Part shown: one piece after another, positions 1-64,000 of the stretch
How the letters are laid out: the number at the start of each line of letters is the position of its first letter
Numbering within the stretch: position 1 is the first letter of the stretch
Virus record (IMG/VR): IMGVR_UViG_3300017917_002374
Coordinates: 186,001 to 250,000 of that record
Reading direction: 5' to 3' (one strand)
Length of the DNA stretch: 64,000 bases
Notes under the pieces: model-generated
Seen by the model: the letters and a program-made list of their open reading frames with translations, nothing else
Databases searched by the model: none
Told to the model about the DNA's origin: nothing
Made by a program: the position numbers and the translations under genes

Positions 1-1
1 T

Positions 2-109
2 GATACTAAATTATATCAGGTATGTGATAATCCAATAGACGACAGTTGTTGGCAACGTATAATTTATCAAGGTAATAAAGAACTATTGACACAATGGTCT
101 CAAAAATAA
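2..109 (+). CDS. 3' end of an upstream gene running in from outside the window (…DTKLYQVCDNPIDDSCWQRIIYQGNKELLTQWSQK*)
   Basis: Frame starting at base 2 is open to TAA at 107-109 and overlaps the desaturase ATG (94) by 16 nt. Product cannot be identified from this fragment. Confidence 0.5.
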   Translation, partial: DTKLYQVCDNPIDDSCWQRIIYQGNKELLTQWSQK

Positions 110-882
110 TAAAACAAATATTCCACTGGACCCCTACCTGGGGTGCCTGGCTACCTGTGCAGTTTTTTGGTATATTGGCTATCTATAATATTTTGACTGG
201 TTCTACTTCGCCTTATTGGTGGATCTATACAATTATAGGATACTTTTTGTTTTCGGTTATAGGTATATCAATAGGATACCATAGATATCTAAGTCATAAA
301 AGTTTTAAAACAAGAAAAATTTACCAAAGAATCATGCTCTGGTGCGGCGTAATGGCTGCACAAGGCACTCCTATTTTTTGGGCTATCATACATCGAGGGT
401 ATCATCATAAGCACACCGATACAGATCTAGATCCTCATAGTCCAAGACATGGATTTTGGCATTCGTACCTTGGATGGTTATTTAAAATTAGACCTGTTAT
501 GAATACCAAATATGTATTAGATCTAATGAAAAATCAGGACGTATTTTTTGCCCATAAAAATTATTTTACTATATTGTGGATATCAAATATTTTGTTATTG
601 ACTATTAACGTAGATCTTTGGTTATATGGTGTGATGTTGCCTTGTTTTTTATCTTTCCATGCTTATGCTACCAACACTAGTATAAATCATTGCAAGGCAT
701 TAGGTTATCAGCGATATAAATTAAACAACGATAGTACTAATGTAATAGTACTTTGGCCTTTATTATTTGGTGATGCGTGGCACAATAATCACCATAATAG
801 AGCCGCTGATCCAAATTTTGGAAAAAGCACTTGGGAATTAGATCCTGCTTTTTGGATTATTAAGTTGATTCGTTCTGATTAA
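94..882 (+). CDS. Membrane-bound fatty acid desaturase (delta-9/DesC-like family)
   Basis: Three His boxes HRYLSH, HRGYHH and HNNHH; DPHSP motif; hydrophobic segments. Confidence 0.93.
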   Translation: MVSKIIKQIFHWTPTWGAWLPVQFFGILAIYNILTGSTSPYWWIYTIIGYFLFSVIGISIGYHRYLSHKSFKTRKIYQRIMLWCGVMAAQGTPIFWAIIHRGYHHKHTDTDLDPHSPRHGFWHSYLGWLFKIRPVMNTKYVLDLMKNQDVFFAHKNYFTILWISNILLLTINVDLWLYGVMLPCFLSFHAYATNTSINHCKALGYQRYKLNNDSTNVIVLWPLLFGDAWHNNHHNRAADPNFGKSTWELDPAFWIIKLIRSD

Positions 883-1120
883 GAATTTTTTCAAGTGCGT
901 CATGAAGACTTTGCAAAGTTTTTATTTCTGCGATTTCAGGGTACTCGTCAAGATTTATATCTATACCAAACTCTTCGTCACAGGCAATCAATAGCTCAGT
1001 TAGACTAAGACTATCAAGTCCTAAATCTTTTTTAAACTGTAAATTAAGATTGATATCAGTAACTTTCTTTTTATTAAAATGCTCACGTACAATTTTTAAC
1101 AAACGTTCTTCAATATTCAT
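860..1120 (-). CDS. Acyl carrier protein
   Basis: 86 aa, acidic, with DLGLDSLSLTELL phosphopantetheine-Ser motif and EEFGIDI; GGAG RBS and TAAATA motif upstream. Confidence 0.92.
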   Translation of the reverse strand: MNIEERLLKIVREHFNKKKVTDINLNLQFKKDLGLDSLSLTELLIACDEEFGIDINLDEYPEIAEIKTLQSLHDALEKILNQNEST

Positions 1121-1139
1121 AGAATGTGCGCTCCGTATA

Positions 1140-1145
1140 TATTTA
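1140..1145 (-). promoter_or_regulatory. Late promoter motif TAAATA (ACP gene)
   Basis: tattta on + strand, 20 nt upstream of the ACP ATG, followed by GGAG. Confidence 0.55.
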
Positions 1146-1163
1146 CACAGTACAGGCCATGTT

Positions 1164-1171
1164 TATAAATA
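1164..1171 (+). promoter_or_regulatory. T4-type late promoter TATAAATA (desaturase 2 / acpS)
   Basis: Exact T4 late consensus 5 nt before the in-frame ATG at 1177. Confidence 0.65.
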
Positions 1172-1176
1172 TTTTT

Positions 1177-1959
1177 ATGACCTTTGCTAATCAATATAGA
1201 CTTTTTTATTTTATCATACTTTTGTCTGTCCCATTAAGTGTATTTGTAGCTATTCAAACATCTATTTGGTATTTGATAGGCAGTTATCTGTGGATGCGTA
1301 TCACAAGTTTTTTATTTGTTCAAATAGGTATGCACAGATACTTTGCTCACAATGGGTTTACTACCGATAAAAAGCGTCATATTTTTTTAACTTTAGGCAG
1401 TATTCTCACTGGTAATGGCAGTCCATTAACTTGGAGTACTCACCATTTACATCATCATAGACATAGCGATACCAATCTTGATTTACATAGTCCTGTAAAC
1501 GGTATCATTAATACTACATTTTTATGGCCTATAAGAGATGTTAGTTATTTTGAAAACGGAAAACAAATAGGAATTACGCCAAAAAGACTTGTTAAAGATA
1601 AATTACTAATGTTTATTCATCAACACTATTTCAAAATATGGATCTTCATTATTCTACTAAGTGGGTTTATTGACTGGAAAATTACTTTGTTCTTATTTTT
1701 AGCTCCTGCAGGATGGAGTGTACTACACGGAAACATAATTACCAACTTTATAAGTCACTGGAAGCTGCCAGGGTCTTATAGAAATTTTGATACTAACGAT
1801 AACAGTTACAATAACAAATGGATTCAGCTACTACAATTTGGCGAAGGTTTACACAATAATCATCACCATAACATGCGTGATTATAATCAAGCTGTACGAA
1901 AAGACGAATTTGATTTGGCCGCTTGGACTATTGATAAATTTTTTAAGGTCACTAAATGA
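1177..1959 (+). CDS. Second membrane-bound fatty acid desaturase (delta-9/DesC-like)
   Basis: His boxes HRYFAH, HLHHH and HNNHH; DLHSP; FDTNDNSYNN. Start placed at ATG 1177 (after the late promoter) rather than the track's GTG 1126. Confidence 0.92.
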   Translation: MTFANQYRLFYFIILLSVPLSVFVAIQTSIWYLIGSYLWMRITSFLFVQIGMHRYFAHNGFTTDKKRHIFLTLGSILTGNGSPLTWSTHHLHHHRHSDTNLDLHSPVNGIINTTFLWPIRDVSYFENGKQIGITPKRLVKDKLLMFIHQHYFKIWIFIILLSGFIDWKITLFLFLAPAGWSVLHGNIITNFISHWKLPGSYRNFDTNDNSYNNKWIQLLQFGEGLHNNHHHNMRDYNQAVRKDEFDLAAWTIDKFFKVTK

Positions 1960-2315
1960 TTATTGGCACAGGAATTGATTTGGTAACTATTTCAAGATTT
2001 AGAGAAATGCCTCGCAAAGAAAAATTAGCAGAAAAAATTCTTACAGAAATAGAATATAATGAATATACCAATTCTGACGATCAAGGATTATATCTAGCTA
2101 GAGCTTGGGCGGTTAAGGAAGCAGTGGCAAAAAGTTTTGGAACTGGTATCGCAGATGATGTGGTGTGGAAGAATATGCAACTGAGTAAAAATAAAAATGG
2201 TCAACCATTATTGCAATTAAAGAAGCCATTGATTCGTGAAGGCATACAATGTCATATCAGTATCAGTCACGATGGCGATAGTCTAATCGCCACCGCTGTT
2301 TTATCTACTTACTGA
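1956..2315 (+). CDS. acpS: Holo-ACP synthase (4'-phosphopantetheinyl transferase, AcpS type)
   Basis: IIGTGIDLV, ARAWAVKEAVAKSFGTGI and ISISHD motifs; 119 aa; ATGA overlap with desaturase 2. Confidence 0.95.
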   Translation: MIIGTGIDLVTISRFREMPRKEKLAEKILTEIEYNEYTNSDDQGLYLARAWAVKEAVAKSFGTGIADDVVWKNMQLSKNKNGQPLLQLKKPLIREGIQCHISISHDGDSLIATAVLSTY

Positions 2316-4235
2316 CACCACCGACATAACCAATTCTTCGTTGTCAGTATCTTTATTAACTAGGAGTCTGCCAATTACGTTAAATGCGTTGCACTCATCT
2401 ATGTGAGCTACTCTTGCACACCCGTTACCAGCAGATACTAGACGATCGCCTTTTGTTCCTTTACCAATAACTCTAACAGGAACTCTTCCTGTCATAGCAA
2501 TAGCAGGATGTGTATTGTCTTCGCCTGCGGCTTGATTCATAAGATAAGCGTAATTTTTACTCACTACACCTAGCACTTGTGTACTTGACTGTTCAAGTTC
2601 TTGTGTTACTTCTTGATCGCCACCAATACGAACCACAGTGCCTTCTACATATTCTGCATCAGCAGCAAATCGTTCTGCCAAGTCAGCATATGTGGCTTGC
2701 CATTTAGATCCAGCAGTTAGAGTCCAGGTTCCTTCAACTGATCCAGATGTTCCAACTGCTCCTGTGGTTAGTAGAGGAGTCTTCACGCTGGTATTCATGT
2801 CCACAGTGCGACCAAAAAAATCTCTAAATCTGAAACTTGAAGAACCCCAGTCATATGACAAAGTAGTGTCAGGTAACAAAGTGCCTTGCATGCTTCTAGT
2901 ACCATCACGTAACACAGCTGACGTTCCAAGACTGCTTAGACCATTTTGTAATGCTCTCACGTTTGAATACATACTAGCAGTTGCTGCCGGTGCGATACCA
3001 GTAGCACTGAGCACATTGCTATGTATTGCTGCAACGTTTGACCAAAGAGCCACAATGTTTGCTGCAATAGTTTGACTCGCTCCGCCGGAACCAGATGGTC
3101 CAGTGATTTGTGTCCATGGTGTAGTATTAGCAAATCCTGATAAAGGTCCTCCAACTATACCTAGTTCACTTTGAATCACACGAACATTACTGTAGACCAA
3201 GGCTGTATTTGCACTAAGTGTGTTGATAGTTGTGTTTAAGGTATTAACGTTGGCTGCAATAAATCCTTTGATCGCAGTATCGTTGGTATCAACATATCCT
3301 TTGGTTGCAATACCCAACACTGCTGTAGGATCTGCACTGACACTGACCAAGCCAGTGGTACGGTCAATGGTAATTGCATTGATGCTCAATCCACCTGCAT
3401 TGTCTGGCTTGGTTTTAATGATCAAACCATTACCACGTAACAAACTGGCTAAGTTTACGTTGTTTCCTGCTACGTTAATTTCAAAATAATCAACTGTACC
3501 AGCAGTTTCCTGTATGATCAAACCGTCTGGGTTTTGAATTTCCAACTGAGCTTCAATAACCGGGGTGGTTTTGGTCAAGTAACTGCTGGCAATAATACCA
3601 CCTAGATAGGCTGCATTGTTTGCATTCTCATTAAAGGTTAGTGCAGGAATTCTATCTGTTGCCAAATTAAAGCCAGGCTTAACTGTGGCAAACCCAGGCA
3701 GTGTGGAGTTTGGAGTAAACACTGCATCTTTGCTTAAAATTCCTAGCAGTTGGTTTTGCACAAAAAACTTAACCACCACGTGACTGATCAAACTGGTGTC
3801 TACAATGGTGTCAGCAATAGCGCCTGATGTGCCTGTAGTAGCTGTAAAGCTGGGTCCAATGATAATCCAGCTGGCGCCAGAATATACTTTTAACTGTTGA
3901 TTAACTGTATCAAACCAAAGGTCTCCTGCAATAGCATTTGATGGTGCATCACTGGAGCTCTGAGCACCGCTGATGGTTTTCCAGGTGCCAAACCTGTCAT
4001 ACACTTGCAGCAGTCTGGTGTCACTTTTCCACCAAAGCTGACCCACAAGAGGATTGCTTGGAGCACTTGAATTGGCAAAATTTTCAAGTAATCTTATGAA
4101 ATTTTCGTTTAGGAACGTGCCGTACCCAGCGTAGTTTTTACCAATCAGCGTCAAACTACTGGCCGTGCTATTGGTTTGCCCGTCTGCCACTGTGGCTAAG
4201 GGTGTTCCATCCGTTTTGATAATATTATAACTCAT
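2301..4235 (-). CDS. Baseplate-attached tail fibre/spike protein with C-terminal chaperone-like (Peptidase_G2/IMC-like) domain
   Basis: N-terminus paralogous to the neighbouring 911-aa fibre; GDLWFDT repeats; ATKGYVD coiled segment; C-terminal ADLAERF…TGRVPVRVIG domain. Confidence 0.7.
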   Translation of the reverse strand: MSYNIIKTDGTPLATVADGQTNSTASSLTLIGKNYAGYGTFLNENFIRLLENFANSSAPSNPLVGQLWWKSDTRLLQVYDRFGTWKTISGAQSSSDAPSNAIAGDLWFDTVNQQLKVYSGASWIIIGPSFTATTGTSGAIADTIVDTSLISHVVVKFFVQNQLLGILSKDAVFTPNSTLPGFATVKPGFNLATDRIPALTFNENANNAAYLGGIIASSYLTKTTPVIEAQLEIQNPDGLIIQETAGTVDYFEINVAGNNVNLASLLRGNGLIIKTKPDNAGGLSINAITIDRTTGLVSVSADPTAVLGIATKGYVDTNDTAIKGFIAANVNTLNTTINTLSANTALVYSNVRVIQSELGIVGGPLSGFANTTPWTQITGPSGSGGASQTIAANIVALWSNVAAIHSNVLSATGIAPAATASMYSNVRALQNGLSSLGTSAVLRDGTRSMQGTLLPDTTLSYDWGSSSFRFRDFFGRTVDMNTSVKTPLLTTGAVGTSGSVEGTWTLTAGSKWQATYADLAERFAADAEYVEGTVVRIGGDQEVTQELEQSSTQVLGVVSKNYAYLMNQAAGEDNTHPAIAMTGRVPVRVIGKGTKGDRLVSAGNGCARVAHIDECNAFNVIGRLLVNKDTDNEELVMSVVSVSR

Positions 4236-4258
4236 TCCTAAAACTCCAATTTATCTAG

Positions 4259-4265
4259 TATTTAT
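4259..4265 (-). promoter_or_regulatory. Late promoter ATAAATA
   Basis: tatttat on + strand upstream of the 644-aa gene. Confidence 0.6.
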
Positions 4266-4269
4266 TGTA

Positions 4270-7005
4270 TCAAATAACCTTCATTATGTAGCAAAGTGCA
4301 TAATAAGGAGGCACAGTGCTTACTACCACGCTATGGTTGTGTGCTCCGTCTGAGCCAATAGTGTGTGTATGTCCCTGACTACCACCAGTATTTGCCACGG
4401 TTAATGTTGTGGTCCCAGTACTTTGCGATGACTTATGCACTGCGAATCCAGAACCGGTGTTGGTTAACACTGTAGCACTACCTGAATGGGTATGACTTGG
4501 CATCTGATCAATTGTCAGTGCTGTGCTTCCGGTCGCACCTGAGTGAGTGTGAGAACCATTGCTTGCAGTGGTTGCAGTGTTGGCAGTTGCACCACCAGTA
4601 GCACCTGGATTGTAAGTGCTGCCTGCACCAACAATGAATCTATTTCTTAAATCAGGTGTACTGTTGGTTCCATCACAAATTTGCCATCCAAAAGGAACAG
4701 TAGCAGCAGATCCACTCCACATGATAATCATACCTGCTGGTAATAATCTATGTACAAAGGCTGTGGTTGCTAGCTGTGTGGTATTGGCAGAAATATTAGC
4801 AGTTGGTGCAGCAGGAACATTAGTAAACGTTGGACTGCTTAACTGAGCATAAGTGGCTAGATTAATATTAGCGATTGTGCCATTAACCCATGCTGTACTT
4901 GCGATTTGTCCTGAGTTTGTTCCAGGCGCTGCATTAGGAACCACTGGTGTCCCAGTGAACGTTGGACTTGCAATACTAGCTCTTAATGCAATTTGTGTAT
5001 TAGCCGCAGACAGATTTGCCACCAAACTAGCATTCAAAGAATTGTTTTCCCCAACAACAAACGCAGTGGTAGCAATTTGTGTAGTGCTAGTTCCAGCAGA
5101 CGCAGTTGGCGCAGTTGGGGTACCAGTTAGTGCAGGACTTGATAGATCTGCTTTTAACAGTAACGATGAACTTACATCTGCAGATAGAGTGTTAATTGCG
5201 CCGGTTACAAACGCAGTGGTAGCAATTTGTGTAGTGCTAGTTCCAGCAGACGCAGTTGGCGCAGTTGGTATGCCTGTAAATGCAGGATCGTTAGTGTTTG
5301 ACTTTAATGCTAATGCGAGCTGTTGACTTGCTGCATTAGCTTGCCATGCGTTGTTTGTGGATGCAATTAAATTTTGAACAAATGCTGTAGTGGCAATTTG
5401 TGTGGTATCAGTTGAACTATCAGGTGTTGGAGCAGTTGGAGCGCCTGTGAATGCTGGATTATTAATAGTTGCACGTAACCCAACTGTTGTGGTCAGTGTT
5501 GCTAGATTACTGTAAACATCGTCAATAATATTGCTAACATTTCCAAAGTCTTGACGAGACACAGGTGCAGAGTTGATTAGTGCTGCAACATTACTTGCGA
5601 TAAATCCAACTAGTGTATCTTTTGTAGAATCTACATATTGTTTTGTGGATACTCCAAGATTAGCAGTAGGATCTGCACGAACTGTTAGCAATCCGTCACT
5701 GCCATCAATATTTAAAACTGTAGTAGTTGATCCCACCAAAGGAACATTACTAACAAAACTGATGTTTGCTCCACTCACAATGTTTCTAATTGTCAGATTG
5801 CCAAGATTTTGCAATAGTTGTATGTTGCCGCCAACTGCAAGATTACCTTCAACATCAACATTATTCAAGAATCGTGAATAACTGTCTAATTGAGCATACA
5901 AATCAGCAGATTTGTTAGCCAGTTTCTGTGCATTTGTAGCAGTTCCGTTGTACAGAGCGACGGTGGTACTGCCTCTTTGGAAAGTTACATCCTCGTTGAC
6001 ATACACTGTGGTAGTTGTATTAACTGTTACTGCATTGTTAGGATACAGAGCAGAGACTATTGCACCTGCACCAATTGACACATTTGCAGATGTGTATCTG
6101 TCTCCTACTAGCAAGTCTTGATTTGAGACCAACTGAATCAAAGTTTCTCCAGCAGACCCAACTGAGTAAGTTTGTACTGTCTTGACTATTTGTGTTGACG
6201 ACGATGATCTTAGTTGCAGACCGGGTTTGATTGTTGAAAACCCAGGTATTGCTGACCCAATTGCAGGAGTGTATTCTAAATCATTGCTTGCAGTACCAAC
6301 AATTGATCCATCTACATATATTAAACCAACTGTATGACTTGTGGCATTGGTGTCTGTGATTGTGCTAGGTATGATTCCGTTGACTTTTTGCCCGCGAGTA
6401 TATGCAGGTCCGACTGTGTACCAGCCGCTGCCTCGAGTAAAATTTATAGCATCATTTAATGTTAAGTTTGCATTTGCACTCAAACGAATTTGTGTTGGAT
6501 TTAAAACTTGACTGATTCTTACATCATTGAGAAGACTAATATTAGCATGCGTAACTACATCGTCAGTTAATAAACTAGTGGTGCTAGTAATTGTGGCAAT
6601 ATTTCCAGTGCTGTTAGCTGTTACATTTCTTTGAAATACAGTTTCCCCAGTCCAAATTTTTAGTTGGTAGGTGTTGTTGTCAAACCAAAAATCACCAATT
6701 TTTCTGCCTGCGGATCCAGGTTCTGATTCGCTACTGGTAATTGAGCTAATTACTTTCCAGGCACTACCTTCCCATAGGCTTAAATTTTTTGTTGTAGTAC
6801 TAAACCAAAGTTGTCCATCAAGTGGTGTGATTGGAGCATTGGTACTGGCAAAGTTTTCCATGAGAGCAACAAAGTTGTCATTTAGAAAAACACCATAACC
6901 TGAATAGTTTCTACCGACCAGCGTAACTCCGTAGTCAGTGTTCTTTTCAGTATCTGGAACTGTTACAAGAGCATCGCCATTGGTTTTTGTTATAATATAA
7001 GCCAT
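4270..7005 (-). CDS. Tail fibre protein with collar domain and His-x-His tip
   Basis: Repeats P(T/A)FTGxPTAPT…TTQIATTAFV; collar domain PAGMIIMWSG…GWQICDG…PDLRNRFIVGAG…PPYYALCYIMK; HTH/HNH metal-binding motifs. Confidence 0.85.
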   Translation of the reverse strand: MAYIITKTNGDALVTVPDTEKNTDYGVTLVGRNYSGYGVFLNDNFVALMENFASTNAPITPLDGQLWFSTTTKNLSLWEGSAWKVISSITSSESEPGSAGRKIGDFWFDNNTYQLKIWTGETVFQRNVTANSTGNIATITSTTSLLTDDVVTHANISLLNDVRISQVLNPTQIRLSANANLTLNDAINFTRGSGWYTVGPAYTRGQKVNGIIPSTITDTNATSHTVGLIYVDGSIVGTASNDLEYTPAIGSAIPGFSTIKPGLQLRSSSSTQIVKTVQTYSVGSAGETLIQLVSNQDLLVGDRYTSANVSIGAGAIVSALYPNNAVTVNTTTTVYVNEDVTFQRGSTTVALYNGTATNAQKLANKSADLYAQLDSYSRFLNNVDVEGNLAVGGNIQLLQNLGNLTIRNIVSGANISFVSNVPLVGSTTTVLNIDGSDGLLTVRADPTANLGVSTKQYVDSTKDTLVGFIASNVAALINSAPVSRQDFGNVSNIIDDVYSNLATLTTTVGLRATINNPAFTGAPTAPTPDSSTDTTQIATTAFVQNLIASTNNAWQANAASQQLALALKSNTNDPAFTGIPTAPTASAGTSTTQIATTAFVTGAINTLSADVSSSLLLKADLSSPALTGTPTAPTASAGTSTTQIATTAFVVGENNSLNASLVANLSAANTQIALRASIASPTFTGTPVVPNAAPGTNSGQIASTAWVNGTIANINLATYAQLSSPTFTNVPAAPTANISANTTQLATTAFVHRLLPAGMIIMWSGSAATVPFGWQICDGTNSTPDLRNRFIVGAGSTYNPGATGGATANTATTASNGSHTHSGATGSTALTIDQMPSHTHSGSATVLTNTGSGFAVHKSSQSTGTTTLTVANTGGSQGHTHTIGSDGAHNHSVVVSTVPPYYALCYIMKVI
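5057..5268. repeat. 62-bp perfect direct repeat (5057-5118 and 5207-5268) inside the fibre gene
   Basis: acaaacgcagtggtagcaatttgtgtagtgctagttccagcagacgcagttggcgcagttgg occurs twice, 150 bp apart. Confidence 0.9.
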
Positions 7006-7011
7006 TTTTTA

Positions 7012-7626
7012 TTATCCTATTGCACTCAAATTGGTCAGCGTCTGAATACGCACAGTGTAATCAATTTGAATCAGCCTGTTTAAACTTTTTTGTACAGGGT
7101 GAAAAATCACGTGTGTTAATAACTTCCCTGTACCTGAAGTTTCGTCAAGACTTCTAGCCTTAATTCCTAGTTCATCAAAAGTGAACGTGTCATTTAATGT
7201 AGTACTGTTGTCAAACACACTTTGGGTAGCAGGCTCGCCGTAATCTAGCAAGCAGCTGATAATTATGTCGCTGTATGGATTACCTGGAACATGACGCACC
7301 TGCATCTTGTTATTGGTTGGATCTGCGTTATCGTTGTCAGTATCGTCAATGATCTTGTAATAGGTTGGGTTGTACAGAGTTGCGTTCACACTAGTGGTAT
7401 TTGGAATTAGATATGTGATAACTCCGGTGCTGTCTACCGCACTACCTCCGTTACCAAAATGCATTTCGTACATGTATTGTGCATCTCTGTGACTGAGAGC
7501 AAATGCAATAGCTTCACTCATGTTTTCATAGTGAATAGCGTTTTTCTTGTCCACAAAAACTTCGCCGCTGTGCGGATCAAAAATCTTTACAAAACCTTCA
7601 ATTTTGATTAAACCTTGTGTTATCAT
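7012..7626 (-). CDS. Conserved virion structural protein (baseplate/tail region)
   Basis: 204-aa ORF between fibre and wedge genes, with FDELG…LLTHVIFHPVQKSLNRLIQIDYTVRI C-terminus; exact role not recognised. Confidence 0.6.
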   Translation of the reverse strand: MITQGLIKIEGFVKIFDPHSGEVFVDKKNAIHYENMSEAIAFALSHRDAQYMYEMHFGNGGSAVDSTGVITYLIPNTTSVNATLYNPTYYKIIDDTDNDNADPTNNKMQVRHVPGNPYSDIIISCLLDYGEPATQSVFDNSTTLNDTFTFDELGIKARSLDETSGTGKLLTHVIFHPVQKSLNRLIQIDYTVRIQTLTNLSAIG

Positions 7627-7769
7627 GTTCTAACCTCAACAAAAACTTGCTTGGTTTCAGGGTCGTATATTTTTACAACTCCAGAAATATCAAACCCACC
7701 TAGTTCATTTGGTTTTTGTGAGTGCTGAACCGGTTCCTGTGGCTGCGTATTTTCGGGTAATTTATTCAT
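7623..7769 (-). CDS. Small 48-aa protein missing from the ORF track (MNKLPENTQ…VVKIYDPETKQVFVEVRT)
   Basis: TAAATA (7775-7780) and AAGGA RBS upstream; ATGA overlap with the next gene; C-terminal half resembles the N-terminus of that gene. Confidence 0.75.
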   Translation of the reverse strand: MNKLPENTQPQEPVQHSQKPNELGGFDISGVVKIYDPETKQVFVEVRT

Positions 7770-7774
7770 ATCCT

Positions 7775-7780
7775 TATTTA
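7775..7780 (-). promoter_or_regulatory. Late promoter TAAATA
   Basis: tattta directly upstream of the RBS of the 48-aa ORF. Confidence 0.55.
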
Positions 7781-7809
7781 GCATAATAATGAATCCTGTA
7801 ATTAAGTGT

Positions 7810-8892
7810 TCAGCGCAAGCCCAAAATGCTCACTAGATTTCCAGCAAACACATTGCCAGAAATAGTACTGTTTGTGGTTCCGCCCACATTTCTAGTTAAA
7901 TTGGTTAATCTGCTGTTAGCAGTCCAAACTCGTTCGTACCAGATTACCTCGCTGGCGATTCTAACGGCCCCCACAGTAGGCCTATTACTAAAATACAAGT
8001 ACTCACCTGCAGATACTGTGACATTTGCGTCAATATTTTGCACAATCACAGTGTTGTTAGTTGGAAAGATTTTACGCACTGTGGTTAAAGTATCATCAGA
8101 TACTAAAGCAACGATATTAGATGTAGCTACTAAACTTCCTATCTTTATATTGTCTAGAGTTTCAAGTGTAAGCACAAGACTGTTTGCTAATAGTGCGTTT
8201 GCAGTGATAGTGCGCAGGTTTCTAATGGTAAAGTTTTTTGGATAAAAGTAACAGGTCTCGTTCGCTGAAACAGTAATGTTAGTGTTAGCAATTAAATTCT
8301 GTATTAGCACACTGGCGTTGGAGAATATTTTTTGCACTATACTGTTTGCTGTACTAGGAATGTTAGCGGTAACAATTTTGTCGCCTACTGTGATATTAAC
8401 TGTGCTTGACAGAGGAATCCATAGGTTACTGTTTATTTGAGCACCGTTGGCAAAATACGTATTGGCACTCACAACACTGTTTGCTGTTATACTGCTTGGC
8501 GTAGGAAACAAAGCAATGTTGCTTACAGCTATTTCTGCATTGCTCCATGTCACTAAGTTACTAGTCAAAAAATCGTACTTGGGCAATCTAGGATCAATAT
8601 TGGTTCTATACGACGGGAGCACTTTGAGAAACGCTGTTTCAAATGTGTTAGTGGCATATAATCCAACATTAGATACTAGTTTTTGAAAGGTAATTGTGTC
8701 CCCAATACCCGTTGATAAATTGGTAGACACTTGTACCACGTTTGAACTAGCAAATATTCTTTCAACTCTGACATTGTCACTTCTTGGCACACTGTTGGTA
8801 ATAACACAATCAGCTACTGCTACCCCTGATACAGAGTCTACATAAACATTAGCGTTAGAAGATGCTACAACTATATTTGCAACTACACTCAT
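7810..8892 (-). CDS. Virion-associated protein made of three copies of a ~55-60 aa beta module
   Basis: 360 aa, Asn/Thr/Val-rich, internal repeats; starts 1 nt after the stop of the giant gene. Confidence 0.6.
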   Translation of the reverse strand: MSVVANIVVASSNANVYVDSVSGVAVADCVITNSVPRSDNVRVERIFASSNVVQVSTNLSTGIGDTITFQKLVSNVGLYATNTFETAFLKVLPSYRTNIDPRLPKYDFLTSNLVTWSNAEIAVSNIALFPTPSSITANSVVSANTYFANGAQINSNLWIPLSSTVNITVGDKIVTANIPSTANSIVQKIFSNASVLIQNLIANTNITVSANETCYFYPKNFTIRNLRTITANALLANSLVLTLETLDNIKIGSLVATSNIVALVSDDTLTTVRKIFPTNNTVIVQNIDANVTVSAGEYLYFSNRPTVGAVRIASEVIWYERVWTANSRLTNLTRNVGGTTNSTISGNVFAGNLVSILGLR

Positions 8893-8893
8893 A

Positions 8894-11800
8894 TTATGTT
8901 CCTGGTTCTAACCAAATACTTGATTGCGGTACTTGATTGCTTATGCTGGTTTGGTATGTTACAGAATTAGCGTCTCCACTAAAACCATTGTTCACAGTAA
9001 GATCAGAAAGTATAGTCAACACTGTGTCTCGTGTGATTTCTTGTGCCTGACTTGCATCACTAATTAGACTTCCTACTTCATGTACCAACGGAATACTGGT
9101 TCTTGAGGCACCTCTACGTATGTCTGTGATAGCATTTCTTCCTACATCTCTTCCAAAATAATTAATGCGTTCTGCATTGATCCAGATGGATCCAGGTTCA
9201 TTTAGAACTGCATTTGGTTCTGGCAGTTTTGTTACGTCTTCAACTATGATTTCTGTATCGTCGTATGCCAAACTAGAAGCCAACACGGTGGTATTTGCCT
9301 GACTCAATCTATAATAAACAGTTGGATTTTTATAATCTGTGAATATCTTATAAGCTATTACATTGCCATAATCCACATTACCGTTGATCACATTTGCAGT
9401 GAACACGTTCATTTGCAAACTGTCAATTACCTGTCCAGGCACAAGTTCTTCAGGTGCATGGCTACTGTATGTATCAATAAATTGACCACCATTGATAACA
9501 ATGTCTTCAGGTCTAGTACCAAGATTGGTATCAGTATATTCACTGCTAATAGTGGTATCAAGACTCAGTATATCCGAAGCAGTTTCAGTAAATGGTTGTC
9601 CAAATACTTTTACACCACTGTAGCTGGTTCCGGGTATTAGATCAGGAATATCCTTGGCCAAATGATTCAGCACACCGCCAATGGTGTAAAGTTTTGCACC
9701 AATCACGCTGGTGCCACCTTGAATTCCTAATGTGGTATTTGCTTCTAGAGTAAAGCCTGACGTGATTGCAACTGCATTAGCAAATACCAAGGTTCTAGAA
9801 TTTTTAGGCAAAGCCTGCGTGGTCACATACTGAGATTTTAATCCAGTAGTGTCAAACAGAGTAATCAAAGATCCTACAGGTATGTTTGCAGTGAACGGCT
9901 GACTGATTCGCACTGTGGTTGTGTTAACACTGATACTGTTGTAGTCAATGTTAAGATTACGTCCACTGCCTTCAGCATACTGCCAAGTAAATGCAGGGAA
10001 TCTACCAATCTGTTTGATTCTAGCACCTGTTGGTATACCAGTACCAGAAATGGTCCAGTTGGCTGCAACTTTGTCAAATCCTGACACATACACTGTGTTT
10101 TCGCCTCTTGACGCAGCTCTGCTGGTCACCAAAGTTTTGATTTCGTTGTTTGGCCCTGTAAAGGTCAATGTGGTTCCTACTGGAATGTTTGCAGTAAACA
10201 CATAAGCAAAGCTGATGCTTTGCCCTGTTCTTGAACTAAAGGATGTTGATGCAAATGCAACATTCACTGTCCATTCGTCTGTGTTAGAATCATAGTTAGC
10301 TGTGGTTACCACACTGTCCGCTGGCAGGTGTGTGGAAGTCACTGTCATGCCTGGAATTATCCAACCTATTAGTGCTGATCCATTAATAACAATTTCAGCT
10401 GTGGTTGCAGATACTACTGCATCCCATCTAGCCAGGGTTTCTGATGATGCACCAGCTCTTGATTCAGCAGATAGAATTGGATTGATGTTACCTAGATCAA
10501 TGTAGGCTTCGCTTTGTGATCCAGGATATCCCCAGATTGTGGTACTACCAGTTCCTGTCACAACAAATTTTTCATTATCCCATGCAATATCTGTGAGGTC
10601 AATTTTCTCTAAAGCACTTGGAGTCAGTGGACTAACAAAATTATCTGCGTTAAAATATCTAAAGTTCTTGTACACATAAATTCCGTGATCCACTACAGTT
10701 TTTCCAATAGTGTCGCTTGCAAGATCGGCAGTTCCAGTTTGCACCTCAAGCGGACTATCAATTCTGTTCCAAATCAGTGTACCAGCAGAACCAACTGCCA
10801 CAATGTATCTATCAAATGTGGTACTAACTGCTATACCATTGATTTGTTCTCCAGATACTCCGTCACCCTGGCCTCTTATTTCAGCTGGCACTGCCATGGA
10901 GATCCATGGATAAGATTGGTTGGTAAGTTTACCAGAATCGTAATTATAAGATTTGGCATATCCTTGAATCAAATCGTCCAATCGGTTGTAACTGGTGATA
11001 AACATGTTGCCGTTTACTCCGCCCACAATTACAAATCCCTGCTTCATTAAAGATTGGGTACCTGATGTAAAGTATCCAGAAGACTGCAAGTCTACAGTAT
11101 ACTGAGTACCATTGTTGTCGGTTAATGTGCCAAAATCAATCGCATGTACGGCTAAAAGTTGTCTTGGAAAGACAAAAATGTTTGGTTGAGGTTTAGCACT
11201 GTACCAGCCTTGTGCAACATCTTCTGACGTGTTGTACGGATTTACTAACACACTGTTTCCATTGCCCACAGCTACTACATACTTTGATCTTGTGGTAGCA
11301 GCAGATGCTACTCCAACAAAGTCTACTACCTGATTTGCATTTTGTTGCACAGCTCCTTCAGGATTGTTGGCATCAGGACTAAATTTAAATTCAGTAACTT
11401 GTTCTTTTGTCCAAGTCAGAGCATTTGTTGAAGTTAACAAACTGCCTTGATTGCCTACCACTACCCATACGTTGCCGTCAAAAAAGCATCCATCTCTAAG
11501 ATCAATATCGCTTTCTCTTACAGGTATGTAGGTCCAGGTTTCACCTGTTTGGCTTACTGCTAGCAGAGCTCTATTCCCGATTGCTAGATATTGATATTCG
11601 TGCAGATAAGAAACGCCGCCGGAGTGTAAAACCTTGTTCCACTCATTGTTCTGGCTAACGGCTGCTTCATTTGTATTACTTGCATCCAATCGTTGGCTAT
11701 CAGGACTGCTGTACAAAGTTGCAATATCAGGACTTCCTGGTTGATTGTATACTGCAATTCTGTCAATGGCATTATCAATATCAATTCCTGAAAGTTTCTG

Positions 11801-14800
11801 CACCACTGACGCATCATTAAACAGATTTAAGTCAAGCGTACCCGAGCCCAACACTGTTTTTAATACTTTGTATGCGTAGTTGTATCTTGGCAATGCTTGA
11901 TCTGGCAGGTTGTTAAAGAATACCGAAGTCACATCAGACACCACCACTATGTCATCTGTATGATAGGTGGTATACGGTTTCCATTTGGTTACTTTTGAAG
12001 CGTATGTTACTCTATCAAAACTTATCAAGGTTTTGATATTTCTAACAGTTTTGTTTACTGTACTAGACGAAACATCGCCGCCAATACTTGACAATACCAC
12101 ATAACCTTTAGCACCAAAACCGCCACCACCTTCAATGATTATACTAGGTTGACTTGTATAACCAGTACCTCTGCTGATTAGATCAATTTCAATCACGCTA
12201 CCGGTGCTGTTGTCAATAGTAGCGACCGCGGTGGCTCCTGTGCCACCACCGCCAATTATAAACACACTAGGAGCTCTTATGTATCCTTCACCTCCATTGA
12301 TCACAATCACAGACTCTAACACATATTTGTAATTAACTGACCAGCTAACAGCAAAACTATTGGCAATTAAATTTGCGTCTGTTGTGTTGTTAATATCAAG
12401 CACACGATAATTTCTTTGATCTATATCATAAATGCTTGACAAATCAAAATCAGTAGTATTGGCATTTGTGATATCAGTACCTTCGTAATCCAATAGATAA
12501 TTGCGCAGTTGAGTTCTGTATGGCTTGACTTCGTTAATGTAGTTTTCAAAATAATCTTGCTCGTCTCGGATGTATGACGAAAAAGTTTCTAGTTTACGTA
12601 TCTTGTGTACCACCGAAACCAAACTGGTCTTGATCAACCAATCTAGAGATCTTTGTTCGCTCAAGATATAGTTAACCAAAGTAAAGAACAGCTTGTTTAT
12701 CTGAATGGTATCAGTATCTGTAAAAATACCAGAAATTAACCCTTGCACAATGTTTCTTAGTTCTAGTGCAATGGTTTTGGCGAACCCAACGTTATCAAAA
12801 GGAGCGTTATCAAACCCAACAAGACTTAAATCATAATCGTACAATGCAGTACTGATTTGTATAGTGCCATTTTCTACTCCAACAATAGTTAACGACAAAT
12901 CTGCATTGGCCAAATACAATTCAAATTGTCCGTTGCCGTCATCAAGCACCTTAATTATATTGCCTGGTACCAAGTTCAACGTGACTATATCTTTAAATTC
13001 TTGAACAATATAATCAATTGTAGTTGTTTCATTATATCCACCGGCATACCAGTCGGCATAGAACCAATAACGACTGCTGTCATAACTTTGAATTCTTATC
13101 AAAGTCCAAACAGAATAATCAGAATCTGGAGTGTATTCGTATATGGTCCAATATGCTTCGTAATCAGCATCGGATCTTACCAGTACTTTATAACCTGCTT
13201 GCAGTTCTTCAGTTTGAACATACAGCAGTTCGTCCTTGGTATCAACTATAAGATTATAAAAACCAGCAGCATCTGGGGGTATCGGTTCTGCATTTTTTAA
13301 AATACTTAGATCTTTGTATTTTACAATCAGTTGTTCTTTGAGGAAACGATTTACGTAATCTACAAATACCTCAGTGGCCTTTATGGTATCTTTGATCATG
13401 CTCTGACGCGGACGAAGTGCAATACCATAACGTGTGCTCTCGCGTAGAGATAGATCAGGTATTACTTCACCAACAATATTTTCTCCTGCAAGACTATCAA
13501 TTAATTTATTAATATATTTCTCAGGAACCGGACTGAGCGCATTTCCTTGCTGAACTAACTCGTACTCGCTGTGCGCAATATTTTCATTTACAGTAATACC
13601 ATAGTCTATTTTGAAAATTATTTCGTCTGCTAGAAGATATCTATTGACGTTGTATAAACTAAATGCATTAGAACCAACCACTGCAAAGTAAGGCAAATTT
13701 TGACTTTTTGGATCTGCGATGATTTTTGCTAACGATGCTACACTGTTTGACCGTTTGGTTCTTACAATATCTACGGTGATTTTATTTTTTACCCAATAGT
13801 AATATTTGGTACGTATTAATCCTGACTGATTATCTAAAAAGTTAAATTCTACGTAGGCAGTATCGTCAGCATACAATGCTTCTCCGTCGCCAATTAAAGT
13901 TTGATATTCGCTAGGCAGTACAAAACTTTCAACCCATTCGCACACTTCAATTTCGCTTCCAGGGAACAATTCTCCCCAGAAAGTTGTTCTATATGATAGG
14001 TCGCCTTGTTCATAATCAATGTATCTACACTTGTCCAGATTCCACCAGGTTTTACCCACATGTAGATCATTCCAAACACTGTTTTCATCAAACGTTTGTG
14101 TGGTTCCGTTGCCCCTGTTGTAAACTGCCGGATCGTAGATAGTTTTATAATCTAGATCTTGGTCAGCTATTCCTAATATCTTGCCCTTAGCAGGATCAAA
14201 ATAATCAAGATCAGTGACAATGGTTTGAGTTTTACGATTGTACAAGAATCCTTGATTAATGTAATCAATATCAACTTTGTCTGTTCTTGATCTTAATTTG
14301 CTCCATCCTTTTTGTTCGTTAGGATTAATAAAAAGATGTAACAACCCTGCATTATCATTATAATAATCGCTCTTGGTGGCGCCCACGATGATCCAGTTGT
14401 TTCTTATTTCAATACCAGATCCAAAATTGTCATCAAAGAAAATTCTACTGTTCTGCAATACCTGATTGTATAGATATTGACTTGGTGCCTCTATGGTTTC
14501 GTTTGGAATAGGTAGATAATCGTAGATATAAACAGCACCAGAATTTTTCAAAAGATCAATAAATCTTGTGGTATCTTTATCAAACACAGTTGCTTGATTA
14601 TCAAAAGTGCTTTTCTTGAGAGTAACACCGCCCTCACTGGATACCACTAGGGTTTCACCTGTTACATTGTCCAGTTTGATAAGAGTTCCAAATCTTTCCG
14701 GAGCACCAAGCTCTGGGTGCCTAAATTCCTGTACTGGTGTATAGATAGAAAAACCTATGTCTTCTAGTGCTGTACCTGCGCCGGGTAATATGTTTATACT

Positions 14801-17800
14801 GTTTGATTTAGCGGTCGCATTGGCTAATATAGTAATTTGAGATGTTCCAATAGTTGACGACATTCTTGCCAACACTGTATTTGCGCCAGTTACTGTCACA
14901 GTAGGAGCAAAAGTATATCCGCTACCTCTGTTGGTAATTTCAAAACTGTCAATCGCCCCATTAGCGAACAGTGTGATGTTGCCCACCGTAGCGTTGATAC
15001 CATTTTCAATTTGATCTGGAGCGTCTATTACTATGGCCACATTAGATTCAAAATAACCTGTTCCTCTTAACGGAGTACCAAGATCAGATAAAAACACTAA
15101 ATTACTTACACCATCAGTACGAGCAAATATACCAGTTATTGCTCGGTTGTTAATATCTTTAGCAACCTTTTCACTGTTGCCATCGCTTTCCTGAAACACC
15201 ACAGGAATATCATTTATTCTGATATAATCGCCCTGTAGAACTGTAATATTGGCATTGTCTCCGACTTCTTTACCAAATACCAATGGCTTATTAACAAACC
15301 GGTATACTTTTCCATTGTAATAATCAACATCTCTATAGCCAGGTGCACCAACAAATATGTTTTTTCTTGATTGGTCTACTGCCACGCTTTGACCAAAATA
15401 ACTGTCTTTGACTATATCAGGATTCTCTATTTTTTGAATCAAACTAAATTGATTTACATCAACTTTTATTTTAGCTCCGCTTCGTGGAGCAGTTGTAAAT
15501 GTAATTGTGGTTTGTTCAGGTAAAACTACATAAGCAGTGGCTATATCTTCTAAATCAACCGGACCACCGCCTGATAAAACCACAGTTGGCACCGATGTAT
15601 ATCCAGAACCTGCATTAGTTACTATCACACCTGTTACTTTGCCTGTGGTAACATCAATACTAGCAGTAGCGGTAGCACCAGTACCGCCGCCTCCTGTAAT
15701 AACCACAGTTGGTGCACTGGTGTAATTTGCCCCACCATTAATAAGCACAATGTTGGAAATTCCAGATTGACCCACGGATCCTACTTCGTAATCAATTCCT
15801 TGAGAGAGTTCAAATCCGTCAATGGTAATTTTTGTAACTCCTGCAATGTCTCTTAAGGTTTTGTAAGTGTTGGTACTTCCTGAAACTGAGCCAACAAACA
15901 CTTGATATTCTCGGTCAAAGATATAGACTTTACCTACTCTAATAATATCAGTGTTATCATCAGTTGCCCCTGCTTCCGGAGCTCCAATTGCAACTTGATA
16001 TCCTTCTTTATCTATTGCCAAAGACCAGCCAAATTTTGCCACTCCTCTTGTGACTTTACGATTTTCAGTTCCTTGCAAAGCAAAAGCGCCGCCTACTAAT
16101 TTTTTATACAGTTGATATGATCCTGAGTTAGCCCCATCAGTGTTTAATACCTTGACGATGTCACCAACTTGATAACTACCAGCAACCATTGCACTATAAG
16201 TATCCACCGTGGCCGCCAATAATTGTCTTGCTACACTGTTAGATTGTACTCCAGCTTCCCACACAATTTGATCAGTTGGCTCAAGTGTGGTAACTAAAAT
16301 ATAATACTTGGTCAAAACATTTACTGCTAAAGTAGCTTCAGTAGCAAAGTCGTTGTTAAGAAAATTTAATGTTACTCCAGTTAGGCTGTAATCAACCCCC
16401 GGAATAAAAATTCTACCACTGGCTCCTACTACATTTATCTGCTCAATTTCCACCGGAGTAGTGGCCAAAACATAGGATGTTTGTAAAATTCCTCTAATTA
16501 CAGTTGGTGTGATAGCAGTTGTAGGATATATCTGCGACAGATATAAAAAGTTTTCATTTTGAATTGTACCAAAATTTCTAAAGGTTAATACGCCTGCTAT
16601 CACAGTATAATCAAAATCTGGTTCGTACAGTTTACCAGAATCCCCTACTACTTTTACTTCTGCGCTGGTTTTGACCAAAACGTAATTAGTAATATAACTG
16701 ATTTGATTGGTTATAACTTCTATTTTTTGTTGATTTGTTGGAGTGGATTTAGCAGCGTATACATAAACTTTGTTTGCTCCTGGAGCACCAACATATAACC
16801 AATTTTCATCATCTGATACAGCCAAAGCGTGTCCAAATCTATTATTACTATCAAGTTCGGCTGGATGTAATACCTGTTGAGAAATCCAATTAGACCCGGT
16901 ACTCTTAGATATTAACACTGCACCTTGTTGATCAAAACTTCCAGGTGCTCCTACATATCCATATCCACTGCCTAATTCTAACGAGAAACCAAATTCCTCC
17001 GCGTCAAGACCAAATGTGATTAGATTTTGAACTTGAGTAAAGCTACCTTCATCTAGCTGGAAAGTTCTTACTGCTCCTGTGGTTTTTACAATTTCTAATT
17101 CGCAGTCAATGCCGTTACCAATAGAATCAGTTATTATCACCGTGGGTTTATTTGTATAACCTTGTCCAAACTCTCTTAATTGCGCAATTGTAACAGATCC
17201 GTTAGTGACATTAATATTACCAGTAGCACCTGCTCCAGTACCCCCGGACACAGTAGAGAACTGTAATCTAGGAAAGCGATAATTTTGTCCTGTTGCTGCT
17301 ACTAGCAGAGTTTCTACACTGCTAGGAGCTAGTTTTACTCTGAGAATCGCTCCATGATTGGTGTTTGTGGTAATAAGATTTATTTCAGGTGGTGATGTAA
17401 ACCCAGTGCCTGGATTTAGAATAGTGCAAGAATTAATAGAACCTGTGCCAGCACCAGTGGTAATCAAGTTAACTATTATTTGTGCTCCAACACCGCCCCC
17501 GCCTACAACTTCTACAACCGGAGGAGTAACGAATCCACTTCCACCATTTATCACTTCTACGCTTGAAATAAATGTAGGGGCTAGTCTTGCCTGCACGTTA
17601 CCACCAGAACCGCGAGAGAAATTTAATGTAGCTTCACTATTAAAATTAATTAATATTGGCCCTGTTTCAACCGTGCCTGTTAAAGTATTGATAGCAGTAA
17701 TTCTTGTATTTTCTGGAATTACATTACCAGTACCATCGTCGCCTGTAACTATGTCATTTAAGAAAACTCTTGAATGTGTAAAAGTAAGAGGTTGTGAATT

Positions 17801-20800
17801 AACAATAGACCATGTGATACTGTCAGTTAATGTGATTGTGTTGCTTGAGTAATTGATACCTGCAACTACTGCTGATGCAACTGTGTTTCCTGTGCCATCA
17901 TTGCCTGTGACAACATCTCCTACCCAAATATCATTAGAGTTTGTTAATACCACACTCTTAGAAGATATCACATTAGCAGATACTGATTTAGTTACACTCA
18001 CACTGAGTGAGGATATAGGAATAGTATTGCTTTGGTAGGTGTTTGACGATGTAGTAGCAACATTAAAATCAACAATCTCAATATTAGGTAACAGATCGTA
18101 ATTGTTTCCTGACGCTGTAAGTCTTGCGGTCAACAGCGTGCCTGATTCAGTATCTAATGTAGCAGTAACATTTTTGCCATTTTCTAGATCAGGGGCGCTA
18201 AATGTTGCTTCTGGAACTTCGTATAAAAATCCAGGATTTATAACTCTAATTCCAGAAACACCACCGTCTGAATAATCTTTGGCACCGCTGATTACCAGTC
18301 GTTGATCATTATTAATAGCAATAGCTTCGCCGTACCCTTGCTGAGACTGAGCTTCACCTTCTCTCAAAGGTAAAATTTTATCAAAAGTCCAACCTGCATT
18401 TTTTTCAAACACAGCCCACAGGTTGTTTCCTATATCATTGTCAATCCAAATCTTGTCTTTGTCTCTCCATCCATGTCTTGGCACAAAATCTACCAGTTGA
18501 TTTATTCTTGAGAATCTTACTGATACCAATGTAAGTAACACGCCAGTACCGTCAACAAATTGTTGTGATCGCAATCTCTGTAAATTTTGATATCCTTCAA
18601 CCACAAATTGATCGTTATTAGTTACTGCTGTTACTTGGTAGAAACCATTGTAATCAATATCAAAGTTTTTTACAACTATAACAGTGCCTGCTACCAAGCC
18701 GTGCGGAACATTGGTGGTAACAGTTATTCTGTTGTCCAGACCAATTTGAAACTGGTTTATCAAAACATCAGTTTCGTTAACTCTATAAACATTCCAATCT
18801 TTGTTGAAGTCTCTGGCTACCCAGATTTTAAATCCGGCGCCTATAATGTTTACTAGATCTGCATAACTGGCATAATCTGTGATATCAAAAATTGTGGCGT
18901 CAACATCATCAAGTCTAGGATACCCAGCGGTTACTGCATCAGATAATCTAGTTTTAACATCCTGTCTTAAAGAAATAATGTTTTTGTCAGTGAGATTATC
19001 TGGTGCATAATACAACTGACTAATTTCCACATTTATCAATCCCTCTTGATCAACATCAGTTTTGTTTTTTAATACCAAAGTTGATGGGTTGTTCTTTAAA
19101 TCTTGTTCAAGCAGTTGAAACTCAACTGCTTGATCGCTGCCCAGAGCACCATAATCTCCTACACGCAGAGCCCATTCTTCATACAATTCAATATTACTAA
19201 AAAGATTATTAAATCGTGCAGTGGTCAGCGCATCAATTGCATTGATAGAACCTTTTTGTTTAATGTATCCTTGATAGAACTTGGTCTGACTCACGTTATC
19301 AAGTTTGAAATCTTGAAAATAAGATCTTTCTCTGAAGCCAGTTATTCCTGAACTTAAACTATCAAGATCAGCATCTGCTACAGTGTCATCAATGTTATAG
19401 ATACTGTTGAACTTTTCAGCGTTGTAAGAAAAGTTTGGCAATAGTCCTGTCTTGATTTTTGCTTTATCAATATTACTCCAGTAAGTAAAATCAAATTCTG
19501 TTGAAGCAGGTACTTCGCTGATTGCAAAATAAAACTTTTCTTTGAAACTAATCAATGCGCTTTTTCTATAATTTCTACCAGGTTGCCATTCATCAATGAT
19601 ATCGTTATTGTAAACAAATCCACCAGGATTCAATTGTCCAGTCCAGTTGTTGGTTTTGTTTCCTATTAGTCGTAAACGGTACTGTCTGTTTCCAAGTTCA
19701 GGTTGGTAGACAATGTCTCCAAACACTGTACTATTATCCATTAATAACACATGTTCGTATTGTACAAGGTTAAAGACTGCTAGTCCAATAGTATGTCCAA
19801 ATACTGAGGTGATTTGAAAAACGTTATCATCCCGTAACACTGAAAACTGACTGTTCTTGATTATGTTAAAGTTCTGATCAAGAATTTTACTTGCGCTTAT
19901 AGAATTAACCACATGGTCAACTACACCAGCAGTGTTGATAATTTTAATGCTGTTAAACACCGGACTCAATACCAACAGATTACCACTGGCCCATCCTTGT
20001 TGACTCCATACAAGGAATTCTTGCGCACTTAGAATCCAGGTTTGTTTTGTTTCTAGATCAGGATTAAAAGTATCAAAAATTAAACCTTGCGCAGTTAGAT
20101 ACCTACCATAACTGATCAGGAAATCTACTACCTGTTGCTTTGTGGCAAATTCAAATCCATAAGGAACTATCACTTTGGTGAATTCAAAATCTCTATAAAC
20201 AATCGCAGTTTCCTCAATAGCATCTATAGAGAATACATTATTATTTCGCTTGCTAGGAATTATTGTAAAATATGGTTGCTCTAGATCGTATCCGCGCACA
20301 GCAAAGCCAGTAGTAGTTCTTTCAATTACCACTGCACTATAGATAATTTTTTCTACAGGAGCGGATTTGTTTAAGAAAATTTTATAGTTTTCTGGAGGTA
20401 AAATTATACTACTTGCATTACTCACAGGAGAACTTTGATCTGCAATCACTGTGAGGAAATTATTGTCGCTGTAGCCAGCCATTTTATAACTGAGCTTTAC
20501 TTCAACGTTTCTCACAAGATTATTAATCTTGGCCGTTCCGTCTATGGCTTTGTTTGTGAACCAATCTCTTACCCAGTTGATGTATCCTGCAGTTAGAGTA
20601 ACTACTCCTGAGTTAAGTCCATCGTCAGGAATTGTAAAATTATCTTTGTTAACTCTTTGTTTGGTATCTGCTAGAACCAACTGATCAATATTACTATCGC
20701 GTAGATATCCAACTGTGTTCATGAGAGACCCAAAGTAAAATGCTGGTCTACTCAGTGCTATGGCTATTTGAAGAGCATACGGATATTCGCTGCTTCTTCT

Positions 20801-23800
20801 CCAGGCAGTTTCAACCGGACCTTGATCCCCAATTGCCCAGCTAGAGCTCAGTCGCGTTGCATCAAAACTCACCGGAGCAAATTTTTCTGGGCTTTTTAGT
20901 TGCCCATATTCGTCAACTGGAATATATGTTGACAGTCCTGGTCTAGCGAATCTAGTATCAATACCTTGTCTTGTGCCTTCTGCAATAAAGCCTAGCTCTA
21001 GATCGTCCCACAGTACAGTATTTGATCCTGTGTACGGTGCCGGGCCATATCTATTTTCCCACCAAGAAGGCTTTTCGTAAAATCCCAGCATTTCCCAAGG
21101 AGCAAGATGAGGTCTATCTGTGTCAAAGAAATAGAAATATATTCCTCTCCAGAAGCCTGGTAAAAATTCGTCATCATTATCTTTTAAGAATTTGTAGTTC
21201 CAGGTCCATGCATTGTTACTTTGAAAAGTATCATTACTAGAGTAATTAACTGAATTAACTCCGACCCAACGCAGAAAATTTCTTGATAACAGTTGGTTAA
21301 ACTCTGCTAGAGAATAATTTATTTTTCTAAATTTACCAGGAATACTATCAATTATGTCAAGTATGGTATTGGTATATCGTACCTTGATATTGTTGTAAAT
21401 TCTTAATTCAAGTTCTAGTAATAAATCGTCTCTATAATCTCCAAATGTTGGCATGATACTACCGTCATGTCCTTGGATAACCTGTCTTGGAGTTTGATAA
21501 CTATCATCAATAAAAATGCTTGGCACATAACTAGGATACAACCCCAACTTACTAGGTGTTTCGGGAACATAACTTCCTACTGTGGTTGGTCTGTCAATTA
21601 ATTCAATGTATGACGTATAGGTCAACGTCACTGTTTCAGACAAGTCAATTGCAGCAATGTTTTGATTAAAAGTAAAATCTTTATTTTTTGCTAGTTGTCT
21701 ATAAGTGCCTGTAGCAGTATCTCCTAAGTATACTAATACACTGCGTCTGCTTGGCACTGTGTCATTGTACAAACTTGGAATTTGATATCTTAGTTGTCTG
21801 ATATCAACTATAGGAATTCTGCTGTTTGTAAAGGCTTTGCCATAAGGAACCATGTCGCTATCATACCAAGGCATGGTAGTATTTTTTCCTAGATTCACAA
21901 CTTCCATTATTTTATCAACTGCTTCAGGAATGTTACCAACGTTTATTTCAACTTTTAGAGATTGATCCAAAAATTTATTTTTAAACTTGGTGTACTCTTT
22001 TTGAGCGTATTCAATGGCTTCAATAAATTCAAAGCCTTGATCACCAAATGCCAGTCCACTGTACAATGCTGGCGAAGCATGTTGTAAAATACAGCCAGTC
22101 CAATCTTTAATTTCAAGATCTCTAAGATTATTTTTGGCTAAAATATTTCCAGACAACCCATAATTATTTTGACTCATTGCAATTAGATGCTGTCTTAACT
22201 GACCTAGAGTCAATGTATTAAAGTTTTTATTTTCGGTGTTTAAATCAATGTTTAACGGCAGTTGATAGTAGCCTAGCTCCGAAACACTAGAACTATAAAT
22301 TAAAATATCAACTTTACTAGGCGGATCAAAACTTAATTCATCTTGATTAATTACTACCACATCCAGCTGTTCATATTTGGTAACTGTGTACAAAGACTCA
22401 GCTAATAGTCTATTGTCAACATAAACTTTCAAATAAGGAATAGTTTCGCTGGCATTAGGATTAATATCTATCTGAAAATAATTTGTATTGCCATCAAAAA
22501 ATTTTGTAATAATCTGATACTGTTTGGTTTTTTCTGCCGTTTTTGTCCAAATGTTTCTATATACAAATCCACTGTCTGTTTTTTGTTTGAATAAAAATTG
22601 ATTTAATGGCAACGATGTAGATAGTTTGTTTTTAATAAAAGAAAAACTATCAGTGTCGTAGTTGTTTGCAAAAACGATATCTCCAACATTTTGGAAATTT
22701 TTATAACTTAATGCAAATCCTAGTTCTGCATCTCTCTGACCAGTTCCTTCTAGATAAGAAAATATCTTTGTTCCTTCAAATTTAGATCCAAGAAATGCAG
22801 TGGTGTCTGAAATAGAAGATCCGTCGTCATCAAACAGATCAAACAAAGGTGCTTGATTGTAAGATGTTTTTTGCTGTGCAGGGATCCATTCTTCTCCGGT
22901 ATACCAATACTGGTTATAAGTATTCACACCAGTTTGTCTTTGTTTTATTGCATTTTGTCCTGTAGTTGGCAGTGCCACAATAACTGTATCGTCACTTTCA
23001 TAAGTGTCAGGAGTAATGTCGTCAGTATTAATTACTCTTGATCGTGCATCTGTTATAAAAGCTATGGCCTTAGTAGCATAATTAAATGTCACAAGAAGCC
23101 CAGCAAACTCTGGTTGAGCATGATTTAATATTACATAATATTCAAATTCAGCAGCGCCAATTTGAATAGTGTCTACTCCAATCACTTTTGGTACAATTGA
23201 GCCAGTAGTTACACCGTTACCGGATGCATTGTACTCGCTGGTTACTGTCATTCCAACAATAATACCGTCTAGGTCAGATACTAATAGTCGGGCTGTACCA
23301 ACACTGGATGCTACCTTTGTTACTGCGGGCACAGCCGGCTCAACTGTTATTAGAGGAGCTGAAGTGTATTCTGCACCAACATTGTCAACAGAAATTGTTT
23401 GAATTTTACTTGGATTGAGATTAGTAGTTGCTGTGGTTGCAGTTGATATCTGTAATGCCAAACCTGCTGCTGCATTTATTCTTCTGTTTAATGTGATTTC
23501 ATTACTTACAGCATTTACAGTTTCAATTAACAATCCGTTACCAAGCGAGTCTGCAAGGTCGTTTACCAACATGCCTTTCTGTAGTCCTGTAACATCTTCA
23601 AGCACAATTGAAAAGGTATTGTTCACCGGTTGTTTAATAAAATAATTGCTTTTGAAGTCTCCAACAGGATTATTATCGCCAAAGAATCCTTCAACAAAAA
23701 ATCTATTTTTGGCTGTAATAAAGATTTTTGTACCTGCTGGTAGGTCAATTGATTCACCGTCAGAATCTAAACTGTCAATAGTACCATTAAGAGTGATTTC

Positions 23801-26800
23801 GTACTGAGTTTCAAAATTGCTATCAAGAACTTCTTGTACTCCTGCTACTTTGAGAATATTGGCCTGTGTTAATGCCACATCCATATAGTATTGATACAAA
23901 TTAGAATTTGGTCCAGTGGTGTCTGTACTTACATAAGGAACTCTTGAAAAATCTCTGTAGCTAACATTTTCGTTTTCCTCAACTACTAGAAAAACTAGCC
24001 AGTCTTCTTTAACATACGTGGCTTCGGGGACATTAGTCACAATCAATTTGTTACTTTGATATGTTGTTACAGATGCTGTGATTAACTCAACACTGGTAAT
24101 AACCTCAGTGGTTAGATCTTTGTTGAGTTGATATCCAGATCCAGCCGAAACTACCTTAAAATATTCAAGCACATTATCATTAAGCACCACTTCAGCGGTG
24201 GCTGCCAAAACACCCGAAGGAGAAATAGTAATAGATGGAATGGAAGTATAGCCTGCACCAGGATCAGTCACAGCTATTGCATAAACTTCGCTACTGTCTG
24301 TATAAACTGCGGCTTGAGCTTGTCTTCCTACAAATGACACTATAGTACCAACTTTTACACTCACTGGTCTTGATAGCAGAATACGATTTTCGTCTAACAA
24401 CTGTACAACTTTTATCTCTGGCTCAATTGTAAATGCGGCTGCTACTCCTCCAGTAATGTATGCAGTGTAATTTCTGCCATCTAATGTGACAGAACGTGCT
24501 TCATCTGCGTACAAGCGAAGGGTGAAAGGATCAATAACTTCAACCCAATAGGTGTTGTTATTCATCTCAACTGTGCCCAGTACACCTCTGATAGTGATCT
24601 CGTCACCATCAATTAAATTGTGAGCATCTGCAGTAGTAAGAACTACAGGATTATCAATTTCAATATTTGCAATATCAAGTGGAATTGAACCACCAGTAAT
24701 GTACATGTCAATTCCGGCCACATTACTGTTGTCAACTGTGATGGTCGTGCTGTTTCTAGATGTAGAGACTACAGTTGCAGTTTGCACCCCAGGTGGTTTA
24801 AAAATAAAATTACGATTGTTTTGAACTTGTACTAGGTCTGATACTTTTACAACCAGATTACCAAAAATATCTTCAATAGTGGCGTTCACAGGTACACCAT
24901 CGCCATACATTCTATAGCCAGTAGCAAGTCCTGTGACAGAGTTCAAAGATACCAATTGAGTGCTAAAAACTGCGCTGTTTCCATACACAGCTTTAAGAGT
25001 CACTGCTGTTGCTTCGGCTGCTTTAAAAACCAACTGTACATCGTTTGACAGTGATGCCGGACTAGAAATTAAAATTGAACTTCCGCCTAGCACATTATTA
25101 ATCACTGTACCTCCAGTGATCCCGCTGCCGTAGATCAGCTGTCCGGCTTCTAGACCAGTGGTGTTATTGAGCACAATGATATTGCTCGTAAAAGTAGCAG
25201 TGTTTCCGTAGACTGTTAATTTTTCTAAGCTATTAGGGCTGCTAATGTTAGCTGTGGCCATGGTCCCAATACCAGAACCGCCATTGGTAATACGCACATA
25301 GTCAACATGTTTGTACGTAGAATATACAGGATCAATACGGGCATCTTGTGTGTTGGGAGTATCAATCTTGACAAACGGGTCTGCAACAAAATTTAATCCT
25401 CTGTAGTTAACCGTGACATTAGCTACGCTAGTAGACTCCATTATTACTGTGCCTGTAGCTTGTACTGCACCTATGCTGGGAACTGGTCTAGAGAAAGTTA
25501 CTGCGGGTACAAAATCGTACAAAGGCGCTACCGAATAATCTACTCCTCTAGAAACAATTTCGTAATTGCTTATAGATCCGTTTTCAATAGTAACCGTGAT
25601 TTCTGCCCCGGTTCCTGCACCACCACCAACAAATCCAACTTCTGGGGTGCTTCTATAGTTAATTCCAACATTACTAAAAACTAAATCTTGTATTTCTCCA
25701 GTCACAGGATCCACAATAAGAGTAGCTGCGGCAGGAAAATCTGGATTTCCGCCTATAAAAGTAACTGTGGTATCTTCTATTATTTGAGTAGAAGATACTG
25801 TGTACGTAGGCAATAATTCAGTACTCTCGCTGACTAAATGAATCTGTGTTCTATCCGCAATAGAAATAAATTCTACTTTAAAAATTTTGTTTCTGACTTC
25901 AGGATTCTTGTCAGCAGCAAAAATTATTCTTGTTCCGTCAGTTAAAGGACGTGATACATTATTAGGCAAAGTAATCACATAGGTCTCTTTACCTTCAACT
26001 TCTTTGAATGCATCTGTAATTGTGTAATCTAAAACGTCAACTGGTGCTTTGGCTCGTTGTCCATAATTGAATAGATACAAGTCTGATTCAAATTCAATAA
26101 TTGGACGTATTGCTCTTATTGGAGTCTCAAGCAACAAATTTGGATTGTCATTATATTGTGCTGCCAACTCAATTAATTCACTATGAAACCAACGGTTGCT
26201 TCTGCTCCAGGCATTTAGATCTCTACTTCCTCTTGACACAGTAATATAATCAGGAGTAGTTAGATTGTCATTCAATGCATATTCCTCTGGTACTGTAAGA
26301 TTGCCAGTTCCAACCAGTCGTATGCTTTTGCCAACACCTTCAACAATATAAACACTGTCTGCGTATTCGCTAGGAAATGCAGTATTATCAAATCGTATTT
26401 TTAATCCATTGGTAAATCTTACACCATTTGGACTTGTATAATTTTTTCTACCAAGAATCACCCCTTCAACATCTAGACGTGCATCAGTAGGTTCAATAAG
26501 TTTAATAACACCACCATAACTGTCGCTATTTGCATCTTGATAGTATAGTTCGGTAAGAGGCGATGTAATTTGCTTTACTCTTTCCCAATAGCCTTCTGCA
26601 TTTTTTATAAATTCAACTCCGGCATTATTAGTACCGCCGCTGATATAAACTTTTTCGTTAATGTTTACAGACTGTAGATGTTCTAGCTGTACTAGTCCAT
26701 TATTAGTGCCTATGTTTGTTATTCTAATACGAAAAATATCGTATCTTTTTGATAATGGCAATAGATCACCTTGTTCGTATCCGCTTTCAACAAAAGGTGC

Positions 26801-27760
26801 TCCTTGGTCGTACTTGTCAAAATCAAAAGTGCCTTTGTCTGTCCAATCAGTATCGTTTTCTGATCTTGAAAGGAATATTAAGGTTGATCCATCTAATGAT
26901 CTAGCAGTAGCACCATCAATGCCGCCTGACTGTCTAATTATTGTAAGCAGATGATTTTGAACTCTAGAGTATGATAAATCCGTAGCATAATTTACTGTGG
27001 CTATTCTTGATGCGAATCGTTCGGCATCCTGTGCATTTGATGCTGGAACGGAAAATACAACTACACCGTTGTCTTCACCATTGTTTTCAACTCCAAAAAC
27101 TTCTCTTGACAAAGCTTCGGCTTCGGTTGATCTAGTACCAGTTTTTCCTGGCTCGGTTTGAATCCAAAAACCATTGCCTGGTTGGTTTACTGTGAATCTA
27201 TAGGTATTGCCTTTGACCAGAGTTAAAACTGGATTAGGATCTCTGCCATCACTAGAAAGTGTATAAGCTGTTTGTTTTGAATCACGAGCTACGGAAAAAT
27301 TTAATACTTCCGTAATGGCACTGGCACTTACTGCCACTTCTGGTGGTCCGTCAGGCAACCAATAATATTGATTAAAGTTAACAAACTTATCAAAGTCAAA
27401 CAGACCATTGAAATTGTAACTTTCGTTTTCAAAAAGTCTGCTGTGGTCATTGGTTAGACCACCGTAGTAATTAATTTTTTGAATTAAATCAATGTAGCTG
27501 GAATAGAATTCTACATTTTTGTTTTGATCCTGTACTACGAAACTGGCCTCAAGTTGATAATTCTGTCTGTCTTGTGTGGGTTCTTCTATGTACGAATCAT
27601 TATACTTAAAAGTTGGAGCAAATTTACGTCCTACAAATCCGTCAATTTTTTTTAAGTCAGGTTCTGAAATCAACTGATCAACAGTTGCAGCCAAAAACTT
27701 TTTGTTGGTGTCGGATCTAAATATTTCTGGTAGTAAATTAATACTTTTAATTGAGGCCAT
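8894..27760 (-). CDS. Giant (6,288 aa) baseplate wedge-associated protein, positionally gp7-like
   Basis: Uninterrupted 18.9-kb ORF directly after gp25 and gp6; GGGGTGATATA / GSGYTxxPTV modules; seven FG-type propeller blades; late promoter upstream. The gp7 assignment is by synteny only. Confidence 0.7.
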
Positions 27761-27789
27761 CTTTTTGTTCTCTCAAAAACTTAATATAT

Positions 27790-27795
27790 TATTTA
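27790..27795 (-). promoter_or_regulatory. Late promoter TAAATA
   Basis: tattta 30 nt upstream of the giant gene ATG. Confidence 0.55.
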
Positions 27796-27804
27796 ATCAT
27801 AAAA

Positions 27805-30800
27805 TTAAAGCAGATTTGCAGCAGTGATAGCTGAAATAATTTCAACATTATCTACTGTGGCGCAACTTATCATAATTTCATCTGGTTCGGCATTTATTTG
27901 ATACAGATTACCAAAACTTAGTCCATTATTTGAAGGCACAATGATCACACTGGCAATTTTGGGAGTAAGTACCTGGTGCAAATAAGCACTGAGTTCACTA
28001 AAAAAGAACGGCTCGCCAAAGTCCCAGTTGGCTACATCAAAATATTGATTGATTGCAGATATTACCGCGGTCTTTATATCGTTATCGCTTACAACCACAT
28101 TGGCATTTTTAACCACTTTGAATGTTGCTCTTAAACTAGGATCTGCTTTGGCACCAAACAACGGTTTAAATCTTGCACTGGCAAATATCAAAGAATCGCT
28201 AATGGCTTTGTAATTGTCTAGTATACCATACTGAAGTTGTAGTTCTTCTGTTGTGGGCTGTTCAGGTTGAATCACTCGATCAGTGCTGTCTTGTGCCCAT
28301 GCTTGATAATCAGCAGCATACTGCTTGGTTAGCACATAAAGGTCAATAATGTTGTTTGGGCTTGGGTCAATTCTGCGTGTGGCCGGAGCTGTGTGTCTAT
28401 ACTGGAAGTACAAATCCTGTCTACCTTGTAATAATAGATAGGTTTCACCGTTTTCTGATGATTCTAAAGCCTTGCTGGTAATGTTTGCAATCGTGGTTAT
28501 TACCAAAGTGTAGAATAAATTTTCGCCACTGGCATAGAACACTTGCCCGTCGTCATATTGATCAATAACATCAACAATGTCTGCCTGCGATACAAAGCCG
28601 GTTTCAACCACACCATCATCTATTATTTGATATGTAATATAGCTGCTGGCTGTATACAATTTTCTAAAGAAAATCTTTTTCTGTGTAGGATTGACCTCAG
28701 GGTTTACAATTTCTTTAAACAAATCAGGATTGTCCGGAACACCATCTCTGTTGGTGTCAGGGTATTTCACATAAATTTTACTGGTGTTTTCGTAACCATC
28801 TGCATCAATAATCATTTTGTAGATAAAGAAAATTTTATCATCGTACAGTGATCCAGTTTGATCGGGTGCAGAATTTGATCTTAGAACTTTAATTTGATCA
28901 TTTATAACTTGAGCACTTTTTGGATCGTAGACTCTAACCTTGGGATCAAAATAAAACTTGGTTTCTCTTTTGCTCTCAAACACATAGTTTATCTGTCTGT
29001 AATATAATTTGTATCCAAGATTGGTACTTACAAATGCCACAAGCCAGCTACTATCAAGACTGCTAGATGTAGTGTCGCCTGCCCTTGCTTCATTATATTC
29101 TGCATTTATTCCTGAATTACCTAATAAAGGACTACCGGACTGAGAAAGTTTCAAATCTTGCGGCTGTATCACTTTCCATGCTTTGTTCAGTTGATCAAAT
29201 CTTAATCCAAAGTTTTTCTTGCTGTTTACCAGTGTGGCTGCGGATCTAAGAATGTCATTAGGAATCACATTGTAAATCTGAGGAATAATTTCATCAATGT
29301 ATGCACCCGGAGGGACAAAAGTACTCAGAGAAATAGGACCTGGCGTGTTTGCTGTGATAATGCCATTGGCAGTTCCGTCACCTTCAATCTTGACCACAGT
29401 GGCATAGATGTACACACGATCACCAGCAACACTAGGAGTACCAGATTTTATATCGTTGGTTTTGTCAAAATAAGCTGGGTCAATAGTAACATCTGCTGAT
29501 GCACGAAACTTGATGATTGAACCTTTGGTTATGAATCGCAAGGCTGTTGAACTGGCTGTGCCAACTTTCACCGGAGTGGCAAAGGAATTGAGCAGTTCTG
29601 CAGATCTATAGTTTGCAGATGTGGTAAAATATCCTGTGCTTTGATTTGTACCTGTGGTAAGTTGTACCCAGTTGGTGTCAAAAATGGTTCCGTTGACCGC
29701 AGCATCGCGTGTGTTGTATCTAGGAAATTTTTCATAGATAAACTGTGTGAACGAAACGTAGTTATCCACCAGCAGTTTGTTATTAATTACCTGATTAAGA
29801 CTGCCCACTACATCTCCATTTGTTGGAGGCACATAGTCTTGGGCATCAATAGTTTCTTGTCTATACAAGGCACCGTCTTCACCAAACACATTGGTTGAGC
29901 TGTATTTGCCTGTGACATCAATAGTATCAAGATATCTACTCACACCAGAGCTGCTTCTATTTGTTGCTTTGATTTTGATTATGTTATTGAACAGCGTGAA
30001 AGGCAAGATATTATAATCTTCGCCTGTGACCATGCGGTTCTGTGTGTAATACTGTTGTGGGGCTTTGGTTTTAATATCGTCTAGTGTTTCGCGTGAACTT
30101 GCATTGTTCACAGTGTATTGTAAACTGGCTCTAATGCTAAGAGTCTCAGCTCTGCCTGCCTTGCTTACATAAGTCAGAGGTATGATTATACTCTGCATTT
30201 CTTCAGGAGTGATCTTGTAGCTCAGCCCATTGCTCACACGATAGTATAATCTAAATGTACCAATAGGTATGTTTGCGAATGCACCGTCGCCGAACACTAC
30301 GTCAACTTGGTCGTTGGCTCTTGTATTAATTTGGTAAATGTTTCTTTCAAGACTGTTGTTATAGATAACGTTAAATCCTGCCACGTTTGGAACTTCAGTC
30401 CACTTTTCATTTGGCTCCCCATTTGCGTCCAGTTTAAACAACCAAATGTCAGTATTGTTGATGTTATCAACGTTCACGCTCACAGTTCTATTTGGAAGAC
30501 TGTCTGTAAGAGTAAAATCCAACTGCCCAATATCTCCTTGTTTGAAATACAAGAACCAGCCGGTGTTCTCGCTGTCATTACCAAGATTGTCGTTGCGATA
30601 CAATATGTTAAAAATTCTTGATGGGTTCGGATCTCGTTCGTAAAGATAACTTTGATTCACACTGGTAGGACTAACCACTTCAAAATTCATGTTTGAAGTT
30701 TCTACCAAGGTTTGGAACTTGAATGCTGGAACAATGTTTGGCAGTAGATTGATACTGTATTCTTCTGTACGTACTCCGCCAATGTTCTGTGTATTGCCTG

Positions 30801-31317
30801 GTTTGCCCACAGTCTGACTGTTTATTAGTGCTGTGTTAACAATCAAGCTAAACTGTTCTAACCAGTTGTCGTTACCAGGGTCATTCCATGACACAGGTAA
30901 ATTGCTAAGGTTGGTTCCGTTGCTGTCAAATAGATTTTCTGAAGTAAACACTGCTTCAAATTTTAGCAATCCAGAAGCATTAGTATTTCTTTTAGGATTG
31001 TAGCTGATCAATCTAGCCAGCTTGAGCACACTGTCTCTACGCTCAGCAGTGTCCAAAAAGTTTTCTCTTGCATTCAGATCGGTTCTAAATGCCAAACTTT
31101 GTCCTAGAAAGGCTATAAGATCTATCAAAGCAATGTATTCACTGCTTTCTAAGAAGTCGTTAAAATCTTCAGGATAGTAAGTGCGCAAGTAATCGATCAT
31201 GCTCTTGCGTAGAGTTTCAAAGTCGTAGCTTTGAAAGTCTGCATTTTGAAAACTTTGATAGATTTTTTTCCAGTCCTGCTGGATCAGTAGATTAGTTTGT
31301 CGTGTGGTAGCTGCCAT
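27805..31317 (-). CDS. gp6: Baseplate wedge subunit, T4 gp6-like
   Basis: DFQSYDFETLRKSMIDYLR…FLESSEYIALIDLIAFLGQ…ENFLDTAERRDSVLKLARLISYNPKR; FGDGAF; RMVTGEDY; follows gp25. Confidence 0.88.
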   Translation of the reverse strand: MAATTRQTNLLIQQDWKKIYQSFQNADFQSYDFETLRKSMIDYLRTYYPEDFNDFLESSEYIALIDLIAFLGQSLAFRTDLNARENFLDTAERRDSVLKLARLISYNPKRNTNASGLLKFEAVFTSENLFDSNGTNLSNLPVSWNDPGNDNWLEQFSLIVNTALINSQTVGKPGNTQNIGGVRTEEYSINLLPNIVPAFKFQTLVETSNMNFEVVSPTSVNQSYLYERDPNPSRIFNILYRNDNLGNDSENTGWFLYFKQGDIGQLDFTLTDSLPNRTVSVNVDNINNTDIWLFKLDANGEPNEKWTEVPNVAGFNVIYNNSLERNIYQINTRANDQVDVVFGDGAFANIPIGTFRLYYRVSNGLSYKITPEEMQSIIIPLTYVSKAGRAETLSIRASLQYTVNNASSRETLDDIKTKAPQQYYTQNRMVTGEDYNILPFTLFNNIIKIKATNRSSSGVSRYLDTIDVTGKYSSTNVFGEDGALYRQETIDAQDYVPPTNGDVVGSLNQVINNKLLVDNYVSFTQFIYEKFPRYNTRDAAVNGTIFDTNWVQLTTGTNQSTGYFTTSANYRSAELLNSFATPVKVGTASSTALRFITKGSIIKFRASADVTIDPAYFDKTNDIKSGTPSVAGDRVYIYATVVKIEGDGTANGIITANTPGPISLSTFVPPGAYIDEIIPQIYNVIPNDILRSAATLVNSKKNFGLRFDQLNKAWKVIQPQDLKLSQSGSPLLGNSGINAEYNEARAGDTTSSSLDSSWLVAFVSTNLGYKLYYRQINYVFESKRETKFYFDPKVRVYDPKSAQVINDQIKVLRSNSAPDQTGSLYDDKIFFIYKMIIDADGYENTSKIYVKYPDTNRDGVPDNPDLFKEIVNPEVNPTQKKIFFRKLYTASSYITYQIIDDGVVETGFVSQADIVDVIDQYDDGQVFYASGENLFYTLVITTIANITSKALESSENGETYLLLQGRQDLYFQYRHTAPATRRIDPSPNNIIDLYVLTKQYAADYQAWAQDSTDRVIQPEQPTTEELQLQYGILDNYKAISDSLIFASARFKPLFGAKADPSLRATFKVVKNANVVVSDNDIKTAVISAINQYFDVANWDFGEPFFFSELSAYLHQVLTPKIASVIIVPSNNGLSFGNLYQINAEPDEIMISCATVDNVEIISAITAANLL

Positions 31318-31336
31318 GTGAATAACCCATTTCTAG

Positions 31337-31343
31337 TATTTAT
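31337..31343 (-). promoter_or_regulatory. Late promoter ATAAATA
   Basis: tatttat 20 nt upstream of the gp6 ATG. Confidence 0.6.
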
Positions 31344-31364
31344 TCACTGTAAAATATGCTACTT

Positions 31365-31760
31365 TTAATTGGATGCGTTTCCGTACACCCCGGTGCTGAT
31401 GGTGCGACTGTCGCGATCAAAATTCAGCAGCAGTGTGCTGGTGTAGTTTTCAATAAGATAGGTAACCACTAGTGTGACTTGCACACCCTGTTGATATTCA
31501 TCAATTTGTATGCTGTCAACTGCCAGTCTCGGGTCGTAAGTGGCTATGCGCTTAACATCGTCGGTGATGGCCTTGCGCACATCGTCGGTAAAAGGCTCAA
31601 ACAGAAGACCCCAAATTATAGTTCCAAATTCAGGATTCATTAGCTTTTCGCCTTTACGAATGTTAAAATGATTGAACAGATCCTGTTTAACCAATTCAAA
31701 ATCAGTTAGTTTATATTTTTTATAGCGATTGTAAGTGCTAAATCCGTTGTAAAGTGCCAT
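31365..31760 (-). CDS. gp25: Baseplate wedge subunit gp25
   Basis: LVKQDLFNHFNIRKGEKLMNPEFGTIIWGLLFEP…YDPRL (GPW/gp25 family signature). Confidence 0.9.
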   Translation of the reverse strand: MALYNGFSTYNRYKKYKLTDFELVKQDLFNHFNIRKGEKLMNPEFGTIIWGLLFEPFTDDVRKAITDDVKRIATYDPRLAVDSIQIDEYQQGVQVTLVVTYLIENYTSTLLLNFDRDSRTISTGVYGNASN

Positions 31761-31767
31761 AGTATTT

Positions 31768-31774
31768 TATTTAT
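31768..31774 (-). promoter_or_regulatory. Late promoter ATAAATA
   Basis: tatttat only 7 nt upstream of the gp25 ATG. Confidence 0.6.
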
Positions 31775-31776
31775 TT

Positions 31777-32550
31777 TTAATTCACCCTGGCCAGTACGTC
31801 AATAGCATATCTACCTAGTAGAAAAAACACAGTTCCATAGTTTCCATTGATATCTTTGCCGCTGCCTGTACTACGCCATCGTTTGGCGCCTGGATCTAGC
31901 TCCGTTCCAAGATCAGGACCAAGTATATGTGCTACACACAACATACCAGCAATAGTGCAAAGATTATCATCAGATTTGATTGCACCATTTTTTTCCATGG
32001 TTTGATAGTTTTTTTCTAGTAAATCAAACATGCTGTTTTCTTGCACACCTTGACTTCTGAAGTAACTTTCAAGATTGTTGACACCGTCTTTGCCTGTCCA
32101 AGCTGAAGCTTTTTTTACAGCTTCTGATCCAAACAAATCAATGTATTCATTTTTAACATACCCAAGATCAGTAAGGATTTTAGCACTCAGTTGATACTTG
32201 CCCACATAATTGGCCGGACCAATAAACCGATAACTGGATCCGCTGGTTGCGTTTGCTATCATGGTCTTTATAGCTTTCACATGCAGTCTAGATAATCTAC
32301 CAATTCCTTCTGGCGGTTCAGGGTTGAGTACGCTGGCCAACACATGTTTTGGCACTTGCAAATTCAAAGATAAAACTTGATTTTTTGAAATCTGTGGACC
32401 AGGATCCAGTATTTCTTCGCCGCTGGTTAAAAATAAACCATTAGGAAGTTTTATAGGATTGCCTGATGCGTCTCTAACCACATTGTTTGGAATACATTCT
32501 TCTTCAATTTTTTGTCGCACTGGAAGACTTATATCATTAACGCTGGACAT
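31777..32550 (-). CDS. Lysozyme-like (tail-associated) domain protein
   Basis: YVGKYQL motif, LCTIAGMLCVAHILG helix, and position abutting gp5; catalytic Glu not evident. Confidence 0.5.
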   Translation of the reverse strand: MSSVNDISLPVRQKIEEECIPNNVVRDASGNPIKLPNGLFLTSGEEILDPGPQISKNQVLSLNLQVPKHVLASVLNPEPPEGIGRLSRLHVKAIKTMIANATSGSSYRFIGPANYVGKYQLSAKILTDLGYVKNEYIDLFGSEAVKKASAWTGKDGVNNLESYFRSQGVQENSMFDLLEKNYQTMEKNGAIKSDDNLCTIAGMLCVAHILGPDLGTELDPGAKRWRSTGSGKDINGNYGTVFFLLGRYAIDVLARVN

Positions 32551-34011
32551 TTATCCTCCCGAAGCTTTGTCAGTTTGGCTAGCACCACTTTCTCTTGACC
32601 ATGGCTCATGTGTGGGTGCTATGTTCACAATACTGTTTATTTTGTTCGGTGATATTTCCCATAATCCGTTGCTGGTATTGAGCAAGGTATCACTATGCAA
32701 AAATTTAGGTATTGGTTCTGGTTTTTGTACCACTGGCGCTGCACTGGTATTAAGATGAATTTTTCCTCCGGTATACTGTAACAGTTCTCCGGCTTTGAAA
32801 CTGCCCACACCTCCAGCACTGATGTTGACTGTGCTGCTGCCGCCTATCTGTACCTTGCTGGCATAGATTTTGCTCAAGTCTGTGCTCAGCTGAATAAAGG
32901 TCTTGGTGTTGATGTCAATTTGATTGCCTGCAAATATTTTGATTTTATCTGCTGCATGCATTTTGATATTTGTGTCGCTGTGAAAATTAATATCGCCTTC
33001 ACTGCGCACATTAAACCCGCCGCTGGTAAAAATGTGCATCTGCCCGTTCTTGGCCAGTTCTATCCAACAGGTGCCTTCACTGTTGATCACATAGGTCATA
33101 CCGTTGGTATCATCTAGCAGCACTTGATGCCCGGCTGCGGTACGCATGCGCACCAGTTGACTCTTACCATAGAAGTCGCCGTCGTCCATAACAAAGGTAT
33201 GCCCACCTTTTCTGGCCAATGTGAACACATCTTCTGGACCAATGTCTCCACTTTCTACCTTGGCTTGTAGTGCAGGATCTTCAGCTGGGTCGCCTTTTAG
33301 CTGTCTACCCGGAGTGCTCCAGCCATATACTGCACTGGGAATATTTCTCTGCCCTGAACTGCTGACTGCGCCACGCAGTGGGTCACGATCCAATCCCTGT
33401 TGAATATAACGTTTGACTTGAAACTCATGAGGAGGCTTTTTGATATCTAAAAAATCACTTTGTACGTTTGCACCTTCGTTTTCGTTGGCTTCGCACAAAG
33501 GCCACACACTGTCGTCTGTGAGAGCTTTTTTCACATCAGGGCTGCCAATCTCTCTATCATCAATTTTGCTTTTACCAGCACCTGCAATGCCCGGGATCAT
33601 GTTTTTACCCAGCTTGTTTACCACACAGGCAAACCAATAGCCTCGGTTGGGATCACCGTTGATAAAAATAACCAGTACCACATTGCCCACGTCTGGTGGT
33701 ACTGCCCAGAAGCCGTAGGTATGTTGTGTGTAGGCATAGAAGTTTGACACTACTTTGTCAAAGCCAGGCGGTTGTGAGGTAGTGCCTGCAAATGGACTAG
33801 CATAACTTACAGTGTACCAGTTGCTGATATTTTCTTGATCTCCTGAACCCAGTTCTGGAATCCAAACTTGTAAACGTCCGGATCTTGTGGTGTCAAGCAC
33901 ATTCTTGATCACTGCTTCGTATGGGCCAGGATTAATATTGGTACCAGCAGCTTCATCGGCTCTGGCCCGCTTTGGTACTTTACTGCCATAAATTTTATCT
34001 GTTGTTCCCAT
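32551..34011 (-). CDS. gp5: Baseplate hub/spike protein gp5 (OB-fold plus beta-helix)
   Basis: DTTRSGRLQVWIPELG, YGFWAVPPDVGNVVLVIF and RKGGHTFVMDDG…RTAAGHQVLLDD. Confidence 0.85.
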   Translation of the reverse strand: MGTTDKIYGSKVPKRARADEAAGTNINPGPYEAVIKNVLDTTRSGRLQVWIPELGSGDQENISNWYTVSYASPFAGTTSQPPGFDKVVSNFYAYTQHTYGFWAVPPDVGNVVLVIFINGDPNRGYWFACVVNKLGKNMIPGIAGAGKSKIDDREIGSPDVKKALTDDSVWPLCEANENEGANVQSDFLDIKKPPHEFQVKRYIQQGLDRDPLRGAVSSSGQRNIPSAVYGWSTPGRQLKGDPAEDPALQAKVESGDIGPEDVFTLARKGGHTFVMDDGDFYGKSQLVRMRTAAGHQVLLDDTNGMTYVINSEGTCWIELAKNGQMHIFTSGGFNVRSEGDINFHSDTNIKMHAADKIKIFAGNQIDINTKTFIQLSTDLSKIYASKVQIGGSSTVNISAGGVGSFKAGELLQYTGGKIHLNTSAAPVVQKPEPIPKFLHSDTLLNTSNGLWEISPNKINSIVNIAPTHEPWSRESGASQTDKASGG

Positions 34012-34045
34012 TGATTATTCCGTTAATACATTATGTAGTTGAAAA

Positions 34046-36892
34046 TTAAGTACCAAAAAAATCACTAGCTGTTTGTGTTGGCGCCGTTGCTCTAACTGAA
34101 GACAATGCACGAGCTTGGCTGTTTTGATATTCTTCTCCGTATCCCCTTGCATCTGCTTCTGGTGTGGTATCTACCTTTTGTATGTTGCTGTTTCTTTCAA
34201 CCGAAGTACTGGTAGTTTTATTTTGCAACAGGCCAGTAAGCACTGTGGTTTTCTGTTGTTCAACTGTTTGGCTATCAAGTGCTGCCCATCCTTGAGATGT
34301 ACCACTTTGTGCCGTGCTAGGAAGATTGTCAGCTCTTATGTCTGTGCTGCTTTTTTCTACATTTTGTTTTTCATCTGGCTGATCCGGCAAGCGTACTGCA
34401 TCCAACATCTGTTCAAATTTACCTTGAGCAAATGTGCTTTCAACCATGAGCACTTGAAATATACCACTGAACGAAGATTGAAAATACTTTGTATTGGTTT
34501 TTAAGCCGCCGGTTTCTTCGTCAATATCAACTGGTGTTTTCCAATTCAACCTAATATGCACTTCACCGTTGTCCATGGCAATACTGCTACTCTCGTCTGT
34601 AACAAAATTACTGGGCTGACCTTGTACTTCGCTATATCTGCGAGCAGCAGGACTGTAATAGATTTCGTCTTGTTTGATAAATTGAGGGTCTCCAATAATT
34701 TTCAATTTAATTGCCAACTGGTCAGCAGATTGTCCATTGTTAAAATGTTCTGCTACAGATGCAGTGGCCATGCCAACCCCGTCTTTTCTATTGGTAGCTT
34801 GTCCTGCAACAGCTAGGTTATCAGATTTAGGTACAGTGGTTTTTGGTTGGAATCCAGCGAATGCTCCTTTTTTTAGATCTTCAACACTAGGATTTGGATT
34901 CTGTACTTGACTGCCTTCAATGTCCGGGCCAGCTTGTGTGAGAGTAGCAGCTACTCTGGTTCGGTCAATGGTCACCGCAGTGTAAAATGCTGTGTCAAAG
35001 TCAATGGAAAAATCTATAATGTCATTGTTTTGTCCGGTATAGATGTAGTTGTATTCTCTGTGCCAACCTTTAGGCAGATCCTTGGGTGCATTTGGATGTA
35101 CCCGATTGTACACAGTATAGGGTTTGACATAATAGGTTATGTCCATAAACCATTTACCATTCTGGGGATCGTACTTGCGCAGTTTTACATCTGGAATTAT
35201 TTTCCACCAGTTGATAGGTTTTTTAAGATCTTCGGCGTTTTGTGATGCATCCTTGGTGGTGTCTATCATCTGCGACCGAATGTATTCACTGCTGAGCATG
35301 ATGTTGTTGATTACAGCCATTACGCTGGTCTGTCCAGTAACATTAAACTTACTGAATCCAAGATTTGGCTGTGCTGTGGGTTTGCCTGCGTTGGCTCTTA
35401 CCATAGCAGCCAGCTCTTTTTTGTTTTTTGGATTGTATTCAGATACCTGGCTAGTAGGCTGATTCTTTGGGTTTACAATCTTTCCGCCATTGCCGTTGGC
35501 AGCTTTTAAAATAAAATCATCAATCACCACTGCTATTCTATTATAATCTGTGGCATGTTTGTTTTCTACTGATGCTCGCCCCCATGCATTGTATGCGCTC
35601 ACATAACTTTTAACAGTGTATGTAGGTGTGCTGGTATCGTTACCTGATGCACTACTGGTTTCTTTATCTGTTTTTCTTGTGTTGTTGTTTTTATCAGGAT
35701 TGGTTTTTTCTTCTTTTTCTTTGGCTTTTTTTTCTGCTTCTAATCTTTGATTTTCTTTGTCTGCTGCCTTGGCATCGTTGGCGTCGTCGATGTCTTTGAA
35801 AAATTCTTGCAGTGTGCTAGCTGTGATTTCAAAGTTTGCAGGAGTAGCTGCCACTGATTCTTGAAATCCTGAATGTGCGTAGGGCACTGCGCTCATCTGA
35901 TATTCTGCTCCCTTGATACTGGCTTTTATGCTCATGGTCAGAATGTTAATAGGAATATATTTTCTTTGTTTTACAAGATGTTTTCCTATGCCCTCGTCGT
36001 CATACCCAAAAAAATCAATCTGTATCAAATAGGGTATTTCAAGATAGTTTTTACCGTCTACTGCTGGATCTAGACAAGCATCAATTAATCTGTCTAGTAG
36101 TGTTACTCCGTGAGGTTCAATTATTGTAAAATTCAATTCTACAGCATTTGTTCCTTGGTTGCCGGCTGTGCTACCAATTATGGTAGTCATCTTAAGATTG
36201 TCAAAATAAAAATCATCTAGGAAATTTTGATCTCGATTAAATCCAGGAACTCCCCATTTGCCTGCGCCGCCAATAAGAGTTTTTGAGGGCACCCAATTGC
36301 TATCAGGATCTCTGCCCATTTTGTTAAAATCTTCTTTGCTCAACATGTGCAAACTGATATTATAGGTGTAGGATGCAAATTGGTGTAACAGGTTAGTTCC
36401 AACTGTAGGGGCCACAGTTCTGTTGGTACCTACTTCTATTTTTTTGTTACTTGCAGCAGTGTCAACGGTGTTGCTAGCACTTTGAGCTTCTAGTACTCCG
36501 GCGCCTAGCGTGACTTTCCTACTGCTGCCAAATTCGTCGCCAGCATCTGGTGTCGCTTCTTGCGGAGCATTTGTTTTGTTTTCCTTAACCCGTGCAGCTT
36601 CGGTTGAGGACAGTGGTTGTTCAGTTTCAGTACCAGTTTGATTTTGTACTGTTGATGCAGCAGTGTCGGCAGACTTGCTAGCCGGAGGCGGGGTGGGTGC
36701 CGGCGGCGGCTCCCGTGGATCCACAGGCGCAGGCAAGTCTGTGCTTTTTACTCCTTTTTCTAATCCTAGATTGTTTACGATTGTAGGTGATGCTCCTCGC
36801 GATAGAGTTTTACCGGTGGAGTCAACTAGAAGTAAAAGACCAGTGTCCTCGTCTGTTGTTATTTTAAGAGGAAGCGAATATGATATGGCCAT
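34046..36892 (-). CDS. Baseplate hub protein (gp27/VgrG-like by position)
   Basis: NLLHQFASYTYNISL, FTIIEPHGVTL, PYLIQIDFFGY and LKIIGDPQFIKQ motifs; lies between gp53 and gp5. Confidence 0.55.
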   Translation of the reverse strand: MAISYSLPLKITTDEDTGLLLLVDSTGKTLSRGASPTIVNNLGLEKGVKSTDLPAPVDPREPPPAPTPPPASKSADTAASTVQNQTGTETEQPLSSTEAARVKENKTNAPQEATPDAGDEFGSSRKVTLGAGVLEAQSASNTVDTAASNKKIEVGTNRTVAPTVGTNLLHQFASYTYNISLHMLSKEDFNKMGRDPDSNWVPSKTLIGGAGKWGVPGFNRDQNFLDDFYFDNLKMTTIIGSTAGNQGTNAVELNFTIIEPHGVTLLDRLIDACLDPAVDGKNYLEIPYLIQIDFFGYDDEGIGKHLVKQRKYIPINILTMSIKASIKGAEYQMSAVPYAHSGFQESVAATPANFEITASTLQEFFKDIDDANDAKAADKENQRLEAEKKAKEKEEKTNPDKNNNTRKTDKETSSASGNDTSTPTYTVKSYVSAYNAWGRASVENKHATDYNRIAVVIDDFILKAANGNGGKIVNPKNQPTSQVSEYNPKNKKELAAMVRANAGKPTAQPNLGFSKFNVTGQTSVMAVINNIMLSSEYIRSQMIDTTKDASQNAEDLKKPINWWKIIPDVKLRKYDPQNGKWFMDITYYVKPYTVYNRVHPNAPKDLPKGWHREYNYIYTGQNNDIIDFSIDFDTAFYTAVTIDRTRVAATLTQAGPDIEGSQVQNPNPSVEDLKKGAFAGFQPKTTVPKSDNLAVAGQATNRKDGVGMATASVAEHFNNGQSADQLAIKLKIIGDPQFIKQDEIYYSPAARRYSEVQGQPSNFVTDESSSIAMDNGEVHIRLNWKTPVDIDEETGGLKTNTKYFQSSFSGIFQVLMVESTFAQGKFEQMLDAVRLPDQPDEKQNVEKSSTDIRADNLPSTAQSGTSQGWAALDSQTVEQQKTTVLTGLLQNKTTSTSVERNSNIQKVDTTPEADARGYGEEYQNSQARALSSVRATAPTQTASDFFGT

Positions 36893-36895
36893 TTA

Positions 36896-37207
36896 TCATA
36901 TCCCTAGTGCAGCATCAATTGTGTCTTTTTTTGGAATACTAATCAGTACCCCTGGTTCAAAATCACCTAGAGGATTTTTAAGTACGTTTGGATTACGTGC
37001 AGCAAACACCCACCAAAGAGCAGCATCGCCGTAAAGATCATATGCCAGTAAATCAGGACGATTTTTGTACACGCGGTCAATTATGTATTGCACATCATCT
37101 GCACGAGATGGTATGCTGCGATATTCTATTATGTCTAAAAAATTGCCAAATCTAGCTGTGCTGTAATAGGGACTTGTTTTAGCATATTCAATTCTCTTGG
37201 TTGCCAT
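36896..37207 (-). CDS. gp53: Baseplate wedge subunit gp53-like (LysM-like)
   Basis: YKNRPDLLAYDLYGDAALWWVFAARNPNVL…PGVLISIP. Confidence 0.8.
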   Translation of the reverse strand: MATKRIEYAKTSPYYSTARFGNFLDIIEYRSIPSRADDVQYIIDRVYKNRPDLLAYDLYGDAALWWVFAARNPNVLKNPLGDFEPGVLISIPKKDTIDAALGI

Positions 37208-38187
37208 TATAAAAATCCTCCTACGCCTTTTTTGTCTCCTAGTAATAAACCTTGTGCCACATAGTCAAGATTGAAATCTTCATGTATGCGTTTACGACTG
37301 ACCACCGGTTGTAGAGTAATACTGATTGTGCTCAAAGTAGGAATTCTTGTGTTCTGATAAATGTTCTTTAACGGAATATAGTCTACGTCTGCTGGCAGTG
37401 TGTGTGAAAAATTTGTTACCACGCAACTCACGTGCGGAAAATAAAACTGCCCGTACCCATCAAGAAACACTATGGTTGGCGGTGTGCCCACTGGCAATGA
37501 TGTACTCTGACCAAAAAACATTTTTGTACACGCTCTTAAAAAATGCACACAGGCCAATACGTAAGCTGCTTCTTTTTCGTTTTGTGCTGAGAACTCACCG
37601 CTGATAGTAATTGCAGCCACATCACTGCCCTCGTAAAAATAACTAGTATAGTTGCTGTGTGTTAGATTTTGTGGTTGATACCTTGCATTATGTTGTACAT
37701 TAATTGATGGTGTGTACGGAAATATCACGCCGTTAACACCACTGTCAATAATTGGTTTAAGTGCCAGTTGGCTGCGATTAGGATCTTGATAAAAAATCTG
37801 AGATTTGGTTGGCAAACTTACTCGGATTCTCCAGTCGTCTTCAGTAGAGATTAACGATGTGGATGTGATGCCGCTTCTAATCTCTGGTTCAATCACTCTT
37901 GATTTTTCGGAGTTGGCACCGCCTTTGTTCAGTCCAGCATTTTGCAATCGCATGTTGGTAAAATCCACACCAGGGTATAGTTTGCTTTGAGCTGAGCCTG
38001 CAGGACTATCAACAAATCTTCCGTAGCCACCACCGTTTTTTATGTCTGGCCCGGGCTTTGCAGGGCCGTCGTTTGAGTACGGTAATGGGCCAGTTTGTCT
38101 CGTGCCAGTATAGCTGCTTGAATCGTTTGTGGATGACGCAGGGGTATCATAAAATCTACCATATCCTCCAGGTGTCACTGCTGGCAT
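37207..38187 (-). CDS. Baseplate tail-tube initiator/cap, gp48/gp54-like
   Basis: GVIFPYTPSI, ITISGEFSAQNE, PPTIVFLDGYG and PHVSCVVTNFSHTLPADVDY (tube-fold family); adjacent to gp53. Confidence 0.6.
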   Translation of the reverse strand: MPAVTPGGYGRFYDTPASSTNDSSSYTGTRQTGPLPYSNDGPAKPGPDIKNGGGYGRFVDSPAGSAQSKLYPGVDFTNMRLQNAGLNKGGANSEKSRVIEPEIRSGITSTSLISTEDDWRIRVSLPTKSQIFYQDPNRSQLALKPIIDSGVNGVIFPYTPSINVQHNARYQPQNLTHSNYTSYFYEGSDVAAITISGEFSAQNEKEAAYVLACVHFLRACTKMFFGQSTSLPVGTPPTIVFLDGYGQFYFPHVSCVVTNFSHTLPADVDYIPLKNIYQNTRIPTLSTISITLQPVVSRKRIHEDFNLDYVAQGLLLGDKKGVGGFL

Positions 38188-38203
38188 AAGTACTAGTCCT
38201 CTC

Positions 38204-38232
38204 TTGCTTTTTTATTATTTATTCGCTAAAAT
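38204..38232 (+). promoter_or_regulatory. Sigma70-like promoter for gp55 (TTGCTT-17-TAAAAT)
   Basis: -35 at 38204-38209, -10 at 38227-38232, 17-nt spacer. Confidence 0.55.
38216..38222 (-). promoter_or_regulatory. Late promoter ATAAATA heading the baseplate operon
   Basis: tatttat upstream of GAGAGGA RBS and ATG 38187. Confidence 0.6.
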
Positions 38233-38263
38233 ATATGGTAGTTTTATAAAGGAACACTAACCC

Positions 38264-39154
38264 ATGAAGCACAATTACCTCAACAACAAAGACATACTGA
38301 AGGAGATACACAAAAGCAAAAATACCTATTGTTGGTATGCTGTACCGGAAGATGCAGACTACGATATCATAGTATCGTTAAACAACAAAGGAACTATAGC
38401 CAAAAAAGACGTACTGCAAGGACGTAAAAACCGTGCAGAGCGTCTAGCCAAACTAGCACATGAAGCTGCTACATCAGATGGAACCAAACGCAAACTGGAA
38501 GAATTTGAAATCAAATATACCAAAATTCCAGAAACAGACGTGGTATTTAGAGTGATGACCTGGAGCCATGTGCCTGTAGATGATAGCAAAAACAAAAAAT
38601 TGCCAGTAGAGGAAGAAATCAATGCAATTGAAACAGAATACGATGCAGGAACAGAAGAGTTAGTTAAACTGCCCACCAAATATGTCAAAGTAAATTTTCC
38701 GCCATTTCAACACTGGAAGCTCAACGAAGCCGGAGAGTACTACGTGGTTGGCATCAGTCATTGGCATTGGCCAAAAGATCAAGCCACAGGCAGCTTCAGT
38801 AGAGAACACGGAACCATGACCAAAAAGCTAGCACTCATGTTCATGAAACTGTGTGAACGCTATGCCACTCGCAGCAATTGGCGTGGATACACATATAATG
38901 ATGAGATGCGTAGTCAGGCACTACTACAACTCTCACAGATAGGACTACAATTTGATGAAAGTAAATCACAAAATCCTTTTGCTTATTATACTGCTGCTAT
39001 CACTAATTCCTTTACTAGAGTCCTTAACATTGAAAAGCGCAACCAGAATCTACGAGACGATATTCTTGAAATGAACAATCTCAATCCCAGTTACACTCGC
39101 CAAAATCAAAACAGCAGTTGGGGCGCAGGCGGTAGCATGAGTTACGAGGAATGA
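38264..39154 (+). CDS. gp55: Late-transcription sigma factor, T4 gp55-like
   Basis: HNYLNNKDILKEI N-terminus; NWRGYTYNDEM; FDESKSQNPFAYYTAAITNSFTRVLNIEKR; next to gp47/gp46. Confidence 0.85.
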   Translation: MKHNYLNNKDILKEIHKSKNTYCWYAVPEDADYDIIVSLNNKGTIAKKDVLQGRKNRAERLAKLAHEAATSDGTKRKLEEFEIKYTKIPETDVVFRVMTWSHVPVDDSKNKKLPVEEEINAIETEYDAGTEELVKLPTKYVKVNFPPFQHWKLNEAGEYYVVGISHWHWPKDQATGSFSREHGTMTKKLALMFMKLCERYATRSNWRGYTYNDEMRSQALLQLSQIGLQFDESKSQNPFAYYTAAITNSFTRVLNIEKRNQNLRDDILEMNNLNPSYTRQNQNSSWGAGGSMSYEE

Positions 39155-39166
39155 TTGTCAAAATCA

Positions 39167-39195
39167 TTGCAGATTCGGACGCAGTTGTCTATACT
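39167..39195 (+). promoter_or_regulatory. Sigma70-like promoter for gp47 (TTGCAG-17-TATACT)
   Basis: -35 at 39167-39172, -10 at 39190-39195; ATG 8 nt later with no SD. Confidence 0.55.
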
Positions 39196-39203
39196 GCTAG
39201 ACT

Positions 39204-40217
39204 ATGAGCAACCTATTTAAAAAAGCCGCAGTATTCACAGACATTCATTTTGGACTGAAGTCAAACAGTGTCACTCATAACGAGGACTGTTTGGCTTTTG
39301 TAAAATGGGCCACTGCCAAGGCAAAAGAAGAAGGGTGTGACGCCTGTTTCTTTCTAGGTGACTGGCACAACAACCGAGCTGCACTGAACATTCTAACATT
39401 GAATTACAGTCTGCGAGCTCTGGAGTACATGAATGACAACTTTGATGCTGTATATTTTATACCTGGGAATCACGATCTTTATTATCGCGATAAGCGTGAT
39501 GTTCAGTCAGTTGAATGGGCACGTCACCTCCCTAATGTCAAGATTTGCAACGATTGGTTTCAAGACGGGGATGTCGTTATCGCTCCTTGGCTTGTTGGGG
39601 ATGATCATAAGCGGCTAGCCAAGAAACGTGCCAAGTATTGTTTTGGACATTTTGAACTGCCCGGTTACTACATGAACGCCATGGTACTCATGCCAGACAC
39701 CGGCGAAGCCAAACGCGAAGACCTAACTGGGTTTGAACATGTGTTTACTGGGCACTTTCACAAACGTCAAACAGCAGGCAACGTGACCTATATAGGCAAC
39801 TGTTTCCCACACAATTATGCAGATGCAGGAGATGATTCTCGTGGCATGATGATCCTGGAGTGGGGCAAGGAACCCGAGTATCATGCTTGGCCAGATCAGC
39901 CCACATATCGTGTGCTGGGTCTCAGTGAAATTGTAGACAACGCAGACAATGTGTTTAGACCCAAGATGCATGCTCGTGTGAACATTGACATTGACCTTAG
40001 CTACGAAGAAGCCAACTTTATCAAAGAAACCTTTGTGGACACTTACAAGCTGCGCGAGCTCAGTCTCATACCTCGCAAGGAAGTCAGTGTGAATGAAACT
40101 GCAACTGGTGAAATCATATTTGAAAGCATTGACACAATCGTGCAAAATCAAATCAATGCTATTGAAAGCGATCATTTTGATCCTGTACTACTGCTAGATA
40201 TATACAGAAACTGCTGA
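39204..40217 (+). CDS. gp47: Recombination endonuclease subunit gp47 (SbcD/Mre11-like)
   Basis: Metallophosphoesterase motifs DIHFG, GDWH, GNHD, GHFE and GHFH. Confidence 0.93.
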   Translation: MSNLFKKAAVFTDIHFGLKSNSVTHNEDCLAFVKWATAKAKEEGCDACFFLGDWHNNRAALNILTLNYSLRALEYMNDNFDAVYFIPGNHDLYYRDKRDVQSVEWARHLPNVKICNDWFQDGDVVIAPWLVGDDHKRLAKKRAKYCFGHFELPGYYMNAMVLMPDTGEAKREDLTGFEHVFTGHFHKRQTAGNVTYIGNCFPHNYADAGDDSRGMMILEWGKEPEYHAWPDQPTYRVLGLSEIVDNADNVFRPKMHARVNIDIDLSYEEANFIKETFVDTYKLRELSLIPRKEVSVNETATGEIIFESIDTIVQNQINAIESDHFDPVLLLDIYRNC

Positions 40218-41989
40218 TGTTCACAATTAAAACACTCACCGTAAAGAACTTTATGAGTGTGGGTAACGCCACACAGGCAATTAAATTTGACCGCCAAGAC
40301 CTCACCCTGGTACTAGGACAAAACCTAGACCTGGGCGGGGATGATACTGGTGCACGTAACGGTACAGGCAAGACCACTATTATTAATGCCTTGAGTTATG
40401 CACTCTATGGCGAAGCACTTACCCGCATACGTAAAGAAAATCTAATCAACAAGACCAACGGCAAGAACATGTTGGTTACCATTGAGTTTGAAAAGGATGG
40501 TCAAGGTTATCGTATTGAACGTGGTCGCAAGCCTAATGTGACCAAGTTCTTTGTAGGCGACGTAGAGCAAGAACAAAAAGAAGATGAAAGCCAGGGTGAT
40601 TCAAGAGAAACACAAGCAGAGATTGAACGCATGCTGGGCATGAGCCACGACATGTTCAAGCATATTGTGGCTCTTAATACTTACACCGAGCCTTTCCTCA
40701 GTTTGAAAGCAGCTGACCAGCGCATCATGATTGAACAACTGCTGGGCATTACTCAACTGAGTGAAAAGGCAGAAACACTAAAAGAACAAATCAAAGCCAC
40801 AAAAGATGCAATCACTCAAGAAGAGTTTCGCATCAAAGCCGAGCAAGATGCCAATCAACGCATGCTGGATCAGATAGAAAATCTCAAACGCAGGCAAGGC
40901 TTGTGGCAGAAAAAGCATGACGAAGATATTGCTGGATTTCAAGCAGCCTACGACGAGTTGGCCAAACTGGATATTGAAGCTGAACTTGAAGCTCACCAGA
41001 GGTTAACCGCACATGCTCAACTGCTCAAAGATCGTGCTGATGTAGAACGAGCACTAGCGCGAGCTAGAACAGATCATACAAGATACAAAAAGTCTGCAGA
41101 CAAACTAAAACAAGAACTAGACGCTTTACTAGAGCACCGATGTCATGCTTGCGGGCAGGAGTTGCACGACGACAAGCATGAAGAAATACTTGCAGACAAA
41201 CGCAACGAGCTAGATGCTGCTGCCACAGAGTACGATGCAGTTGGCGCAGACATTATAAAATATGAGCATGCACTAGAACAGCTGGGCACGCCTGGGCCTG
41301 CTCCTGTAACCTTTTACAAGCAGGAAAGTGATGCATTTGAGCATCGTGCTAGCATGGCACATGTGCTGAGCCAGCTTACTTCCAAGCAGGACGAGCAAGA
41401 TCCTTATGCTGATCAAATAACAGAAATGCAGGCACAAGCACTGGCCGAAGTGGATTATACTGTGATGAACGAGCTGGTACGCTTGCGTGATCACCAGGAT
41501 TTTCTGTTGAAATTGCTTACTAGCAAGGACAGTTTTGTGCGCAAACGCATCATAGATCAGAATTTAACCTATCTCAACACACGACTATCAGAGTATTTAG
41601 ACAGGATCGGTCTGCCGCATACAGTGACGTTTTTGAACGATTTAAACGTGAATATCACAGAACTAGGACGCGAATTAGACTTTGATAATCTGTCTAGAGG
41701 CGAGCGAAATCGCTTGATTTTGAGCTTGAGTTGGGCATTTAGAGACGTTTGGGAAAGCCTGTATCAGCCCATAAATCTACTGTTTGTGGACGAAGTTATA
41801 GACACAGGCATGGACAGCTCTGGTGTAGAAGCCAGCTTGGCCATCCTAAAGAAAATGAGCAGAGAGCGTAGCAAAAGTGTTTGGCTAGTAAGTCATAAAG
41901 ATGAGCTGGTCAGCAGAGTTAACAACGTGCTCACAGTAACCAAGAGCAATGGCTTTACAGAATATGGCACAGACATAGATTCCAAATAA
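40217..41989 (+). CDS. gp46: Recombination ATPase gp46 (SbcC/Rad50-like)
   Basis: Walker A NGTGKT, coiled coil with CHAC zinc hook, signature LSRGE, Walker B LFVDE. Confidence 0.94.
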   Translation: MFTIKTLTVKNFMSVGNATQAIKFDRQDLTLVLGQNLDLGGDDTGARNGTGKTTIINALSYALYGEALTRIRKENLINKTNGKNMLVTIEFEKDGQGYRIERGRKPNVTKFFVGDVEQEQKEDESQGDSRETQAEIERMLGMSHDMFKHIVALNTYTEPFLSLKAADQRIMIEQLLGITQLSEKAETLKEQIKATKDAITQEEFRIKAEQDANQRMLDQIENLKRRQGLWQKKHDEDIAGFQAAYDELAKLDIEAELEAHQRLTAHAQLLKDRADVERALARARTDHTRYKKSADKLKQELDALLEHRCHACGQELHDDKHEEILADKRNELDAAATEYDAVGADIIKYEHALEQLGTPGPAPVTFYKQESDAFEHRASMAHVLSQLTSKQDEQDPYADQITEMQAQALAEVDYTVMNELVRLRDHQDFLLKLLTSKDSFVRKRIIDQNLTYLNTRLSEYLDRIGLPHTVTFLNDLNVNITELGRELDFDNLSRGERNRLILSLSWAFRDVWESLYQPINLLFVDEVIDTGMDSSGVEASLAILKKMSRERSKSVWLVSHKDELVSRVNNVLTVTKSNGFTEYGTDIDSK

Positions 41990-42032
41990 TAAAATTTAAT
42001 CATGGCACCGCTGGAGATAATTATGTTTGCAA

Positions 42033-42467
42033 ATGACGTGGACCTATCAAGGAAATATTGTAGAAGAACTACCAGACAACTGTGTGGGGTTTGTCTATGA
42101 AATTGTTAACCTTGCCACTGGACGCAAGTACATTGGTAAAAAACTGGCAAAATTTGCACGAACTTCTTATCGAACAGTCAAATTAAAAAATGGCACAAAA
42201 AAACGCAAACGTGTTAAAAGCAAAATACCTTCAGACTGGCTCACCTATTACGGCTCCAATGATATTCTAAACGAAGATGTACAACAACTAGGCGCTGATA
42301 AATTCACCAGAGAAATACTCTATTATTGTTATTCCAAGGCAGAATGTAGTTATATTGAAGCAAGAGAACAGTTTACAAGACGGGTTCTTGAATCAGATGA
42401 CTACTATAACGGACACATACAAGTCCGTGTACATGGCTCACACATCAAAGGCAAATTAAGTAGTTAG
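42033..42467 (+). CDS. GIY-YIG family nuclease
   Basis: GFVYEIVNLATGRKYIGKK…YYGS…FTREIL…E; ATG 42033 preferred over the track's TTG 42027. Confidence 0.8.
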   Translation: MTWTYQGNIVEELPDNCVGFVYEIVNLATGRKYIGKKLAKFARTSYRTVKLKNGTKKRKRVKSKIPSDWLTYYGSNDILNEDVQQLGADKFTREILYYCYSKAECSYIEAREQFTRRVLESDDYYNGHIQVRVHGSHIKGKLSS

Positions 42468-42840
42468 GCTCGCACAGGCCAATCACGTGTGCCCTACACC
42501 TGGATCTAGGATCGCAGGGATGGAAGTCTTGCCGCTACAGCAAGCACTCAATCACTACCCTTCGGGATGAAGATGGCAAATTGCCGCCATTTGATTGTTT
42601 GAACAGGATTCATAAAGGCTAAAAAGACGCTCTAGCGATAGAGCACGTTTGTTAGGTGTGCTGATATACATTTAACAAACCGCCGTTGTAATAAAGACTG
42701 CGCTCGAGGTACCGGACAACCGCCTCTGTAATGCGTTAATATCAGTGACTGTGCTACTCAGATGATGTACAGCTTTGCCCGCCCTGGGCAAAGAGTGACC
42801 AATTAATCTAGATGATATACGTTCGCGCTTCGCGCATGAA
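42465..42840 (+). ncRNA. Candidate large structured non-coding RNA (family not recognised)
   Basis: ORF-free gap filled with stems: GCTCTA-GCGA-TAGAGC, CC-TTCG-GG, a 14-bp stem 42647-42680 whose loop CTGATA complements TATCAG 42740-42745, CTTTGCCC/GGGCAAAG, and others. Confidence 0.65.
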
Positions 42841-42893
42841 AAAAAAATAATATCACTGAGCGCAAGCGAAAGTGATAGATCTCGCTAGAGATC
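42839..42893 (-). terminator. Probable intrinsic terminator of the gp26-gp51 operon
   Basis: Hairpins GATCTC/GAGATC (42878-42893) and TATCACT/AGTGATA (42851-42877), followed on the minus strand by a long U-run. Confidence 0.55.
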
Positions 42894-43112
42894 TTAAAAG
42901 AATGGCAATCCTGAATCCTTGGTTGCTTTCATATTATCTTTGATAATTTCGCCTATGAGTTCTTTTTCGTGTTGTCCAAGCATCATGGCGTCTTCGTAGC
43001 TGAGTCCTCCACGCATCCACCATACCATTCTTAGTGCTTCGTCTCTTATGGCTCTTGCCTCTTTATCCATGCTTTCCAGCAATTTCTCAATACCGTTTAG
43101 GTCAAGATTCAA
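42894..43112 (-). CDS. Small baseplate hub assembly protein, gp51-like
   Basis: 72 aa with WWMRGGLSYEDAM; ATGA overlap with gp26. Confidence 0.6.
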   Translation of the reverse strand: MNLDLNGIEKLLESMDKEARAIRDEALRMVWWMRGGLSYEDAMMLGQHEKELIGEIIKDNMKATKDSGLPFF

Positions 43113-43978
43113 GAGCCGGGTGCGAAAAAATTGGCGTAATCAAAAGTCACAGCAATAGACAGTGTTCCTTGGCAACCGGCACAATTGGTTTCTTGTGGCG
43201 GAACTGCACCTTCTGCTGCAACTTTTCCGTAAGTTTCTTGTATTTTGGTAGCCAATCGGCCGTCAATGTTTTTGTAAAATTCAAGAATGTAATTTTGATC
43301 AAACACCTTTTGTTCAGGGTTGTCCATCAAAGCAATATACTCTGTGGCTTCTGTTAGCACCTCAAGGTTAAGATCAATTAATCTTTTCATTTGAGAAACA
43401 GCTTCCTGTGTTCTAGACTCGTCATCTTCAATGTCATCAATTGCTTGCGACAGTTTGGAAATTTCAAAGCTGATCTTGTTGTTTTTGTTCACACCAAAAT
43501 AAGCCTGCGGTCTGAATTTTACTATCAAAGATTCTATGTTGTGTTCTTGATCAAAATTTGGTGGTCTCACTTTTTCCAACACACTGCGCAAATCCATGGT
43601 ATATGTATGCACTTCGTCGCAGTGCGGACACTTGCTTTCAAAATCCATGTTATGACCATAGCTGGCAATACGTATGGCAATCAGCACAGTATCCACATCA
43701 GTAGCAGGCATTTGCCACGCATTTTTAATATTTGGACAGCAACTCTGCATCACATCTACCATGCCTTGCCCGTTTATCATGGCATCCGGTGTGCGCAAGA
43801 GTATTTCATCTCGGCTGGTCATTGGATAAACTGGAATTTCGCCAGTTTCTGGTAGCTGTAAAGCGCCTTGTGGCCAATACGTTCCTCCGCTGGGCAAGGC
43901 CACGTAAATGGCAGGTTGTCTGAACATTTTGGCCAGCGGGTTGGTTTGAGCTTGTTGTTGCTGTGGAAAAGACTGCAT
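43109..43978 (-). CDS. gp26: Baseplate hub assembly protein gp26-like
   Basis: NPLAKMFRQPAIYVALPSGG, PVYPMTSRDEI, AIRIASYG, CPHC and CAGC zinc motifs; ATG 43978 has a GGGGA SD (track start 43990). Confidence 0.8.
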   Translation of the reverse strand: MQSFPQQQQAQTNPLAKMFRQPAIYVALPSGGTYWPQGALQLPETGEIPVYPMTSRDEILLRTPDAMINGQGMVDVMQSCCPNIKNAWQMPATDVDTVLIAIRIASYGHNMDFESKCPHCDEVHTYTMDLRSVLEKVRPPNFDQEHNIESLIVKFRPQAYFGVNKNNKISFEISKLSQAIDDIEDDESRTQEAVSQMKRLIDLNLEVLTEATEYIALMDNPEQKVFDQNYILEFYKNIDGRLATKIQETYGKVAAEGAVPPQETNCAGCQGTLSIAVTFDYANFFAPGS

Positions 43979-43988
43979 TTTGATCCCC

Positions 43989-43995
43989 ATAAATA
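43989..43995 (+). promoter_or_regulatory. Late promoter ATAAATA (tape measure)
   Basis: 30 nt upstream of ATG 44026. Confidence 0.55.
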
Positions 43996-44008
43996 ATTGA
44001 AGTATGAA

Positions 44009-44015
44009 TATTTAT
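44009..44015 (-). promoter_or_regulatory. Late promoter ATAAATA (gp26)
   Basis: tatttat upstream of gp26. Confidence 0.55.
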
Positions 44016-44025
44016 TGATTAAAAA

Positions 44026-47000
44026 ATGGCAGATCAACCTTTAACAGCTAGAGAATTTGAAGATATCCTGCGCCGCATGAACGAAAGCGGTGGAGGTGGT
44101 CGTGGCATGGGCAGGGGTGTTGCCAACGAAGCAGATCGGCTGGAAAAAAGTCTAGAAGAAACTGCCAGCAGTTTACAGAACTATCTAAGTGTTCAAAAAG
44201 AATATACCAAGCGTCACCAAGCAGGCAGTTTTATTGCCGGACTATTTAACAAAAGCACTGAAATGGCTTCGCGCAACATGGGCCAGCTACGAAGTGCAAT
44301 TGCGCAACACGAACGTGCATTGGATGCACTTACTGAACAAGGGCACAGTGCAACCAGTGCGCAATACAAAAAAGTACAAGCAGATCTCAAGGTTCTACAA
44401 GGACAGGAGCAAATGTATCAGGCTCAGTCCACTGGTGCTGAGATCATTCGTAATGCTTCTGGTCAAGTTTTTCAAACCTTTTTAAGACTTGGAACCATAC
44501 AGGCTGAGTATCAAGCCAATCTATTAAACATTGTGGCACAAGGTGGCAGTGGATTCCAAATGGCCGCTGCTGCCATGGAAAATGCTGTGAATCAAATGCA
44601 TGCCATGCAGACCACCATGGCACAGATCGCTCAGAGTGCAGGTCAAAGTCTTGGACAGCTGGGTGGTAAGTTTGCTCCACTAGCAGGCATGGCTCTAAAT
44701 GCACTAGGACACGCAGCACAAGCCGCTGCTGATGCAGCTAGAACTCTTGCCATGGCACAGATCAGAATCATGGCCCAAGAGGGCGACAAGCTGATAAAAA
44801 CGCATCATGAACTAACCAATGCTGGAGTAATATACGGCAATGGAATGAAAGGACTAATCAACGCCACACACGGAACCAAACTGCGTCTTGAAGAAATGAG
44901 TGCAGTGGTTGCTAGAAGCCGAGAGAGTTTTGCTGATGTTGGTATAGGCATGAGTGATGCTACTGATTTGATTGGTGGAGTGGTAAGACGTTTTGCTTCT
45001 ACAACCGGGCAGTTTGCCAAGATGGACAGACAGTTGCTGGCACTAGGGTTCAGCTATCAAGAGCAAGCTGAGCTGGCAGCAGAAACTGCTGCCCAAATGG
45101 CACTGGGCGGCAAGCAGGTAAATCAAAAAGAAGTAGCACAAGCCACAATTGACATGGCCAAGAGCATGCGTTTGGTTGCAGAAGTAGCCGGCGAAGACAT
45201 GAAAGAGCGTCGTAAAAAGATGCAGGCCGAACAACAGGAGTTCTTTATCAAAGGTCAGCTGGCCAAGATGCAGCGTGATGACCCTGAACGATACAAGCGA
45301 TTCCAGCTGCAATTGCAAGGCATGACAGATCAGCAGCGTAAAGCTGCATATCAAATGCAGTTCTATGGCACAGTGGTTGATAAAAATCTAGCCATTCAAA
45401 TGGCCACAAACAGTGGCTTCAACAAAATTGTTAAGGAAAACGATAAAGCATTAAAAGACGGTAGTGCAAGCACTGAACAAGCTCTAGCCACTAGAAAAAA
45501 ATATGCCAAAGAAGAAATGGATGGTGCGATTAGACTGTCCGGTACTATTGGTAAAGCATCAAACGCAGTAGGAGCATACACAGAAGTATCACAAGCCATG
45601 TCAGAAAGCATGACTGGCACTCAGCGAGTGATGAATGCTGACATAAACAAAGCATCAAGGTCTATTCAAACACAAATGGACAAGGCAGGAAAGCCAGACG
45701 CATCAGATCCTACCTCGTTGCTGCTAACGGCTGTGGAAAAAGGTGCAATTGCTGCAAAGAATCTGCAAGAAGAAGTAATCAAACGATTGCCTAGACTGGC
45801 ATCAGCATTAGAACAAGCATACAAAGATGCCATGGCCACATTAAGAGGCGAAGGTGGTGGCGGTGGAATAAAAGATCCGACTGGTATATTGGCATGGTTA
45901 CAAAAACATTTACCAGAAGTAACTGCTGCGGTAACTGCATTAACACTGGGTGTACAAATGTTTGGACACAAAATACCTGGTATATTTCAAAATATCAAAG
46001 ACAAAATATTTAAACCCAAAGGTTTGCCTGGCAGTGGAGGAATAGTACCGGAAGCAGCAACTCCTGATATTGAAGCACCTGGAAGAGAGTCACGTGCAGA
46101 AAGACGTAGAAGAGAGCGCACAGAAAGACGTTCGCCTGGTGGACGCAGTCGGCTACCATCAACATCCTCGTTGCCAAGCACTGTAACTCCTGGTGGTGGT
46201 GGCGCCGGCGGCGGTGGCCTAGCAGGCATGCTAGGAGAACTGGCAGAAGGTCTAACAAAATTTGGGCCAGCACTAAAAAGTATTGGAGTTGGCATAGGCG
46301 ATGCATTAGCTGGATTTTTACGAGGAATAGCTGGGGGGATCAGTGCTTTTGCCAATCCCATGGTTATTGCAGGATCTATAGGATTTGGTGTTGCTATTGC
46401 TGCTGTTGGCGCAGGCATAGCTGGTGCAGCATGGATTACAGGCAAAGCTCTACCAACACTGGCTAACGGATTGTTATCTTTTAACGAAATAGATGGCAGA
46501 GCTCTTATAGATGTTGGACTAGGTGTTGCATCATTGGGTGCAGGTCTACTGGTATTTGGTGCAGGTAGTGCTATTGGCGGCGCAGGTAACGTGATTGGTA
46601 GTATTGCAGATGGATTAGGCAGTTTGTTCGGCGGCAAGGATATTGTTACCAAACTTAAGGAATTTAGCACTCTAGGCCCGGGGTTAGGCAAAACAGGTGA
46701 ATCTTTAACTACTCTAGCTGGAGCAATGGTAAAGTTTCAGACCAGTTTGGTATCGTTTACAAAAATAGATATCAAACCTTTAGACACCATAATTGACAAA
46801 CTCAACAAGTTAAAAGAAGCTGCAAAACCTCCTCAGGTTAGTGTGATTGATGCTACCAAAAACATGGTAGCCACAGTAATGGATAAAGTATCTAGTACTG
46901 TTGGAACTCCTACAACTGCACAACCAGGAAAAACTGCACCAACTCGTGTGGCGTTGGGCAGCTTGCCTACCAAGCAAGGATTAACTGCCGCGGAAAAGGC

Positions 47001-47175
47001 TGCTGCTATGGAAACAGTGGCAGTGAATACCAAATATACCAATGATTTATTGATTGCCAGCCAGAAGAATGTTGAGAATCTACAAAAACTCATGCTGCAA
47101 CGTTTAGAAGCTATTGTGAGTGCAACTGAAGCTACTGCTGGCTTTGGTAAAAAGACTGCGCGAAACACTTCTTAA
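44026..47175 (+). CDS. Tail tape measure protein
   Basis: 1,049 aa, Ala/Gln-rich and helical, with Gly/Ala-rich hydrophobic stretches; adjacent to gp26/gp51. Confidence 0.75.
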   Translation: MADQPLTAREFEDILRRMNESGGGGRGMGRGVANEADRLEKSLEETASSLQNYLSVQKEYTKRHQAGSFIAGLFNKSTEMASRNMGQLRSAIAQHERALDALTEQGHSATSAQYKKVQADLKVLQGQEQMYQAQSTGAEIIRNASGQVFQTFLRLGTIQAEYQANLLNIVAQGGSGFQMAAAAMENAVNQMHAMQTTMAQIAQSAGQSLGQLGGKFAPLAGMALNALGHAAQAAADAARTLAMAQIRIMAQEGDKLIKTHHELTNAGVIYGNGMKGLINATHGTKLRLEEMSAVVARSRESFADVGIGMSDATDLIGGVVRRFASTTGQFAKMDRQLLALGFSYQEQAELAAETAAQMALGGKQVNQKEVAQATIDMAKSMRLVAEVAGEDMKERRKKMQAEQQEFFIKGQLAKMQRDDPERYKRFQLQLQGMTDQQRKAAYQMQFYGTVVDKNLAIQMATNSGFNKIVKENDKALKDGSASTEQALATRKKYAKEEMDGAIRLSGTIGKASNAVGAYTEVSQAMSESMTGTQRVMNADINKASRSIQTQMDKAGKPDASDPTSLLLTAVEKGAIAAKNLQEEVIKRLPRLASALEQAYKDAMATLRGEGGGGGIKDPTGILAWLQKHLPEVTAAVTALTLGVQMFGHKIPGIFQNIKDKIFKPKGLPGSGGIVPEAATPDIEAPGRESRAERRRRERTERRSPGGRSRLPSTSSLPSTVTPGGGGAGGGGLAGMLGELAEGLTKFGPALKSIGVGIGDALAGFLRGIAGGISAFANPMVIAGSIGFGVAIAAVGAGIAGAAWITGKALPTLANGLLSFNEIDGRALIDVGLGVASLGAGLLVFGAGSAIGGAGNVIGSIADGLGSLFGGKDIVTKLKEFSTLGPGLGKTGESLTTLAGAMVKFQTSLVSFTKIDIKPLDTIIDKLNKLKEAAKPPQVSVIDATKNMVATVMDKVSSTVGTPTTAQPGKTAPTRVALGSLPTKQGLTAAEKAAAMETVAVNTKYTNDLLIASQKNVENLQKLMLQRLEAIVSATEATAGFGKKTARNTS

Positions 47176-47177
47176 AG

Positions 47178-47183
47178 TAAATA
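47178..47183 (+). promoter_or_regulatory. Late promoter TAAATA (portal)
   Basis: In the 29-nt gap before the portal ATG. Confidence 0.55.
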
Positions 47184-47204
47184 CACAACAGAGAAAGCAT
47201 TCAC

Positions 47205-48914
47205 ATGACCTGGCGCAAATATTTCAAAGGCGTAAATCTTCCGCAAACAGCAAGTCCAATTTCAGGACGCTTAGCCGAACCTGGCTATCGTAATTGGCAA
47301 AGTAATTTGCCTGAAGTGTATATTGGACACCCAAATCGTATTGAACGTTACAATCAATACGAGCAGATGGACATGGACAGTGAAGTAAATGCAGCATTGG
47401 ACATTATTTCTGAATTCAGCACACAGATTGATGAGGACAGCAATTTACCTTTTGATCTACATTTTAAAGAATCGCCAACTGACAACGAAATCAAGATTAT
47501 CAAAGAACAGTTGCAGCAGTGGGTGAATCTAAACGAATTAAACAAACGTATTTTTAAAATCTTTCGCAACACTATCAAGTACGGTGATCAAGTGTTTATT
47601 CGTGATCCAGAAACATTCAAATTGTTCTGGGTTGAAATGAGCAAGGTTACCAAGATCATTGTAAACGAAAGCGAAGGCAAGGAACCTGAACAGTATATTT
47701 TGAAAGATCTCAATGTGAACTTTCAAAATCTTTCAGCAACACAGGTTGCAGCCACAGACACCTATATCAATCATCCGCAAGTAGGAGGACCGTCGGGTAG
47801 CTACATACAGCCTAATGCTCCTTTCTCAGGCGGTAGTAGATTCAGTCGTGCGCAGAATGAGTATGCTATCAATGCAGAGCATGTGGTGCATTTGAGTCTT
47901 ACAGAAGGCTTGGATGTGTATTGGCCATTTGGCAGCAGTGTGTTGGAAAATGTTTTTAAAGTGTTCAAGCAGAAAGAACTGCTAGAAGACGCTATCATTA
48001 TCTATCGTGTGCAACGTGCCCCGGAACGCAGAATCTTTAAAATTGACGTGGGCAACATGCCAAGTCACATGGCCATGGCATTTGTGGAGCGTATTAAAAA
48101 TGAAGTGCATCAGCGACGTATTCCTACCAGCACAGGTGGTGGTGCAAGCATGATGGATGCCACATACAATCCACTGAGTCAAAACGAAGACTACTTTTTT
48201 CCAGTTACAGCAGATGGCAGAGGCAGTGAAGTGACCACACTACAGGGTGGACAGAATTTAGGCGAAATCACTGATTTGCATTTCTTCACCAACAAGCTGT
48301 TCCGAGGCCTGCGTATTCCTAGCAGTTATCTGCCCACAGGCCTAGATGATGGCGCATCAGGTGCGTTTACGGACGGCAAAGTTGGTACTGCCTTGATACA
48401 AGAATGGCGTTTTAATCAATACTGTATGAGATTGCAAAGCAGTATTAGTGATTATTTAGATAAAGAATTCAAACTGTTCATGCGCTGGCGCGGCGTAAAC
48501 ATAGACAATCAACTGTTTAATTTGGTATTTTATCCTCCACAAAACTTTGCACAGTATCGTCAAGCTGAAGTTGATATTGCACGTATCAACACATTTACAC
48601 AACTAGAACAGTATCCTTACATGAGTAAGCGTTTCTTGATGACACGTTTCTTGGGCTTGAGCGAAGCTGAAATGGCAGAAAACGAGCGCATGTGGGCAGA
48701 AGAACAAGGCGATGTAGATGCAGCTCCAGCAGATCCAGCTGGCTTGCGTAGCGTGGGAGTAAGTCCGGGCAGCATACAAGGTGATATGGACACACTGGCA
48801 CCGCCAGCAGACGAAGCAGGTGCAGAAGCAGGCGCAGGCGCTATGACCGAACCAGGAGCAGCCAGCCCAATGGGAGGCGCACCGGGCGCACCCGCAGCAG
48901 CACCAGCAATTTAA
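47205..48914 (+). CDS. gp20: Portal protein gp20
   Basis: EVNAALDII, LLEDAIIIYRVQRAPERRIFKIDVGNMP, EDYFFP and LFRGLRIPSSYL. Confidence 0.95.
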   Translation: MTWRKYFKGVNLPQTASPISGRLAEPGYRNWQSNLPEVYIGHPNRIERYNQYEQMDMDSEVNAALDIISEFSTQIDEDSNLPFDLHFKESPTDNEIKIIKEQLQQWVNLNELNKRIFKIFRNTIKYGDQVFIRDPETFKLFWVEMSKVTKIIVNESEGKEPEQYILKDLNVNFQNLSATQVAATDTYINHPQVGGPSGSYIQPNAPFSGGSRFSRAQNEYAINAEHVVHLSLTEGLDVYWPFGSSVLENVFKVFKQKELLEDAIIIYRVQRAPERRIFKIDVGNMPSHMAMAFVERIKNEVHQRRIPTSTGGGASMMDATYNPLSQNEDYFFPVTADGRGSEVTTLQGGQNLGEITDLHFFTNKLFRGLRIPSSYLPTGLDDGASGAFTDGKVGTALIQEWRFNQYCMRLQSSISDYLDKEFKLFMRWRGVNIDNQLFNLVFYPPQNFAQYRQAEVDIARINTFTQLEQYPYMSKRFLMTRFLGLSEAEMAENERMWAEEQGDVDAAPADPAGLRSVGVSPGSIQGDMDTLAPPADEAGAEAGAGAMTEPGAASPMGGAPGAPAAAPAI

Positions 48915-48924
48915 ACATTTGGGT

Positions 48925-48930
48925 TAAATA
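48925..48930 (+). promoter_or_regulatory. Late promoter TAAATA
   Basis: 7 nt before ATG 48938. Confidence 0.55.
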
Positions 48931-48937
48931 CACTACT

Positions 48938-49174
48938 ATGAACATATTTGAGCTATTTGATCCAGAGTCTCAAGGGCGTTATACAGAAAAGCAGGATAAC
49001 TCTGTAATGAAACTCAAGGACTTGCGTAAGACTAGATTGAGTCTAGAACAGATCAATCGCATGCGCATGATGAACGATGTGCGCAAGGTAGAACATGAAG
49101 AAAAACTGAAAAAAGTCAAAAAACAGTACAAAGCCCCCTCTGCAGAAGCTCCTGCTGCCCCCGGTGGTGTATAA
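48938..49174 (+). CDS. Small basic head-region protein (gp67/gp68 position)
   Basis: 78 aa between portal and core genes; RKTRLSLEQINRMR; has its own late promoter. Confidence 0.6.
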   Translation: MNIFELFDPESQGRYTEKQDNSVMKLKDLRKTRLSLEQINRMRMMNDVRKVEHEEKLKKVKKQYKAPSAEAPAAPGGV

Positions 49175-49232
49175 TTATACATCAAAATACGTCAAAAAAC
49201 ACCGATATTTCACCAAATATTAGTAGATTATG

Positions 49233-49238
49233 TAAATA
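49233..49238 (+). promoter_or_regulatory. Late promoter TAAATA heading the core-protease-scaffold-capsid operon
   Basis: Upstream of GAGGAG RBS and ATG 49269. Confidence 0.55.
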
Positions 49239-49268
49239 ATCTTACAAGCCATATTATGAGGAGTTCCT

Positions 49269-50180
49269 ATGAACAAGTATGAAAAGTTAATTGAGTATAT
49301 CGTTAATGATGAGCAGGACAAAGCTCGTGCTCTGTTTCACGATATCGTAGTAGAAAAAAGCCGCGGCATTTATGAAAGCCTTATGGACGAAGAGCAGTAT
49401 GACGAGACCATGGGTGGTAATGCTGTAGAAGACATGGTAGACGAAGTTTCTGCTGACGAAGAAGGCATGCAAGAAGCTGAAGACGACATGGACGACATGG
49501 ACGGCGATGAAATTGGTACCGACGATGATGACATGGGTGACATGCCAGACATGGGCGGTGATGAAGAAGGCGAAGGCGATTTAGAAGATCGCGTGATGGA
49601 CCTAGAGTCTGCACTGGACGAGCTCAAAGCTGAATTTGATGCCATGATGGCAGACGAAGGCGGTGATGACATGGGCGGCATGGACGACATGGACATGGGC
49701 AGCGATGATGACGAAGACATGATGAAAAACAGCATGTTTGAAGCTGAAGAGGAAGAAGACGAAGAAGAGGACGAGGAAGACATGTCCGAATCACGTCGTA
49801 ACATGTCCGCAGCTGATCAGATTCGTGAATACGTTGAGAAAGTCAGCGACGGTCACGGTGCTGAGAAAAAAGGCGGCGCTGAAGGCCACGAAGTGGGCAA
49901 GGGTGGTAGCGTAAGCGTGAACAAAAACCACATTGTTGCTGGAAAAAACGACATGGGCGGCACCGCAGCTAACATCGTAAAAGGTGGTAGCGAGCAAGCA
50001 CCTGACGGCACTAGCCCTAAAGGCAAAGTGGGCGGATTTGTAAAGAAGGGTCCTGATCTAATTGGTGACGTAGAAAACCGTGTGAACAGCAAGACCAAAG
50101 GCTACACCAACAAGCAGAGCGCAAGCAAAGGCGAAGAAGGTGGAGTAAACAAGACCAGTATTGAATCTGGTGGCAAGTGA
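49269..50180 (+). CDS. Highly acidic prohead core/scaffold-like protein
   Basis: D/E/M/G-rich low-complexity middle; immediately precedes gp21. Confidence 0.6.
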   Translation: MNKYEKLIEYIVNDEQDKARALFHDIVVEKSRGIYESLMDEEQYDETMGGNAVEDMVDEVSADEEGMQEAEDDMDDMDGDEIGTDDDDMGDMPDMGGDEEGEGDLEDRVMDLESALDELKAEFDAMMADEGGDDMGGMDDMDMGSDDDEDMMKNSMFEAEEEEDEEEDEEDMSESRRNMSAADQIREYVEKVSDGHGAEKKGGAEGHEVGKGGSVSVNKNHIVAGKNDMGGTAANIVKGGSEQAPDGTSPKGKVGGFVKKGPDLIGDVENRVNSKTKGYTNKQSASKGEEGGVNKTSIESGGK

Positions 50181-50194
50181 TATAGGCGCAAAAT

Positions 50195-50833
50195 ATGGCT
50201 TTGTACCTGAGAGAAAACCTTACGTTTGATGCAGCCCGGTTAGAAGTATTAACTGAGGAAGCATCAGACGGCAAAGGTAAAAATCTTTATCTGAAAGGGA
50301 TATGCATTGAGGGCGGCGTGAAGAACGCTAACCAACGTGTGTATCCTATTACAGAGATTCAAAAAGCTGTTAGCCAAATCAACGAGCAAATTAAAACAGG
50401 TCACAGTGTGCTGGGCGAAGTAGATCATCCAGACGACCTAAAGATCAATCTTGACCGCGTAAGCCATATGATCACAGACATGTGGATGGATGGACACGCT
50501 GGTTATGGCAAACTAAAAATCCTACCAACTCCAATGGGCAACCTGGTTAAAACCATGTTAGAAAGTGGTGTAAAGCTAGGCGTAAGTTCACGTGGTTCAG
50601 GCAACGTAAACGAAGGCAATGGTCAGGTAAGTGATTTTGAAATCATTACTGTTGACGTGGTAGCACAACCGTCAGCACCAAATGCGTATCCAAAAGCAAT
50701 CTACGAAGGACTCATGAACATGCGTCATGGGCATCGTGTTTTGGAAATTGCAGGCGAAGCTGGTGAAGACCAGCGTGTGCAAAAGTACTTGAAAGAGCAG
50801 GTTACTCGCTTGATCAAGGACTTGAAAATATAG
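50195..50833 (+). CDS. gp21: Prohead protease gp21
   Basis: LGEVDHP, GVSSRGSG and DVVAQPSAPNA motifs. Confidence 0.93.
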   Translation: MALYLRENLTFDAARLEVLTEEASDGKGKNLYLKGICIEGGVKNANQRVYPITEIQKAVSQINEQIKTGHSVLGEVDHPDDLKINLDRVSHMITDMWMDGHAGYGKLKILPTPMGNLVKTMLESGVKLGVSSRGSGNVNEGNGQVSDFEIITVDVVAQPSAPNAYPKAIYEGLMNMRHGHRVLEIAGEAGEDQRVQKYLKEQVTRLIKDLKI

Positions 50834-50843
50834 GAGAAGGTAA

Positions 50844-51944
50844 ATGTTTGATGCCATCAAACCATTGTTAGACGCAGGCATTATCAACGAGGATACCCGC
50901 ACCGCTATCAATGAAGCTTGGGAAACCAAGTTAAATGAAGCTCGTGAAAGTATTCGCGCTGAATTGCGTGAGGAATTTGCTCAGCGGTATGAGCATGATA
51001 AAAGTGTAATGGTTGATGCTCTAGACACCATGGTTACCGAAGCTCTATCTGCAGAAATCAAAGAATTTGCAGATGAAAAACAAGCTCTAGCTGAAGATCG
51101 TGTGAAGTTCAAACGTCACATGACTGAAAGCGCAGGCAAGTTTGACCAATTCATGATTGGTAAACTGGCAGAGGAGATCAAAGAGCTACGCGAAGATCGT
51201 AAACAGTATCAAAACTCTATCAAGAGTCTAGAACAATTTGTGATCAAAGCACTAGCAGAAGAGATCCAAGAGTTTGAACAAGACAAAAAAGCAGTAGTGG
51301 AAGCTCGCGTTCGTTTGGTACAAGAAGGCAAGCAGAAACTGGCTGAACTACAAAAGCAGTTTGTTCAGCGTAGCGCACGTCTTGTTAAAGAAGCTGTGTC
51401 AACCAACCTTGAAACTGAGTTAACTCAGCTCAAGGAGGACATCCAAGTGGCTCGTGAGAACATGTTTGGACGTCGTCTATTTGAAGCGTTCGCTGGCGAA
51501 TTCGCTGTTACTCATCTAAATGAGAACAAAGAAGTTGCTAAGATGAAAGCTGAACTAGATCGTAAAGAGCAACAGCTACAAGAAGCAATCTCTAAGGTAG
51601 AAAAAACTGCTATCCTAGTTGAAAGCAAAGAAAGAGAAATCAAGATTATCAGAGAATCACAGGATCGCAAGGTCAAACTAAACGAACTGCTGAAGCCTCT
51701 GAATGAAGAGAAGAGCACCATTATGCGTGAACTTCTTGAGAACGTGCAGACTGAGAAGTTGCAGACTGCATTTGAAAAGTATCTTCCAGCTGTACTGAAC
51801 AACACTTCAGTTAAGAAGTCAGCTGCTAAAGCTGTAATTACTGAAGGTACTGTAGTAACTGGAGATAAGGCTGCTAAGGTCAGCGCGAAGATTGACGACG
51901 TGAATAACGTAATTGATATCAAGCGTTTAGCAGGGCTTAATTAA
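50844..51944 (+). CDS. gp22: Prohead scaffold protein gp22
   Basis: Glu/Lys-rich coiled coil between gp21 and gp23. Confidence 0.8.
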   Translation: MFDAIKPLLDAGIINEDTRTAINEAWETKLNEARESIRAELREEFAQRYEHDKSVMVDALDTMVTEALSAEIKEFADEKQALAEDRVKFKRHMTESAGKFDQFMIGKLAEEIKELREDRKQYQNSIKSLEQFVIKALAEEIQEFEQDKKAVVEARVRLVQEGKQKLAELQKQFVQRSARLVKEAVSTNLETELTQLKEDIQVARENMFGRRLFEAFAGEFAVTHLNENKEVAKMKAELDRKEQQLQEAISKVEKTAILVESKEREIKIIRESQDRKVKLNELLKPLNEEKSTIMRELLENVQTEKLQTAFEKYLPAVLNNTSVKKSAAKAVITEGTVVTGDKAAKVSAKIDDVNNVIDIKRLAGLN

Positions 51945-51971
51945 TAACCCTAAACAGGAGAAGGAAATAAA

Positions 51972-53165
51972 ATGACAAGCGCACTACTAGAAAGCCGTTG
52001 GGGCGAAACCAAAGAAGCCCTGTTAGAAGGCTTAAACGGTTCTAAAAGAACCACAATGGGTGTAATCCTTGAGAACACTCGCAAGTATCTGGCAGAAAGT
52101 GCAACAGCAGGAGCAACTGCTGCCAGCAACGTAGCAACATTAAACCGTGTGATTCTTCCAGTGATTCGCCGTGTGATGCCAACAGTTATCGCTAACGAGA
52201 TTGTTGGTGTTCAGCCAATGACTGGTCCAGTCGCACAAATCCACACACTACGTGTACGTTATGCTGATAGCCAAGCTTCTGGTTCTGGCGATCTAGCAAC
52301 AGGTACCACAGCAGGTGAAGAGGCTCTAAGCCCATTCAAGATTGCTGTTGGCTATTCTGGTGCTACCAGCACAGCAAACACAGGCGGTCGTCCAAGCAGC
52401 ACTTCTACATTAGAAGGTGTTGCAGGTAATCGTATCAACGTGCAAATCATGAAGCAAGTTGTTGAAGCCAAGTCACGCAAGCTGTCAGCTCGCTGGACAT
52501 TTGAAGCTGCTCAAGATGCACAAGCCATGCATGGTTTGGACATTGAAGCAGAAATCATGGCAGCTCTTGCTCAAGAGATCACTGTTGAGATTGACCAAGA
52601 AATTCTGGGCTCACTGCGTAGCCTAGCAGCAACCGAAGAAACTTTTGACCAGAGCACCGTTTCTGGTACAGCTACTTTCGTTGGTGACGAGCATGCTGCA
52701 CTGGCAGTTCTAATCAACCGTGTTGCAAACAAGATTGCAAGCCGCACACGTCGTGGTGCTGGTAACTGGGCAGTTGTTAGCCCAGCTACACTCACAGTAC
52801 TACAGAGTGCAACAACCTCCGCTTTTGCACGTACCACAGAAGGTACCTTTGAAGCACCAACTAACACCAAGTTTGTTGGTACACTGAATGGCGCAATGCG
52901 TGTGTATGTGGACAGCTATGCTGGTGACAGCCAGGCTGTGTTGGTTGGCTACAAGGGTAGCAGCGAGGCAGATGCAGCAGCATTCTACTGCCCATATGTT
53001 CCTCTAATGAGTTCTGGTGTTGTGCTGGATCCATCAACATTTGAACCAGTCGTGGGCTTTATGACACGTTATGGTTATGTTGAATTGACCAACACTGCTT
53101 CTTCTCTAGGTAACGCAGCAGATTACCTGGGCGAGATCAGCGTAAGCAACCTCAGCTTCCAATAA
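51972..53165 (+). CDS. gp23: Major capsid protein gp23
   Basis: EIVGVQPMTGP, KSRKLSARWTFEAAQD, ALAQEITVEIDQEI, FYCPYVPL and FMTRYG; candidate LAE|S maturation site. Confidence 0.96.
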   Translation: MTSALLESRWGETKEALLEGLNGSKRTTMGVILENTRKYLAESATAGATAASNVATLNRVILPVIRRVMPTVIANEIVGVQPMTGPVAQIHTLRVRYADSQASGSGDLATGTTAGEEALSPFKIAVGYSGATSTANTGGRPSSTSTLEGVAGNRINVQIMKQVVEAKSRKLSARWTFEAAQDAQAMHGLDIEAEIMAALAQEITVEIDQEILGSLRSLAATEETFDQSTVSGTATFVGDEHAALAVLINRVANKIASRTRRGAGNWAVVSPATLTVLQSATTSAFARTTEGTFEAPTNTKFVGTLNGAMRVYVDSYAGDSQAVLVGYKGSSEADAAAFYCPYVPLMSSGVVLDPSTFEPVVGFMTRYGYVELTNTASSLGNAADYLGEISVSNLSFQ

Positions 53166-53188
53166 TTCCACTCGGGATGGGAAACATT

Positions 53189-53211
53189 AAACCGCCGCAA
53201 GGCGGTTTTTT
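53189..53211 (+). terminator. Intrinsic terminator after gp23
   Basis: AAACCGCC-GCAA-GGCGGTTT followed by TTT. Confidence 0.9.
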
Positions 53212-53218
53212 GTTGGTC

Positions 53219-53246
53219 AAAAAAATACCTGGGTTGCCCCAGGTAT
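53219..53246 (-). terminator. Minus-strand intrinsic terminator
   Basis: On the minus strand, ATACCTGGG-GCAA-CCCAGGTAT followed by TTTTTT. Confidence 0.8.
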
Positions 53247-53283
53247 CTTAAAAACTAAACAGGATGCTGTCTGACTAGCATCA
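53219..53283 (-). ncRNA. Candidate ~65-nt small RNA (or leaderless 8-aa micro-ORF MLVRQHPV, 53255-53281)
   Basis: Bounded by a TTGCTT-17-TATAAT promoter and a terminator; has a 5' hairpin GATGCT/AGCATC and a U-rich linker. Confidence 0.5.
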
Positions 53284-53289
53284 AGTGTT

Positions 53290-53318
53290 ATTATATAGTC
53301 TCAGTTGGTTTAAAGCAA
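53290..53318 (-). promoter_or_regulatory. Sigma70-like promoter TTGCTT-17-TATAAT
   Basis: aagcaa 53313-53318 and attata 53290-53295 on + strand; perfect -10; same -35 as the gp55 promoter. Confidence 0.65.
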
Positions 53319-53326
53319 ACTTTATG

Positions 53327-53333
53327 ATAAATA
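53327..53333 (+). promoter_or_regulatory. Late promoter ATAAATA
   Basis: Precedes a structured ~80-nt leader and ATG 53421. Confidence 0.6.
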
Positions 53334-53420
53334 ATTTTGTTCTAATCATTTGAGCCTCATTAGAGGACTTTGCGGCACCCACCGCGAGGCCTAGAACGCC
53401 ATTACAAGGAGATAAAACAA

Positions 53421-54098
53421 ATGGGACGTCCAATTAGTAAAAAATATATTAATCCACTGGGTGTAGGACCTGGTGGCGAAGGTGTAACAATCACATCTGG
53501 TAATGCAGTTGCAACATTCAGTGATGTTGGTAGCGGATACTATGCAGCCAACGTAAGCGCAACTGTCAGCGCACCACAATTAACAAACGGTACAACTGCA
53601 ACCATTGGTACAGTTTATTTGTTTGCCAATGGTGCGATCAAGGCACTTGGTGTTTCAAACGCCGGCTCTGGCTATACCGCAGCACCAACTGTGACATTCT
53701 TTGGTGCAAACAGTGGGCCAGCTGCTGCTACAGTGGCAATTGATGCGGCTACTACCAGTGCTAATGCTATTCTAGCCAACTGCTTCTTTACCACAGGCAG
53801 TGTGGGAGTGTTAACAGCAGACATCTTAAAAGCACGTGGTGCTCGTACTTTTGTGTGCAAAACTGGTTCAACAGTTGAAACATTAAAACTGATCACCAGT
53901 CCAAACGCCAATCCATACGCAGGCGGACAAATGACTATCACAGCTACATTTGCTGATGCTAGTACATTTAACGTGGCTAAAATCACAAACCGTAAGGTTT
54001 ACAGCTCAACTGGACAAAGCTACAAGTGGACATTAACCACTGGCGCAGCGGCCAATGTATCAGCTACTGATATCACTGTGGTTGTTTCTAGTCTGTAA
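53421..54098 (+). CDS. Virion structural protein (MGRP… start; possible head decoration)
   Basis: AAGGAG RBS before ATG 53421 (track's TTG 53370 rejected); contains GSGYTAAPTVTF module; has its own promoter and terminator. Confidence 0.6.
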   Translation: MGRPISKKYINPLGVGPGGEGVTITSGNAVATFSDVGSGYYAANVSATVSAPQLTNGTTATIGTVYLFANGAIKALGVSNAGSGYTAAPTVTFFGANSGPAAATVAIDAATTSANAILANCFFTTGSVGVLTADILKARGARTFVCKTGSTVETLKLITSPNANPYAGGQMTITATFADASTFNVAKITNRKVYSSTGQSYKWTLTTGAAANVSATDITVVVSSL

Positions 54099-54111
54099 TT
54101 TTAACTGATCT

Positions 54112-54142
54112 AAAGAAAGGGGGCTTGACCCCCTTTCTTTTT
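54112..54142. terminator. Intrinsic terminator (potentially bidirectional)
   Basis: 12-bp stem AAAGAAAGGGGG/CCCCCTTTCTTT, loop CTTGA. Confidence 0.85.
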
Positions 54143-54160
54143 GGGCGCAGAATCTATCAG

Positions 54161-54166
54161 TAAATA
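54161..54166 (+). promoter_or_regulatory. Late promoter TAAATA (glycosyltransferase)
   Basis: Upstream of GGAGGA RBS and ATG 54182. Confidence 0.6.
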
Positions 54167-54181
54167 TTCTGCGGAGGAATC

Positions 54182-55270
54182 ATGAAAGTTATTTTAACTA
54201 TAGCAGCTGGTAGACGATTAAGCATGTCTGGACTTATACCACAATTACTGGCCCAAGAAGGATGGGACGAACTGCACGTTTGGGTAAACACCAAAGAACA
54301 AGATGATCTACATTTTCTTAGAGCTTTGCCAGGTTTGGACCCAAGAATCAAACTTAAATATCTAAAAGCCAAAACTTTACAACAGATAGAAGATGAATAT
54401 GTTATTGAAAGCCAAAAGGCAGGTAACATTGGCGATTGGTGGCCGGCAAACTGCACTGACCCTGATGCCATTTATGTGCGTTTTGATGACGACATTGTTT
54501 TTGTAGAACAAGGAACAGTAAAGGCTCTAGTAGAAGCCAGATTAAAATACCCTGATCCTTATCTGATTTTTCCTGTGATTATTAATAATGCTGTCCTAGC
54601 ACACTATTTGGAGCAAGCAGGCAAGCTAAAACATCCACAAGGCAAAAGCTACACACCTTATGTGTTTGACCCACTGATATGGAGCCCAAACATGTGTTTT
54701 GATATTCATAATCAATTTATAGATCAGGTCAACCAACATGGAGTAGAACATTTTCATATCTCAGATATTGATCTACCCCCACAGCATATCAGTATAAATT
54801 GCATGGTTTATTTTGGCAAAGACATAGCCGAATGGGGTGGTGAGTTTGGTCTTAATGGAGAGGAAGGATTTATTACCTGTCAGGTGCCTTATTGGAACAA
54901 ACGCAATCTCATGATTCTTGGCAGTAAAGTGGTATGTCACATGGCATTTCACACACAACGCGGTCATTGGGAATCTCAAGCTGAAGACCAAGACGTTGAT
55001 CATTTTATTACACAAATTAAAACCACTAATCAAGTGTCTAAAGAGCTTGAAGAAAAATATCACAAAAATGTTGAATTTCGCAATACAGTAACTAAAAAAA
55101 TAGACTATCATAATTCCAGTTTAACAATTCTTGAAAAATATCGTGCGCTGCATGGCGATTTATATGGAATTGAAGGGTATCCTGTTGTACATGACACATG
55201 GAACTGGGATGAAATACACGCAGAGATTCAAAAATTTAAAGAGACTTGTGGCAATCAGCCCATTGCATAA
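54182..55270 (+). CDS. Putative glycosyltransferase (GT-A fold)
   Basis: N-terminal beta strand VILTIAAGRR; YVRFDDDIVFV (DxD motif); FPVIINNA; conserved H in VVCHMAF. Confidence 0.65.
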   Translation: MKVILTIAAGRRLSMSGLIPQLLAQEGWDELHVWVNTKEQDDLHFLRALPGLDPRIKLKYLKAKTLQQIEDEYVIESQKAGNIGDWWPANCTDPDAIYVRFDDDIVFVEQGTVKALVEARLKYPDPYLIFPVIINNAVLAHYLEQAGKLKHPQGKSYTPYVFDPLIWSPNMCFDIHNQFIDQVNQHGVEHFHISDIDLPPQHISINCMVYFGKDIAEWGGEFGLNGEEGFITCQVPYWNKRNLMILGSKVVCHMAFHTQRGHWESQAEDQDVDHFITQIKTTNQVSKELEEKYHKNVEFRNTVTKKIDYHNSSLTILEKYRALHGDLYGIEGYPVVHDTWNWDEIHAEIQKFKETCGNQPIA

Positions 55271-55273
55271 ATA
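55267..55273 (+). promoter_or_regulatory. Late promoter ATAAATA
   Basis: Overlaps the GT stop codon; 20 nt before ATG 55294. Confidence 0.55.
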
Positions 55274-55293
55274 AAGCAAACGGTTAATTTCCT

Positions 55294-55938
55294 ATGAGTA
55301 TTATTAAAAACGCTAGTGGCCCTTATGTAATCCGCACTATAAATGCTTCAGATCCAATAATTTTGGATTCTGGTAATGTGATTATCAATGGCAATTTGTT
55401 TGCAAGAGGCAGTTCAACCACTATCAGCACCACAAACACAGATATCTACGATAACACTATTACTTTGAACAAGGGTGTGACCGGGTCTCCTATACTAAAC
55501 GCTGGTATAAGTGTGGTACGAGGTACTAGCCCAAATGTTGAGGTACGCTGGAACGAAGGCACACAAAATTGGCAAATTACCAATGATGGTAGCGTCTACT
55601 ATGACATCGTGGCAACTACTACAGGAAATACCCGATTAGTAGACGATGCTAATCCTCAATTGGGTGCCAATCTAAATACAGCTAATTTTGCTATTCGTAA
55701 CAACAACGGAAGTTTAGTTTACATTGACCCAACTGATGCTCTACGTGTAGACGGTAATATTCAAATTAAAAAAGTTCCAAACTTTCCCACACCGTCTGTG
55801 GTTACAGATTATAATGTGTTGGTTTCGTCAAATGTTGGTACAGGCGGAACTGGTTTGTATATTACCAACGACGAAGGAATTACTAATCAAGAGCTTATTA
55901 GTAAATCTAGAGCGGTAGTGTACAGTATAATATTTTAA
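55294..55938 (+). CDS. Virion structural/fibre-associated protein
   Basis: INGNLFARGSSTTISTT…DNTITLN; WNEGTQNWQIT; DANPQLGANLN modules typical of T4-like fibres. Confidence 0.55.
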   Translation: MSIIKNASGPYVIRTINASDPIILDSGNVIINGNLFARGSSTTISTTNTDIYDNTITLNKGVTGSPILNAGISVVRGTSPNVEVRWNEGTQNWQITNDGSVYYDIVATTTGNTRLVDDANPQLGANLNTANFAIRNNNGSLVYIDPTDALRVDGNIQIKKVPNFPTPSVVTDYNVLVSSNVGTGGTGLYITNDEGITNQELISKSRAVVYSIIF

Positions 55939-55949
55939 GGTAACAGTTT

Positions 55950-56261
55950 ATGTCAATTTTTAATTCAACATTAGTAGATTCAGTGGCCAGTTCTGTTTAT
56001 ACATCAACCGGTAACAGTGCTGTAACCACAGCATATTTTTGCAATAAAACCCCAAGCGCGGTGATTGTGAATGTGTTTGTTGTGGCATCTGGTGCTGTGG
56101 CTAGTGGCGATAACATTATCTATAGCAATCTTAATATTGCAGGTTACGATACCTATGTGATGGAAACTGAACGATTGCTGTTTAACAATGGCGATTTTAT
56201 TTCAGCAAACAGCAGTGTGCCAAGTGCAGTAGTATCAACAGTTAGTTTCACAGGTATTTAA
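55950..56261 (+). CDS. Small virion structural protein
   Basis: 103-aa all-beta-like ORF within the late operon. Confidence 0.5.
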   Translation: MSIFNSTLVDSVASSVYTSTGNSAVTTAYFCNKTPSAVIVNVFVVASGAVASGDNIIYSNLNIAGYDTYVMETERLLFNNGDFISANSSVPSAVVSTVSFTGI

Positions 56262-56263
56262 AC

Positions 56264-56713
56264 ATGGGAAGATTTTTAAAAAATCGTGAACTGGAAAGTC
56301 AAGGGTATTCAACTAGAATGCCATTTGGGTCAACTGCACTTAGAACCAGCACTCCGGTTAATGGTCTGTTTAGATTCAACACAGATACCAATCGTGTGGA
56401 AGTGTATTATAACTCAACTTGGAACACCATAGCCAAAGTGGGTATCAGTCAAATTGTCAAAGACAGTCAAGGAGCCACAGCACCAGGTGCTAACCTTGAA
56501 GCAGCTGATGGTAGTAGAACCACTTTTACCATGAGCAAAAGCTACAATGCTGGGCAGGAAACACAAGTGCTCATCTATGTGGGCAATATTTTTCAAAATC
56601 CTGGAGTGGCCTATACATTCAACGGAACCACAACAGTTACGTTTACAAGTCCGCCGCCACTGGGACAAACCATAATCATTCTGCACAATTTGCCAAGTAC
56701 AGACACCATTTGA
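56264..56713 (+). CDS. Virion structural protein sharing modules with the downstream fibres
   Basis: GLFRFNTDTNRVEVYYNSTW and GNIFQNPGVAYTF…TFTSPP modules. Confidence 0.55.
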   Translation: MGRFLKNRELESQGYSTRMPFGSTALRTSTPVNGLFRFNTDTNRVEVYYNSTWNTIAKVGISQIVKDSQGATAPGANLEAADGSRTTFTMSKSYNAGQETQVLIYVGNIFQNPGVAYTFNGTTTVTFTSPPPLGQTIIILHNLPSTDTI

Positions 56714-56719
56714 TAGCCA

Positions 56720-56726
56720 ATAAATA
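56720..56726 (+). promoter_or_regulatory. Late promoter ATAAATA
   Basis: Upstream of AGGAG RBS and ATG 56745. Confidence 0.6.
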
Positions 56727-56744
56727 ATCTTGTAGGAGAGCATA

Positions 56745-58637
56745 ATGGCTATTGGACGAGTCGCTGGACCCATGTTACTTTCAACCCTGGATCGTCAGGG
56801 CGTTGATTTAAATTTTGTAACAGATCCAGGTACCGGCGCACAAACACTGGTATACTTAGATTTTAGTAACTTCCGTATGGGAGTAAACACCAGTGCGACC
56901 ACGGAACGCCTTACAGTAGAAGGCAACATCAGTGTAAATGCCTATATCAAAACCAGCGCACTCAATCAGCCACTGTACCTAGAAGCCAACGGAACCGGGC
57001 AAACCATTATCGCCAATGTAAATGTGGTGAAAGGCAACATAAATGCCACAGATATTGGCACAACCATTCCTTCGACTGCACGATTCACCAGTGCAAATAC
57101 CACAGGCAAACTGACTGCAAACACTCTGCAAGTGGAAAATCTTGCACCAGGAAGAATTGTATTCAGTGATGGCAATGGTCTCAAGGACGATGCTGACTTG
57201 CTGTTCTTTACCAGCAACAACACCTTTTATGCCACATCTATTGAAAGTGCCGGCACAGTTGGCTATGCTAACTTGAATATCACTGGTGAGTTCATATATG
57301 ACTTTGCCACTCCAAGTAGTGTACCTTACTTTACAGCCAACAACATGCTGTATATCAGTCCAGGCATAAGATTCTTTGAAGGCAACTCTGTATTTCGCGC
57401 GAATAATGTACAAATAGCATCGCAGCCGATCAATCGTGTGCTTTATACTGGTTCAGGAAATGCAGCAATCACTTCAGCTGCATTATTGTATGATGGATCT
57501 ACTTTTACATCTTCAGGTATCACACGACTTGGCGGCATTCAGTTTACCAGCCAAACCATATCAGGAATTGGAGTAGACACTGACATAACCATTAGCCCTG
57601 ACGGGTTAGGCACAGTTAACGTGAATAACCATAGAATATCAAATATTGATACTCCGGTAAATGGCGCAGACGCAGCTACCAAACAGTATGTTGACGAGCG
57701 TGTGGTGATTTCTAACACCAACAGAATTTTCCAAGCGTCCAGTCAAGTGATTGTGCAAGATAACGGACTGGGCACAGCCAATGTTGCAATAAGCATAAAC
57801 AACACTCAAATAGCAAGATTCACTGATACTTTTGCTTTTATTGGTGATCTTTCCATATACGACAACATACTTAATAGCGTAGCAGGCGAAATCATATTCA
57901 ATCCTGCACTGCAAAATAGAATTAGAGTGGATGCTACTTCGTCAATACTGGTACCAGTTGGACTCACAGCAGATCGTCCCCCAATACCAGAGACTGGAGA
58001 TTTACGTTTCAACACCGAACTAGGCACAATTGAATGGTACACTGGATCCGAGTGGGATAATGCCACGGCAGCCAATACCATTGCCAGTCAAATTATTATA
58101 CCCAACGGAGTGGATAATACATTTACCTTGGACCAAGGTGCTACTACAGACACAATTCTGGTAAGCATTAACGGTGTGATACAAGCTCCTAGCAGTGCTT
58201 ACTCTGTTACAGGCACCACACTTACTCTTACTGAAGTTCCACTGTCTACTGACAACATTGAAGTTCGGTTCTTGGCAGCAGGCATAGCATTTGCATCAAA
58301 TCCTAGATTTATTAACTCAACATACGCCAATGTAACCACAGGCGGAAACACTGTGGATATCTTTAGTATTGCACAATATCGTTCAGCAGTGTACGACTTT
58401 ACTGTGAGAAACATTACCACAGCACAGTATCAAGTTGGAGAAATATTTCTAGTTCACAACAATATATCTGGTAATGTGCAAGCAGCAACAAAAACCAGAA
58501 TTGGAACACAAACTGATCTAGTTACCTGGAGCGTTACCATAGACGGATTGGGTGTAGTGCGCTTAAGAGCTACTGCAACCACTGCAACAGGTACCACCCA
58601 GGTCAAGCTGGGCAGAACCTACTTCAACGACCAGTAA
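56745..58637 (+). CDS. Tail/neck fibre-like structural protein (630 aa)
   Basis: DAATKQYVD, GDLRFNTELGTIEWY and INGVIQAP modules; C-terminal YRSAVY domain paralogous to the 1,431-aa protein. Confidence 0.6.
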   Translation: MAIGRVAGPMLLSTLDRQGVDLNFVTDPGTGAQTLVYLDFSNFRMGVNTSATTERLTVEGNISVNAYIKTSALNQPLYLEANGTGQTIIANVNVVKGNINATDIGTTIPSTARFTSANTTGKLTANTLQVENLAPGRIVFSDGNGLKDDADLLFFTSNNTFYATSIESAGTVGYANLNITGEFIYDFATPSSVPYFTANNMLYISPGIRFFEGNSVFRANNVQIASQPINRVLYTGSGNAAITSAALLYDGSTFTSSGITRLGGIQFTSQTISGIGVDTDITISPDGLGTVNVNNHRISNIDTPVNGADAATKQYVDERVVISNTNRIFQASSQVIVQDNGLGTANVAISINNTQIARFTDTFAFIGDLSIYDNILNSVAGEIIFNPALQNRIRVDATSSILVPVGLTADRPPIPETGDLRFNTELGTIEWYTGSEWDNATAANTIASQIIIPNGVDNTFTLDQGATTDTILVSINGVIQAPSSAYSVTGTTLTLTEVPLSTDNIEVRFLAAGIAFASNPRFINSTYANVTTGGNTVDIFSIAQYRSAVYDFTVRNITTAQYQVGEIFLVHNNISGNVQAATKTRIGTQTDLVTWSVTIDGLGVVRLRATATTATGTTQVKLGRTYFNDQ

Positions 58638-58689
58638 ACTGCGTATATTGCATTTTTTTGCTGTAGCAGCCCATAATCCAAAATTTCGC

Positions 58690-58695
58690 TAAATA
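58690..58695 (+). promoter_or_regulatory. Late promoter TAAATA
   Basis: Upstream of AGGAG RBS and ATG 58728. Confidence 0.55.
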
Positions 58696-58727
58696 GTTAA
58701 AATTGATGCCTTTCAGGAGCTTGGTTC

Positions 58728-61700
58728 ATGGCCGTTACCAGAATAAAAAACAATCAGATTACTGATGCAACCATATTTGCAAACGAAAAAATCGCTGCGC
58801 AAACCATTGTAGGAACGCTGTTTAATCCTAATGTAACCATTGCGTCTAATATTACCATTAACGGAAACCTTAGTGTTTCTGGCACCACTCAGACAATTAA
58901 CAGTGTAAACACACTGATTAACGATCCGTTGGTCATTTTTAACAACGGTTATGTAGGTACTCCTGCATATGATGTGGGTGTGCTTGTAAATAGAAATCTA
59001 AATCCAATTAATGCAGCCTGGATTTGGCGCGAAGCCAATGTGGGATTTGCAGGTGTGCTGACTAGCGAAACAGGTACAACCACCGGATCTATTAACAACA
59101 CCACTTATGCCAACTTGATTATTGGTAATACCATAATTGATGCATACAGTGTGAACAGTGTAAATGTAGACACAGGTGCGTTCCAGGTACGCGGCGGTGC
59201 AGGAATTTTTGCTAACTTAAATGTAGGCGGTACTGGTAGCCAGTTTGGTGCCACCGGCGGACTAACAGCTATTGATGGCAATGTGCCAATTGTTCAGGTC
59301 AATCAGTTAAGCAGCACACGTTATGGGTTCATGATCACAGACACCAACAACAATGGTGCGTTGGCTCTAAGAACAACCAGTGCCAGAGGTGCAGAGATTC
59401 ATACCTTTGGTGGTACTAATAAAGACATTTATATTCAACCAGACAGACTGAAAAGCATCTGGTTGCCTGCTGCTAACGCAGCGGTATTAGTTGATAACAA
59501 TATCAACTCTACACTGGCCAATGTTGGTGCACTGAATGTTACAGGATCAGGCGGTATTTTTGTTGGCGGCAATCTAAACGTAGGAACCAGTGCCAGCTTT
59601 GAATCAGGTCGTGTGTATGTACAAGCACCTCCTACTCAACCCAACACCATGGCTGTGAGCTTTGGATCATTATATACAGGTCTTGGCGCAAACGTTACTG
59701 TGCTTGGTGCACATGTTGGTCGTACCAGTATTGGTGATCGTTCAACCATACTAGGTGCAGGTGCAGGCAACGCAGCACCTGGCACAGACAACACTTTAGT
59801 TGGACACATGGCTGGTGGTAGTATCAGTGGAACTAACAACCAATTCTTTGGTACATTTGCAGGTAATGCAGTAACTTCAGGCAGTTACAATGTAATACTG
59901 GGCAGTTATGATGGCAATGCCATTGCCAGCCTAAGCAATCAAGTGGTAGTTTCAGATGGCGAAGGCCGTCCACGTATTCGTATTGATGCAGCTGGTAACA
60001 CTTTTGTTGTAAGTGGTCTTAACAGTACCAATGCCAATACAGGCGCATTTACTGTACAAGGTGGTGCAGGCATTGGCGGCAATCTAAACGTTGGCGGCGC
60101 AATGAGCGTGGCCAGTGGCAGACTAGACATAGATGCCACTCTAACCAGTATTGTGATGGCAGGTAACACTGCAACACAATTCCTCAGCACAGACAGTGTT
60201 ATTATTGGTCAGAAGATTGGCAGCAGCACAAACTTTGGCAGCAAAGTAACAATCATTGGTAGCGAAGCCAGCAATACCAACACAAACAGTGCAGACAACA
60301 CGTTGTTAGGTTATCGTGCAGGTTACTCAGGGCCAGGACAGCAAACCACAGCAGTTGGTAGTCAAGCAGGTCTAAATTTATTAAGTAGTGCAACTAACAA
60401 TCAACTGTTTGGTTATAATGCAGGTAGTCAAATTACCACAGGTGATTTTAACGTAGTACTTGGCGCCAACACCATGACCGGACTGGAGACAGTCAACAAC
60501 AATATTTTAATCAGTGATGGACAAGGTACTGGACGTATTCAGATCACTGACACTGGTGTGACTAAGATATTTGCCACAACAGAAGCCACTAGCCCAGCAG
60601 CAGGTGCACTGATTGTGTATGGTGGTATTGCAGTAGGAGCCAACAGCTATGTTGGCGGTAATCTAACTGTACAAGGTAACTTGACTGTACTTGGTAACAC
60701 AGTTACCATTGGATCACAAAATCTAACAGTTCAAGACAGTATCATTGAACTGCACACATTTGCCAATCTAGCACCACTCACAGTGGATGATGGTCGCGAT
60801 GTTGGTATTCGCGCACACTACTACAAAGGCTCTGACCAACACAGTTTCTTTGGATTCCAAAACAGCACTCAAAACTTCGTATGGCTACAGAACAGCACAG
60901 AGACCAGCGGAGTACACACAGGTACCTATGGTAACGTGCAGTTTGGCAGTTTGTGGCTCAGCAACAGCACAGCTAGCGGCAGTCAAACCACTGGCGCATT
61001 GGTTGTTAAAGGTGGCATTGGCGCCGGCGCACTCAGCTATCTACACAGTGTTGTGGTAGATAACAGTGTGAGTGCAACTGGCACAGACGCTGCTATCACA
61101 TTTAGTCCAACTGGTACAAGTGGATTGGTTACAATTAATCCAGCTGGTGTTACTGGTAGCATTAACAACATGACCATTGGCGTTAGTTCGCCAGCCACCG
61201 GTTATTTTAAAGATCTATTTGTACTGGCCAGCACAACTCCACAAGGCCGCAATGTAGAGTTTAGTGGCAACGGTTACGCAAATCTAAGCCCAACAGGCGC
61301 AGTCAAGATCAGTCCACAAAGTGCTAACGGTCAAAGCAGCAACATGGACAATGTGTACATTGGTAACACAACTCCACGTCAGGCCACTTTCACCAGTGCC
61401 AATGTTAACGCAGACTTTAAACTAACATCCTTTACTGGTAACAGTGTGCTGTTCATTGACAGTGCAGCTACTAGCAACTTGGCAATCACACAGCGCAACG
61501 AAAACTTTAATTTCCAGGTAACTGCTAATACATTTAGTGGTTATATGTTAAGCGTGGGTGTGGACGGTGACACACAAACACCAACCGACACATTTAACAT
61601 TCGTTATCAAGGTGACGCTTACAATCCACAGAGCACTATTGCTGCCAACACAGTTGGGCAAACTCCAGGTTGGACTGTAAGCACCAGTAGAGGCACAGGC

Positions 61701-63023
61701 TCAGCACCAGCAGTTACTCAAGACGGTGACTTCAATGGAGTATTTGGTGCGTATGCTTACACAGGTGGCACTCCAAGTTATCAAGAGATTGGTGCATGGC
61801 GTTATGTGAACCAAGGCACCACAGGTGCTGCTAGCGGTATTGGTGGTCAAGCGCAGCTATGGACCAAGAGAGATAACGGTTCAAGCACACTAGCAGTGCG
61901 TGTGGACGCAAATCAAATCGCCACATTCACTGGTCAGGTTGTAGTAGCCAACACCACCACTAGCAATACCACAACAGAAGGTGCATTGTATGTGCAAGGC
62001 GGTACCAGCATTGGCGGCAACCTAAATGTAAGTCAAGGCGCACGTTTTAACGACCAACAGAATGCTAATCGTGACTTTTATGTACGTGGTGGCAATGATT
62101 CAACCTTGATTTGGGCCAATACTAGAAGCGCATATAACCAGGTGTTGATTGGTAACAGCGCGATTGGTGCCAACTTGATCACAGGTGCTAAGTTACAAAT
62201 CAACAGTACAGACAGTATTATTATACCTGTAGGTACCACAGCACAGCGTCCAGGAGCGTCGCAAGGTTATGGCACTGCCACAGCAGGTATGGTACGATTT
62301 AATACTCTTACTGCTGACTTGGAATACTACACAGGTACACAATGGTTCAGTCCACAGACATCTGCGCTTACAGTAGTCACAGATGATCAGTTCTCTGGAA
62401 ACGGAGTGCAAACGGAATTTGTTATCAGTCGTCCTGCTACTACCAACGGAACATTTATTACTCTAAACGGTGTGGTACAGCACCCAAGTGTTGCTTACAA
62501 CACATTCTCTGCAAACAGCACAGTGGTGTTTACAGAAGCACCGGCAGTAGGCGATGCAATTGACATTCGTACAGTAACACTCACATCTGAAGTGGTTGGT
62601 TTAAGTGCGCCATTGGGATATGTTACCATTGTGGCAGAGAACGAAAGTTTAAAAATAACCACAGGTGAAACTGCTGCAAATGTACGTTACGAATTTTTAA
62701 ATGACGGTGCTTTACTGTACAGACCAGCTAATCTTGCTGTTGGACAAAGTCAGACTATTGTGGATAGCTTTGACAAAGCACAAATTCGCAGTGCCAAATA
62801 TGTTATCAATGTTGAGCATTTTGGCGAGTACGAAACCAGCGAAGTTATGGTGTTGCACGACGGAACAACTGCATATCGTACTCAGTACAACAAGATATTC
62901 ACAGGCAATGCAGGCCTGGGCAGTGTAACCGCAGCAGTGGTAGGAGCAAACGTGTATGTTTACTACACAGGCACTTATACTGGCAATTATGTGAAGTATA
63001 AAGCGGACTACGTGGGTGTATAA
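58728..63023 (+). CDS. Long fibre/adhesin-like structural protein (1,431 aa)
   Basis: Repeated GAL.V.GG.GIGGNLNVG units; trimeric beta-helix-like NT.LG..AG repeats; same C-terminal modules as the 630-aa protein. Confidence 0.65.
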   Translation: MAVTRIKNNQITDATIFANEKIAAQTIVGTLFNPNVTIASNITINGNLSVSGTTQTINSVNTLINDPLVIFNNGYVGTPAYDVGVLVNRNLNPINAAWIWREANVGFAGVLTSETGTTTGSINNTTYANLIIGNTIIDAYSVNSVNVDTGAFQVRGGAGIFANLNVGGTGSQFGATGGLTAIDGNVPIVQVNQLSSTRYGFMITDTNNNGALALRTTSARGAEIHTFGGTNKDIYIQPDRLKSIWLPAANAAVLVDNNINSTLANVGALNVTGSGGIFVGGNLNVGTSASFESGRVYVQAPPTQPNTMAVSFGSLYTGLGANVTVLGAHVGRTSIGDRSTILGAGAGNAAPGTDNTLVGHMAGGSISGTNNQFFGTFAGNAVTSGSYNVILGSYDGNAIASLSNQVVVSDGEGRPRIRIDAAGNTFVVSGLNSTNANTGAFTVQGGAGIGGNLNVGGAMSVASGRLDIDATLTSIVMAGNTATQFLSTDSVIIGQKIGSSTNFGSKVTIIGSEASNTNTNSADNTLLGYRAGYSGPGQQTTAVGSQAGLNLLSSATNNQLFGYNAGSQITTGDFNVVLGANTMTGLETVNNNILISDGQGTGRIQITDTGVTKIFATTEATSPAAGALIVYGGIAVGANSYVGGNLTVQGNLTVLGNTVTIGSQNLTVQDSIIELHTFANLAPLTVDDGRDVGIRAHYYKGSDQHSFFGFQNSTQNFVWLQNSTETSGVHTGTYGNVQFGSLWLSNSTASGSQTTGALVVKGGIGAGALSYLHSVVVDNSVSATGTDAAITFSPTGTSGLVTINPAGVTGSINNMTIGVSSPATGYFKDLFVLASTTPQGRNVEFSGNGYANLSPTGAVKISPQSANGQSSNMDNVYIGNTTPRQATFTSANVNADFKLTSFTGNSVLFIDSAATSNLAITQRNENFNFQVTANTFSGYMLSVGVDGDTQTPTDTFNIRYQGDAYNPQSTIAANTVGQTPGWTVSTSRGTGSAPAVTQDGDFNGVFGAYAYTGGTPSYQEIGAWRYVNQGTTGAASGIGGQAQLWTKRDNGSSTLAVRVDANQIATFTGQVVVANTTTSNTTTEGALYVQGGTSIGGNLNVSQGARFNDQQNANRDFYVRGGNDSTLIWANTRSAYNQVLIGNSAIGANLITGAKLQINSTDSIIIPVGTTAQRPGASQGYGTATAGMVRFNTLTADLEYYTGTQWFSPQTSALTVVTDDQFSGNGVQTEFVISRPATTNGTFITLNGVVQHPSVAYNTFSANSTVVFTEAPAVGDAIDIRTVTLTSEVVGLSAPLGYVTIVAENESLKITTGETAANVRYEFLNDGALLYRPANLAVGQSQTIVDSFDKAQIRSAKYVINVEHFGEYETSEVMVLHDGTTAYRTQYNKIFTGNAGLGSVTAAVVGANVYVYYTGTYTGNYVKYKADYVGV

Positions 63024-63025
63024 GG

Positions 63026-63031
63026 TAAATA
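63026..63031 (+). promoter_or_regulatory. Late promoter TAAATA
   Basis: 17 nt before ATG 63049, with AGGA RBS. Confidence 0.5.
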
Positions 63032-63048
63032 AGGTATAGGAAACACAA

Positions 63049-63234
63049 ATGGCCAATTCATATTTTGAAGTTGATGTGGGAGTAAACGTTGGTGGCGTAA
63101 GCATCAACGGTACCACTGGCAATATAACCACTTCTGGAAACATAATTCTAAATACGACCACTGTGAATTACAGTGCTAACAGCGTGACTCCAAAAAGCTA
63201 TGTAGATAACATAGCAGTGGTTTTTGGAGTATAA
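63049..63234 (+). CDS. Small structural protein (61 aa)
   Basis: Promoter and RBS present; PKSYVDNIAVVFGV C-terminus of fibre type. Confidence 0.6.
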   Translation: MANSYFEVDVGVNVGGVSINGTTGNITTSGNIILNTTTVNYSANSVTPKSYVDNIAVVFGV

Positions 63235-63237
63235 ATA
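63230..63237 (+). promoter_or_regulatory. Late promoter TATAAATA
   Basis: Exact T4 consensus overlapping the preceding stop codon. Confidence 0.65.
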
Positions 63238-63263
63238 GTTAAATTACTACAAGGTAGACAAAG

Positions 63264-64000
63264 ATGGCAAGAAAATCAGTTAAAAATTATATTTTTACAC
63301 CAGGCGCAGCAAATTCTGGAACAGTAACAATCCCTGATCCGTACAAACTTGGTGACATTCTAATGATCACAAACGTCACACGTAACACTGTGATTTACAA
63401 TTTTGGTGATCCTACTAGAGGGGGCAGCGTTGCGTATACTAACAATACCAACGGCACTCTTACCAGTCCTGCAGGCACAGCTCTGAGTGCTGGTAAAAAC
63501 ATCTTTAGTAATCTAAACAATGGATTTACCACAATTACCTTGGCATTTGACACCAGCACACATAATGCTGCTGATGTATTGCAAATCTTTGTTGAAAGCG
63601 AAGAACTAAAAGTTCGTCCATATGATTTTGGTGTTGACGCTGTGGAGCGTATGAAAATTGCTGCACCACAATCCTTGATTGATGCAGACTTTGAATATGG
63701 TATGCAGCCAACCAAGTGGGTGAGTTTTGCATCCATGAATGACATGCCTTGTACTTACGAACTGCCTGGTAGTGATATATCACTAGGTGGAGGTCTTGGC
63801 AGCTATGCTACATTTATTACTGGAGGCATTAACACACCAAGTACTTTTATCTCCGGCACCGCCCAAACAAACACAATATTTGTAAACCAAGGCTATGATG
63901 GCCCTGGTGGTACTCTTACACAAAATGGTCCAAGAAGTATTCTCAACGGCTACTACATGATTGTGGCACAAGGGCAAGCTGGGCAACCAAACTGTGCAGC
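63264..64000 (+). CDS. Virion structural protein, truncated by the window end (MARKSVKNYIFTPG…DADFEYGMQPTKW…)
   Basis: ATG 63264 after a late promoter; frame open to the window end; absent from the track because it has no stop. Confidence 0.75.
   Translation, partial: MARKSVKNYIFTPGAANSGTVTIPDPYKLGDILMITNVTRNTVIYNFGDPTRGGSVAYTNNTNGTLTSPAGTALSAGKNIFSNLNNGFTTITLAFDTSTHNAADVLQIFVESEELKVRPYDFGVDAVERMKIAAPQSLIDADFEYGMQPTKWVSFASMNDMPCTYELPGSDISLGGGLGSYATFITGGINTPSTFISGTAQTNTIFVNQGYDGPGGTLTQNGPRSILNGYYMIVAQGQAGQPNCA

Follow-up and report, generated by a model that had tools for sequence, protein, structure and literature searches.

A predicted acyl-carrier and membrane desaturase gene island in a giant freshwater phage

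RESULTS

Genes at the desaturase, ACP and AcpS locus

The analyzed window is a 64,000-nucleotide stretch of the IMG/VR virus record IMGVR_UViG_3300017917_002374 (positions 186,001 to 250,000), and positions 94–2315 of this window encode two SCD-family membrane desaturases (Des1 and Des2), an AcpP-like acyl carrier protein (ACP) and a full-length AcpS, ending against a tail-fibre-like gene. A sequence-only reading had described this stretch as two His-box desaturases flanking an ACP, followed by a complete AcpS that abuts the tail-fibre operon of a T4-like phage, and we confirmed that this observation is real. All four genes lie at the expected coordinates and pass curated profile thresholds, but their arrangement required several corrections, which are given below with the individual genes.

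The window opens with the 3′ end of a gene that starts upstream (positions 2–109, plus strand; ORF 9471–10016 in locus L001). This gene, u181, encodes 181 amino acid residues and is a fifth gene of the module. It had no Pfam hit, but its AF2 model (pLDDT 94.9) is predicted to have a GNAT fold, because the 50 Foldseek PDB hits listed were all GNAT enzymes (TM 0.45–0.56), with the top hits being N-acyltransferases at TM of about 0.5 and E of about 1e-5. This match is generic. The stop of u181 overlaps the start of Des1 by 16 nt.

Des1 (94–882, plus strand, 262 aa) matched PF00487 at 44.2 bits against a cut-off of 29.7. It aligned to the solved SCD1 structures 4zyo (E 1.8e-19) and 4ymk (E 4.3e-18) over residues 24–252, across all His boxes and the metal ligands. 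The ACP (860–1120, 86 aa) matched PF00550 at 35.5 bits against 20.8 and contains the DSL serine motif (DSLS). It matched AcpP-type ACPs in the PDB (E 4e-9 to 7e-8) and is of the FAS type, but it did not reach the NCBIfam equivalog cut-off (46.7 against 70.45) and is thus a diverged ACP. It is encoded on the minus strand, where it converges on Des1 with a 23-nt overlap and diverges from Des2.

The longest ORF of Des2 runs from GTG 1126 to 1959 on the plus strand and matched PF00487 at 52.7 bits. However, alignment with five homologues indicates that Des2 probably starts at ATG 1177, which gives a protein of 260 aa. The 56-bp divergent intergenic region between the ACP and Des2 starts (1121–1176) is presumed to hold promoters for both genes. 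The T4 late promoter motif TATAAATA, which occurs here at 1164–1171, was not enriched in the window or the island, and sigma-70-like hits were no more frequent than in shuffled sequences.

The stop of Des2 overlaps the start of AcpS (ATGA). AcpS (1956–2315, plus strand, 119 aa) is of the AcpS-type (group I) 4′-phosphopantetheinyl transferases (PPTases), matching PF01648 (58.5 bits against 25), TIGR00516 (78.8 against 59.8) and TIGR00556, all above cut-off. It aligned over its full length to Vibrio cholerae AcpS 3qmn (E 5e-15) and to 1f7l, with the N-terminal GxD and the KEAxxK motifs conserved. The module ends at a 644-aa tail-fibre-like gene on the minus strand (2301–4235), which gave PHROG virion and tail-fibre-related hits and converges on AcpS with a 15-nt overlap.

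The locus is the downstream end of an island in a jumbo myovirus

The phage (contig Ga0192394_131365) is a 354,959-bp freshwater jumbo myovirus with T4-like core genes and not a cyanophage. Its major capsid protein is 66–70% identical to those of Sinorhizobium phage Phosso, Vibrio phage 2.275.O and PA5oct. Near-identical DNA occurs in 20 freshwater, pond, lake or soil runs from 12 studies. In contrast, a megablast search of window positions 1–8000 against 50,697 phage records returned no match. Among cultured phages, only Pelagibacter phage Mosig and Acinetobacter phage MD-2021a have a distant desaturase, none has the AsnS-like u304 described below, and no AcpS-type PPTase was found in any credible cultured-phage genome.

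The four genes are the last 2.3 kb of an AT-rich island of ~22 kb (contig about 165.9–188.3 kb), which runs upstream of the window. The island also contains two more desaturases, a FA_hydroxylase, two radical-SAM enzymes, an SDR, AspH-like dioxygenases and PP-loop amide synthetases; a B12 radical-SAM enzyme is among these genes. The gene u304 is AsnS/beta-lactam-synthetase-like, with an invariant SGGxDS motif. Pairwise BLAST of u179, u172 and u627 against the Asp_Arg_Hydrox proteins of phage Mosig was not significant, and the AspH-like assignment was obtained only by profile–profile comparison. The four desaturases of the island (Des1–4) are 28–31% identical to each other. The three His boxes (HxxxxH, HxxHH or HxxxHH, HxxHH) and the extra TM4 His are conserved in all of them (invariant H63, H68, H100, H104, H105, H199, H230, H233 and H234), and each has two long hydrophobic regions, consistent with the two hydrophobic hairpins of the SCD family.

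Next, we investigated whether the junction between AcpS and the tail-fibre-like gene could be an assembly chimera, one of the outcomes that had been set in advance as refuting the sequence-only reading. It is not a chimera. The same junction is present in an independent Logan contig (L002), whose last 160 bases are identical to window positions 2294–2453, and it is conserved in five diverged relatives (loci L049, the L052 type, L170, L172 and L208). More distant relatives carry the module with no detectable homologue of these tail fibres nearby.

Conservation of the module across relatives

Across 91 distinct relatives, the conserved core is u181 followed by a Des1-type desaturase, as a desaturase gene lies directly downstream of u181 in 65 of 68 loci. 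ACP and AcpS were both present in 11 of 45 loci, both absent in 31 and split in 3, so that they are optional and present in about a quarter of loci. The ACP has the same opposite-strand position after Des1 in 9 unique loci. AcpS is most often the first gene of an AcpS-GNAT-Des1 operon (17 of 27 unique AcpS genes), whereas the adjacency of Des2 and then AcpS recurs in L049, L170, L172, L149 and L154.

The ACP, AcpS and desaturases thus recur together in diverged phages in several permuted gene orders, which indicates that they are linked by more than chance. Note that the loci were fetched with module genes as queries, so the sample is biased. In addition, the Fisher test on ACP and AcpS gave p = 9e-8, but their co-occurrence rests on about 5 changes on the tree, with only 3 independent contrasts, and is not significant after correction for relatedness. 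The association of ACP and AcpS is therefore consistent, but not proven. Because most GNAT-Des1 loci lack both genes, the core is inferred to work without a private carrier, and the ACP may be only a booster or may serve another enzyme.

Viral desaturases are separate from cellular enzymes

To place the viral desaturases, we compared them with cellular enzymes in trees, none of which contained authentic JamB, TtuB or CayB/C/E sequences. The viral desaturases formed virus-only clades, and the cellular sequences formed one clade apart from all viral ones, at 98 (starred) in a tree with 40 cellular rows and at 93 (unstarred) in a tree with 15. Des1 sits in a starred clade of 49 rows, 45 of them next to u181. 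The closest cellular relatives are only 28–37% identical. As a proxy for thiotemplated enzymes, we used the two desaturases of a FAAL-desaturase-desaturase-ACP-PKS locus on a Burkholderia gladioli plasmid, thiotemplated by annotation. These grouped with ordinary cellular delta-9 enzymes and not with Des1 or Des2. Grouping with delta-9 enzymes, which the sequence-only reading would have taken as evidence against its proposal, therefore does not discriminate between the readings.

Search for acyl-loading enzymes and redox partners

No acyl-loading enzyme, thioesterase or electron donor was found in about 43 kb around the module. PF00501 was absent from the precomputed Pfam hits for this region, and no hydrolase or thioesterase Pfam hit was found in the island. 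PROSITE-type motif scans for AMP-binding, rubredoxin and 4Fe-ferredoxin signatures across the window and all viral loci also returned nothing.

DISCUSSION

Proposed function of the module

The sequence-only reading proposed that the four genes form a self-activating cassette with which the phage runs a private acyl-carrier pathway, by analogy with JamABC/TtuABC and polyyne clusters. This interpretation is only partly supported. The linkage of ACP, AcpS and desaturases agrees with it, and the many deeply diverged paralogues and co-located tailoring enzymes argue against simple fluidity tuning. However, the unit is not a self-contained four-gene cassette but part of a larger island, and "self-activating" covers only phosphopantetheinylation.

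Our preferred, but still tentative, explanation is that the genes belong to a virus-only module whose core is a GNAT-fold acyltransferase gene translationally coupled to a Des1-type SCD-family membrane desaturase. This core is often preceded by an asparagine-synthetase-like carboxylate-adenylating enzyme, in about a quarter of phages it is joined by an AcpP-like ACP plus AcpS, and sometimes by a second desaturase fused in register to AcpS. In this view, AcpS would convert the phage apo-ACP to holo-ACP, as inferred from family membership, and the ACP would receive a fatty acyl chain, with host FAS or acyl-ACP synthetase, or a phage PP-loop enzyme, as candidate loaders. Des1 and Des2, together with the neighboring desaturases, the FA_hydroxylase, the class-B radical-SAM enzyme, the methyltransferase and the AspH-like dioxygenases, would tailor the chain at the membrane. 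Finally, the GNAT would pass the acyl group to an amine acceptor, yielding an N-acyl lipid, a lipoamino acid, or a lipidated peptide or protein. Our analysis establishes the gene identities, family membership, conserved linkage and virus-specific clades, whereas every chemical step, including activity of AcpS on this ACP, desaturase regiospecificity, substrate and product, is inferred from sequence alone.

A broader reading, which is possible but doubtful on present evidence, is that jumbo and other aquatic phages carry a virus-specific, thiotemplated lipid pathway. In it, an ACP primed by a phage AcpS would present an acyl chain to a complex of a GNAT and an SCD-family membrane desaturase and, with arrays of paralogous desaturases, hydroxylases and B12 radical-SAM enzymes, would build a previously unknown N-acyl lipid or lipopeptide during infection. 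That would amount to a viral natural-product gene cluster widespread in fresh and marine waters.

Phage lipid genes have been read as single fluidity-tuning auxiliary genes, and literature searches found no description of this module. The module suggests that large aquatic phages run multi-step acyl chemistry of their own, with a private carrier protein and its activating enzyme. It also supplies large, virus-only radiations of compact (about 250-aa) SCD-family desaturases and a GNAT-desaturase gene pair. These could have new regiochemistry or carrier dependence, which is of interest for enzymology and for understanding how phages remodel host envelopes or their own virions. The module is abundant in public freshwater metagenomes.

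Comparison with known systems

The cyanophage vFAD-I/II proteins, which are DesC-like delta-9 lipid desaturases (Roitman et al. 2017, PMC5776448), are likewise phage-encoded membrane desaturases of the SCD/DesC superfamily with three His boxes. They are single genes that are nested next to picocyanobacterial DesC clades, act on host lipids, and have no ACP, PPTase or GNAT. In contrast, the four paralogues described here lie in virus-only clades, are at most 37% identical to any cellular enzyme and are coupled to GNAT, ACP and AcpS, and the host is not a cyanobacterium as far as can be told.

The JamABC and TtuABC terminal-alkyne cassettes (PMC8341276) share with the present locus a dedicated ACP next to a membrane-bound SCD-like desaturase, and by analogy the chain would be modified while on the carrier. 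However, no JamA/TtuA ligase was found in about 43 kb around the module, there is no downstream PKS/NRPS, and a PPTase and a GNAT are present instead. The bacterial polyyne clusters cay and pgn (PMC9828172) also combine several membrane desaturases with a designated ACP, but of their minimal set (FAAL, ACP, three desaturases and thioesterase, plus rubredoxin) only the ACP and at least three desaturases were found.

Acyl-ACP-dependent GNAT-type N-acyltransferases, such as N-acyl amino acid synthases, OlsB of ornithine lipids and AHL synthases, resemble u181 in being small GNAT-fold proteins genetically tied to an ACP. Ornithine-lipid and lipid A pathways also use AspH-family (LpxO/OlsC) and FA_hydroxylase-family (OlsE) tailoring enzymes like those in the island. 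u181 has no detectable sequence similarity to these families, with Foldseek returning only generic acetyltransferases, and coupling of a GNAT to a membrane desaturase is not known to have been described.

The position of the island, next to tail fibres and a giant structural gene, resembles the hypervariable "host recognition cluster" of pelagimyophages and cyanomyophages (PMC7029224) and the ACP-containing "host-interface island" of freshwater Flavobacterium jumbophages (PMC13573597). Radical-SAM cassettes, glycosyltransferases and ACPs have been reported in such islands, but neither paper describes desaturase arrays, an AcpS or the GNAT-desaturase pair.

Alternative explanations

The strongest alternative, although unlikely, is that these are ordinary membrane-fluidity auxiliary genes, with delta-9 acyl-lipid or acyl-CoA desaturases acting on host phospholipids as cyanophage vFADs do, and with ACP and AcpS as unrelated genes that boost host fatty-acid synthesis during infection. 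The desaturases are SCD/DesC-family by sequence, JGI names homologues stearoyl-CoA desaturase, cyanophage vFADs are proven delta-9 lipid desaturases (PMC5776448), the ACP is FAS-type, and most related loci have no phage ACP. However, there are four to eight deeply diverged paralogues per island, their clades are virus-only and outside the cellular delta-9 clade, and the genes are tightly and repeatedly coupled to a GNAT, AcpS, ACP, hydroxylases and radical-SAM enzymes, whereas one desaturase would be enough for fluidity.

Less likely is post-translational lipidation and tailoring of a virion protein (tail fibre) or of a ribosomal peptide. Here, the GNAT would acylate a Lys or N-terminus from acyl-ACP, the AspH-like dioxygenases, radical-SAM enzymes, methyltransferase and AsnS-like enzymes would modify the polypeptide, and the desaturases would modify the attached chain. 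The conserved junction with the tail-fibre genes agrees with this, as does phage Mosig, whose FA_desaturase lies among Asp_Arg_Hydrox, GNAT and radical-SAM genes next to tail fibres. AspH-like, class-B radical-SAM and AsnS-like enzymes are typical peptide-tailoring families. However, adjacency to tail fibres is weak evidence for virion acylation, because this position is the usual hypervariable region of aquatic T4-like myophages and holds many unrelated genes (PMC7029224). Moreover, no precursor peptide was identified, and membrane desaturases are not known to act on a protein-bound chain.

A JamABC/TtuABC- or polyyne-type pathway, in which the ACP-bound chain is desaturated to a terminal alkyne or polyyne and released as a small molecule, is very unlikely. 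ACP plus multiple membrane desaturases is the hallmark shared with jam, ttu, cay and pgn clusters (PMC8341276, PMC9828172), and a dedicated PPTase is consistent with a private carrier. However, the analogy fails on ligase, thioesterase and rubredoxin, which were found neither in the Pfam lists nor by the motif scans, and the alkyne pathway is thus unsupported.

An assembly chimera or bacterial contamination, which might be suspected because the cassette has 33% G+C against 41% for the rest of the window, is effectively refuted by the presence of the same junction in independent assemblies and samples, by synteny conserved in relatives whose AcpS is 49–67% identical, and by the location of all homologues above 40% identity on viral or metagenomic contigs, several of about 350 kb.

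Gene content of the cassette

Window 94-2315 contains four open reading frames. These encode a desaturase of 262 aa (Des1, 94..882, plus strand), an 86-aa PP-binding protein with a DSLS motif (ACP, 860..1120, minus strand), a second desaturase (Des2, 1126..1959, plus strand) and a 119-aa AcpS (1956..2315, plus strand). All four products passed the Pfam gathering thresholds, with two matches to PF00487 and one each to PF00550 and PF01648. AcpS also passed the NCBIfam model for holo-ACP synthase (TIGR00516, 78.8 bits against a cut-off of 59.8). The sequence-only reading, which described two desaturases flanking an ACP and followed by a complete AcpS next to the tail-fibre genes, was therefore correct in its observation, but four corrections are needed. 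First, the ACP is encoded on the opposite strand, where it converges on Des1 with 23 overlapping bases and diverges from Des2. Second, alignment with five homologues placed the start of Des2 at ATG 1177. Third, Des2 and AcpS overlap by ATGA. Fourth, the first 109 bases of the window are the end of a fifth gene, u181, whose stop overlaps the start of Des1 by 16 bases. On its other side, AcpS converges on a 644-aa tail-fibre-like gene with a 15-base overlap. The 56-bp divergent spacer between ACP and Des2 contains a perfect T4 late-promoter-like TATAAATA at window 1164-1171. This motif occurs only twice in 64 kb and is not enriched, so its presence here is probably a coincidence.

Genomic context

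The rest of the window encodes T4-like core functions, namely baseplate wedge and hub proteins, a gp55-like late sigma factor, a gp46/47-like nuclease, portal and major head protein. The major capsid protein is 66-70% identical to those of the jumbo phages Phosso, Vibrio 2.275.O, PA5oct and Serratia BF, whereas no cultured phage matched at the DNA level. The source is a 354,959-bp JGI contig, in which the window begins at about position 186,001. Near-identical DNA was found in 20 pond, freshwater, lake or soil runs from 12 studies. The AcpS/tail-fibre junction is present in an independent Logan contig that is identical over its last 160 bases, and it is conserved in five diverged relatives. 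A single 6288-aa ORF (window 8894-27760, minus strand) lies next to the tail-fibre genes. Its only Pfam hit is an E1_FCCH domain, and it is possibly the counterpart of the giant VrlC-type baseplate protein of aquatic T4-like phages.

Retrieval of the flanking sequences showed that the cassette is the end of an island of about 22 kb (contig position about 165.9-188.3 kb), which lies between DHFR/thymidylate synthase genes and the tail fibres. The part upstream of the window (contig about 165.9-186.0 kb) is covered by two flanking sequences, L003 (1-21449) and L250 (8951-20867). The G+C content of the island is 34-36% (33-36% when window 1-2315 is included) against 41-43% for the flanks, window 2316-64000 among them, which is consistent with a mobile accessory cassette exchanged among phages. 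Besides the four genes, the island encodes two more PF00487 desaturases (255 and 250 aa), a 150-aa FA_hydroxylase (PF04116), an SDR, a class-B (B12-type) radical-SAM enzyme, a twitch-domain radical-SAM enzyme that scored above cut-off, a QueC-like PP-loop protein, a GT2-like protein and a sugar-nucleotide epimerase/dehydratase. The best NCBIfam matches of the class-B enzyme, PhpK-like and 'lipid biosynthesis B12/rSAM', were below threshold.

Several proteins without Pfam hits could also be placed. The predicted structure of u181 (pLDDT 94.9) has a GNAT fold, and the top 50 Foldseek hits were all GNAT acyltransferases, at TM of about 0.5. The predicted structure of u304 (pLDDT 92.7) resembles the synthetase domains of asparagine synthetase, carbapenam synthetase and beta-lactam synthetase, and its SGGxDS PP-loop is invariant. 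The u184 protein looks like a class I methyltransferase, although this is an Atlas lead only. Four proteins (u179, u172, u157 and u221), and weakly the N-terminal part of u627, are homologous to each other and to the Asp_Arg_Hydrox proteins of Pelagibacter phage Mosig, with hhalign probabilities of 97-99.8%. Pfam confirmed PF05118 for the Mosig protein. The island holds four to five such AspH-like proteins and two PP-loop enzymes.

Viral desaturases

Des1 aligned with the human and mouse SCD1 structures at E values of 1.8e-19 and 4.3e-18, across all metal-binding boxes. The four paralogues of the island are only 28-31% identical to one another, yet all keep the His ligands, and each has two long hydrophobic hairpin regions. 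At 250-277 aa they are shorter than the cellular relatives that we retrieved. The protein database contained 150 homologues of Des1, of which the best 120 are 43-61% identical to it. All come from metagenomes, several on contigs of 110-357 kb. In a search of one genome per species of bacteria and archaea, the best relatives were 28-37% identical and are ordinary DesC-like genes of cyanobacteria, Planctomycetota and Acidobacteriota. Only 2 of 80 have an ACP-like ORF nearby.

In three trees, the cellular sequences formed one clade and the viral sequences formed at least five deep clades outside it. Support for this split was 98 (starred) with 40 cellular rows and 93 (unstarred) with 15. All trees were quick searches with some long branches, so their deep order is not reliable. 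As a stand-in for thiotemplated desaturases, we used a Burkholderia gladioli BSR3 plasmid locus (NC_015382.1, 72032-90766), which is annotated FAAL-desaturase-desaturase-ACP-methyltransferase-PKS-ACP-P450-hydrolase, is flanked by LuxR-type regulators and is by annotation of the jamABC/cay type. Its two desaturases grouped with the cellular clade (99, starred) and not with Des1 or Des2. The phage enzymes are therefore not close kin of this Jam/cay-type pair. The same result shows that grouping with ordinary delta-9 enzymes, which had been proposed beforehand as evidence against a carrier-dependent pathway, does not serve as a criterion. By annotation, carrier-dependent desaturases sit among 'ordinary' delta-9 enzymes, so phylogeny does not reveal the acyl carrier.

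Conservation of linkage

Next, we annotated 55 and then 113 further loci with the proteins of the island, and two recurrent virus-only modules appeared. The first is a five-gene operon of desaturase, desaturase, B12-type radical-SAM, 150-aa FA_hydroxylase and AsnS-like PP-loop enzyme. It occurs in many IMG/VR contigs (L042, 9845-14343; also L017, L015, L023 and L022) and has no ACP or AcpS. Desaturase genes can be numerous in viral contigs: eight PF00487-type ORFs lie within 15.5 kb of one contig (L013, IMGVR_UViG_3300013006_001903, 3683-15518), and two other loci, L036 and L007, have six and five.

The second module is the one described here. Among 91 distinct u181 sequences, a desaturase lies directly downstream on the same strand in 65 of 68 loci with enough sequence, and u304 lies directly upstream in 36 of 81. 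Among 45 loci with at least 4 kb on both sides, ACP and AcpS are both present in 11, both absent in 31 and split in 3. However, the loci were retrieved with module genes as queries, and on the u181 tree ACP and AcpS each need only about five changes. Just three independent contrasts exist, so the co-occurrence is not significant once relatedness is considered. The u181-adjacent desaturases form one starred clade, with 45 of 49 rows. Gene order is permuted between phages. The order u181-Des1-ACP(-)-Des2-AcpS is found here and in two related loci (L049 and L170), Des2-AcpS-u181-Des1-ACP(-) in L154, and Des-Des2-AcpS-ACP(+) in L149. The commonest order is AcpS-u181-Des1-ACP(-), with 17 of 27 unique AcpS genes directly before u181. 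Linkage that survives such rearrangement is good evidence that these genes work together. Six u181 loci (L157, L159, L176, L178, L188 and L240) carry two ACP genes. One converges on Des1, and the other lies downstream of an AsnS-like u304 gene on the opposite strand, which hints that the PP-loop enzyme works with an ACP.

Homologues of AcpS (44-98% identical) are numerous in metagenomes, including contigs of about 350 kb, whereas named cellular AcpS reach only 38% or less. Among 50,697 records of the cultured-phage collection, the only AcpS-like matches were unannotated fragments labelled Listeria, Staphylococcus or Enterococcus phage. These are 27-35% identical and are probably host DNA rather than phage genes.

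Functions not found and previous reports

No AMP-binding ligase, ketosynthase, acyltransferase, thioesterase, rubredoxin, ferredoxin or cytochrome b5 was found in about 43 kb around the module or in any related viral locus, as judged from precomputed Pfam lists and motif scans. The interpretation of the sequence-only reading, a self-activating module running a private acyl-carrier pathway, is supported only in part. The cassette would thus be 'self-activating' only in the sense of making holo-ACP. The minimal set of bacterial polyyne clusters is FAAL, ACP, three desaturases and thioesterase, plus rubredoxin (PMC9828172), and JamABC is defined by ligase, desaturase/acetylenase and ACP (PMC8341276). 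On these lists and scans, the cassette fulfils neither definition.

Full-text literature searches found no description of a phage desaturase-ACP-AcpS or GNAT-desaturase module. The nearest reports concern single cyanophage vFADs (PMC5776448), a stearoyl-CoA desaturase and fabF noted in freshwater pelagimyophages (PMC7029224), an acyl-CoA desaturase in Lake Baikal Nitrospirota viruses (PMC7678222) and an ACP-containing 'host-interface island' in freshwater Flavobacterium jumbophages (PMC13573597). All components of the module belong to known families. We therefore regard it as a previously undescribed form of putative carrier-linked fatty-acyl tailoring carried by phages, on the evidence of these searches.

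Proposed function

Whereas the gene assignments and their linkage come from the analyses described here, every step of the following mechanism, including enzymatic activity, substrate and product, is inferred. AcpS would prime the phage ACP. The AcpP-like ACP would then be acylated by host fatty-acid synthesis or a host acyl-ACP synthetase, or conceivably by one of the PP-loop carboxylate-adenylating proteins that travel with the module. In L157-type loci, u304 is co-oriented with a second ACP. Des1 and Des2 would introduce double bonds at the membrane, and the other island enzymes would add further desaturation, hydroxylation, C-methylation or reduction. The GNAT, whose gene is in this view translationally coupled to Des1, would transfer the acyl group to an amine, and the AsnS-like enzyme may form a further amide. 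The product would be an N-acyl lipid or lipoamino acid, or a lipidated peptide or protein. This general statement, ACP-dependent acyl tailoring with acyl transfer, is the most likely mechanism but remains tentative, and any single detail is less certain still. Two facts temper it. Most GNAT-Des1 loci have no phage ACP, so host AcpP or acyl-CoA must be enough there, and the GNAT assignment is generic.

Of the alternatives, plain membrane-fluidity genes survive best, although we consider this explanation unlikely. The family membership fits, whereas the paralogue arrays, the virus-only clades and the tight coupling to GNAT, AcpS and ACP do not. Lipidation of a virion protein or peptide, which is really a sub-case about the acceptor, is more doubtful. 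The tail-fibre adjacency is conserved in this lineage and is echoed in Pelagibacter phage Mosig (MT647606.1, 51702-68283), the only cultured T4-like phage with a related desaturase. There, the desaturase lies among Asp_Arg_Hydrox, MoaA-like radical-SAM, aminotransferase, GNAT and dioxygenase genes directly beside tail-fibre genes, that is, in the same kind of island in the same position. However, this position is the hypervariable 'host recognition cluster' of aquatic T4-like myophages, which collects unrelated enzymes (PMC7029224). Alkyne chemistry of the Jam/polyyne type is very unlikely, as its defining ligase and thioesterase were not found in the Pfam lists and motif scans. Finally, on the evidence of independent assemblies and diverged relatives, a chimeric origin of the AcpS/tail-fibre junction is effectively excluded.

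What the first reader, a model, noticed from the sequence alone, without database searches (positions are those of the whole stretch)
42033..42840. GIY-YIG nuclease physically fused to the structured RNA: possible nuclease-ncRNA system
The first RNA stem uses the gene's own stop codon (TAGG 42465-42468 pairs with CCTA 42493-42496), and no separate promoter is visible, so ORF and RNA are probably one transcript. The minimal 144-aa nuclease has a very basic insertion (RTSYRTVKLKNGTKKRKRVKSK) and no separate DNA-recognition domain. Established analogies are IscB-omegaRNA/HEARO and TnpB-reRNA, where a compact nuclease is paired with an adjacent RNA. Inference: this may be a GIY-YIG ribonucleoprotein (guided nuclease, mobile element or recombination helper next to gp46/47). 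Similar small GIY-YIG proteins are common in T4-like phages, so the linkage must be tested.
Basis: partly seen in the sequence, partly recalled or inferred. Interest (0 to 1): 0.72.

Follow-up and report, generated by a model that had tools for sequence, protein, structure and literature searches.

The report
Phage nuclease gene beside large RNA
A small GIY-YIG nuclease gene in a giant T4-like freshwater phage is followed by a roughly 430-base, pseudoknotted RNA of unknown function. Its first third is the known Polynucleobacter-1 RNA. The pairing is real in this phage lineage, but gene and RNA each occur without the other elsewhere, so an RNA-guided nuclease is unlikely.

Summary
Both objects are real. 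ORF 42033-42467 (+) is a 144-aa SegE-type GIY-YIG domain with catalytic residues conserved and an I-TevI-like fold. The basic insertion is a long beta-hairpin. The RNA at 42467-42600 is Rfam RF01718 (119 bits).

- **RNA extent.** The conserved RNA runs to about 42894, roughly 430 nt. It has at least 13 covarying helices, three of them pseudoknots, and two repeat units that change in concert.
- **Linkage in this clade.** In freshwater T4-like phages the order is gp47-gp46-[variable]-seg-RNA-[variable]-baseplate. The seg-RNA junction is closed in 91% of loci, while both flanking junctions usually carry insertions.
- **Independence elsewhere.** 766 isolated phage records have the gene but no RNA was detected. 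Polynucleobacter and other bacterial chromosomes carry the RNA without the gene, next to DUF6641 and a 188-aa tyrosine recombinase.
- **Guide model.** There is no guide-like variable segment and no protein-RNA coevolution signal.
- **Prior record.** The adjacency was already noted in the supplement of Weinberg et al. 2010.

Best reading: an autonomous orphan RNA, probably transcribed at the 3' end of the recombination-nuclease operon. An RNP is not excluded.

The parts
39204..40217 (+). gp47-like Mre11/SbcD nuclease subunit (context: start of the + strand gene run)
   Evidence: Pfam Metallophos. Syntenic in related contigs.
40217..41989 (+). gp46-like Rad50/SbcC ATPase (context)
   Evidence: Pfam AAA_23 and SMC_N. 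49-80% identical in related contigs, always upstream of seg.
42033..42467 (+). seg-like gene: 144-aa stand-alone SegE-type GIY-YIG nuclease domain with a basic beta-hairpin insertion (residues 40-66)
   Evidence: PF19835 E 3.6e-31 and phrog_447 E 8e-36. AF2 pLDDT 93.9. VIA Z 8.9 to the I-TevI catalytic domain. Invariant Y22, Y33, G35, R93, E109, N126. Single copy in the 355-kb genome.
42467..42600 (+). RNA 5' domain = Rfam RF01718 Polynucleobacter-1. Helices: PK1 42467-69:42478-80; P1 42472-76:42488-92; P2 42500-06:42510-17; P3 42526,42528-31:42541-45; P4 42549-53:42593-97; P4a 42555,42559-60:42565-66,42569; P5 42572-77:42586-91.
   Evidence: cmscan 119.4 bits. Each helix is 89-100% paired with compensatory changes, and 0 of 200 shuffles reach the observed value.
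42601..42894 (+). RNA 3' domain, not in Rfam. Helices: H6 42628-31:42642-45; H7 42648-59:42668-79; H8 42700-03:42733-36; H9 42706-09:42723-26; H11 42773-81:42785-93; H11b 42825-28:42832-35; H12 with GNRA tip 42860-61:42866-67; H13 42877-83:42888-94.
   Evidence: Conservation profile. RNAalifold gives 59 pairs, 44 with compensatory changes. Own covariation counts with shuffles and slid controls. In helices, G-U 331 against A-C 25, so the + strand is the folded strand.
42661..42744 (+). Pseudoknot PK2: loop of H7 (42661-66) pairs with 42739-44
   Evidence: 6 pairs, 98% paired, all 6 with double changes, 0 of 200 shuffles as good.
42687..42718 (+). Pseudoknot PK3: UGU 42687-89 pairs with ACA 42716-18 in the loop of the invariant GGUACCGGACAACCGCC hairpin
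   Evidence: 3 pairs, 99% paired, all with double changes (UA/CG, GC/AU, UA/GC).
42745..42766 (+). Repeat unit 1: GUGAC-N-ACUCAGAUGAU
   Evidence: Four variable positions are always identical to those of unit 2, in 86 of 86 RNAs. At least 14, 6, 5 and 6 changes on the tree, always in both units.
42795..42816 (+). Repeat unit 2: GUGAC-N5-AUCUAGAUGAU
   Evidence: As for unit 1. The full unit pattern occurs only at these two places in the 354,959-bp genome.
42894..43112 (-). Convergent 72-aa ORF (context: first gene of the minus-strand baseplate block). Its stop codon abuts hairpin H13.
   Evidence: ORF list. Homologues lie upstream of the baseplate gene in related contigs, at 0 to about 3.4 kb from the RNA.
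43109..43990 (-). T4 baseplate protein gene (context)
   Evidence: PF12322 E 2.2e-15.

Best explanation
The window holds two separate things that one phage lineage keeps side by side.

1. **The gene.** It is a conserved, single-copy, stand-alone GIY-YIG nuclease of the phrog_447 / PSSM2_218 family. This family is widespread in T4-like phages and is often mislabelled 'NAD synthetase'. It probably acts on DNA as a low-specificity nuclease or nickase. It is not a mobile homing endonuclease.
2. **The RNA.** It is an autonomous, roughly 430-nt, highly structured non-coding RNA. Its 5' third is the Polynucleobacter-1 motif. Its core is the 3' domain: the invariant GGUACCGGACAACCGCC hairpin, two pseudoknots, two concertedly evolving repeat units and two terminal hairpins.

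The same RNA sits in accessory regions of Polynucleobacter and other freshwater bacterial chromosomes. There it is transcribed divergently from a DUF6641 gene, so it presumably has its own promoter, and it works without this nuclease.

In the phages it sits at the 3' end of the gp47-gp46-...-seg gene run. It is most likely made by read-through from that operon and then persists as a stable structured RNA. This would explain why insertions are rare between the last ORF and the RNA.

**Shown:** identity of both parts, the fold of the RNA, the strand, the clade-restricted linkage and the independent occurrence elsewhere.

**Inferred:** co-transcription, stability, the DNA substrate of the nuclease, and that the RNA acts through a partner that reads both repeat units. 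The biochemical role of the RNA remains unknown.
For: **Identity**
- RF01718 at 119 bits.
- PF19835, phrog_447, the AF2 model and Z 8.9 to I-TevI.

**RNA extent and fold**
-.

**Gene behaves as a core gene, not a mobile one**
- Single copy in the genome.
- Fixed synteny across the clade.
- Identity to the window protein is 56-86%, as conserved as gp46 at 49-80%.

**Gene without RNA**
- 766 phage records hold the protein.
- blastn of 41900-43200 finds nothing in 50,697 phage records.
- Melnitz (54% identical protein), S-SRM01 and phiN3 whole genomes have no RF01718.
- nhmmer finds neither RNA domain in those loci or next to PSSM2_218.

**RNA without gene**
- 25 bacterial loci were found. None of the 24 on bacterial contigs has a seg homologue; the 25th (L209) is a phage-like contig in a MAG, cut at the end where seg would lie.
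- Five RNA-bearing genomes have no PF19835.
- RF01718 is found in 10 of 81 Polynucleobacter genomes, at 1-2 copies, so it is accessory.
- It is flanked by a divergent DUF6641 gene and a 188-aa tyrosine recombinase.

**RNA at the operon end rather than tied to seg**
- Extra + strand ORFs are packed between seg and the RNA in about 9% of loci.
- A lineage has the RNA on the other strand.
- A second type of 5' domain follows seg in other loci.

**Earlier record**
- Weinberg et al. 2010, supplement: most Polynucleobacter-1 RNAs lie downstream of GOS11034 genes with possible homology to PSSM2_218.
- PSSM2_218 is 36% identical to this protein, E 2e-17.
Against: - The seg-RNA junction is far more closed (18 of 196 above 150 nt) than its neighbours (146 of 167 and 67 of 109). 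This could mean functional coupling beyond shared transcription.
- The linkage survives a swap of the RNA's 5' domain.
- No transcript data could be obtained. The two wastewater runs labelled RNA-Seq were probably DNA, and the one true metatranscriptome touched only 42119-42312. So co-transcription, RNA ends and stability are unverified.
- No U-tract follows H13, so the 3' end is undefined.
- The partner that reads the two repeat units is unknown and could be the nuclease.
- Sampling is biased towards IMG/VR freshwater contigs, and the bacterial loci were found with a pattern that fixes the unit sequence.
Confidence: 0.55

Rival explanations
1. Ribonucleoprotein. The seg nuclease binds the adjacent RNA, for instance two protomers on the two repeat units through the basic beta-arm. 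The RNA would scaffold, target, activate or restrain the nuclease. This is a clade-specific partnership, not a programmable guide.
For: - The gene-RNA junction is tightly closed compared with the flanking junctions.
- The linkage is kept across two different 5' domains.
- The protein has no DNA-recognition domain, and has a long, highly basic beta-hairpin with 14 K/R in 41 residues.
- The two RNA units change in concert, as expected for sites read by one oligomeric partner.
- In bacteria the RNA sits near another minimal DNA enzyme, a 188-aa tyrosine recombinase with the catalytic domain only.
Against: - Gene without RNA in all isolated phages examined, and RNA without gene in bacteria.
- Other ORFs are inserted between the two in about 9% of loci, and one lineage has an inverted arrangement.
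- No protein column follows the unit changes (low power).
- The length of the beta-arm does not track RNA presence: the L051 group has the RNA and the short arm.
- No variable guide-like segment.
Confidence: 0.17
2. Cis-acting 3' UTR element. The structure protects the operon mRNA from 3' exonucleases, terminates or insulates convergent transcription against the baseplate block, or couples seg translation to RNA folding.
For: - The RNA always lies after the last + strand ORF and faces a convergent gene block.
- PK1 starts at the stop codon in this window.
- No separate promoter was found.
Against: - About 430 nt with three pseudoknots and invariant single-stranded stretches is far more than a stabiliser or terminator needs.
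- No U-tract follows H13.
- The bacterial copies are transcribed divergently from DUF6641 and follow no ORF.
- In the L181 lineage the RNA is on the other strand.
Confidence: 0.1
3. Toxin-antitoxin-like pair. The RNA neutralises the nuclease (type III-like), or the nuclease processes the RNA repeats.
For: A nuclease lies next to a structured RNA that contains two repeated units.
Against: - The protein is not of a ToxN/AbiQ/CptN type.
- There are only two units, they lie downstream of the gene, and they are embedded in a large fold.
- The gene is harmless without the RNA in hundreds of phages.
- The RNA exists without the gene in bacteria.
Confidence: 0.04
4. DNA-level element. The two concerted direct repeats, 50 bp apart, are protein-binding sites (iteron- or operator-like), or the region is a recombination or replication site. 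The RNA-like structure would then be secondary.
For: - Identical rather than complementary co-variation of two direct repeats is typical of sets of DNA-binding sites.
- The neighbours are DNA enzymes: gp46/47 and GIY-YIG in phages, a tyrosine recombinase in bacteria.
Against: - At least 13 helices have compensatory changes.
- The strand asymmetry is strong, G-U 331 against A-C 25, which requires a folded + strand.
- The unit is not enriched elsewhere in the genome.
- No conserved flanking inverted repeats were found in bacterial loci.
Confidence: 0.05

Closest known systems
Polynucleobacter-1 RNA motif (Rfam RF01718; Weinberg et al. 2010, PMC2864571)
   Same: Window 42467-42600 matches the whole 141-position model at 119 bits. 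It has the same helices, the same freshwater and Burkholderiales range, and the same upstream gene family noted in the paper's supplement.
   Different: - The conserved RNA is about three times longer than the model. It has a 3' domain, two further pseudoknots and two repeat units.
- The paper found no copy in purified phage. Here it lies in a complete 355-kb T4-like phage genome and hundreds of viral contigs.
- The RF01718 part can be replaced by another 5' domain.
SegE / I-TevI type GIY-YIG endonucleases (Pfam PF19835; PDB 1LN0, 1MK0)
   Same: GIY-YIG fold and motif residues. The Pfam match covers the whole protein.
   Different: - No C-terminal DNA-binding domain.
- Single copy, fixed synteny, and as conserved as gp46. 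It does not behave like a sporadic homing endonuclease gene.
- A 25-residue basic beta-hairpin is inserted between the YIG motif and the catalytic Arg.
phrog_447 / T4-GC 213 (PSSM2_218 of cyanophage P-SSM2), annotated 'NAD synthetase'
   Same: Same family: phrog_447 at E 8e-36, and 36% identity to PSSM2_218. Same length of about 145 aa.
   Different: Those homologues, in cyanophages and in Sinorhizobium, Stenotrophomonas and Escherichia phages, have no room for the RNA downstream and no match to it.
IscB-omegaRNA / TnpB-reRNA (HEARO) RNA-guided nucleases
   Same: A compact nuclease gene directly beside a large structured RNA on the same strand.
   Different: - Different nuclease fold (GIY-YIG, not RuvC/HNH).
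- No guide-like variable segment.
- No transposon context. The position is syntenic in a phage core region.
- Gene and RNA occur independently.
Large orphan structured RNAs linked to phages and mobile elements (GOLLD, ROOL, OLE); named from general knowledge, not tested here
   Same: Several hundred nucleotides, many covarying helices and pseudoknots, phage or accessory-island location, unknown biochemical function.
   Different: No sequence or structure match to any of them in Rfam 15. Oligomeric state is unknown.
T4 endonuclease II (DenA), a small GIY-YIG enzyme without a separate DNA-binding domain; named from general knowledge
   Same: Size class and domain economy, in a T4-like phage.
   Different: No sequence match to any solved GIY-YIG structure by phmmer or profile, apart from a weak hit to 3R3P. 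Structural neighbours are I-TevI and PD-T4-3, not EndoII.

Membership tests
Rfam RF01718 Polynucleobacter-1 RNA | Covariance-model score at or above the curated gathering score over the full model | tested here: met
   119.4 bits against 37, model positions 1-141.
Rfam RF01718 Polynucleobacter-1 RNA | Consensus helices kept by compensatory changes in relatives | tested here: met
   P1-P5 are 89-100% paired with double changes, and 0 of 200 shuffles are as good.
GIY-YIG nuclease superfamily (SegE_GIY-YIG, PF19835) | Profile match above the curated cut-off | tested here: met
   108.4 bits against 25, E 3.6e-31.
GIY-YIG nuclease superfamily (SegE_GIY-YIG, PF19835) | GIY and YIG tyrosines, catalytic Arg, metal-binding Glu and conserved Asn | tested here: met
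   Y22, Y33-I34-G35, R93, E109 and N126 are invariant in 32-35 homologues. The assignment to I-TevI Y6/Y17/R27/E75/N90 is by position in the fold and is an inference.
GIY-YIG nuclease superfamily (SegE_GIY-YIG, PF19835) | GIY-YIG alpha/beta fold | tested here: met
   VIA Z 8.9, 84 of 94 residues, rmsd 2.6 A to 1LN0. The next unrelated hit has Z 3.8.
Free-standing Seg-type homing endonuclease (mobile gene) | Separate C-terminal DNA-binding domain giving site specificity | tested here: not met
   144 aa, and the Pfam domain covers residues 3-129 of the 144-aa protein. The model shows one domain plus a beta-arm.
Free-standing Seg-type homing endonuclease (mobile gene) | Sporadic presence and variable position among related phages | tested here: not met
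   Present at the same place in essentially all related contigs and single copy in the genome.
RNA-guided nuclease with adjacent scaffold RNA (IscB-omegaRNA, TnpB-reRNA) | Variable guide segment of about 15 nt or more next to a conserved scaffold | tested here: not met
   The longest unpaired variable run is 7 nt. The flanks are a coding region and a convergent gene.
RNA-guided nuclease with adjacent scaffold RNA (IscB-omegaRNA, TnpB-reRNA) | Obligate co-occurrence of nuclease and RNA | tested here: not met
   Gene without RNA. RNA without gene.
RNA-guided nuclease with adjacent scaffold RNA (IscB-omegaRNA, TnpB-reRNA) | Physical binding of protein to RNA and RNA-dependent target cleavage | not testable with these tools
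This needs EMSA, RIP and cleavage assays.
Type III toxin-antitoxin (ToxIN-like) | Tandem array of RNA repeats upstream of an endoribonuclease toxin gene of the ToxN/AbiQ/CptN type | tested here: not met
   Two units only, downstream of the gene and inside a large fold. The protein is GIY-YIG.
tRNA / tmRNA | Detected by ARAGORN | tested here: not met
   No tRNA or tmRNA in the window.

The most novel reading that the evidence does not exclude
The RNA is a cofactor that supplies substrate recognition or assembly to minimal DNA enzymes that lack their usual DNA-binding domains. In phages this would be the domain-only GIY-YIG nuclease. In bacteria it would be the 188-aa, catalytic-domain-only tyrosine recombinase. 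The two concertedly evolving repeat units would be the docking or recognition sites. That would be a new class of RNA-dependent DNA nuclease and recombinase system.
Probability: 0.07. Interest if true: 0.9.

Novelty: new variant of a known kind. Interest (0 to 1): 0.5.

Why it matters
The RNA family and its position downstream of this gene family were recorded in 2010, but with no host, no full structure and no identified neighbour.

This window places it in a complete T4-like jumbo phage. It shows that the neighbour is a GIY-YIG nuclease. It also shows that the Rfam model covers only a third of a large, multi-pseudoknot RNA, whose two repeat units have changed together dozens of times.

Large orphan RNAs of phages and mobile elements are a small class that has attracted much study. 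This one is abundant in lakes and shared between phages and their probable hosts. Polynucleobacter strains that carry it can be cultured, so its function is testable.

For the specific claim of a guided nuclease, the result is mostly negative. That saves effort.

Tried and rejected
- **Transcript evidence.** The look-up of sequencing runs gave three runs labelled RNA. Read laying showed two were probably DNA, and the third covered only 42119-42312. There is no information on RNA ends.
- **Complex prediction.** Complex prediction with two protein copies plus RNA 42596-42895 was not folded by the tool.
- **Distant protein relatives.** The search for related loci with a protein alignment returned only close relatives again. 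Distant homologues were taken from the phage collection instead.
- **First structure job.** It was repeated without them.
- **tmRNA or tRNA-like identity.** None found.
- **Other Rfam families.** Nothing at relaxed threshold in 41900-43200.
- **Terminator reading of H13.** No U-tract follows it.
- **K-turn or C/D-box reading of the units.** Rejected, because the G of GAUGAU is A in half of the sequences.
- **Repeat unit as a dispersed genomic motif.** The full unit occurs only twice in the genome, and the short core is only about two-fold above shuffles (18 sites against 7.4 ± 1.4), consistent with coding AGATGAT sites.
- **Inverton idea for bacterial loci.** Inverted repeats around the RNA next to the small recombinase are present in L218 but not conserved in other loci.
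- **DUF6641 function.** No lead from Pfam or the ESM Atlas, and no literature. No DUF6641 in the phage genome.
- **Protein-RNA coevolution.** No column follows the unit changes, with only 5-10 independent changes available.
- **Length of the basic arm as a marker of RNA association.** It does not track RNA presence.
- **First all-against-all covariation screen.** Too permissive to be useful. It was replaced by a double-change screen.
Full report
**Setting.** The window is bases 186001-250000 of a 354,959-bp IMG/VR virus record with direct terminal repeats. Around the finding lie gp47-like (39204-40217) and gp46-like (40217-41989) recombination nuclease genes on the + strand. A 72-aa ORF and a T4 baseplate gene lie on the minus strand. 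This is a T4-like jumbo phage. DNA runs that hold the stretch are almost all freshwater metagenomes.

**The gene.**
- ORF 42033-42467 encodes 144 aa. It matches Pfam PF19835 (SegE_GIY-YIG) at E 3.6e-31 over nearly its whole length, and phrog_447 at E 8e-36.
- In 32-35 homologues Y22, Y33, G35, R93, E109 and N126 are invariant.
- An AlphaFold2 model (pLDDT 93.9) shows a GIY-YIG core.
- The only structural neighbours standing above noise are the I-TevI catalytic domain (Z 8.9, rmsd 2.6 A over 84 residues) and the GIY-YIG domain of PD-T4-3 (Z 7.4).
- It is the only PF19835 gene in the genome.
- tblastn finds relatives in 766 isolated phage records, from cyanophages and from Methylophilales, Sinorhizobium, Stenotrophomonas, Escherichia and Salmonella phages. 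Many are annotated 'NAD synthetase'.
- PSSM2_218 of cyanophage P-SSM2 is one of them: 36% identity, E 2e-17.

**The RNA.**
- cmscan places Rfam RF01718 (Polynucleobacter-1) at 42467-42600 with 119.4 bits against a gathering score of 37. It is the only Rfam family in the window and the only copy in the genome.
- Conservation among relatives does not stop there. It continues to about 42894.
- I collected 85 non-redundant full-length relatives, each under 92% identical to any other, with median pairwise identity 67%.
- RNAalifold predicts 59 pairs, 44 of them with compensatory changes.
- A double-change screen and my own counts with shuffled and slid controls support the helices listed under 'parts'.
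- Three are pseudoknots: PK1 42467-69 with 42478-80; PK2, the loop of H7 with 42739-44; PK3, UGU 42687-89 with the ACA of the invariant GGUACCGGACAACCGCC hairpin loop.
- In these helices G-U pairs outnumber A-C 331 to 25, so the + strand is the folded strand.
- The single-sequence fold of 42467-42894 has z = -3.66.

**The stop-codon stem.** TAGG 42465-68 and CCTA 42493-96 are complementary in this window. Across 86 RNAs the four pairs are standard in only 52% of cells. 186 of 200 shuffles do as well, and nothing covaries. G42467-G42468 belong instead to PK1. So the RNA does begin at the last base of the stop codon here, but the stop codon is not a conserved part of the fold.

**Linkage, RNA to gene.**
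- In all but five, a homologue of the gene (56-86% identical) lies on the same strand upstream. In most it lies immediately upstream; in seven it is 0.7-1.9 kb away.
- Three exceptions are cut by the contig end. Two have no gene within about 500 nt.
- Synteny is gp47-gp46-[variable]-seg-RNA-[variable]-orf72-baseplate.

**Linkage, gene to RNA.**
- The counts below pool all distinct seg-bearing loci, from both the RNA-selected and the protein-selected sets.
- Among 194 such loci with at least 700 nt downstream, 177 have the 3' domain and 161 have the RF01718-type 5' domain.
- Some of the rest carry a different, mutually conserved 5' part that joins the same 3' core. I call this type II. These loci have no RF01718 hit.
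- Gaps above 150 nt occur in 146 of 167 gp46-seg junctions, 18 of 196 seg-RNA junctions (median 13 nt) and 67 of 109 RNA-orf72 junctions.
- Where the seg-RNA junction is open, it holds one or two further + strand ORFs packed tightly against the RNA.
- In L181 and L249 the gene abuts orf72, and the RNA's 3' domain lies upstream on the other strand.

**Independence outside the clade.**
- blastn of 41900-43200 finds nothing in 50,697 phage records.
- The closest isolated relative (Melnitz, 54% identical protein), S-SRM01 and phiN3 have no RF01718 anywhere in their genomes and little room after the gene.
- nhmmer finds neither RNA domain in these loci or near PSSM2_218.
- Conversely, a pattern from the bacterial form of the repeat units found 25 loci in Polynucleobacter, other Burkholderiales, alphaproteobacteria and others, several on megabase contigs.
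- None of the 24 loci on bacterial contigs has a seg homologue. The 25th (L209) is a phage-like contig in a MAG, cut at the end where seg would lie.
- Five RNA-bearing genomes have no PF19835 match.
- RF01718 occurs in 10 of 81 Polynucleobacter genomes, at one or two copies, so it is accessory.
- There it is flanked by a divergently oriented DUF6641 gene, and usually by a 188-aa tyrosine recombinase made of the catalytic domain only.

**Guide-RNA test.** No unpaired, well-occupied, variable run in the RNA is longer than 7 nt. The flanks are a coding region and a convergent gene. There is no transposon context.

**Repeat units.**
- Two units (42745-66 and 42795-816; GUGAC-N-AYYYRGAURAU) flank hairpin H11.
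- Their four variable positions are identical in both units in 86 of 86 RNAs.
- On a tree built without those columns, the positions changed at least 14, 6, 5 and 6 times, always in both units. Nine of nine independent pairs go the same way.
- The change is identical, not complementary, so something reads both units.
- No complementary partner column was found in the RNA. The full unit occurs only twice in the genome.
- No seg protein column follows the changes (low power).
- The bacterial RNAs carry a different but again shared sequence in both units.

**Prior knowledge.** The supplement of Weinberg et al. 2010 states that most Polynucleobacter-1 RNAs are downstream of GOS11034 genes with possible homology to PSSM2_218. 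It also states that none was found in purified phage. Their raw alignment already shows conservation 3' of the motif. The adjacency is therefore not new. What is new:
- the identification of the neighbour as a GIY-YIG nuclease;
- the phage context;
- the full extent and pseudoknots of the RNA;
- the second 5' domain type;
- the concerted units;
- the bacterial DUF6641/recombinase context.

**Verdict.** The guided-nuclease analogy is not supported. The most likely picture is an autonomous orphan RNA transcribed at the end of the gp47-gp46-seg operon, beside a core GIY-YIG nuclease. A clade-specific RNP remains possible at about one chance in six. Binding, transcript ends and function need experiments.

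Noticed in passing
L136, L140, L142, L146, L162, L164 (downstream of seg); L174, L197 (after an extra small ORF): A second, mutually conserved 5' domain ('type II') replaces the RF01718 part. It joins the same 3' core: the GGUACCGG.CAACCG hairpin, the repeat units and the terminal hairpins. Rfam has no model for it.
   Followed up: partly
L181:1958-2207 (minus) and L249:958-1207 (minus): In this lineage seg directly abuts the convergent orf72, and the RNA's 3' domain lies upstream of seg on the opposite strand. The RNA cannot be part of the seg transcript there.
   Followed up: partly
L206-L230 (for example L218:3949-6281); L231 and L232 (G001:C1:396000-426000): Bacterial module: DUF6641 gene (divergent), the RNA, a variable spacer, then a 188-aa catalytic-domain-only tyrosine recombinase. 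One Polynucleobacter genome has two modules 18 kb apart, around DUF2703, DUF6803, DUF411 and HAD genes.
   Followed up: partly
L028, L034, L037, L063, L104, L107, L115, L148, L179, L185, L132, L137, L154: One or two extra + strand ORFs are wedged between seg and the RNA. They include two recurring ORF groups of 259-278 aa (three of them beginning G/ACS(Y/F)TAG) and 329-341 aa, ORFs of 458+151 aa, and in L115 a second GIY-YIG-like ORF. No family search was run on them.
   Followed up: no
window 42745-42766 and 42795-42816: The two repeat units co-vary identically at four positions in 86 of 86 RNAs, over at least 31 inferred changes. What reads them is unknown.
   Followed up: yes
L313:26712-27149 (PSSM2_218) and many rows: Members of this GIY-YIG family (phrog_447, T4-GC 213) are annotated 'NAD synthetase' in GenBank, RefSeq and PHROGs. 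The profile and fold say nuclease.
   Followed up: partly
window 42838-42875: An A-rich run (42838-42850) precedes hairpin H12. Read on the minus strand, this is a hairpin followed by a T-run just after the orf72 stop, so part of the RNA's 3' end may double as a terminator for the convergent baseplate block. The terminator scan did not report it.
   Followed up: no
window 42013-42035: The GGAG at 42013-16 is better spaced for an out-of-frame ATG at 42023 (a 25-codon ORF) than for the seg start at 42033. The seg start was chosen from homologues, which begin MTW.
   Followed up: no

What the first reader, a model, noticed from the sequence alone, without database searches (positions are those of the whole stretch)
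42465..42840. Ornate ~370-nt structured RNA candidate with a loop-loop pseudoknot
This is the only large ORF-free gap in the window, and it is tiled with stems: CCTG-GATC/GATC-CAGG (42499-42518); CTTGC/GCAAG (42528-42544); a junction AATCA/TGATT enclosing a C-UUCG-G hairpin and ATGGC/GCCAT; GCTCTA-GCGA-TAGAGC (GNRA loop); a 14-bp stem 42647-42680 with three G-U pairs whose loop CTGATA is complementary to TATCAG at 42740-42745; GAGG/CCTC with CGG/CCG (42706-42726); CTTTGCCC/GGGCAAAG (42773-42793); and a repeated AGATGAT (42760, 42810). Stable tetraloops and G-U pairs favour plus-strand RNA function over DNA palindromes. I cannot match it to tRNA, tmRNA, RNase P or a known ribozyme core.
Basis: partly seen in the sequence, partly recalled or inferred. 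Interest (0 to 1): 0.8.

Follow-up and report, generated by a model that had tools for sequence, protein, structure and literature searches.

The report
Large pseudoknotted phage RNA, partly known
The gap holds a real non-coding RNA of about 430 bases from an uncultured freshwater jumbo T4-like phage: its first third is the known but unexplained Polynucleobacter-1 motif, and the rest is an undescribed knotted core plus two copies of a short sequence that always mutate together.

Summary
Window 42467-42893 (+ strand) is a structured RNA gene.

The claim that it matches nothing is wrong. Positions 42467-42600 hit Rfam RF01718 (Polynucleobacter-1) at 119 bits against a threshold of 37. That family is a 141-nt candidate motif from 2010 with no known function.

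Not described in the papers I could search:
- a core with two pseudoknots (42629-42745), conserved more widely than the Rfam domain;
- two tandem modules, each a single-stranded element followed by a hairpin;

The two modules carry the same heptamer (AGAUGAU, at 42760 and 42810). It varies between phages (12 types) but is identical within 178 of 179 distinct sequences. No complementary partner was found nearby.

The RNA follows a GIY-YIG gene at a fixed position in most contigs. Two relatives have their own sigma-70-type promoter.

Function is unknown. My best guess is a trans-acting RNA offering two identical pairing sites. No transcript data were obtained.

The parts
42027..42467 (+). Upstream gene: 146-aa GIY-YIG protein (SegE-like). 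The RNA starts at its stop codon.
   Evidence: Pfam PF19835, E = 3.6e-31. It lies upstream on the same strand in 108 of 114 loci of the first set and 80 of 89 of the second. It is 64-78% identical across the first set, more conserved than gp46. In Melnitz phage the homologue follows the nrd genes and has no RNA after it.
42467..42600 (+). Domain 1, the Rfam Polynucleobacter-1 motif. Helices: 5' tail-to-loop pseudoknot 42467-69/42478-80; P1 42472-76/42488-92; P2 42499-506/42510-18; P3 42526-31/42541-45; P4 42551-54/42592-95; P4a 42555/42569 and 42559-60/42565-66; P5 42573-77/42586-90.
   Evidence: RF01718, 119.4 bits, model positions 1-141 of 141. 18 of 35 pairs show changes on both sides; 95.4% of cells paired.
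42596..42626 (+). Linker containing the nearly invariant UGUUUGAA and AGGC-AAAAGA.
   Evidence: Nearly invariant columns in alignments A1, A2 and A4.
42629..42745 (+). Domain 2, the core with two pseudoknots. P6 42629-34/42639-44 (GNRA loop); P7 42647-59/42668-80; pseudoknot 1, P7 loop 42661-67 with 42739-45; pseudoknot 2 (P8), 42685-89 with the P9 loop 42716-20; P9 42700-03/42733-36 and 42706-09/42723-26. The stretch GGUACCGG...ACCGCC is invariant.
   Evidence: with covariance model R1. No Rfam family matches it. The core is also present in relatives whose 5' domain is not Polynucleobacter-1.
42745..42793 (+). Module 1: GUGAC (42745-49), single-stranded element 42754-42767 with heptamer AGAUGAU at 42760-66, then hairpin P10 (42773-80/42786-93).
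42795..42835 (+). Module 2: GUGAC (42795-99), single-stranded element 42804-42817 with the identical heptamer at 42810-16, then hairpin P11 (42825-28/42832-35, UUC loop).
   Evidence: Position by position, the letters match those of module 1: mutual information 0.7-0.9, same letter in 98-100% of sequences. On a tree there are 16/15, 4/4, 6/6 and 3/3 coordinated changes with one discordant row. P11 stems are highly variable yet still pair; about a fifth of the sequences show at most a very weak P11.
42851..42877 (+). P12 hairpin: variable outer stem 42851-57/42871-77 around a conserved inner GA-GC-GNRA-GC-GAA.
   Evidence: Pairs 42856/42872 and 42857/42871 covary and are 99% Watson-Crick or wobble. 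The motif GAGCG-NNNN-CGAA recurs across the family.
42878..42893 (+). P13 hairpin (42878-83/42888-93), terminator-like; it is followed by a run of U in many relatives. It abuts the stop codon of the minus-strand 72-aa ORF (42894).
   Evidence: Pairs 42879-82 with 42889-92 covary; seen family-wide.

Best explanation
Shown:
- Window 42467-42893 (+ strand) encodes one stable, highly structured non-coding RNA of about 430 nt, conserved in well over 150 distinct sequences from uncultured T4-like phages of fresh water. The largest contigs, 262 and 345 kb, are of jumbo-phage size.
- Its parts are: a 5' domain (Rfam Polynucleobacter-1); a core with two pseudoknots that is the most widely conserved part; two tandem modules, each a single-stranded 13-15-nt element followed by a hairpin; and two closing hairpins, the last terminator-like.
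- The two single-stranded elements carry the same heptamer. It differs between phages but is identical within a phage.

Inferred:
- The RNA is made as the 3' end of the gp55-gp47-gp46-GIY-YIG operon, or from its own sigma-70-type promoter where that gene is absent.
- It acts in trans. The knotted body would be a scaffold, binding a protein or building a tertiary structure. The two modules would present two equivalent pairing sites for one lineage-specific nucleic-acid partner of the form 5'-U-(heptamer complement)-GGG-U-3'. It would then work as a two-seed regulatory RNA, a sponge or a guide.
- The partner has not been found.
For: That it is an RNA gene:
- Rfam hit.
- Covariation in every helix and in three pseudoknots, in two separately collected sets.
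- G-U pairs and the fold z-score favour the + strand.
- Fixed position in most contigs.
- The flanking genes can be replaced or be absent while the RNA is kept.
- L259 and L327 have TTGACA-17-TATAAT and TTGACT-16-TATAAT immediately upstream of the RNA. L259 also has a terminator hairpin before the promoter.

That the modules are two equivalent pairing sites:
- Heptamers are identical in 178 of 179 distinct sequences, with 12 types.
- About 28 coordinated changes on a tree with one discordant row. On well-supported branches the second copy changed the same way in 8 independent pairs, the opposite way in 0, and not at all in 1 (sign test p = 0.008).
- The fixed differences between the two copies are all transitions: C/U, U/C and C/U in 179 of 179, and G/A in 149 of 179. 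A single RNA partner could therefore pair with both copies using G-U wobble.
- Each element is followed by a covarying hairpin, as in seed-plus-hairpin small RNAs.
- There are always exactly two modules.
Against: - No transcript evidence. The two RNA-type runs held almost nothing of this region, and one of them is probably DNA.
- No partner was found: not within the RNA, not in the 720 nt upstream, not in 5-10 kb of flanks of 87 loci (49 matches against 50.9 expected), and not in the 64-kb window.
- If the partner tolerated wobble, A/G differences between the two copies should be common. They are almost absent (1 of 179).
- Each heptamer change would then need three coordinated mutations, and one position changed about 16 times.
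- The heptamers were located by requiring at least 6 of 7 matches. The earlier set was located independently of that.
Confidence: 0.4

Rival explanations
1. A cis-acting untranslated-region element. It would be either a 3' protective or terminating structure for the GIY-YIG operon, or a leader (riboswitch-like) controlling the gene that follows.
For: It starts at the stop codon of the upstream gene in most loci. In 41 of 62 distinct loci a + strand ORF begins about 70-130 nt after module 2. Weinberg et al. 2010 marked the motif as possibly cis-regulatory and noted the conserved upstream gene family (PMC2864571).
Against: The downstream ORFs fall into at least nine unrelated groups and are absent in 21 of 62 loci, including the window. 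The upstream gene is separated from the RNA by unrelated inserted genes in several loci. GIY-YIG homologues in hundreds of cultured T4-like phages include one, Melnitz, that was checked and has no RNA after the gene. Two relatives have their own promoter. About 430 nt with three pseudoknots is far more than a stabiliser or terminator needs.
Confidence: 0.15
2. A ribonucleoprotein scaffold. The two modules would be two equivalent binding sites for one sequence-reading protein (a dimer or a tandem binder) whose specificity co-evolves, as with iterons and Rep proteins or lambdoid nut sites and N proteins.
For: Direct repeats that are identical within a genome but differ between genomes are typical of co-evolving protein sites (established knowledge). 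Long invariant stretches such as CAGGGAUGGAA and GGUACCGG...ACCGCC suggest protein contacts.
Against: One heptamer position changed about 16 times on the tree and shares almost no information with any column of the adjacent GIY-YIG protein (maximum 0.14, against 0.79 with its twin position). A protein would have to change specificity that often. A protein model does not predict the transition-only fixed differences.
Confidence: 0.15
3. A reiterative template or strand-transfer RNA, like the telomerase RNA template or the non-coding RNAs of defence reverse transcriptases. A polymerase would copy the 47-60-nt segment between the repeats, and the product would re-anneal on the other repeat. That would demand identical repeats without any third partner.
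For: Identity without any detectable partner. A defined unit of 47-60 nt sits between the repeats. A pseudoknotted core lies next to it, as in telomerase RNA (established knowledge). Tandem-repeat DNA synthesis from a non-coding RNA is reported for defence reverse transcriptases (abstract of bioRxiv 10.64898/2026.06.29.735271, listed).
Against: No reverse transcriptase was seen among the window's annotated genes, though only part of a probably 260-345 kb genome is available. The segment between the repeats is conserved as a hairpin structure rather than as sequence. Unit length shows no period of three. The one discordant sequence (L028; copy 1 G, copy 2 A) gives a C-A mismatch for the expected transfer direction.
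Confidence: 0.1
4. A DNA-level element (replication origin with iterons, or a recombination or insertion site) rather than an RNA.
For: Both flanks of the element are hot spots for insertion of unrelated accessory genes. It has direct repeats around a palindrome.
Against: Helices keep pairing through G-U intermediates on the + strand only. Three pseudoknots covary. The region matches an RNA covariance model. No deletion junction between the repeats appeared in the DNA assemblies that were laid on the region, though contigs drop rare variants. The heptamer is not a genome-wide motif.
Confidence: 0.05

Closest known systems
Polynucleobacter-1 RNA motif (Rfam RF01718; Weinberg et al. 2010, PMC2864571)
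   Same: Window 42467-42600 is a full-length match. As the authors noted, it lies downstream of a conserved gene family with cyanophage relatives and comes from fresh water.
   Different: The published motif is 141 nt, rests on 16 representatives, was not found in any purified phage, and has no known function. Here it is only the 5' third of an RNA of about 430 nt in T4-like phage contigs. A sister group keeps the core and modules but has a different 5' domain with no Rfam hit.
Large ornate RNAs of unknown function linked to phages (GOLLD, ROOL, HEARO)
   Same: Large size, several pseudoknots, phage or metagenome origin, found by comparative analysis.
   Different: No Rfam match to any of them. 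Smaller than GOLLD and ROOL. No adjacent IscB-type or HNH-type nuclease as with HEARO. Those RNAs are not reported to carry co-varying direct repeats (my own knowledge).
Telomerase RNA templates and the non-coding RNAs of defence reverse transcriptases
   Same: Direct repeats flank a defined segment and vary in parallel between lineages. They sit next to a pseudoknotted core.
   Different: No reverse transcriptase found. The flanked segment is a structure-conserved hairpin. Only a resemblance, not tested.
Seed-plus-hairpin bacterial small RNAs and RNA sponges
   Same: A single-stranded element is followed by a stable hairpin, present twice. The wobble-compatible differences fit pairing to one RNA target.
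   Different: Embedded in a much larger folded RNA. No target known.
T4 gene 60 translational bypass element
   Same: A T4-like phage; two matched short sites about 50 nt apart with a hairpin between them; read in one frame, the heptamer contains a codon followed by UAA or UGA.
   Different: No reading frame enters the first site. The spacing from GUGAC varies out of frame, and a stop codon follows the second site as well (and direct reading). Rejected.

Membership tests
Polynucleobacter-1 RNA (RF01718) | Covariance-model score above the curated threshold over the whole model | tested here: met
   119.4 bits against 37; model positions 1-141 of 141; E = 2.3e-25.
Polynucleobacter-1 RNA (RF01718) | The model's helices are kept by compensatory changes in homologues | tested here: met
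   95.4% of cells paired; 18 of 35 pairs changed on both sides; 0 of 500 shuffles as high.
Polynucleobacter-1 RNA (RF01718) | Lies downstream of the conserved GOS11034 / P-SSM2 ORF218-like gene (Weinberg 2010 supplement) | tested here: inconclusive
   A conserved GIY-YIG gene lies directly upstream and has hundreds of cyanophage homologues. Identity with GOS11034 or PSSM2_218 was not checked directly.
tmRNA (standard or permuted) | tRNA-like domain and tag reading frame detectable by ARAGORN or Rfam | tested here: not met
   ARAGORN found none in the window and Rfam gave no hit. A related contig carries a separate permuted tmRNA elsewhere.
Group I intron carrying a GIY-YIG homing endonuclease | Intron core recognisable, and an interrupted host gene with exons on both sides | tested here: not met
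   No Rfam intron hit even at E up to 10. gp46 is full length against its family profile. What follows the RNA is a convergent gene or unrelated ORFs.
Hammerhead ribozyme (considered for P12, GA-stem-GNRA-stem-GAA) | Single-stranded CUGANGA core and a cleavage site between three helices | tested here: not met
   The would-be core nucleotides form the covarying outer stem of P12. No Rfam hammerhead hit.
Translational bypass element (T4 gene 60 type) | An open reading frame reads into the take-off codon and resumes after the landing codon | tested here: not met
   No ORF enters 42760. In-frame stops lie upstream, and a stop follows the second site (direct reading). The spacing has no frame.
Template RNA of a reiterative reverse transcriptase (telomerase or defence type) | Direct repeats bounding the template that vary in parallel between lineages | tested here: met
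Template RNA of a reiterative reverse transcriptase (telomerase or defence type) | A partner reverse transcriptase and a tandem-repeat product | not testable with these tools
   None among the window's annotated genes. The rest of the genome and any product could not be examined.

The most novel reading that the evidence does not exclude
The two heptamer-bearing elements form a programmable read-out on a conserved knotted scaffold. That would make this a new class of phage RNA that either guides or sequesters a lineage-specific nucleic acid through two identical seeds, or serves as a repeat-bounded template for reiterative copying. Either reading would explain why the two copies change together about 28 times with almost no intermediates.
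Probability: 0.25. Interest if true: 0.85.

Novelty: new variant of a known kind. Interest (0 to 1): 0.62.

Why it matters
- Large, intricately folded bacterial and phage RNAs without a function are few, and several of those later solved revealed new biology.
- This analysis turns a 141-nt orphan motif that has gone unexplained since 2010 into a defined gene of about 430 nt. It now has boundaries, three pseudoknots, a promoter and terminator in some relatives, a viral home in uncultured freshwater T4-like phages (contigs up to 345 kb), and hundreds of sequences for modelling.
- The same-letter covariation of two direct repeats is a rare signature. It makes a direct test possible: find what reads the heptamer. 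If the partner is a nucleic acid, the element is programmable.

Tried and rejected
- **Cultured relatives.** No DNA match in 50,697 phage records. The nearest GIY-YIG homologue is in Methylophilales phage Melnitz (54% identity), which lacks the RNA. The nearest portal proteins are in PA5oct-like Pseudomonas jumbo phages (51%).
- **Transcripts.** No informative RNA run. The single read-laying run showed only low-depth contigs of relatives.
- **PDB.** No sequence match for the GIY-YIG protein.
- **Partner for the heptamers.** Searched by mutual information across the RNA and 720 nt upstream, by an alignment-free search of each sequence, in flanks of 87 loci and in the whole window. Nothing was found except a non-specific U/G-rich linker at 42594-42603, which pairs with any heptamer type.
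- **Rejected readings of the repeats:**
  - Sigma-70 promoters: only a 9-nt spacer between GUGAC and the -10-like hexamer, and a quarter of sequences lack the final T.
  - A genome-wide motif.
  - Short ORFs or a gene-60-like bypass: no frame enters.
  - Copy-number variation: always two modules.
  - Gene conversion: fixed differences sit inside the tract.
  - Co-evolution with the adjacent GIY-YIG protein.
  - Self-complementary dimerisation: works only for the AG and GG types.
- **P12 as a hammerhead:** rejected.
- **Downstream ORFs.** Unrelated to one another; two weak, sub-threshold Pfam hits only.
- A slicing slip printed long stretches of two loci. It does not affect any result.

Full report
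**What is there.** The window is the structural and late-gene region of a T4-like myophage.
- On the + strand lie the late sigma factor gp55 (38264-39154), gp47 (39204-40217), gp46 (40217-41989) and a 146-aa GIY-YIG protein (42027-42467).
- The gap follows, then a 72-aa ORF and a baseplate hub protein on the minus strand.
- Further on are the portal, prohead protease and major head protein. Elsewhere in the window are baseplate wedge and tail fibre genes and a 6288-aa ORF.
- No cultured phage matches at the DNA level. The nearest portal proteins are in PA5oct-like jumbo phages, at 51% identity.
- The DNA occurs in freshwater, pond, lake, soil and estuary metagenomes.

**Checking the observation.** Rfam places a full-length Polynucleobacter-1 RNA (RF01718) at 42467-42600 on the + strand: 119.4 bits against a threshold of 37. 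Nothing else in the gap matches, even at E up to 10.

I collected homologues in two ways:
A covariance model of domain 2 recognised 88 of the 100 that I searched.

Counts on a named structure:

| Region and set | Cells paired | Shuffled | Partner slid | Pairs changed on both sides |
|---|---|---|---|---|
| Domain 1 | 95.4% | 85.0% | 26-39% | 18 of 35 |
| Domain 2, first set | 93.1% | 73.9% | 36-49% | 28 of 34 |
| Domain 2, second set | 96.5% | 71.9% | 31-61% | 28 of 34 |

RNAalifold even prefers it to the hairpin stem.
- A second pseudoknot (42685-89 with 42716-20) covaries: U-A 44 / C-G 40, and G-C 57 / A-U 26.
- A third, smaller pseudoknot joins the 5' tail to the first hairpin loop (42467-69 with 42478-80).
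- P10 is present in all 83 sequences examined, with 24 stem variants. P11 has 37 variants; about a fifth of the sequences show at most a very weak P11.
- Two further hairpins, P12 and P13 (42851-42893), covary and recur across the family.
- The RNA therefore fills the whole gap, 42467-42893.

**Strand and transcription.** G-U pairs are common in covarying helices and would be A-C mismatches on the other strand. Only the + strand folds better than shuffles (z = -1.91 against 0.01).

In most contigs the RNA begins at the stop codon of the gene upstream.
- That gene is usually the GIY-YIG gene: 108 of 114 loci in the first set and 80 of 89 in the second.
- In several loci an unrelated gene has been inserted between the two, and the RNA then starts at that gene's stop codon.
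- Nine loci of the second set have no GIY-YIG gene nearby.
- Two of those, L259 and L327, carry TTGACA-17-TATAAT and TTGACT-16-TATAAT directly upstream of the RNA. L259 also has a terminator hairpin before the promoter.
- P13 is followed by a run of U in many relatives.

This is the anatomy of an RNA gene that is usually co-transcribed with an early or middle operon. Direct transcript evidence could not be obtained.

**A wider family than Rfam's.**
- The domain 2 core, GGUAC-GG...ACCGCC, is more widely conserved than domain 1.
- Many relatives have variant domain 1 sequences.
- A group of at least eleven loci keeps the core, both modules, P12 and P13 but has a different 5' domain that no Rfam model recognises.
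- The original description (16 representatives, 141 nt) reported that the 3' half was not always detected, that the motif lay downstream of a gene family with a cyanophage relative, and that it was absent from purified phages (PMC2864571 supplement).
- I found no later functional work. The only other full-text mentions of RF01718 are in two bacterial genome papers.

**The twin heptamers.** After the core come two modules of the same plan:

GUGAC, then 6-10 nt, then NNA-(CUC or UCU)-heptamer-(G or A), then a hairpin.

- The heptamers (42760-66 and 42810-16) are AGAUGAU in the window. Other phages have GGAUAAU, GGAUGAA, GCAUAAU, GAAUGAU, ACGAAAU, AGUUGAA, AGAUGAG and others, 12 types in all.
- The two copies are identical in 178 of 179 distinct sequences. 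The heptamers in that count were located by requiring at least 6 of 7 matches. The earlier set of 83 sequences was located without that criterion and shows the same result.
- The highest-scoring non-helical column pairs are these same-letter pairs, exactly 50 columns apart.
- I built a tree from neighbouring sequence that excludes the modules. The four variable positions change 16/15, 4/4, 6/6 and 3/3 times in copy 1 / copy 2, with a single discordant row.
- On well-supported branches, the second copy changed the same way in 8 independent pairs, the opposite way in 0, and not at all in 1 (sign test p = 0.008).
- The most variable position shares almost no information with the phylogeny or with any column of the GIY-YIG protein.
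- No complementary sequence that changes with the heptamer exists within the RNA, in 720 nt upstream, in 5-10 kb of flanks of 87 loci, or in the 64-kb window.
- The differences between the two copies that never change are all transitions: CUC against UCU, and G against A after the heptamer. One RNA strand reading 5'-U-(heptamer complement)-GGG-U-3' could therefore pair with both copies using G-U wobble.

**Interpretation.** That this is a structured RNA gene I hold at about 0.95.

How it works is inference. I favour a trans-acting RNA in which the knotted body is a scaffold and the two modules present identical pairing sites (0.4 including the RNA-gene part).
- For it: the transition-only differences, the element-plus-hairpin plan, and the constant number of two modules.
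- Against it: the missing partner, and the near absence of A/G mismatches between the copies, which a wobble-tolerant partner should allow.

Rivals:
- a cis-acting untranslated-region element (0.15);
- two sites for a co-evolving protein (0.15);
- a repeat-bounded template for reiterative copying (0.1);
- a DNA-level element (0.05).

The template model explains identity without a third partner. It lacks a polymerase, and it has to accommodate a structure-conserved hairpin inside the unit.

**Comparison and novelty.** The 5' third is a member of a known family whose function is unknown. The remaining two thirds, the sister group, the placement in T4-like phages with very large genomes and the twin heptamers are, as far as the searchable literature shows, undescribed. 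I file it as a new variant of a known kind, of moderate to high interest.

Noticed in passing
window 8894-27760 (-): A single 6288-aa ORF next to baseplate wedge and tail fibre genes. That is very large even for a jumbo phage. It exceeds the tool's size limit and was not analysed.
   Followed up: no
junctions at window 42467 and 42893; loci L011, L017, L019, L022 and many others: Both ends of the RNA are hot spots for insertion of unrelated accessory genes. At least four different genes (228-334 aa) sit between the GIY-YIG gene and the RNA. At least nine unrelated groups of ORFs (about 180-640 aa; only two weak, sub-threshold Pfam hits) sit between the RNA and the convergent 72-aa ORF.
   Followed up: partly
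L288:3911-4304, 5169-5243, 11087-11169: A related contig carries a permuted tmRNA, a tRNA with anticodon CUA (amber-reading) and a tRNA-Tyr around its copy of the RNA. This suggests a cluster of stable-RNA genes and possibly stop-codon reassignment in that phage.
   Followed up: partly
L243, about 8411-8600: A natural variant in which the 3' strand of pseudoknot 1 and all of module 1 are missing, so only the second (UCU-type) element remains. It could be a defective copy or an assembly artefact.
   Followed up: no
L252, L253, L255, L259, L264, L281, L320, L322, L327, L333, L346: A sister group that has the same core, modules and closing hairpins but a different 5' domain with no Rfam hit. It usually lacks P11.
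   Followed up: partly
window 42557-58 / 42567-68: Two alternative forms of the small hairpin in domain 1 swap an A-U pair and an A-C mismatch between neighbouring positions (ACCC-GAAA-GGAU against AUCC-UUGACA-GGAC). The result is strong covariation that is not Watson-Crick.
   Followed up: partly
L241 (Methylophilales phage Melnitz, MZ577097.1, 30449-30889): The closest cultured homologue of the GIY-YIG gene sits directly after the ribonucleotide reductase genes. That is where T4 has denA (endonuclease II), so the gene may be its counterpart. No PDB sequence match supported this.
   Followed up: partly
window 42371-42437 and 42706-42772: In two DNA metagenomes the summed contig depth rises 10- to 30-fold over these short stretches. 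This fits many related phages in one sample sharing the most conserved segments.
   Followed up: no
window 48915-49268: A second ORF-free gap of about 350 nt, between the portal gene and the next ORF. It was not examined. Just downstream, at 49276-49407, the domain 2 model gave only a chance-level hit.
   Followed up: no

What the first reader, a model, noticed from the sequence alone, without database searches (positions are those of the whole stretch)
53219..53318. Self-contained antisense mini transcription unit after the major capsid gene
On the minus strand, a near-consensus promoter (TTGCTT-17-TATAAT) is followed about 65 nt later by a GCAA-loop terminator with a U-tail, with no normal gene between. 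The predicted RNA is GAUGCU-AGUCAGAC-AGCAUC hairpin, then CUGUUUAGUUUUUAAG single strand, then terminator, the architecture of a bacterial trans-acting sRNA. It also begins with a leaderless 8-codon ORF (MLVRQHPV). It may be an early phage sRNA, a protein-decoy RNA or a micropeptide. Alternatively it is an empty insertion site for accessory early genes.
Basis: partly seen in the sequence, partly recalled or inferred. Interest (0 to 1): 0.65.

Follow-up and report, generated by a model that had tools for sequence, protein, structure and literature searches.

The report
Phage small RNA targeting capsid mRNA
A 355-kb freshwater jumbo phage carries, just behind its major capsid gene and on the opposite strand, a tiny conserved gene for a ~64-nt RNA whose invariant unpaired stretch matches the ribosome-binding region of the capsid mRNA, so the phage probably tunes its own capsid production with a small RNA.

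Summary
On the minus strand, TTGCTT-17-TATAAT (53318-53290) is followed by a 5' hairpin, a single-stranded linker and a GNRA-capped terminator with seven U (to 53219). A single sequence would not exceed chance, but about 18 related jumbo-phage contigs carry the same unit at the same site. The hexamers and their 17-nt spacing are conserved while all 17 spacer positions vary. Both stems show compensatory changes. There are 18 G-U pairs and no A-C pairs, which fits only the minus strand. The hairpin loop UCAGAC and the linker core CUGUUUAGU never change. The 8-codon ORF is not conserved, so I reject the micropeptide. No Rfam family matches.

New finding: the invariant seed UCCUGUUUAG is perfectly complementary to CUAAACAGGA at -22..-13 of the capsid gene's start codon (51950-51959). 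All 18 assessable unit-bearing contigs have this site. Only 1 of 80 unit-lacking relatives does, though phylogenetically independent contrasts number only 1-3.

In four relatives a methyltransferase gene follows the terminator. The unit therefore also resembles the leader of an optional accessory ("moron") gene that this genome lacks.

Expression is untested, because the metatranscriptome contigs were uninformative.

Verdict: a new phage small-RNA family, probably regulating capsid translation.

The parts
53313..53318 (-). -35 hexamer TTGCTT of the unit's sigma-70-type promoter
   Evidence: Read. TTG is invariant. The hexamer is TTGCTT in 15 of 19 catalogued units; the exceptions are TTGCGT (L124), TTGATT (L181) and TTGTGT (L331, L338).
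53296..53312 (-). 17-nt promoter spacer: fixed length, hypervariable sequence
   Evidence: All 17 columns vary among homologues and the length is always 17.
53290..53295 (-). -10 hexamer TATAAT
   Evidence: No variable column in any homologue.
53219..53282 (-). Predicted ~64-nt small RNA. The TSS is inferred 7-8 nt after the -10 and the 3' end at the U-tract.
   Evidence: Fold of -25.1 kcal/mol, z = -4.8. Covariance models R1/R2 find homologues at 21-99 bits. It is single-copy in the 355-kb genome.
53263..53282 (-). 5'-terminal hairpin: 6-bp stem and 8-nt loop AGUCAGAC, with UCAGAC invariant
   Evidence: Pair counts. Compensatory flips occur in L124 and in groups B and C.
53255..53264 (-). Invariant seed 5'-UCCUGUUUAG-3'. 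Eight nt are unpaired and two close the 5' hairpin. It is fully unpaired in group B.
   Evidence: The linker core has 0 of 9 variable columns. It is complementary to 51950-51959.
53246..53254 (-). Variable distal linker (U-rich here)
   Evidence: A 4-nt indel and substitutions are seen among close relatives.
53226..53245 (-). Terminator hairpin T2: 8-bp stem and a GCAA (GNRA) loop
   Evidence: Seven of 8 pairs show double changes. Loops are GCAA, GCGA or GAAA in most homologues. G-U pairs fit only this strand.
53219..53225 (-). U7 tract of T2
   Evidence: U6-U9 in all homologues.
53189..53212 (+). T1, the terminator of the capsid gene. It is flanked by A-runs and T-runs on both strands, so it can act in both directions. 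It lies tail-to-tail with T2.
   Evidence: Listed and conserved in relatives. In relatives the methyltransferase gene ends 6-8 nt from it.
51950..51959 (+). Predicted target CUAAACAGGA in the capsid mRNA, at -22..-13 of the start codon, covering an AGGA(G) Shine-Dalgarno-like motif
   Evidence: It is one of only two copies of this 10-mer in the window. The duplex is -14.5 kcal/mol. It is present in all assessable unit-bearing loci and in 1 of 80 unit-lacking loci. The site lies in an unstructured region.
51972..53165 (+). Major capsid protein gene (T4 gp23-like)
   Evidence: phrog_138, E = 1e-101. 66-70% identity to the capsid proteins of phages Phosso, Vibrio 2.275.O and PA5oct.
53353..53423 (+). 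freshwater-2-like 5' leader of the next late gene, divergent from the unit's promoter
   Evidence: RF02980 at 34.6 bits, below the 49.9 gathering score. The homologous leaders in 12 of 20 relatives score 52-74 bits.
53421..54098 (+). Next late gene (starts MGRP..., a fast-evolving structural-module protein)

Best explanation
This is a genuine, selectively maintained small-RNA gene of an uncultivated freshwater jumbo phage (355 kb, T4-like capsid).

A host-type (sigma-70) promoter drives a ~64-nt RNA made of three parts: a 5'-terminal stem-loop, an unpaired conserved seed, and a strong GNRA-capped intrinsic terminator. This is the build of an Hfq-type base-pairing sRNA.

Most likely the seed UCCUGUUUAG pairs with CUAAACAGGA at -22..-13 of the major capsid mRNA, the gene lying tail-to-tail next to it. 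The duplex would lie at the upstream edge of the region a 30S ribosomal subunit usually contacts. Capsid translation would then be held down until late capsid mRNA outnumbers the sRNA, giving a threshold or timer. Stabilisation or activation of the mRNA is not excluded.

The unit is accessory, and in four relatives it also serves as promoter and leader for an optional methyltransferase gene placed after the terminator.

Shown here: the sequence features, their conservation and covariation, the strand, and the seed-target complementarity together with its co-occurrence with the unit.

Inferred: transcription, the RNA ends, early timing, pairing in vivo, and the direction of regulation.
For: Homologues of the unit occur in about 18 contigs from different metagenomes, always between the capsid gene and the next late gene and always on the minus strand.

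Promoter: the -10 has 0 of 6 variable columns, the -35 has 1 of 6, and the spacer has 17 of 17 at constant length.

Structure: 98.6% of cells are paired, 9 of 14 pairs show changes on both sides, and the slid controls give 28-43%.

Strand: 18 G-U cells and no A-C cells. Terminator loops are GCAA, GCGA or GAAA.

The genome uses sigma-70-like promoters widely: 49 TTGNNN-N16-18-TATAAT sites, clustered in presumptive early regions. This unit has the only such site between genes in the late block.

Selection persists without the methyltransferase. Within the clade of the window's closest relatives, none of which has the methyltransferase, 10 of 17 spacer columns differ. The hexamers, loop, seed and stems are intact apart from one A-to-G change that gives a G-U pair.

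Seed and target: the match is a perfect 10-mer with a duplex of -14.5 kcal/mol at -22..-13 in all 12 loci tested. The target region is unstructured. The site is present in 18 of 18 assessable unit-bearing contigs and in 1 of 80 unit-lacking ones. Within the 28-row capsid clade the figures are 12 of 12 against 1 of 16, and the close unit-lacking sister lineages have drifted to UAAUUAGG, UAAAUAGG or UAAAAGG.
Against: There is no expression evidence. Four metatranscriptomes, available only as contigs, cover the capsid gene but not 53211-53351. Such libraries and assemblies cannot show a 64-nt RNA.

The co-occurrence of unit and target rests on only 1 (well-supported branches) to 3 (all branches) phylogenetically independent contrasts, so a sign test cannot reach significance. 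The two features lie 1.3 kb apart and may simply be co-inherited.

A 10-mer complement somewhere in 64 kb is not rare. About nine other 10-mers of the RNA have chance complements.

Seed and target are both invariant, so there is no compensatory seed-target covariation. L001 has the target but no unit. The variant here called group C (L331, L338) has a seed one U shorter, which gives a bulged duplex of -12.7 kcal/mol.

Two seed nucleotides close the 5' hairpin in this genome. The conserved loop UCAGAC has no explained partner. The host is unknown, so host targets were not examined.
Confidence: 0.5

Rival explanations
1. Orphaned leader of a lost accessory gene. The unit would be only the promoter plus terminator-containing 5' leader (attenuator) of the optional methyltransferase gene. 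In this genome the gene has been deleted and the remnant has no function of its own.
For: In L084, L104, L140 and L183 a 230-242-aa Methyltransf_11 gene starts 11-17 nt after the U-tract and ends at T1. Those proteins are 65-89% identical, so the gene is old at this site. It is never found without the unit in the loci held. Its presence toggles between sister tips of the tree, which implies repeated loss.
Against: Eleven or more distinct methyltransferase-less units keep perfect hexamers, paired stems, loop and seed, while neutral positions (spacer, distal linker, terminator loop) are scrambled. This holds even within a wholly methyltransferase-less clade. The terminator stems vary freely while everything upstream is fixed, so there is no conserved anti-terminator pairing. 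A 45%-identical methyltransferase in another phage has no such leader. A decaying scar would not keep a 10-mer matching the capsid TIR.
Confidence: 0.17
2. A real sRNA with a different job. It would act on host mRNAs or sequester a protein (Hfq, ProQ or another) through the conserved loop UCAGAC and the linker. The match to the capsid TIR would be a coincidence or a hitch-hiking linked polymorphism.
For: The architecture is that of a typical Hfq-binding module: a U-rich linker and a terminator with U7-8. The invariant loop has no partner in the phage genome. Independent contrasts for the target association are few. Chance 10-mer complements are common.
Against: The complementary site is exactly the invariant seed. 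It lies in the TIR of the adjacent, most highly expressed late gene. It is invariant in unit-bearers but drifts in close unit-lacking relatives. The RNA core is absent from one representative genome each of 185,579 bacterial and archaeal species, so there is no sign of host origin or mimicry.
Confidence: 0.2
3. A cis-antisense element or insulator. The RNA, or the act of transcribing it, would work on plus-strand transcripts that read through the capsid terminator into the next late gene, through a 64-bp duplex and RNase III cleavage. Alternatively its promoter, back to back with the downstream gene's promoter region, would compete with it.
For: The only full-length complement in the genome is the plus strand of the locus itself. 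The unit's -35 lies 8 nt from a conserved TAAATA box that precedes the freshwater-2 leader. The terminators are arranged tail to tail.
Against: The RNA overlaps no ORF and stops before T1. Relatives without the unit place the same leader directly after T1 and manage without it. Strong conservation of a short seed and a loop, together with free variation of the rest of the sequence, is not what full-length antisense pairing predicts.
Confidence: 0.08
4. A processive antitermination site (nut- or put-like). The hairpin plus the conserved linker, which loosely resembles boxA, would make RNA polymerase read through T2 to express the methyltransferase or antisense capsid RNA.
For: This rests only on a resemblance recalled from memory. 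The order is hairpin, then a conserved single-stranded U-rich box (CUGUUUAG against boxA CUCUUUA), then a terminator, then a gene without a Shine-Dalgarno sequence.
Against: The box differs from boxA at a core position. No N-like or Q-like factor was identified. Most genomes have nothing to read into except T1. This was not tested.
Confidence: 0.03
5. A micropeptide gene (MLVRQHPV), or a chance assembly of promoter-like and terminator-like motifs in AT-rich spacer DNA.
For: The ORF exists. Promoter-like motifs alone are not enriched here.
Against: In group B the frame across the conserved nucleotides is shifted and the ORF runs through the terminator. In L124 the stem-compensating changes give L-to-H and Q-to-L. 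The AUG is buried in the stem. Chance cannot explain conservation and covariation in about 18 contigs.
Confidence: 0.02

Closest known systems
Phage P1/P7 c4 antisense RNA (represses ant/icd by pairing with short sequences at the ribosome-binding region of a target in the same locus)
   Same: It is a small phage-encoded RNA of about 70 nt. It acts through short complementary boxes on the translation-initiation region of a neighbouring phage gene that is not encoded opposite to it.
   Different: c4 is processed out of the same transcript as its target and controls immunity functions. This RNA has its own promoter and terminator, lies on the opposite strand downstream of its putative target, and the target is the major capsid gene. 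There is no sequence homology. This comparison is from my own knowledge, not from a tool.
Phage lambda OOP RNA and P22 Sar RNA
   Same: Both are self-contained 70-80-nt units with a sigma-70 promoter and an intrinsic terminator, transcribed against the flow of neighbouring phage genes.
   Different: OOP and Sar overlap their targets and are fully complementary cis-antisense RNAs. This RNA overlaps no gene and stops before the capsid terminator. Its proposed target is a 10-nt site 1.3 kb away.
Hfq-dependent base-pairing sRNAs of (pro)phage origin, such as DicF of the Qin prophage
   Same: They share a 5' structured end, a conserved unpaired seed, a terminator with a long U-tail, and a seed that masks a ribosome-binding region.
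   Different: No Rfam family matches. The best hit in the unit is 21 bits against a 54-bit threshold. The host and Hfq dependence are unknown. The proposed target is the phage's own structural gene, not a host gene.
Morons of lambdoid phages (accessory genes with their own promoter and terminator inserted between late genes)
   Same: The unit has a patchy distribution among close relatives. It is an autonomous promoter-terminator unit wedged between two late genes. Other cargo occupies the same site in other relatives: a TPR-like protein, a tRNA, and homing-endonuclease-like ORFs.
   Different: Here the conserved product is an RNA. The protein cargo (the methyltransferase) is optional and lies downstream of the terminator.
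Host sRNAs acting on phage capsid or coat mRNAs: ArcZ with T2 gene 23 (bioRxiv 10.64898/2026.06.19.733364) and CisR with CTXphi cep (PMC13250501)
   Same: In both, an sRNA pairs with the mRNA of a major capsid or coat protein. T2 gene 23 encodes T2's major capsid protein, and the capsid here is T4-like too.
   Different: Those sRNAs are host-encoded. This one is phage-encoded and sits next to its putative target. I read only passages or the abstract of those papers.

Membership tests
Any Rfam family (release 15) | Covariance-model score at or above the family's gathering threshold | tested here: not met
   Nothing in 53219-53318 reaches threshold. The best hits are STnc370 at 21.4 bits (needs 54), EF3314_EF3315 at 20.9 bits, RNAI at 16.4 bits and CopA at 17.2 bits.
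Sigma-70-type promoter | -10 TATAAT, -35 TTGACA-like, 16-18-nt spacing, with hexamers conserved and spacer free | tested here: met
   The -10 is perfect and invariant. The -35 is TTGCTT, a 3-of-6 match, with TTG invariant. The spacing is 17 in all homologues and all 17 spacer columns vary. Activity was not measured.
Intrinsic (Rho-independent) terminator | A G+C-rich stem, a short loop, and a run of at least 6 U directly after the stem, on the transcribed strand | tested here: met
   The stem has 8 bp (5 G-C), the loop is GCAA and the tail is U7. It is kept in all homologues through compensatory changes.
Trans-acting base-pairing sRNA (Hfq type) | Own promoter and terminator, and a conserved unpaired seed | tested here: met
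Trans-acting base-pairing sRNA (Hfq type) | Seed complementary to a conserved site in a target mRNA, usually at the ribosome-binding region | tested here: met
   There is a 10-bp perfect match at -22..-13 of the capsid gene, present in 18 of 18 unit-bearing loci. The significance is limited by shared ancestry.
Trans-acting base-pairing sRNA (Hfq type) | The RNA is expressed, binds the chaperone, and regulates the target | not testable with these tools
   The metatranscriptome contigs are uninformative, and the host is unknown.
Cis-antisense RNA (lambda OOP / P22 Sar type) | The transcript overlaps the target gene on the opposite strand | tested here: not met
   The RNA spans 53282-53219 and the capsid ORF ends at 53165, with T1 in between. 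There is no ORF opposite.
Riboswitch or attenuator leader | A downstream regulated gene, and a conserved alternative (anti-terminator) pairing | tested here: not met
   There is no gene after T2 in this genome or in most relatives. The terminator stems vary while the upstream sequence is fixed, so no conserved competing helix is possible. No known riboswitch model matches.
Moron (autonomous accessory unit in a late operon) | Own promoter and terminator, inserted between late genes, present in some close relatives and absent in others | tested here: met
   It is a 107-nt insertion relative to L008. At least 3 gains or losses are needed on the capsid tree. The protein cargo is present in only 4 relatives.
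Micropeptide gene | The reading frame and the peptide are conserved | tested here: not met
   The frame is shifted in group B, there are radical substitutions in L124, and the start codon is buried in the stem.
freshwater-2 RNA (RF02980), for the neighbouring leader and not for the unit | Score at or above 49.9 bits | tested here: inconclusive
   The window copy scores 34.6 bits. The homologous leaders of 12 of 20 relatives score 52.4-73.5 bits.

The most novel reading that the evidence does not exclude
A lytic jumbo phage encodes its own trans-acting small RNA, made by host RNA polymerase, that base-pairs with the ribosome-binding region of the phage's major capsid mRNA. This would add an RNA-based threshold or timer to capsid production. 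The same module doubles as a self-terminating leader for an exchangeable accessory gene. That would make it the first phage-encoded sRNA known to control a major capsid gene, and a new sRNA family confined to uncultivated freshwater jumbo phages.
Probability: 0.4. Interest if true: 0.75.

Novelty: new member of a known kind. Interest (0 to 1): 0.62.

Why it matters
Few small RNAs of lytic phages, and almost none of jumbo phages, have a known target. Here comparative data give three things: a well-defined new RNA family, a precise and testable target site (10 nt in the capsid gene's translation-initiation region), and natural controls (relatives lacking the RNA have mutated sites).

If confirmed, it would show that phages use their own sRNAs to regulate structural-gene translation. 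That would complement recent reports of host sRNAs pairing with capsid or coat mRNAs.

It also illustrates how the spot behind the capsid terminator serves as a landing pad for early-expressed accessory units: an sRNA, a methyltransferase, a TPR-like protein, a tRNA and homing-endonuclease-like ORFs.

Tried and rejected
- **Rfam.** No family matches the unit.
- **Closest cultured phages.** Megablast against cultured phages found nothing. By protein, the nearest are Phosso, Vibrio 2.275.O and PA5oct at 66-70%. PA5oct has a homing endonuclease behind its capsid gene and Phosso has an unrelated ORF. Model R2 finds no unit in either locus.
- **Expression.** One run search and one read-laying run were used. 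Four metatranscriptomes, held as contigs only, cover the capsid gene up to about 53171. They show nothing at 53211-53351 and a little at 53356-53452. This cannot reveal a 64-nt RNA, its strand or its ends, so it counts neither for nor against.
- **Other copies.** There is no second copy in the 355-kb genome. None was found in the 80 capsid-anchored loci.
- **Bacterial genomes.** The core of the RNA is absent from one representative genome each of 185,579 bacterial and archaeal species.
- **Pairing with the freshwater-2 leader.** The duplex energies equal those of shuffles, so this is rejected.
- **Targets for the loop UCAGAC.** There is no conserved complement near the capsid operon or elsewhere.
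- **T4-type late promoter.** The ATAAATA box next to the unit is not enriched genome-wide (48 and 10 occurrences per strand against about 56 expected). The idea is left open.
- **Methyltransferase.** It has no homologue in this genome. A 45%-identical homologue in another phage lies inside an operon without the leader.
- **Formal co-evolution test.** There are too few independent contrasts.
- **Not attempted.** Genome-wide accessibility-aware target prediction and host target prediction were not done, because the host is unknown.
Full report
**Setting.** The window is bases 186001-250000 of a 354,959-bp virus record with direct terminal repeats, that is, a complete jumbo phage. Genes from about 38.3 kb to the end of the window run on the plus strand and form a structural module: prohead protease, major capsid protein (MCP) at 51972-53165 (phrog_138, E = 1e-101), and fibre-like proteins. 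The MCP is T4-like. The nearest cultured relatives are Sinorhizobium phage Phosso, Vibrio phage 2.275.O and Pseudomonas phage PA5oct, at 66-70% identity. The finding lies in the 255-nt gap between the MCP gene and the next late gene, whose ATG is at 53421.

**Observation.** The minus strand reads as follows:
- TTGCTT (53318-53313), a 17-nt spacer and TATAAT (53295-53290);
- 7 nt, then a 6-bp hairpin with loop AGUCAGAC (53282-53263);
- a 17-nt unpaired linker;
- an 8-bp hairpin with a GCAA loop (53245-53226);
- seven U (53225-53219).

The 64-nt RNA folds exactly so, at -25.1 kcal/mol with z = -4.8. The consensus scan listed neither promoter nor terminator. The -35 matches TTGACA at only 3 of 6 positions, and the scan's greedy stem extension uses up the U-tract. 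Promoter-like hits in the region are not enriched over shuffles (18 against 12.5 +/- 4). The single sequence is therefore suggestive only. Directly upstream on the plus strand lies the MCP gene's own terminator T1 (53189-53212), so T1 and T2 stand tail to tail.

**Relatives without the unit.** Eighty capsid-anchored loci from IMG/VR (78-90% MCP identity) all lack it. What they share with the window is T1, preceded by a GGGATGGGAA box, and the 5' leader of the next gene. In L008 these two conserved parts are about 11 nt apart, so the unit is a 107-nt insertion (53219-53325) relative to that arrangement. The leader belongs to Rfam freshwater-2. The window copy scores only 34.6 bits, but 12 of 20 relatives score 52-74 bits. 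Other relatives carry different cargo at this site:
- a minus-strand TPR-like gene of about 382 aa with its own TTGAC(A/T) promoter;
- plus-strand homing-endonuclease-like ORFs;
- in one lineage a minus-strand tRNA.

**Relatives with the unit.** Pattern scans, a scan anchored on the fast-evolving downstream protein, and covariance models found the unit in about 18 contigs from different samples. In every case it lies between the MCP gene and the next late gene, on the minus strand. I distinguish three sequence variants of the unit and call them groups A, B and C. The window belongs to group A. Group B is L084, L087, L088, L118, L135 and L160. Group C is L331 and L338.

Promoter:
- The -10 is TATAAT in all copies.
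- The -35 keeps TTG everywhere. It is TTGCTT in most copies and once each TTGCGT, TTGATT and TTGTGT, the last being the group C form shared by both its loci.
- The spacing is always 17.
- All 17 spacer columns vary. Ten already differ within the window's own close clade.

This is the classical footprint of a working promoter.

RNA structure:
- On a model-fitted alignment 98.6% of cells are paired, and 9 of 14 pairs show changes on both sides. Slid controls give 28-43%. The alignment leans towards the structure.
- The terminator stems are almost completely rewritten between lineages.
- There are 18 G-U cells and no A-C cells, so the folded strand is the minus strand. In group B the plus strand loses the first hairpin altogether.
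- Most terminator loops are GNRA (GCAA, GCGA or GAAA).
- Two stretches never change: UCAGAC in the first loop and CUGUUUAGU in the linker.

The unit is single-copy in the genome and matches no Rfam family.

**The small ORF.** MLVRQHPV is not conserved. In group B the frame across the conserved nucleotides is shifted and runs through the terminator. In L124 the compensating stem changes would give L-to-H and Q-to-L. The AUG sits inside the stem. I reject the micropeptide.

**The optional cargo.** In L084, L104, L140 and L183 a 230-242-aa class I SAM-dependent methyltransferase gene (Pfam Methyltransf_11) starts 11-17 nt after the U-tract. It has no Shine-Dalgarno sequence and ends 6-8 nt from T1, which would then serve both strands. 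The four proteins are 65-89% identical, and the gene is never seen without the unit in the loci held. On the MCP tree the unit-bearers fall into three places within one 28-row clade. Each methyltransferase-bearing tip is sister to a tip without the gene. The ancestral module was therefore probably promoter, RNA, T2, methyltransferase and T1, with the gene lost repeatedly.

This makes 'orphaned leader' a serious rival. Three points count against it:
- The units without the methyltransferase show no decay at all, while neutral positions are scrambled.
- No conserved anti-terminator helix is possible.
- A 45%-identical methyltransferase elsewhere has no such leader.

**A target.** A search for the complement of the invariant linker in three larger unit-bearing contigs found, besides the locus itself, a second hit about 1.3 kb upstream in each. 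In the window this is CUAAACAGGA at 51950-51959, positions -22..-13 of the MCP start codon. It covers an AGGA(G) motif just upstream of the likely Shine-Dalgarno sequence AAGGA.
- The 10-mer occurs only twice in the window. The two copies are the unit itself and this site.
- The duplex with the seed UCCUGUUUAG is -14.5 kcal/mol in all 12 loci where both parts could be read. Three extra pairs form in some of them.
- The target region is unstructured.
- All 18 assessable unit-bearing contigs have the site. Of the 80 unit-lacking loci only L001 does.
- Within the 28-row clade the figures are 12 of 12 against 1 of 16. The short-branched unit-lacking sister clade of the window's group has already drifted to UAAAUAGG or UAAUUAGG.
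- Group C (L331, L338) keeps the loop but has one U fewer in the seed, plus an extra C that pairs with the next G of the target. Its duplex is -12.7 kcal/mol.

**Cautions on the target.**
- About nine other 10-mers of the RNA have chance complements somewhere in 64 kb. The argument rests on the seed being the invariant part, on the position in the TIR of the adjacent gene, and on the co-occurrence.
- The co-occurrence amounts to only 1-3 phylogenetically independent contrasts. All are concordant, which is too few for a sign test.
- Unit and site are physically linked.
- In the window two seed nucleotides close the first hairpin.

**Timing and mechanism (inferred).** The genome has 49 TTGNNN-N16-18-TATAAT sites, mostly TTGAC(C/A), clustered on one strand in regions outside the structural block. 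They include a promoter repeated five times. The phage therefore relies on host sigma-70 polymerase for part of its programme, presumably the early part. This unit is the only such site between genes in the late module.

A 5'-terminal hairpin and a strong terminator predict a stable RNA. My best reading is that the RNA accumulates early. It would then mask the upstream edge of the ribosome-binding region of the capsid mRNA, so that capsid protein is made only once late mRNA exceeds the sRNA pool. Stabilisation of the mRNA is also possible. A recent preprint reports that the host sRNA ArcZ interacts with several T2 phage transcripts, including that of gene 23, the capsid gene, and it attributes ArcZ's benefit to protecting specific T2 transcripts from RNase E.

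**Expression data.** Public runs holding this phage are freshwater, pond and soil metagenomes. Six metatranscriptomes hold 11-19% of the sampled words. Four were laid on 52600-54000. Their contigs cover the MCP gene to about 53171, with nothing at 53211-53351 and a little at 53356-53452. Contigs from standard libraries cannot show a 64-nt RNA, so this neither supports nor refutes.

**Comparison with known systems.**
- In function the unit is closest to phage P1/P7 c4 RNA, which pairs through short boxes with the ribosome-binding region of a nearby phage gene, and to Hfq-type sRNAs such as DicF.
- In layout it is closest to lambda OOP and P22 Sar. It fails their defining feature, overlap with the target.
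- In its evolution it behaves like a moron.

It is not a member of any curated RNA family. Library searches found no report of a phage-encoded sRNA that controls a major capsid gene.

**Verdict.** I put the probability that this is a real, selected RNA gene at about 0.8. A specific and testable target hypothesis is new here, and I put it at about 0.5, including uncertainty about the direction of regulation. I classify the finding as a new member of a known kind.

Noticed in passing
window 53353-53423 (+), and homologous leaders in L008, L019, L027, L053, L063, L075, L076, L090 and others: The 5' leader of the gene after the capsid gene belongs to Rfam freshwater-2 (RF02980), a motif known only from metagenomes. 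The window copy scores 34.6 bits and 12 of 20 relatives score 52-74 bits. It always ends in AAGGAG...ATGGGACGTCC (protein start MGRP). freshwater-2 is therefore a late-gene leader of jumbo phages.
   Followed up: partly
window 42467-42600 (+): There is a strong match to Polynucleobacter-1 RNA (RF01718, 119 bits, E = 2e-25) right after the ORF at 42027-42467. The motif was described from Burkholderiales and fresh water or estuary (PMC2864571). Here it sits in a jumbo phage, which may hint at the host group.
   Followed up: no
window 53173-53186 (+), and the same place in most of L001-L080: A box CTCGGGATGGGAA (core GGGATGGGAA) lies between the capsid stop codon and terminator T1. It is conserved even in distant relatives whose surrounding sequence differs. 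Its function is unknown.
   Followed up: no
window 53326-53333 (+), and the same place in all relatives: A conserved (G/A)ATAAATA or GGTAAATA box lies 8 nt from the unit's -35 and just upstream of the freshwater-2 leader. It resembles the T4 late promoter TATAAATA. The motif is not enriched genome-wide, so its role is open.
   Followed up: partly
window 53296-53312 (-), compared with L082, L083 and L086: The promoter spacer differs at up to 9-10 of 17 positions between phages whose flanking intergenic DNA is otherwise almost identical. That is far more than nearby sequence. It could be recombination between variants or diversifying change. It is unexplained.
   Followed up: no
window 8894-27760 (-): A single open reading frame of 6,288 codons, followed by further large minus-strand ORFs of 1,170 and 948 aa.
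   Followed up: no
G000 genome coordinates 41405, 41699, 59577, 59878 and 101671 (outside the window): There are five near-identical strong promoters, TTGACCAAAAA(T/G)A(C/T)CC(A/G)TTT...TATAAT, all on the plus strand. They are part of 49 sigma-70-like sites clustered in presumptive early regions.
   Followed up: no
L076, L063, L053, L075, L065 (between the capsid terminator and the freshwater-2 leader); L090-L092; L053, L075, L067; PA5oct locus L200: The site behind the capsid terminator is a hotspot for accessory units. These include a minus-strand TPR-like gene of about 382 aa with its own TTGAC(A/T) promoter, a minus-strand tRNA with a TTGACT-16-TACAAT promoter, and plus-strand homing-endonuclease-like ORFs. 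PA5oct has an annotated Hef-like homing endonuclease there.
   Followed up: partly
L086 compared with the window (capsid gene and next gene): L086 has a capsid protein 100% identical to the window's, but the next gene is only 68% identical. This marks a sharp recombination breakpoint near the start of that gene.
   Followed up: no
L335:9111-9130, also L328 and L337: The same 20-nt sequence as the capsid TIR (CCCTAAACAGGAGAAGGAAA) precedes an unrelated 144-aa glycine-rich membrane-type protein on contigs with no capsid homologue in the stretch held. It could be convergence or a transferred TIR.
   Followed up: partly
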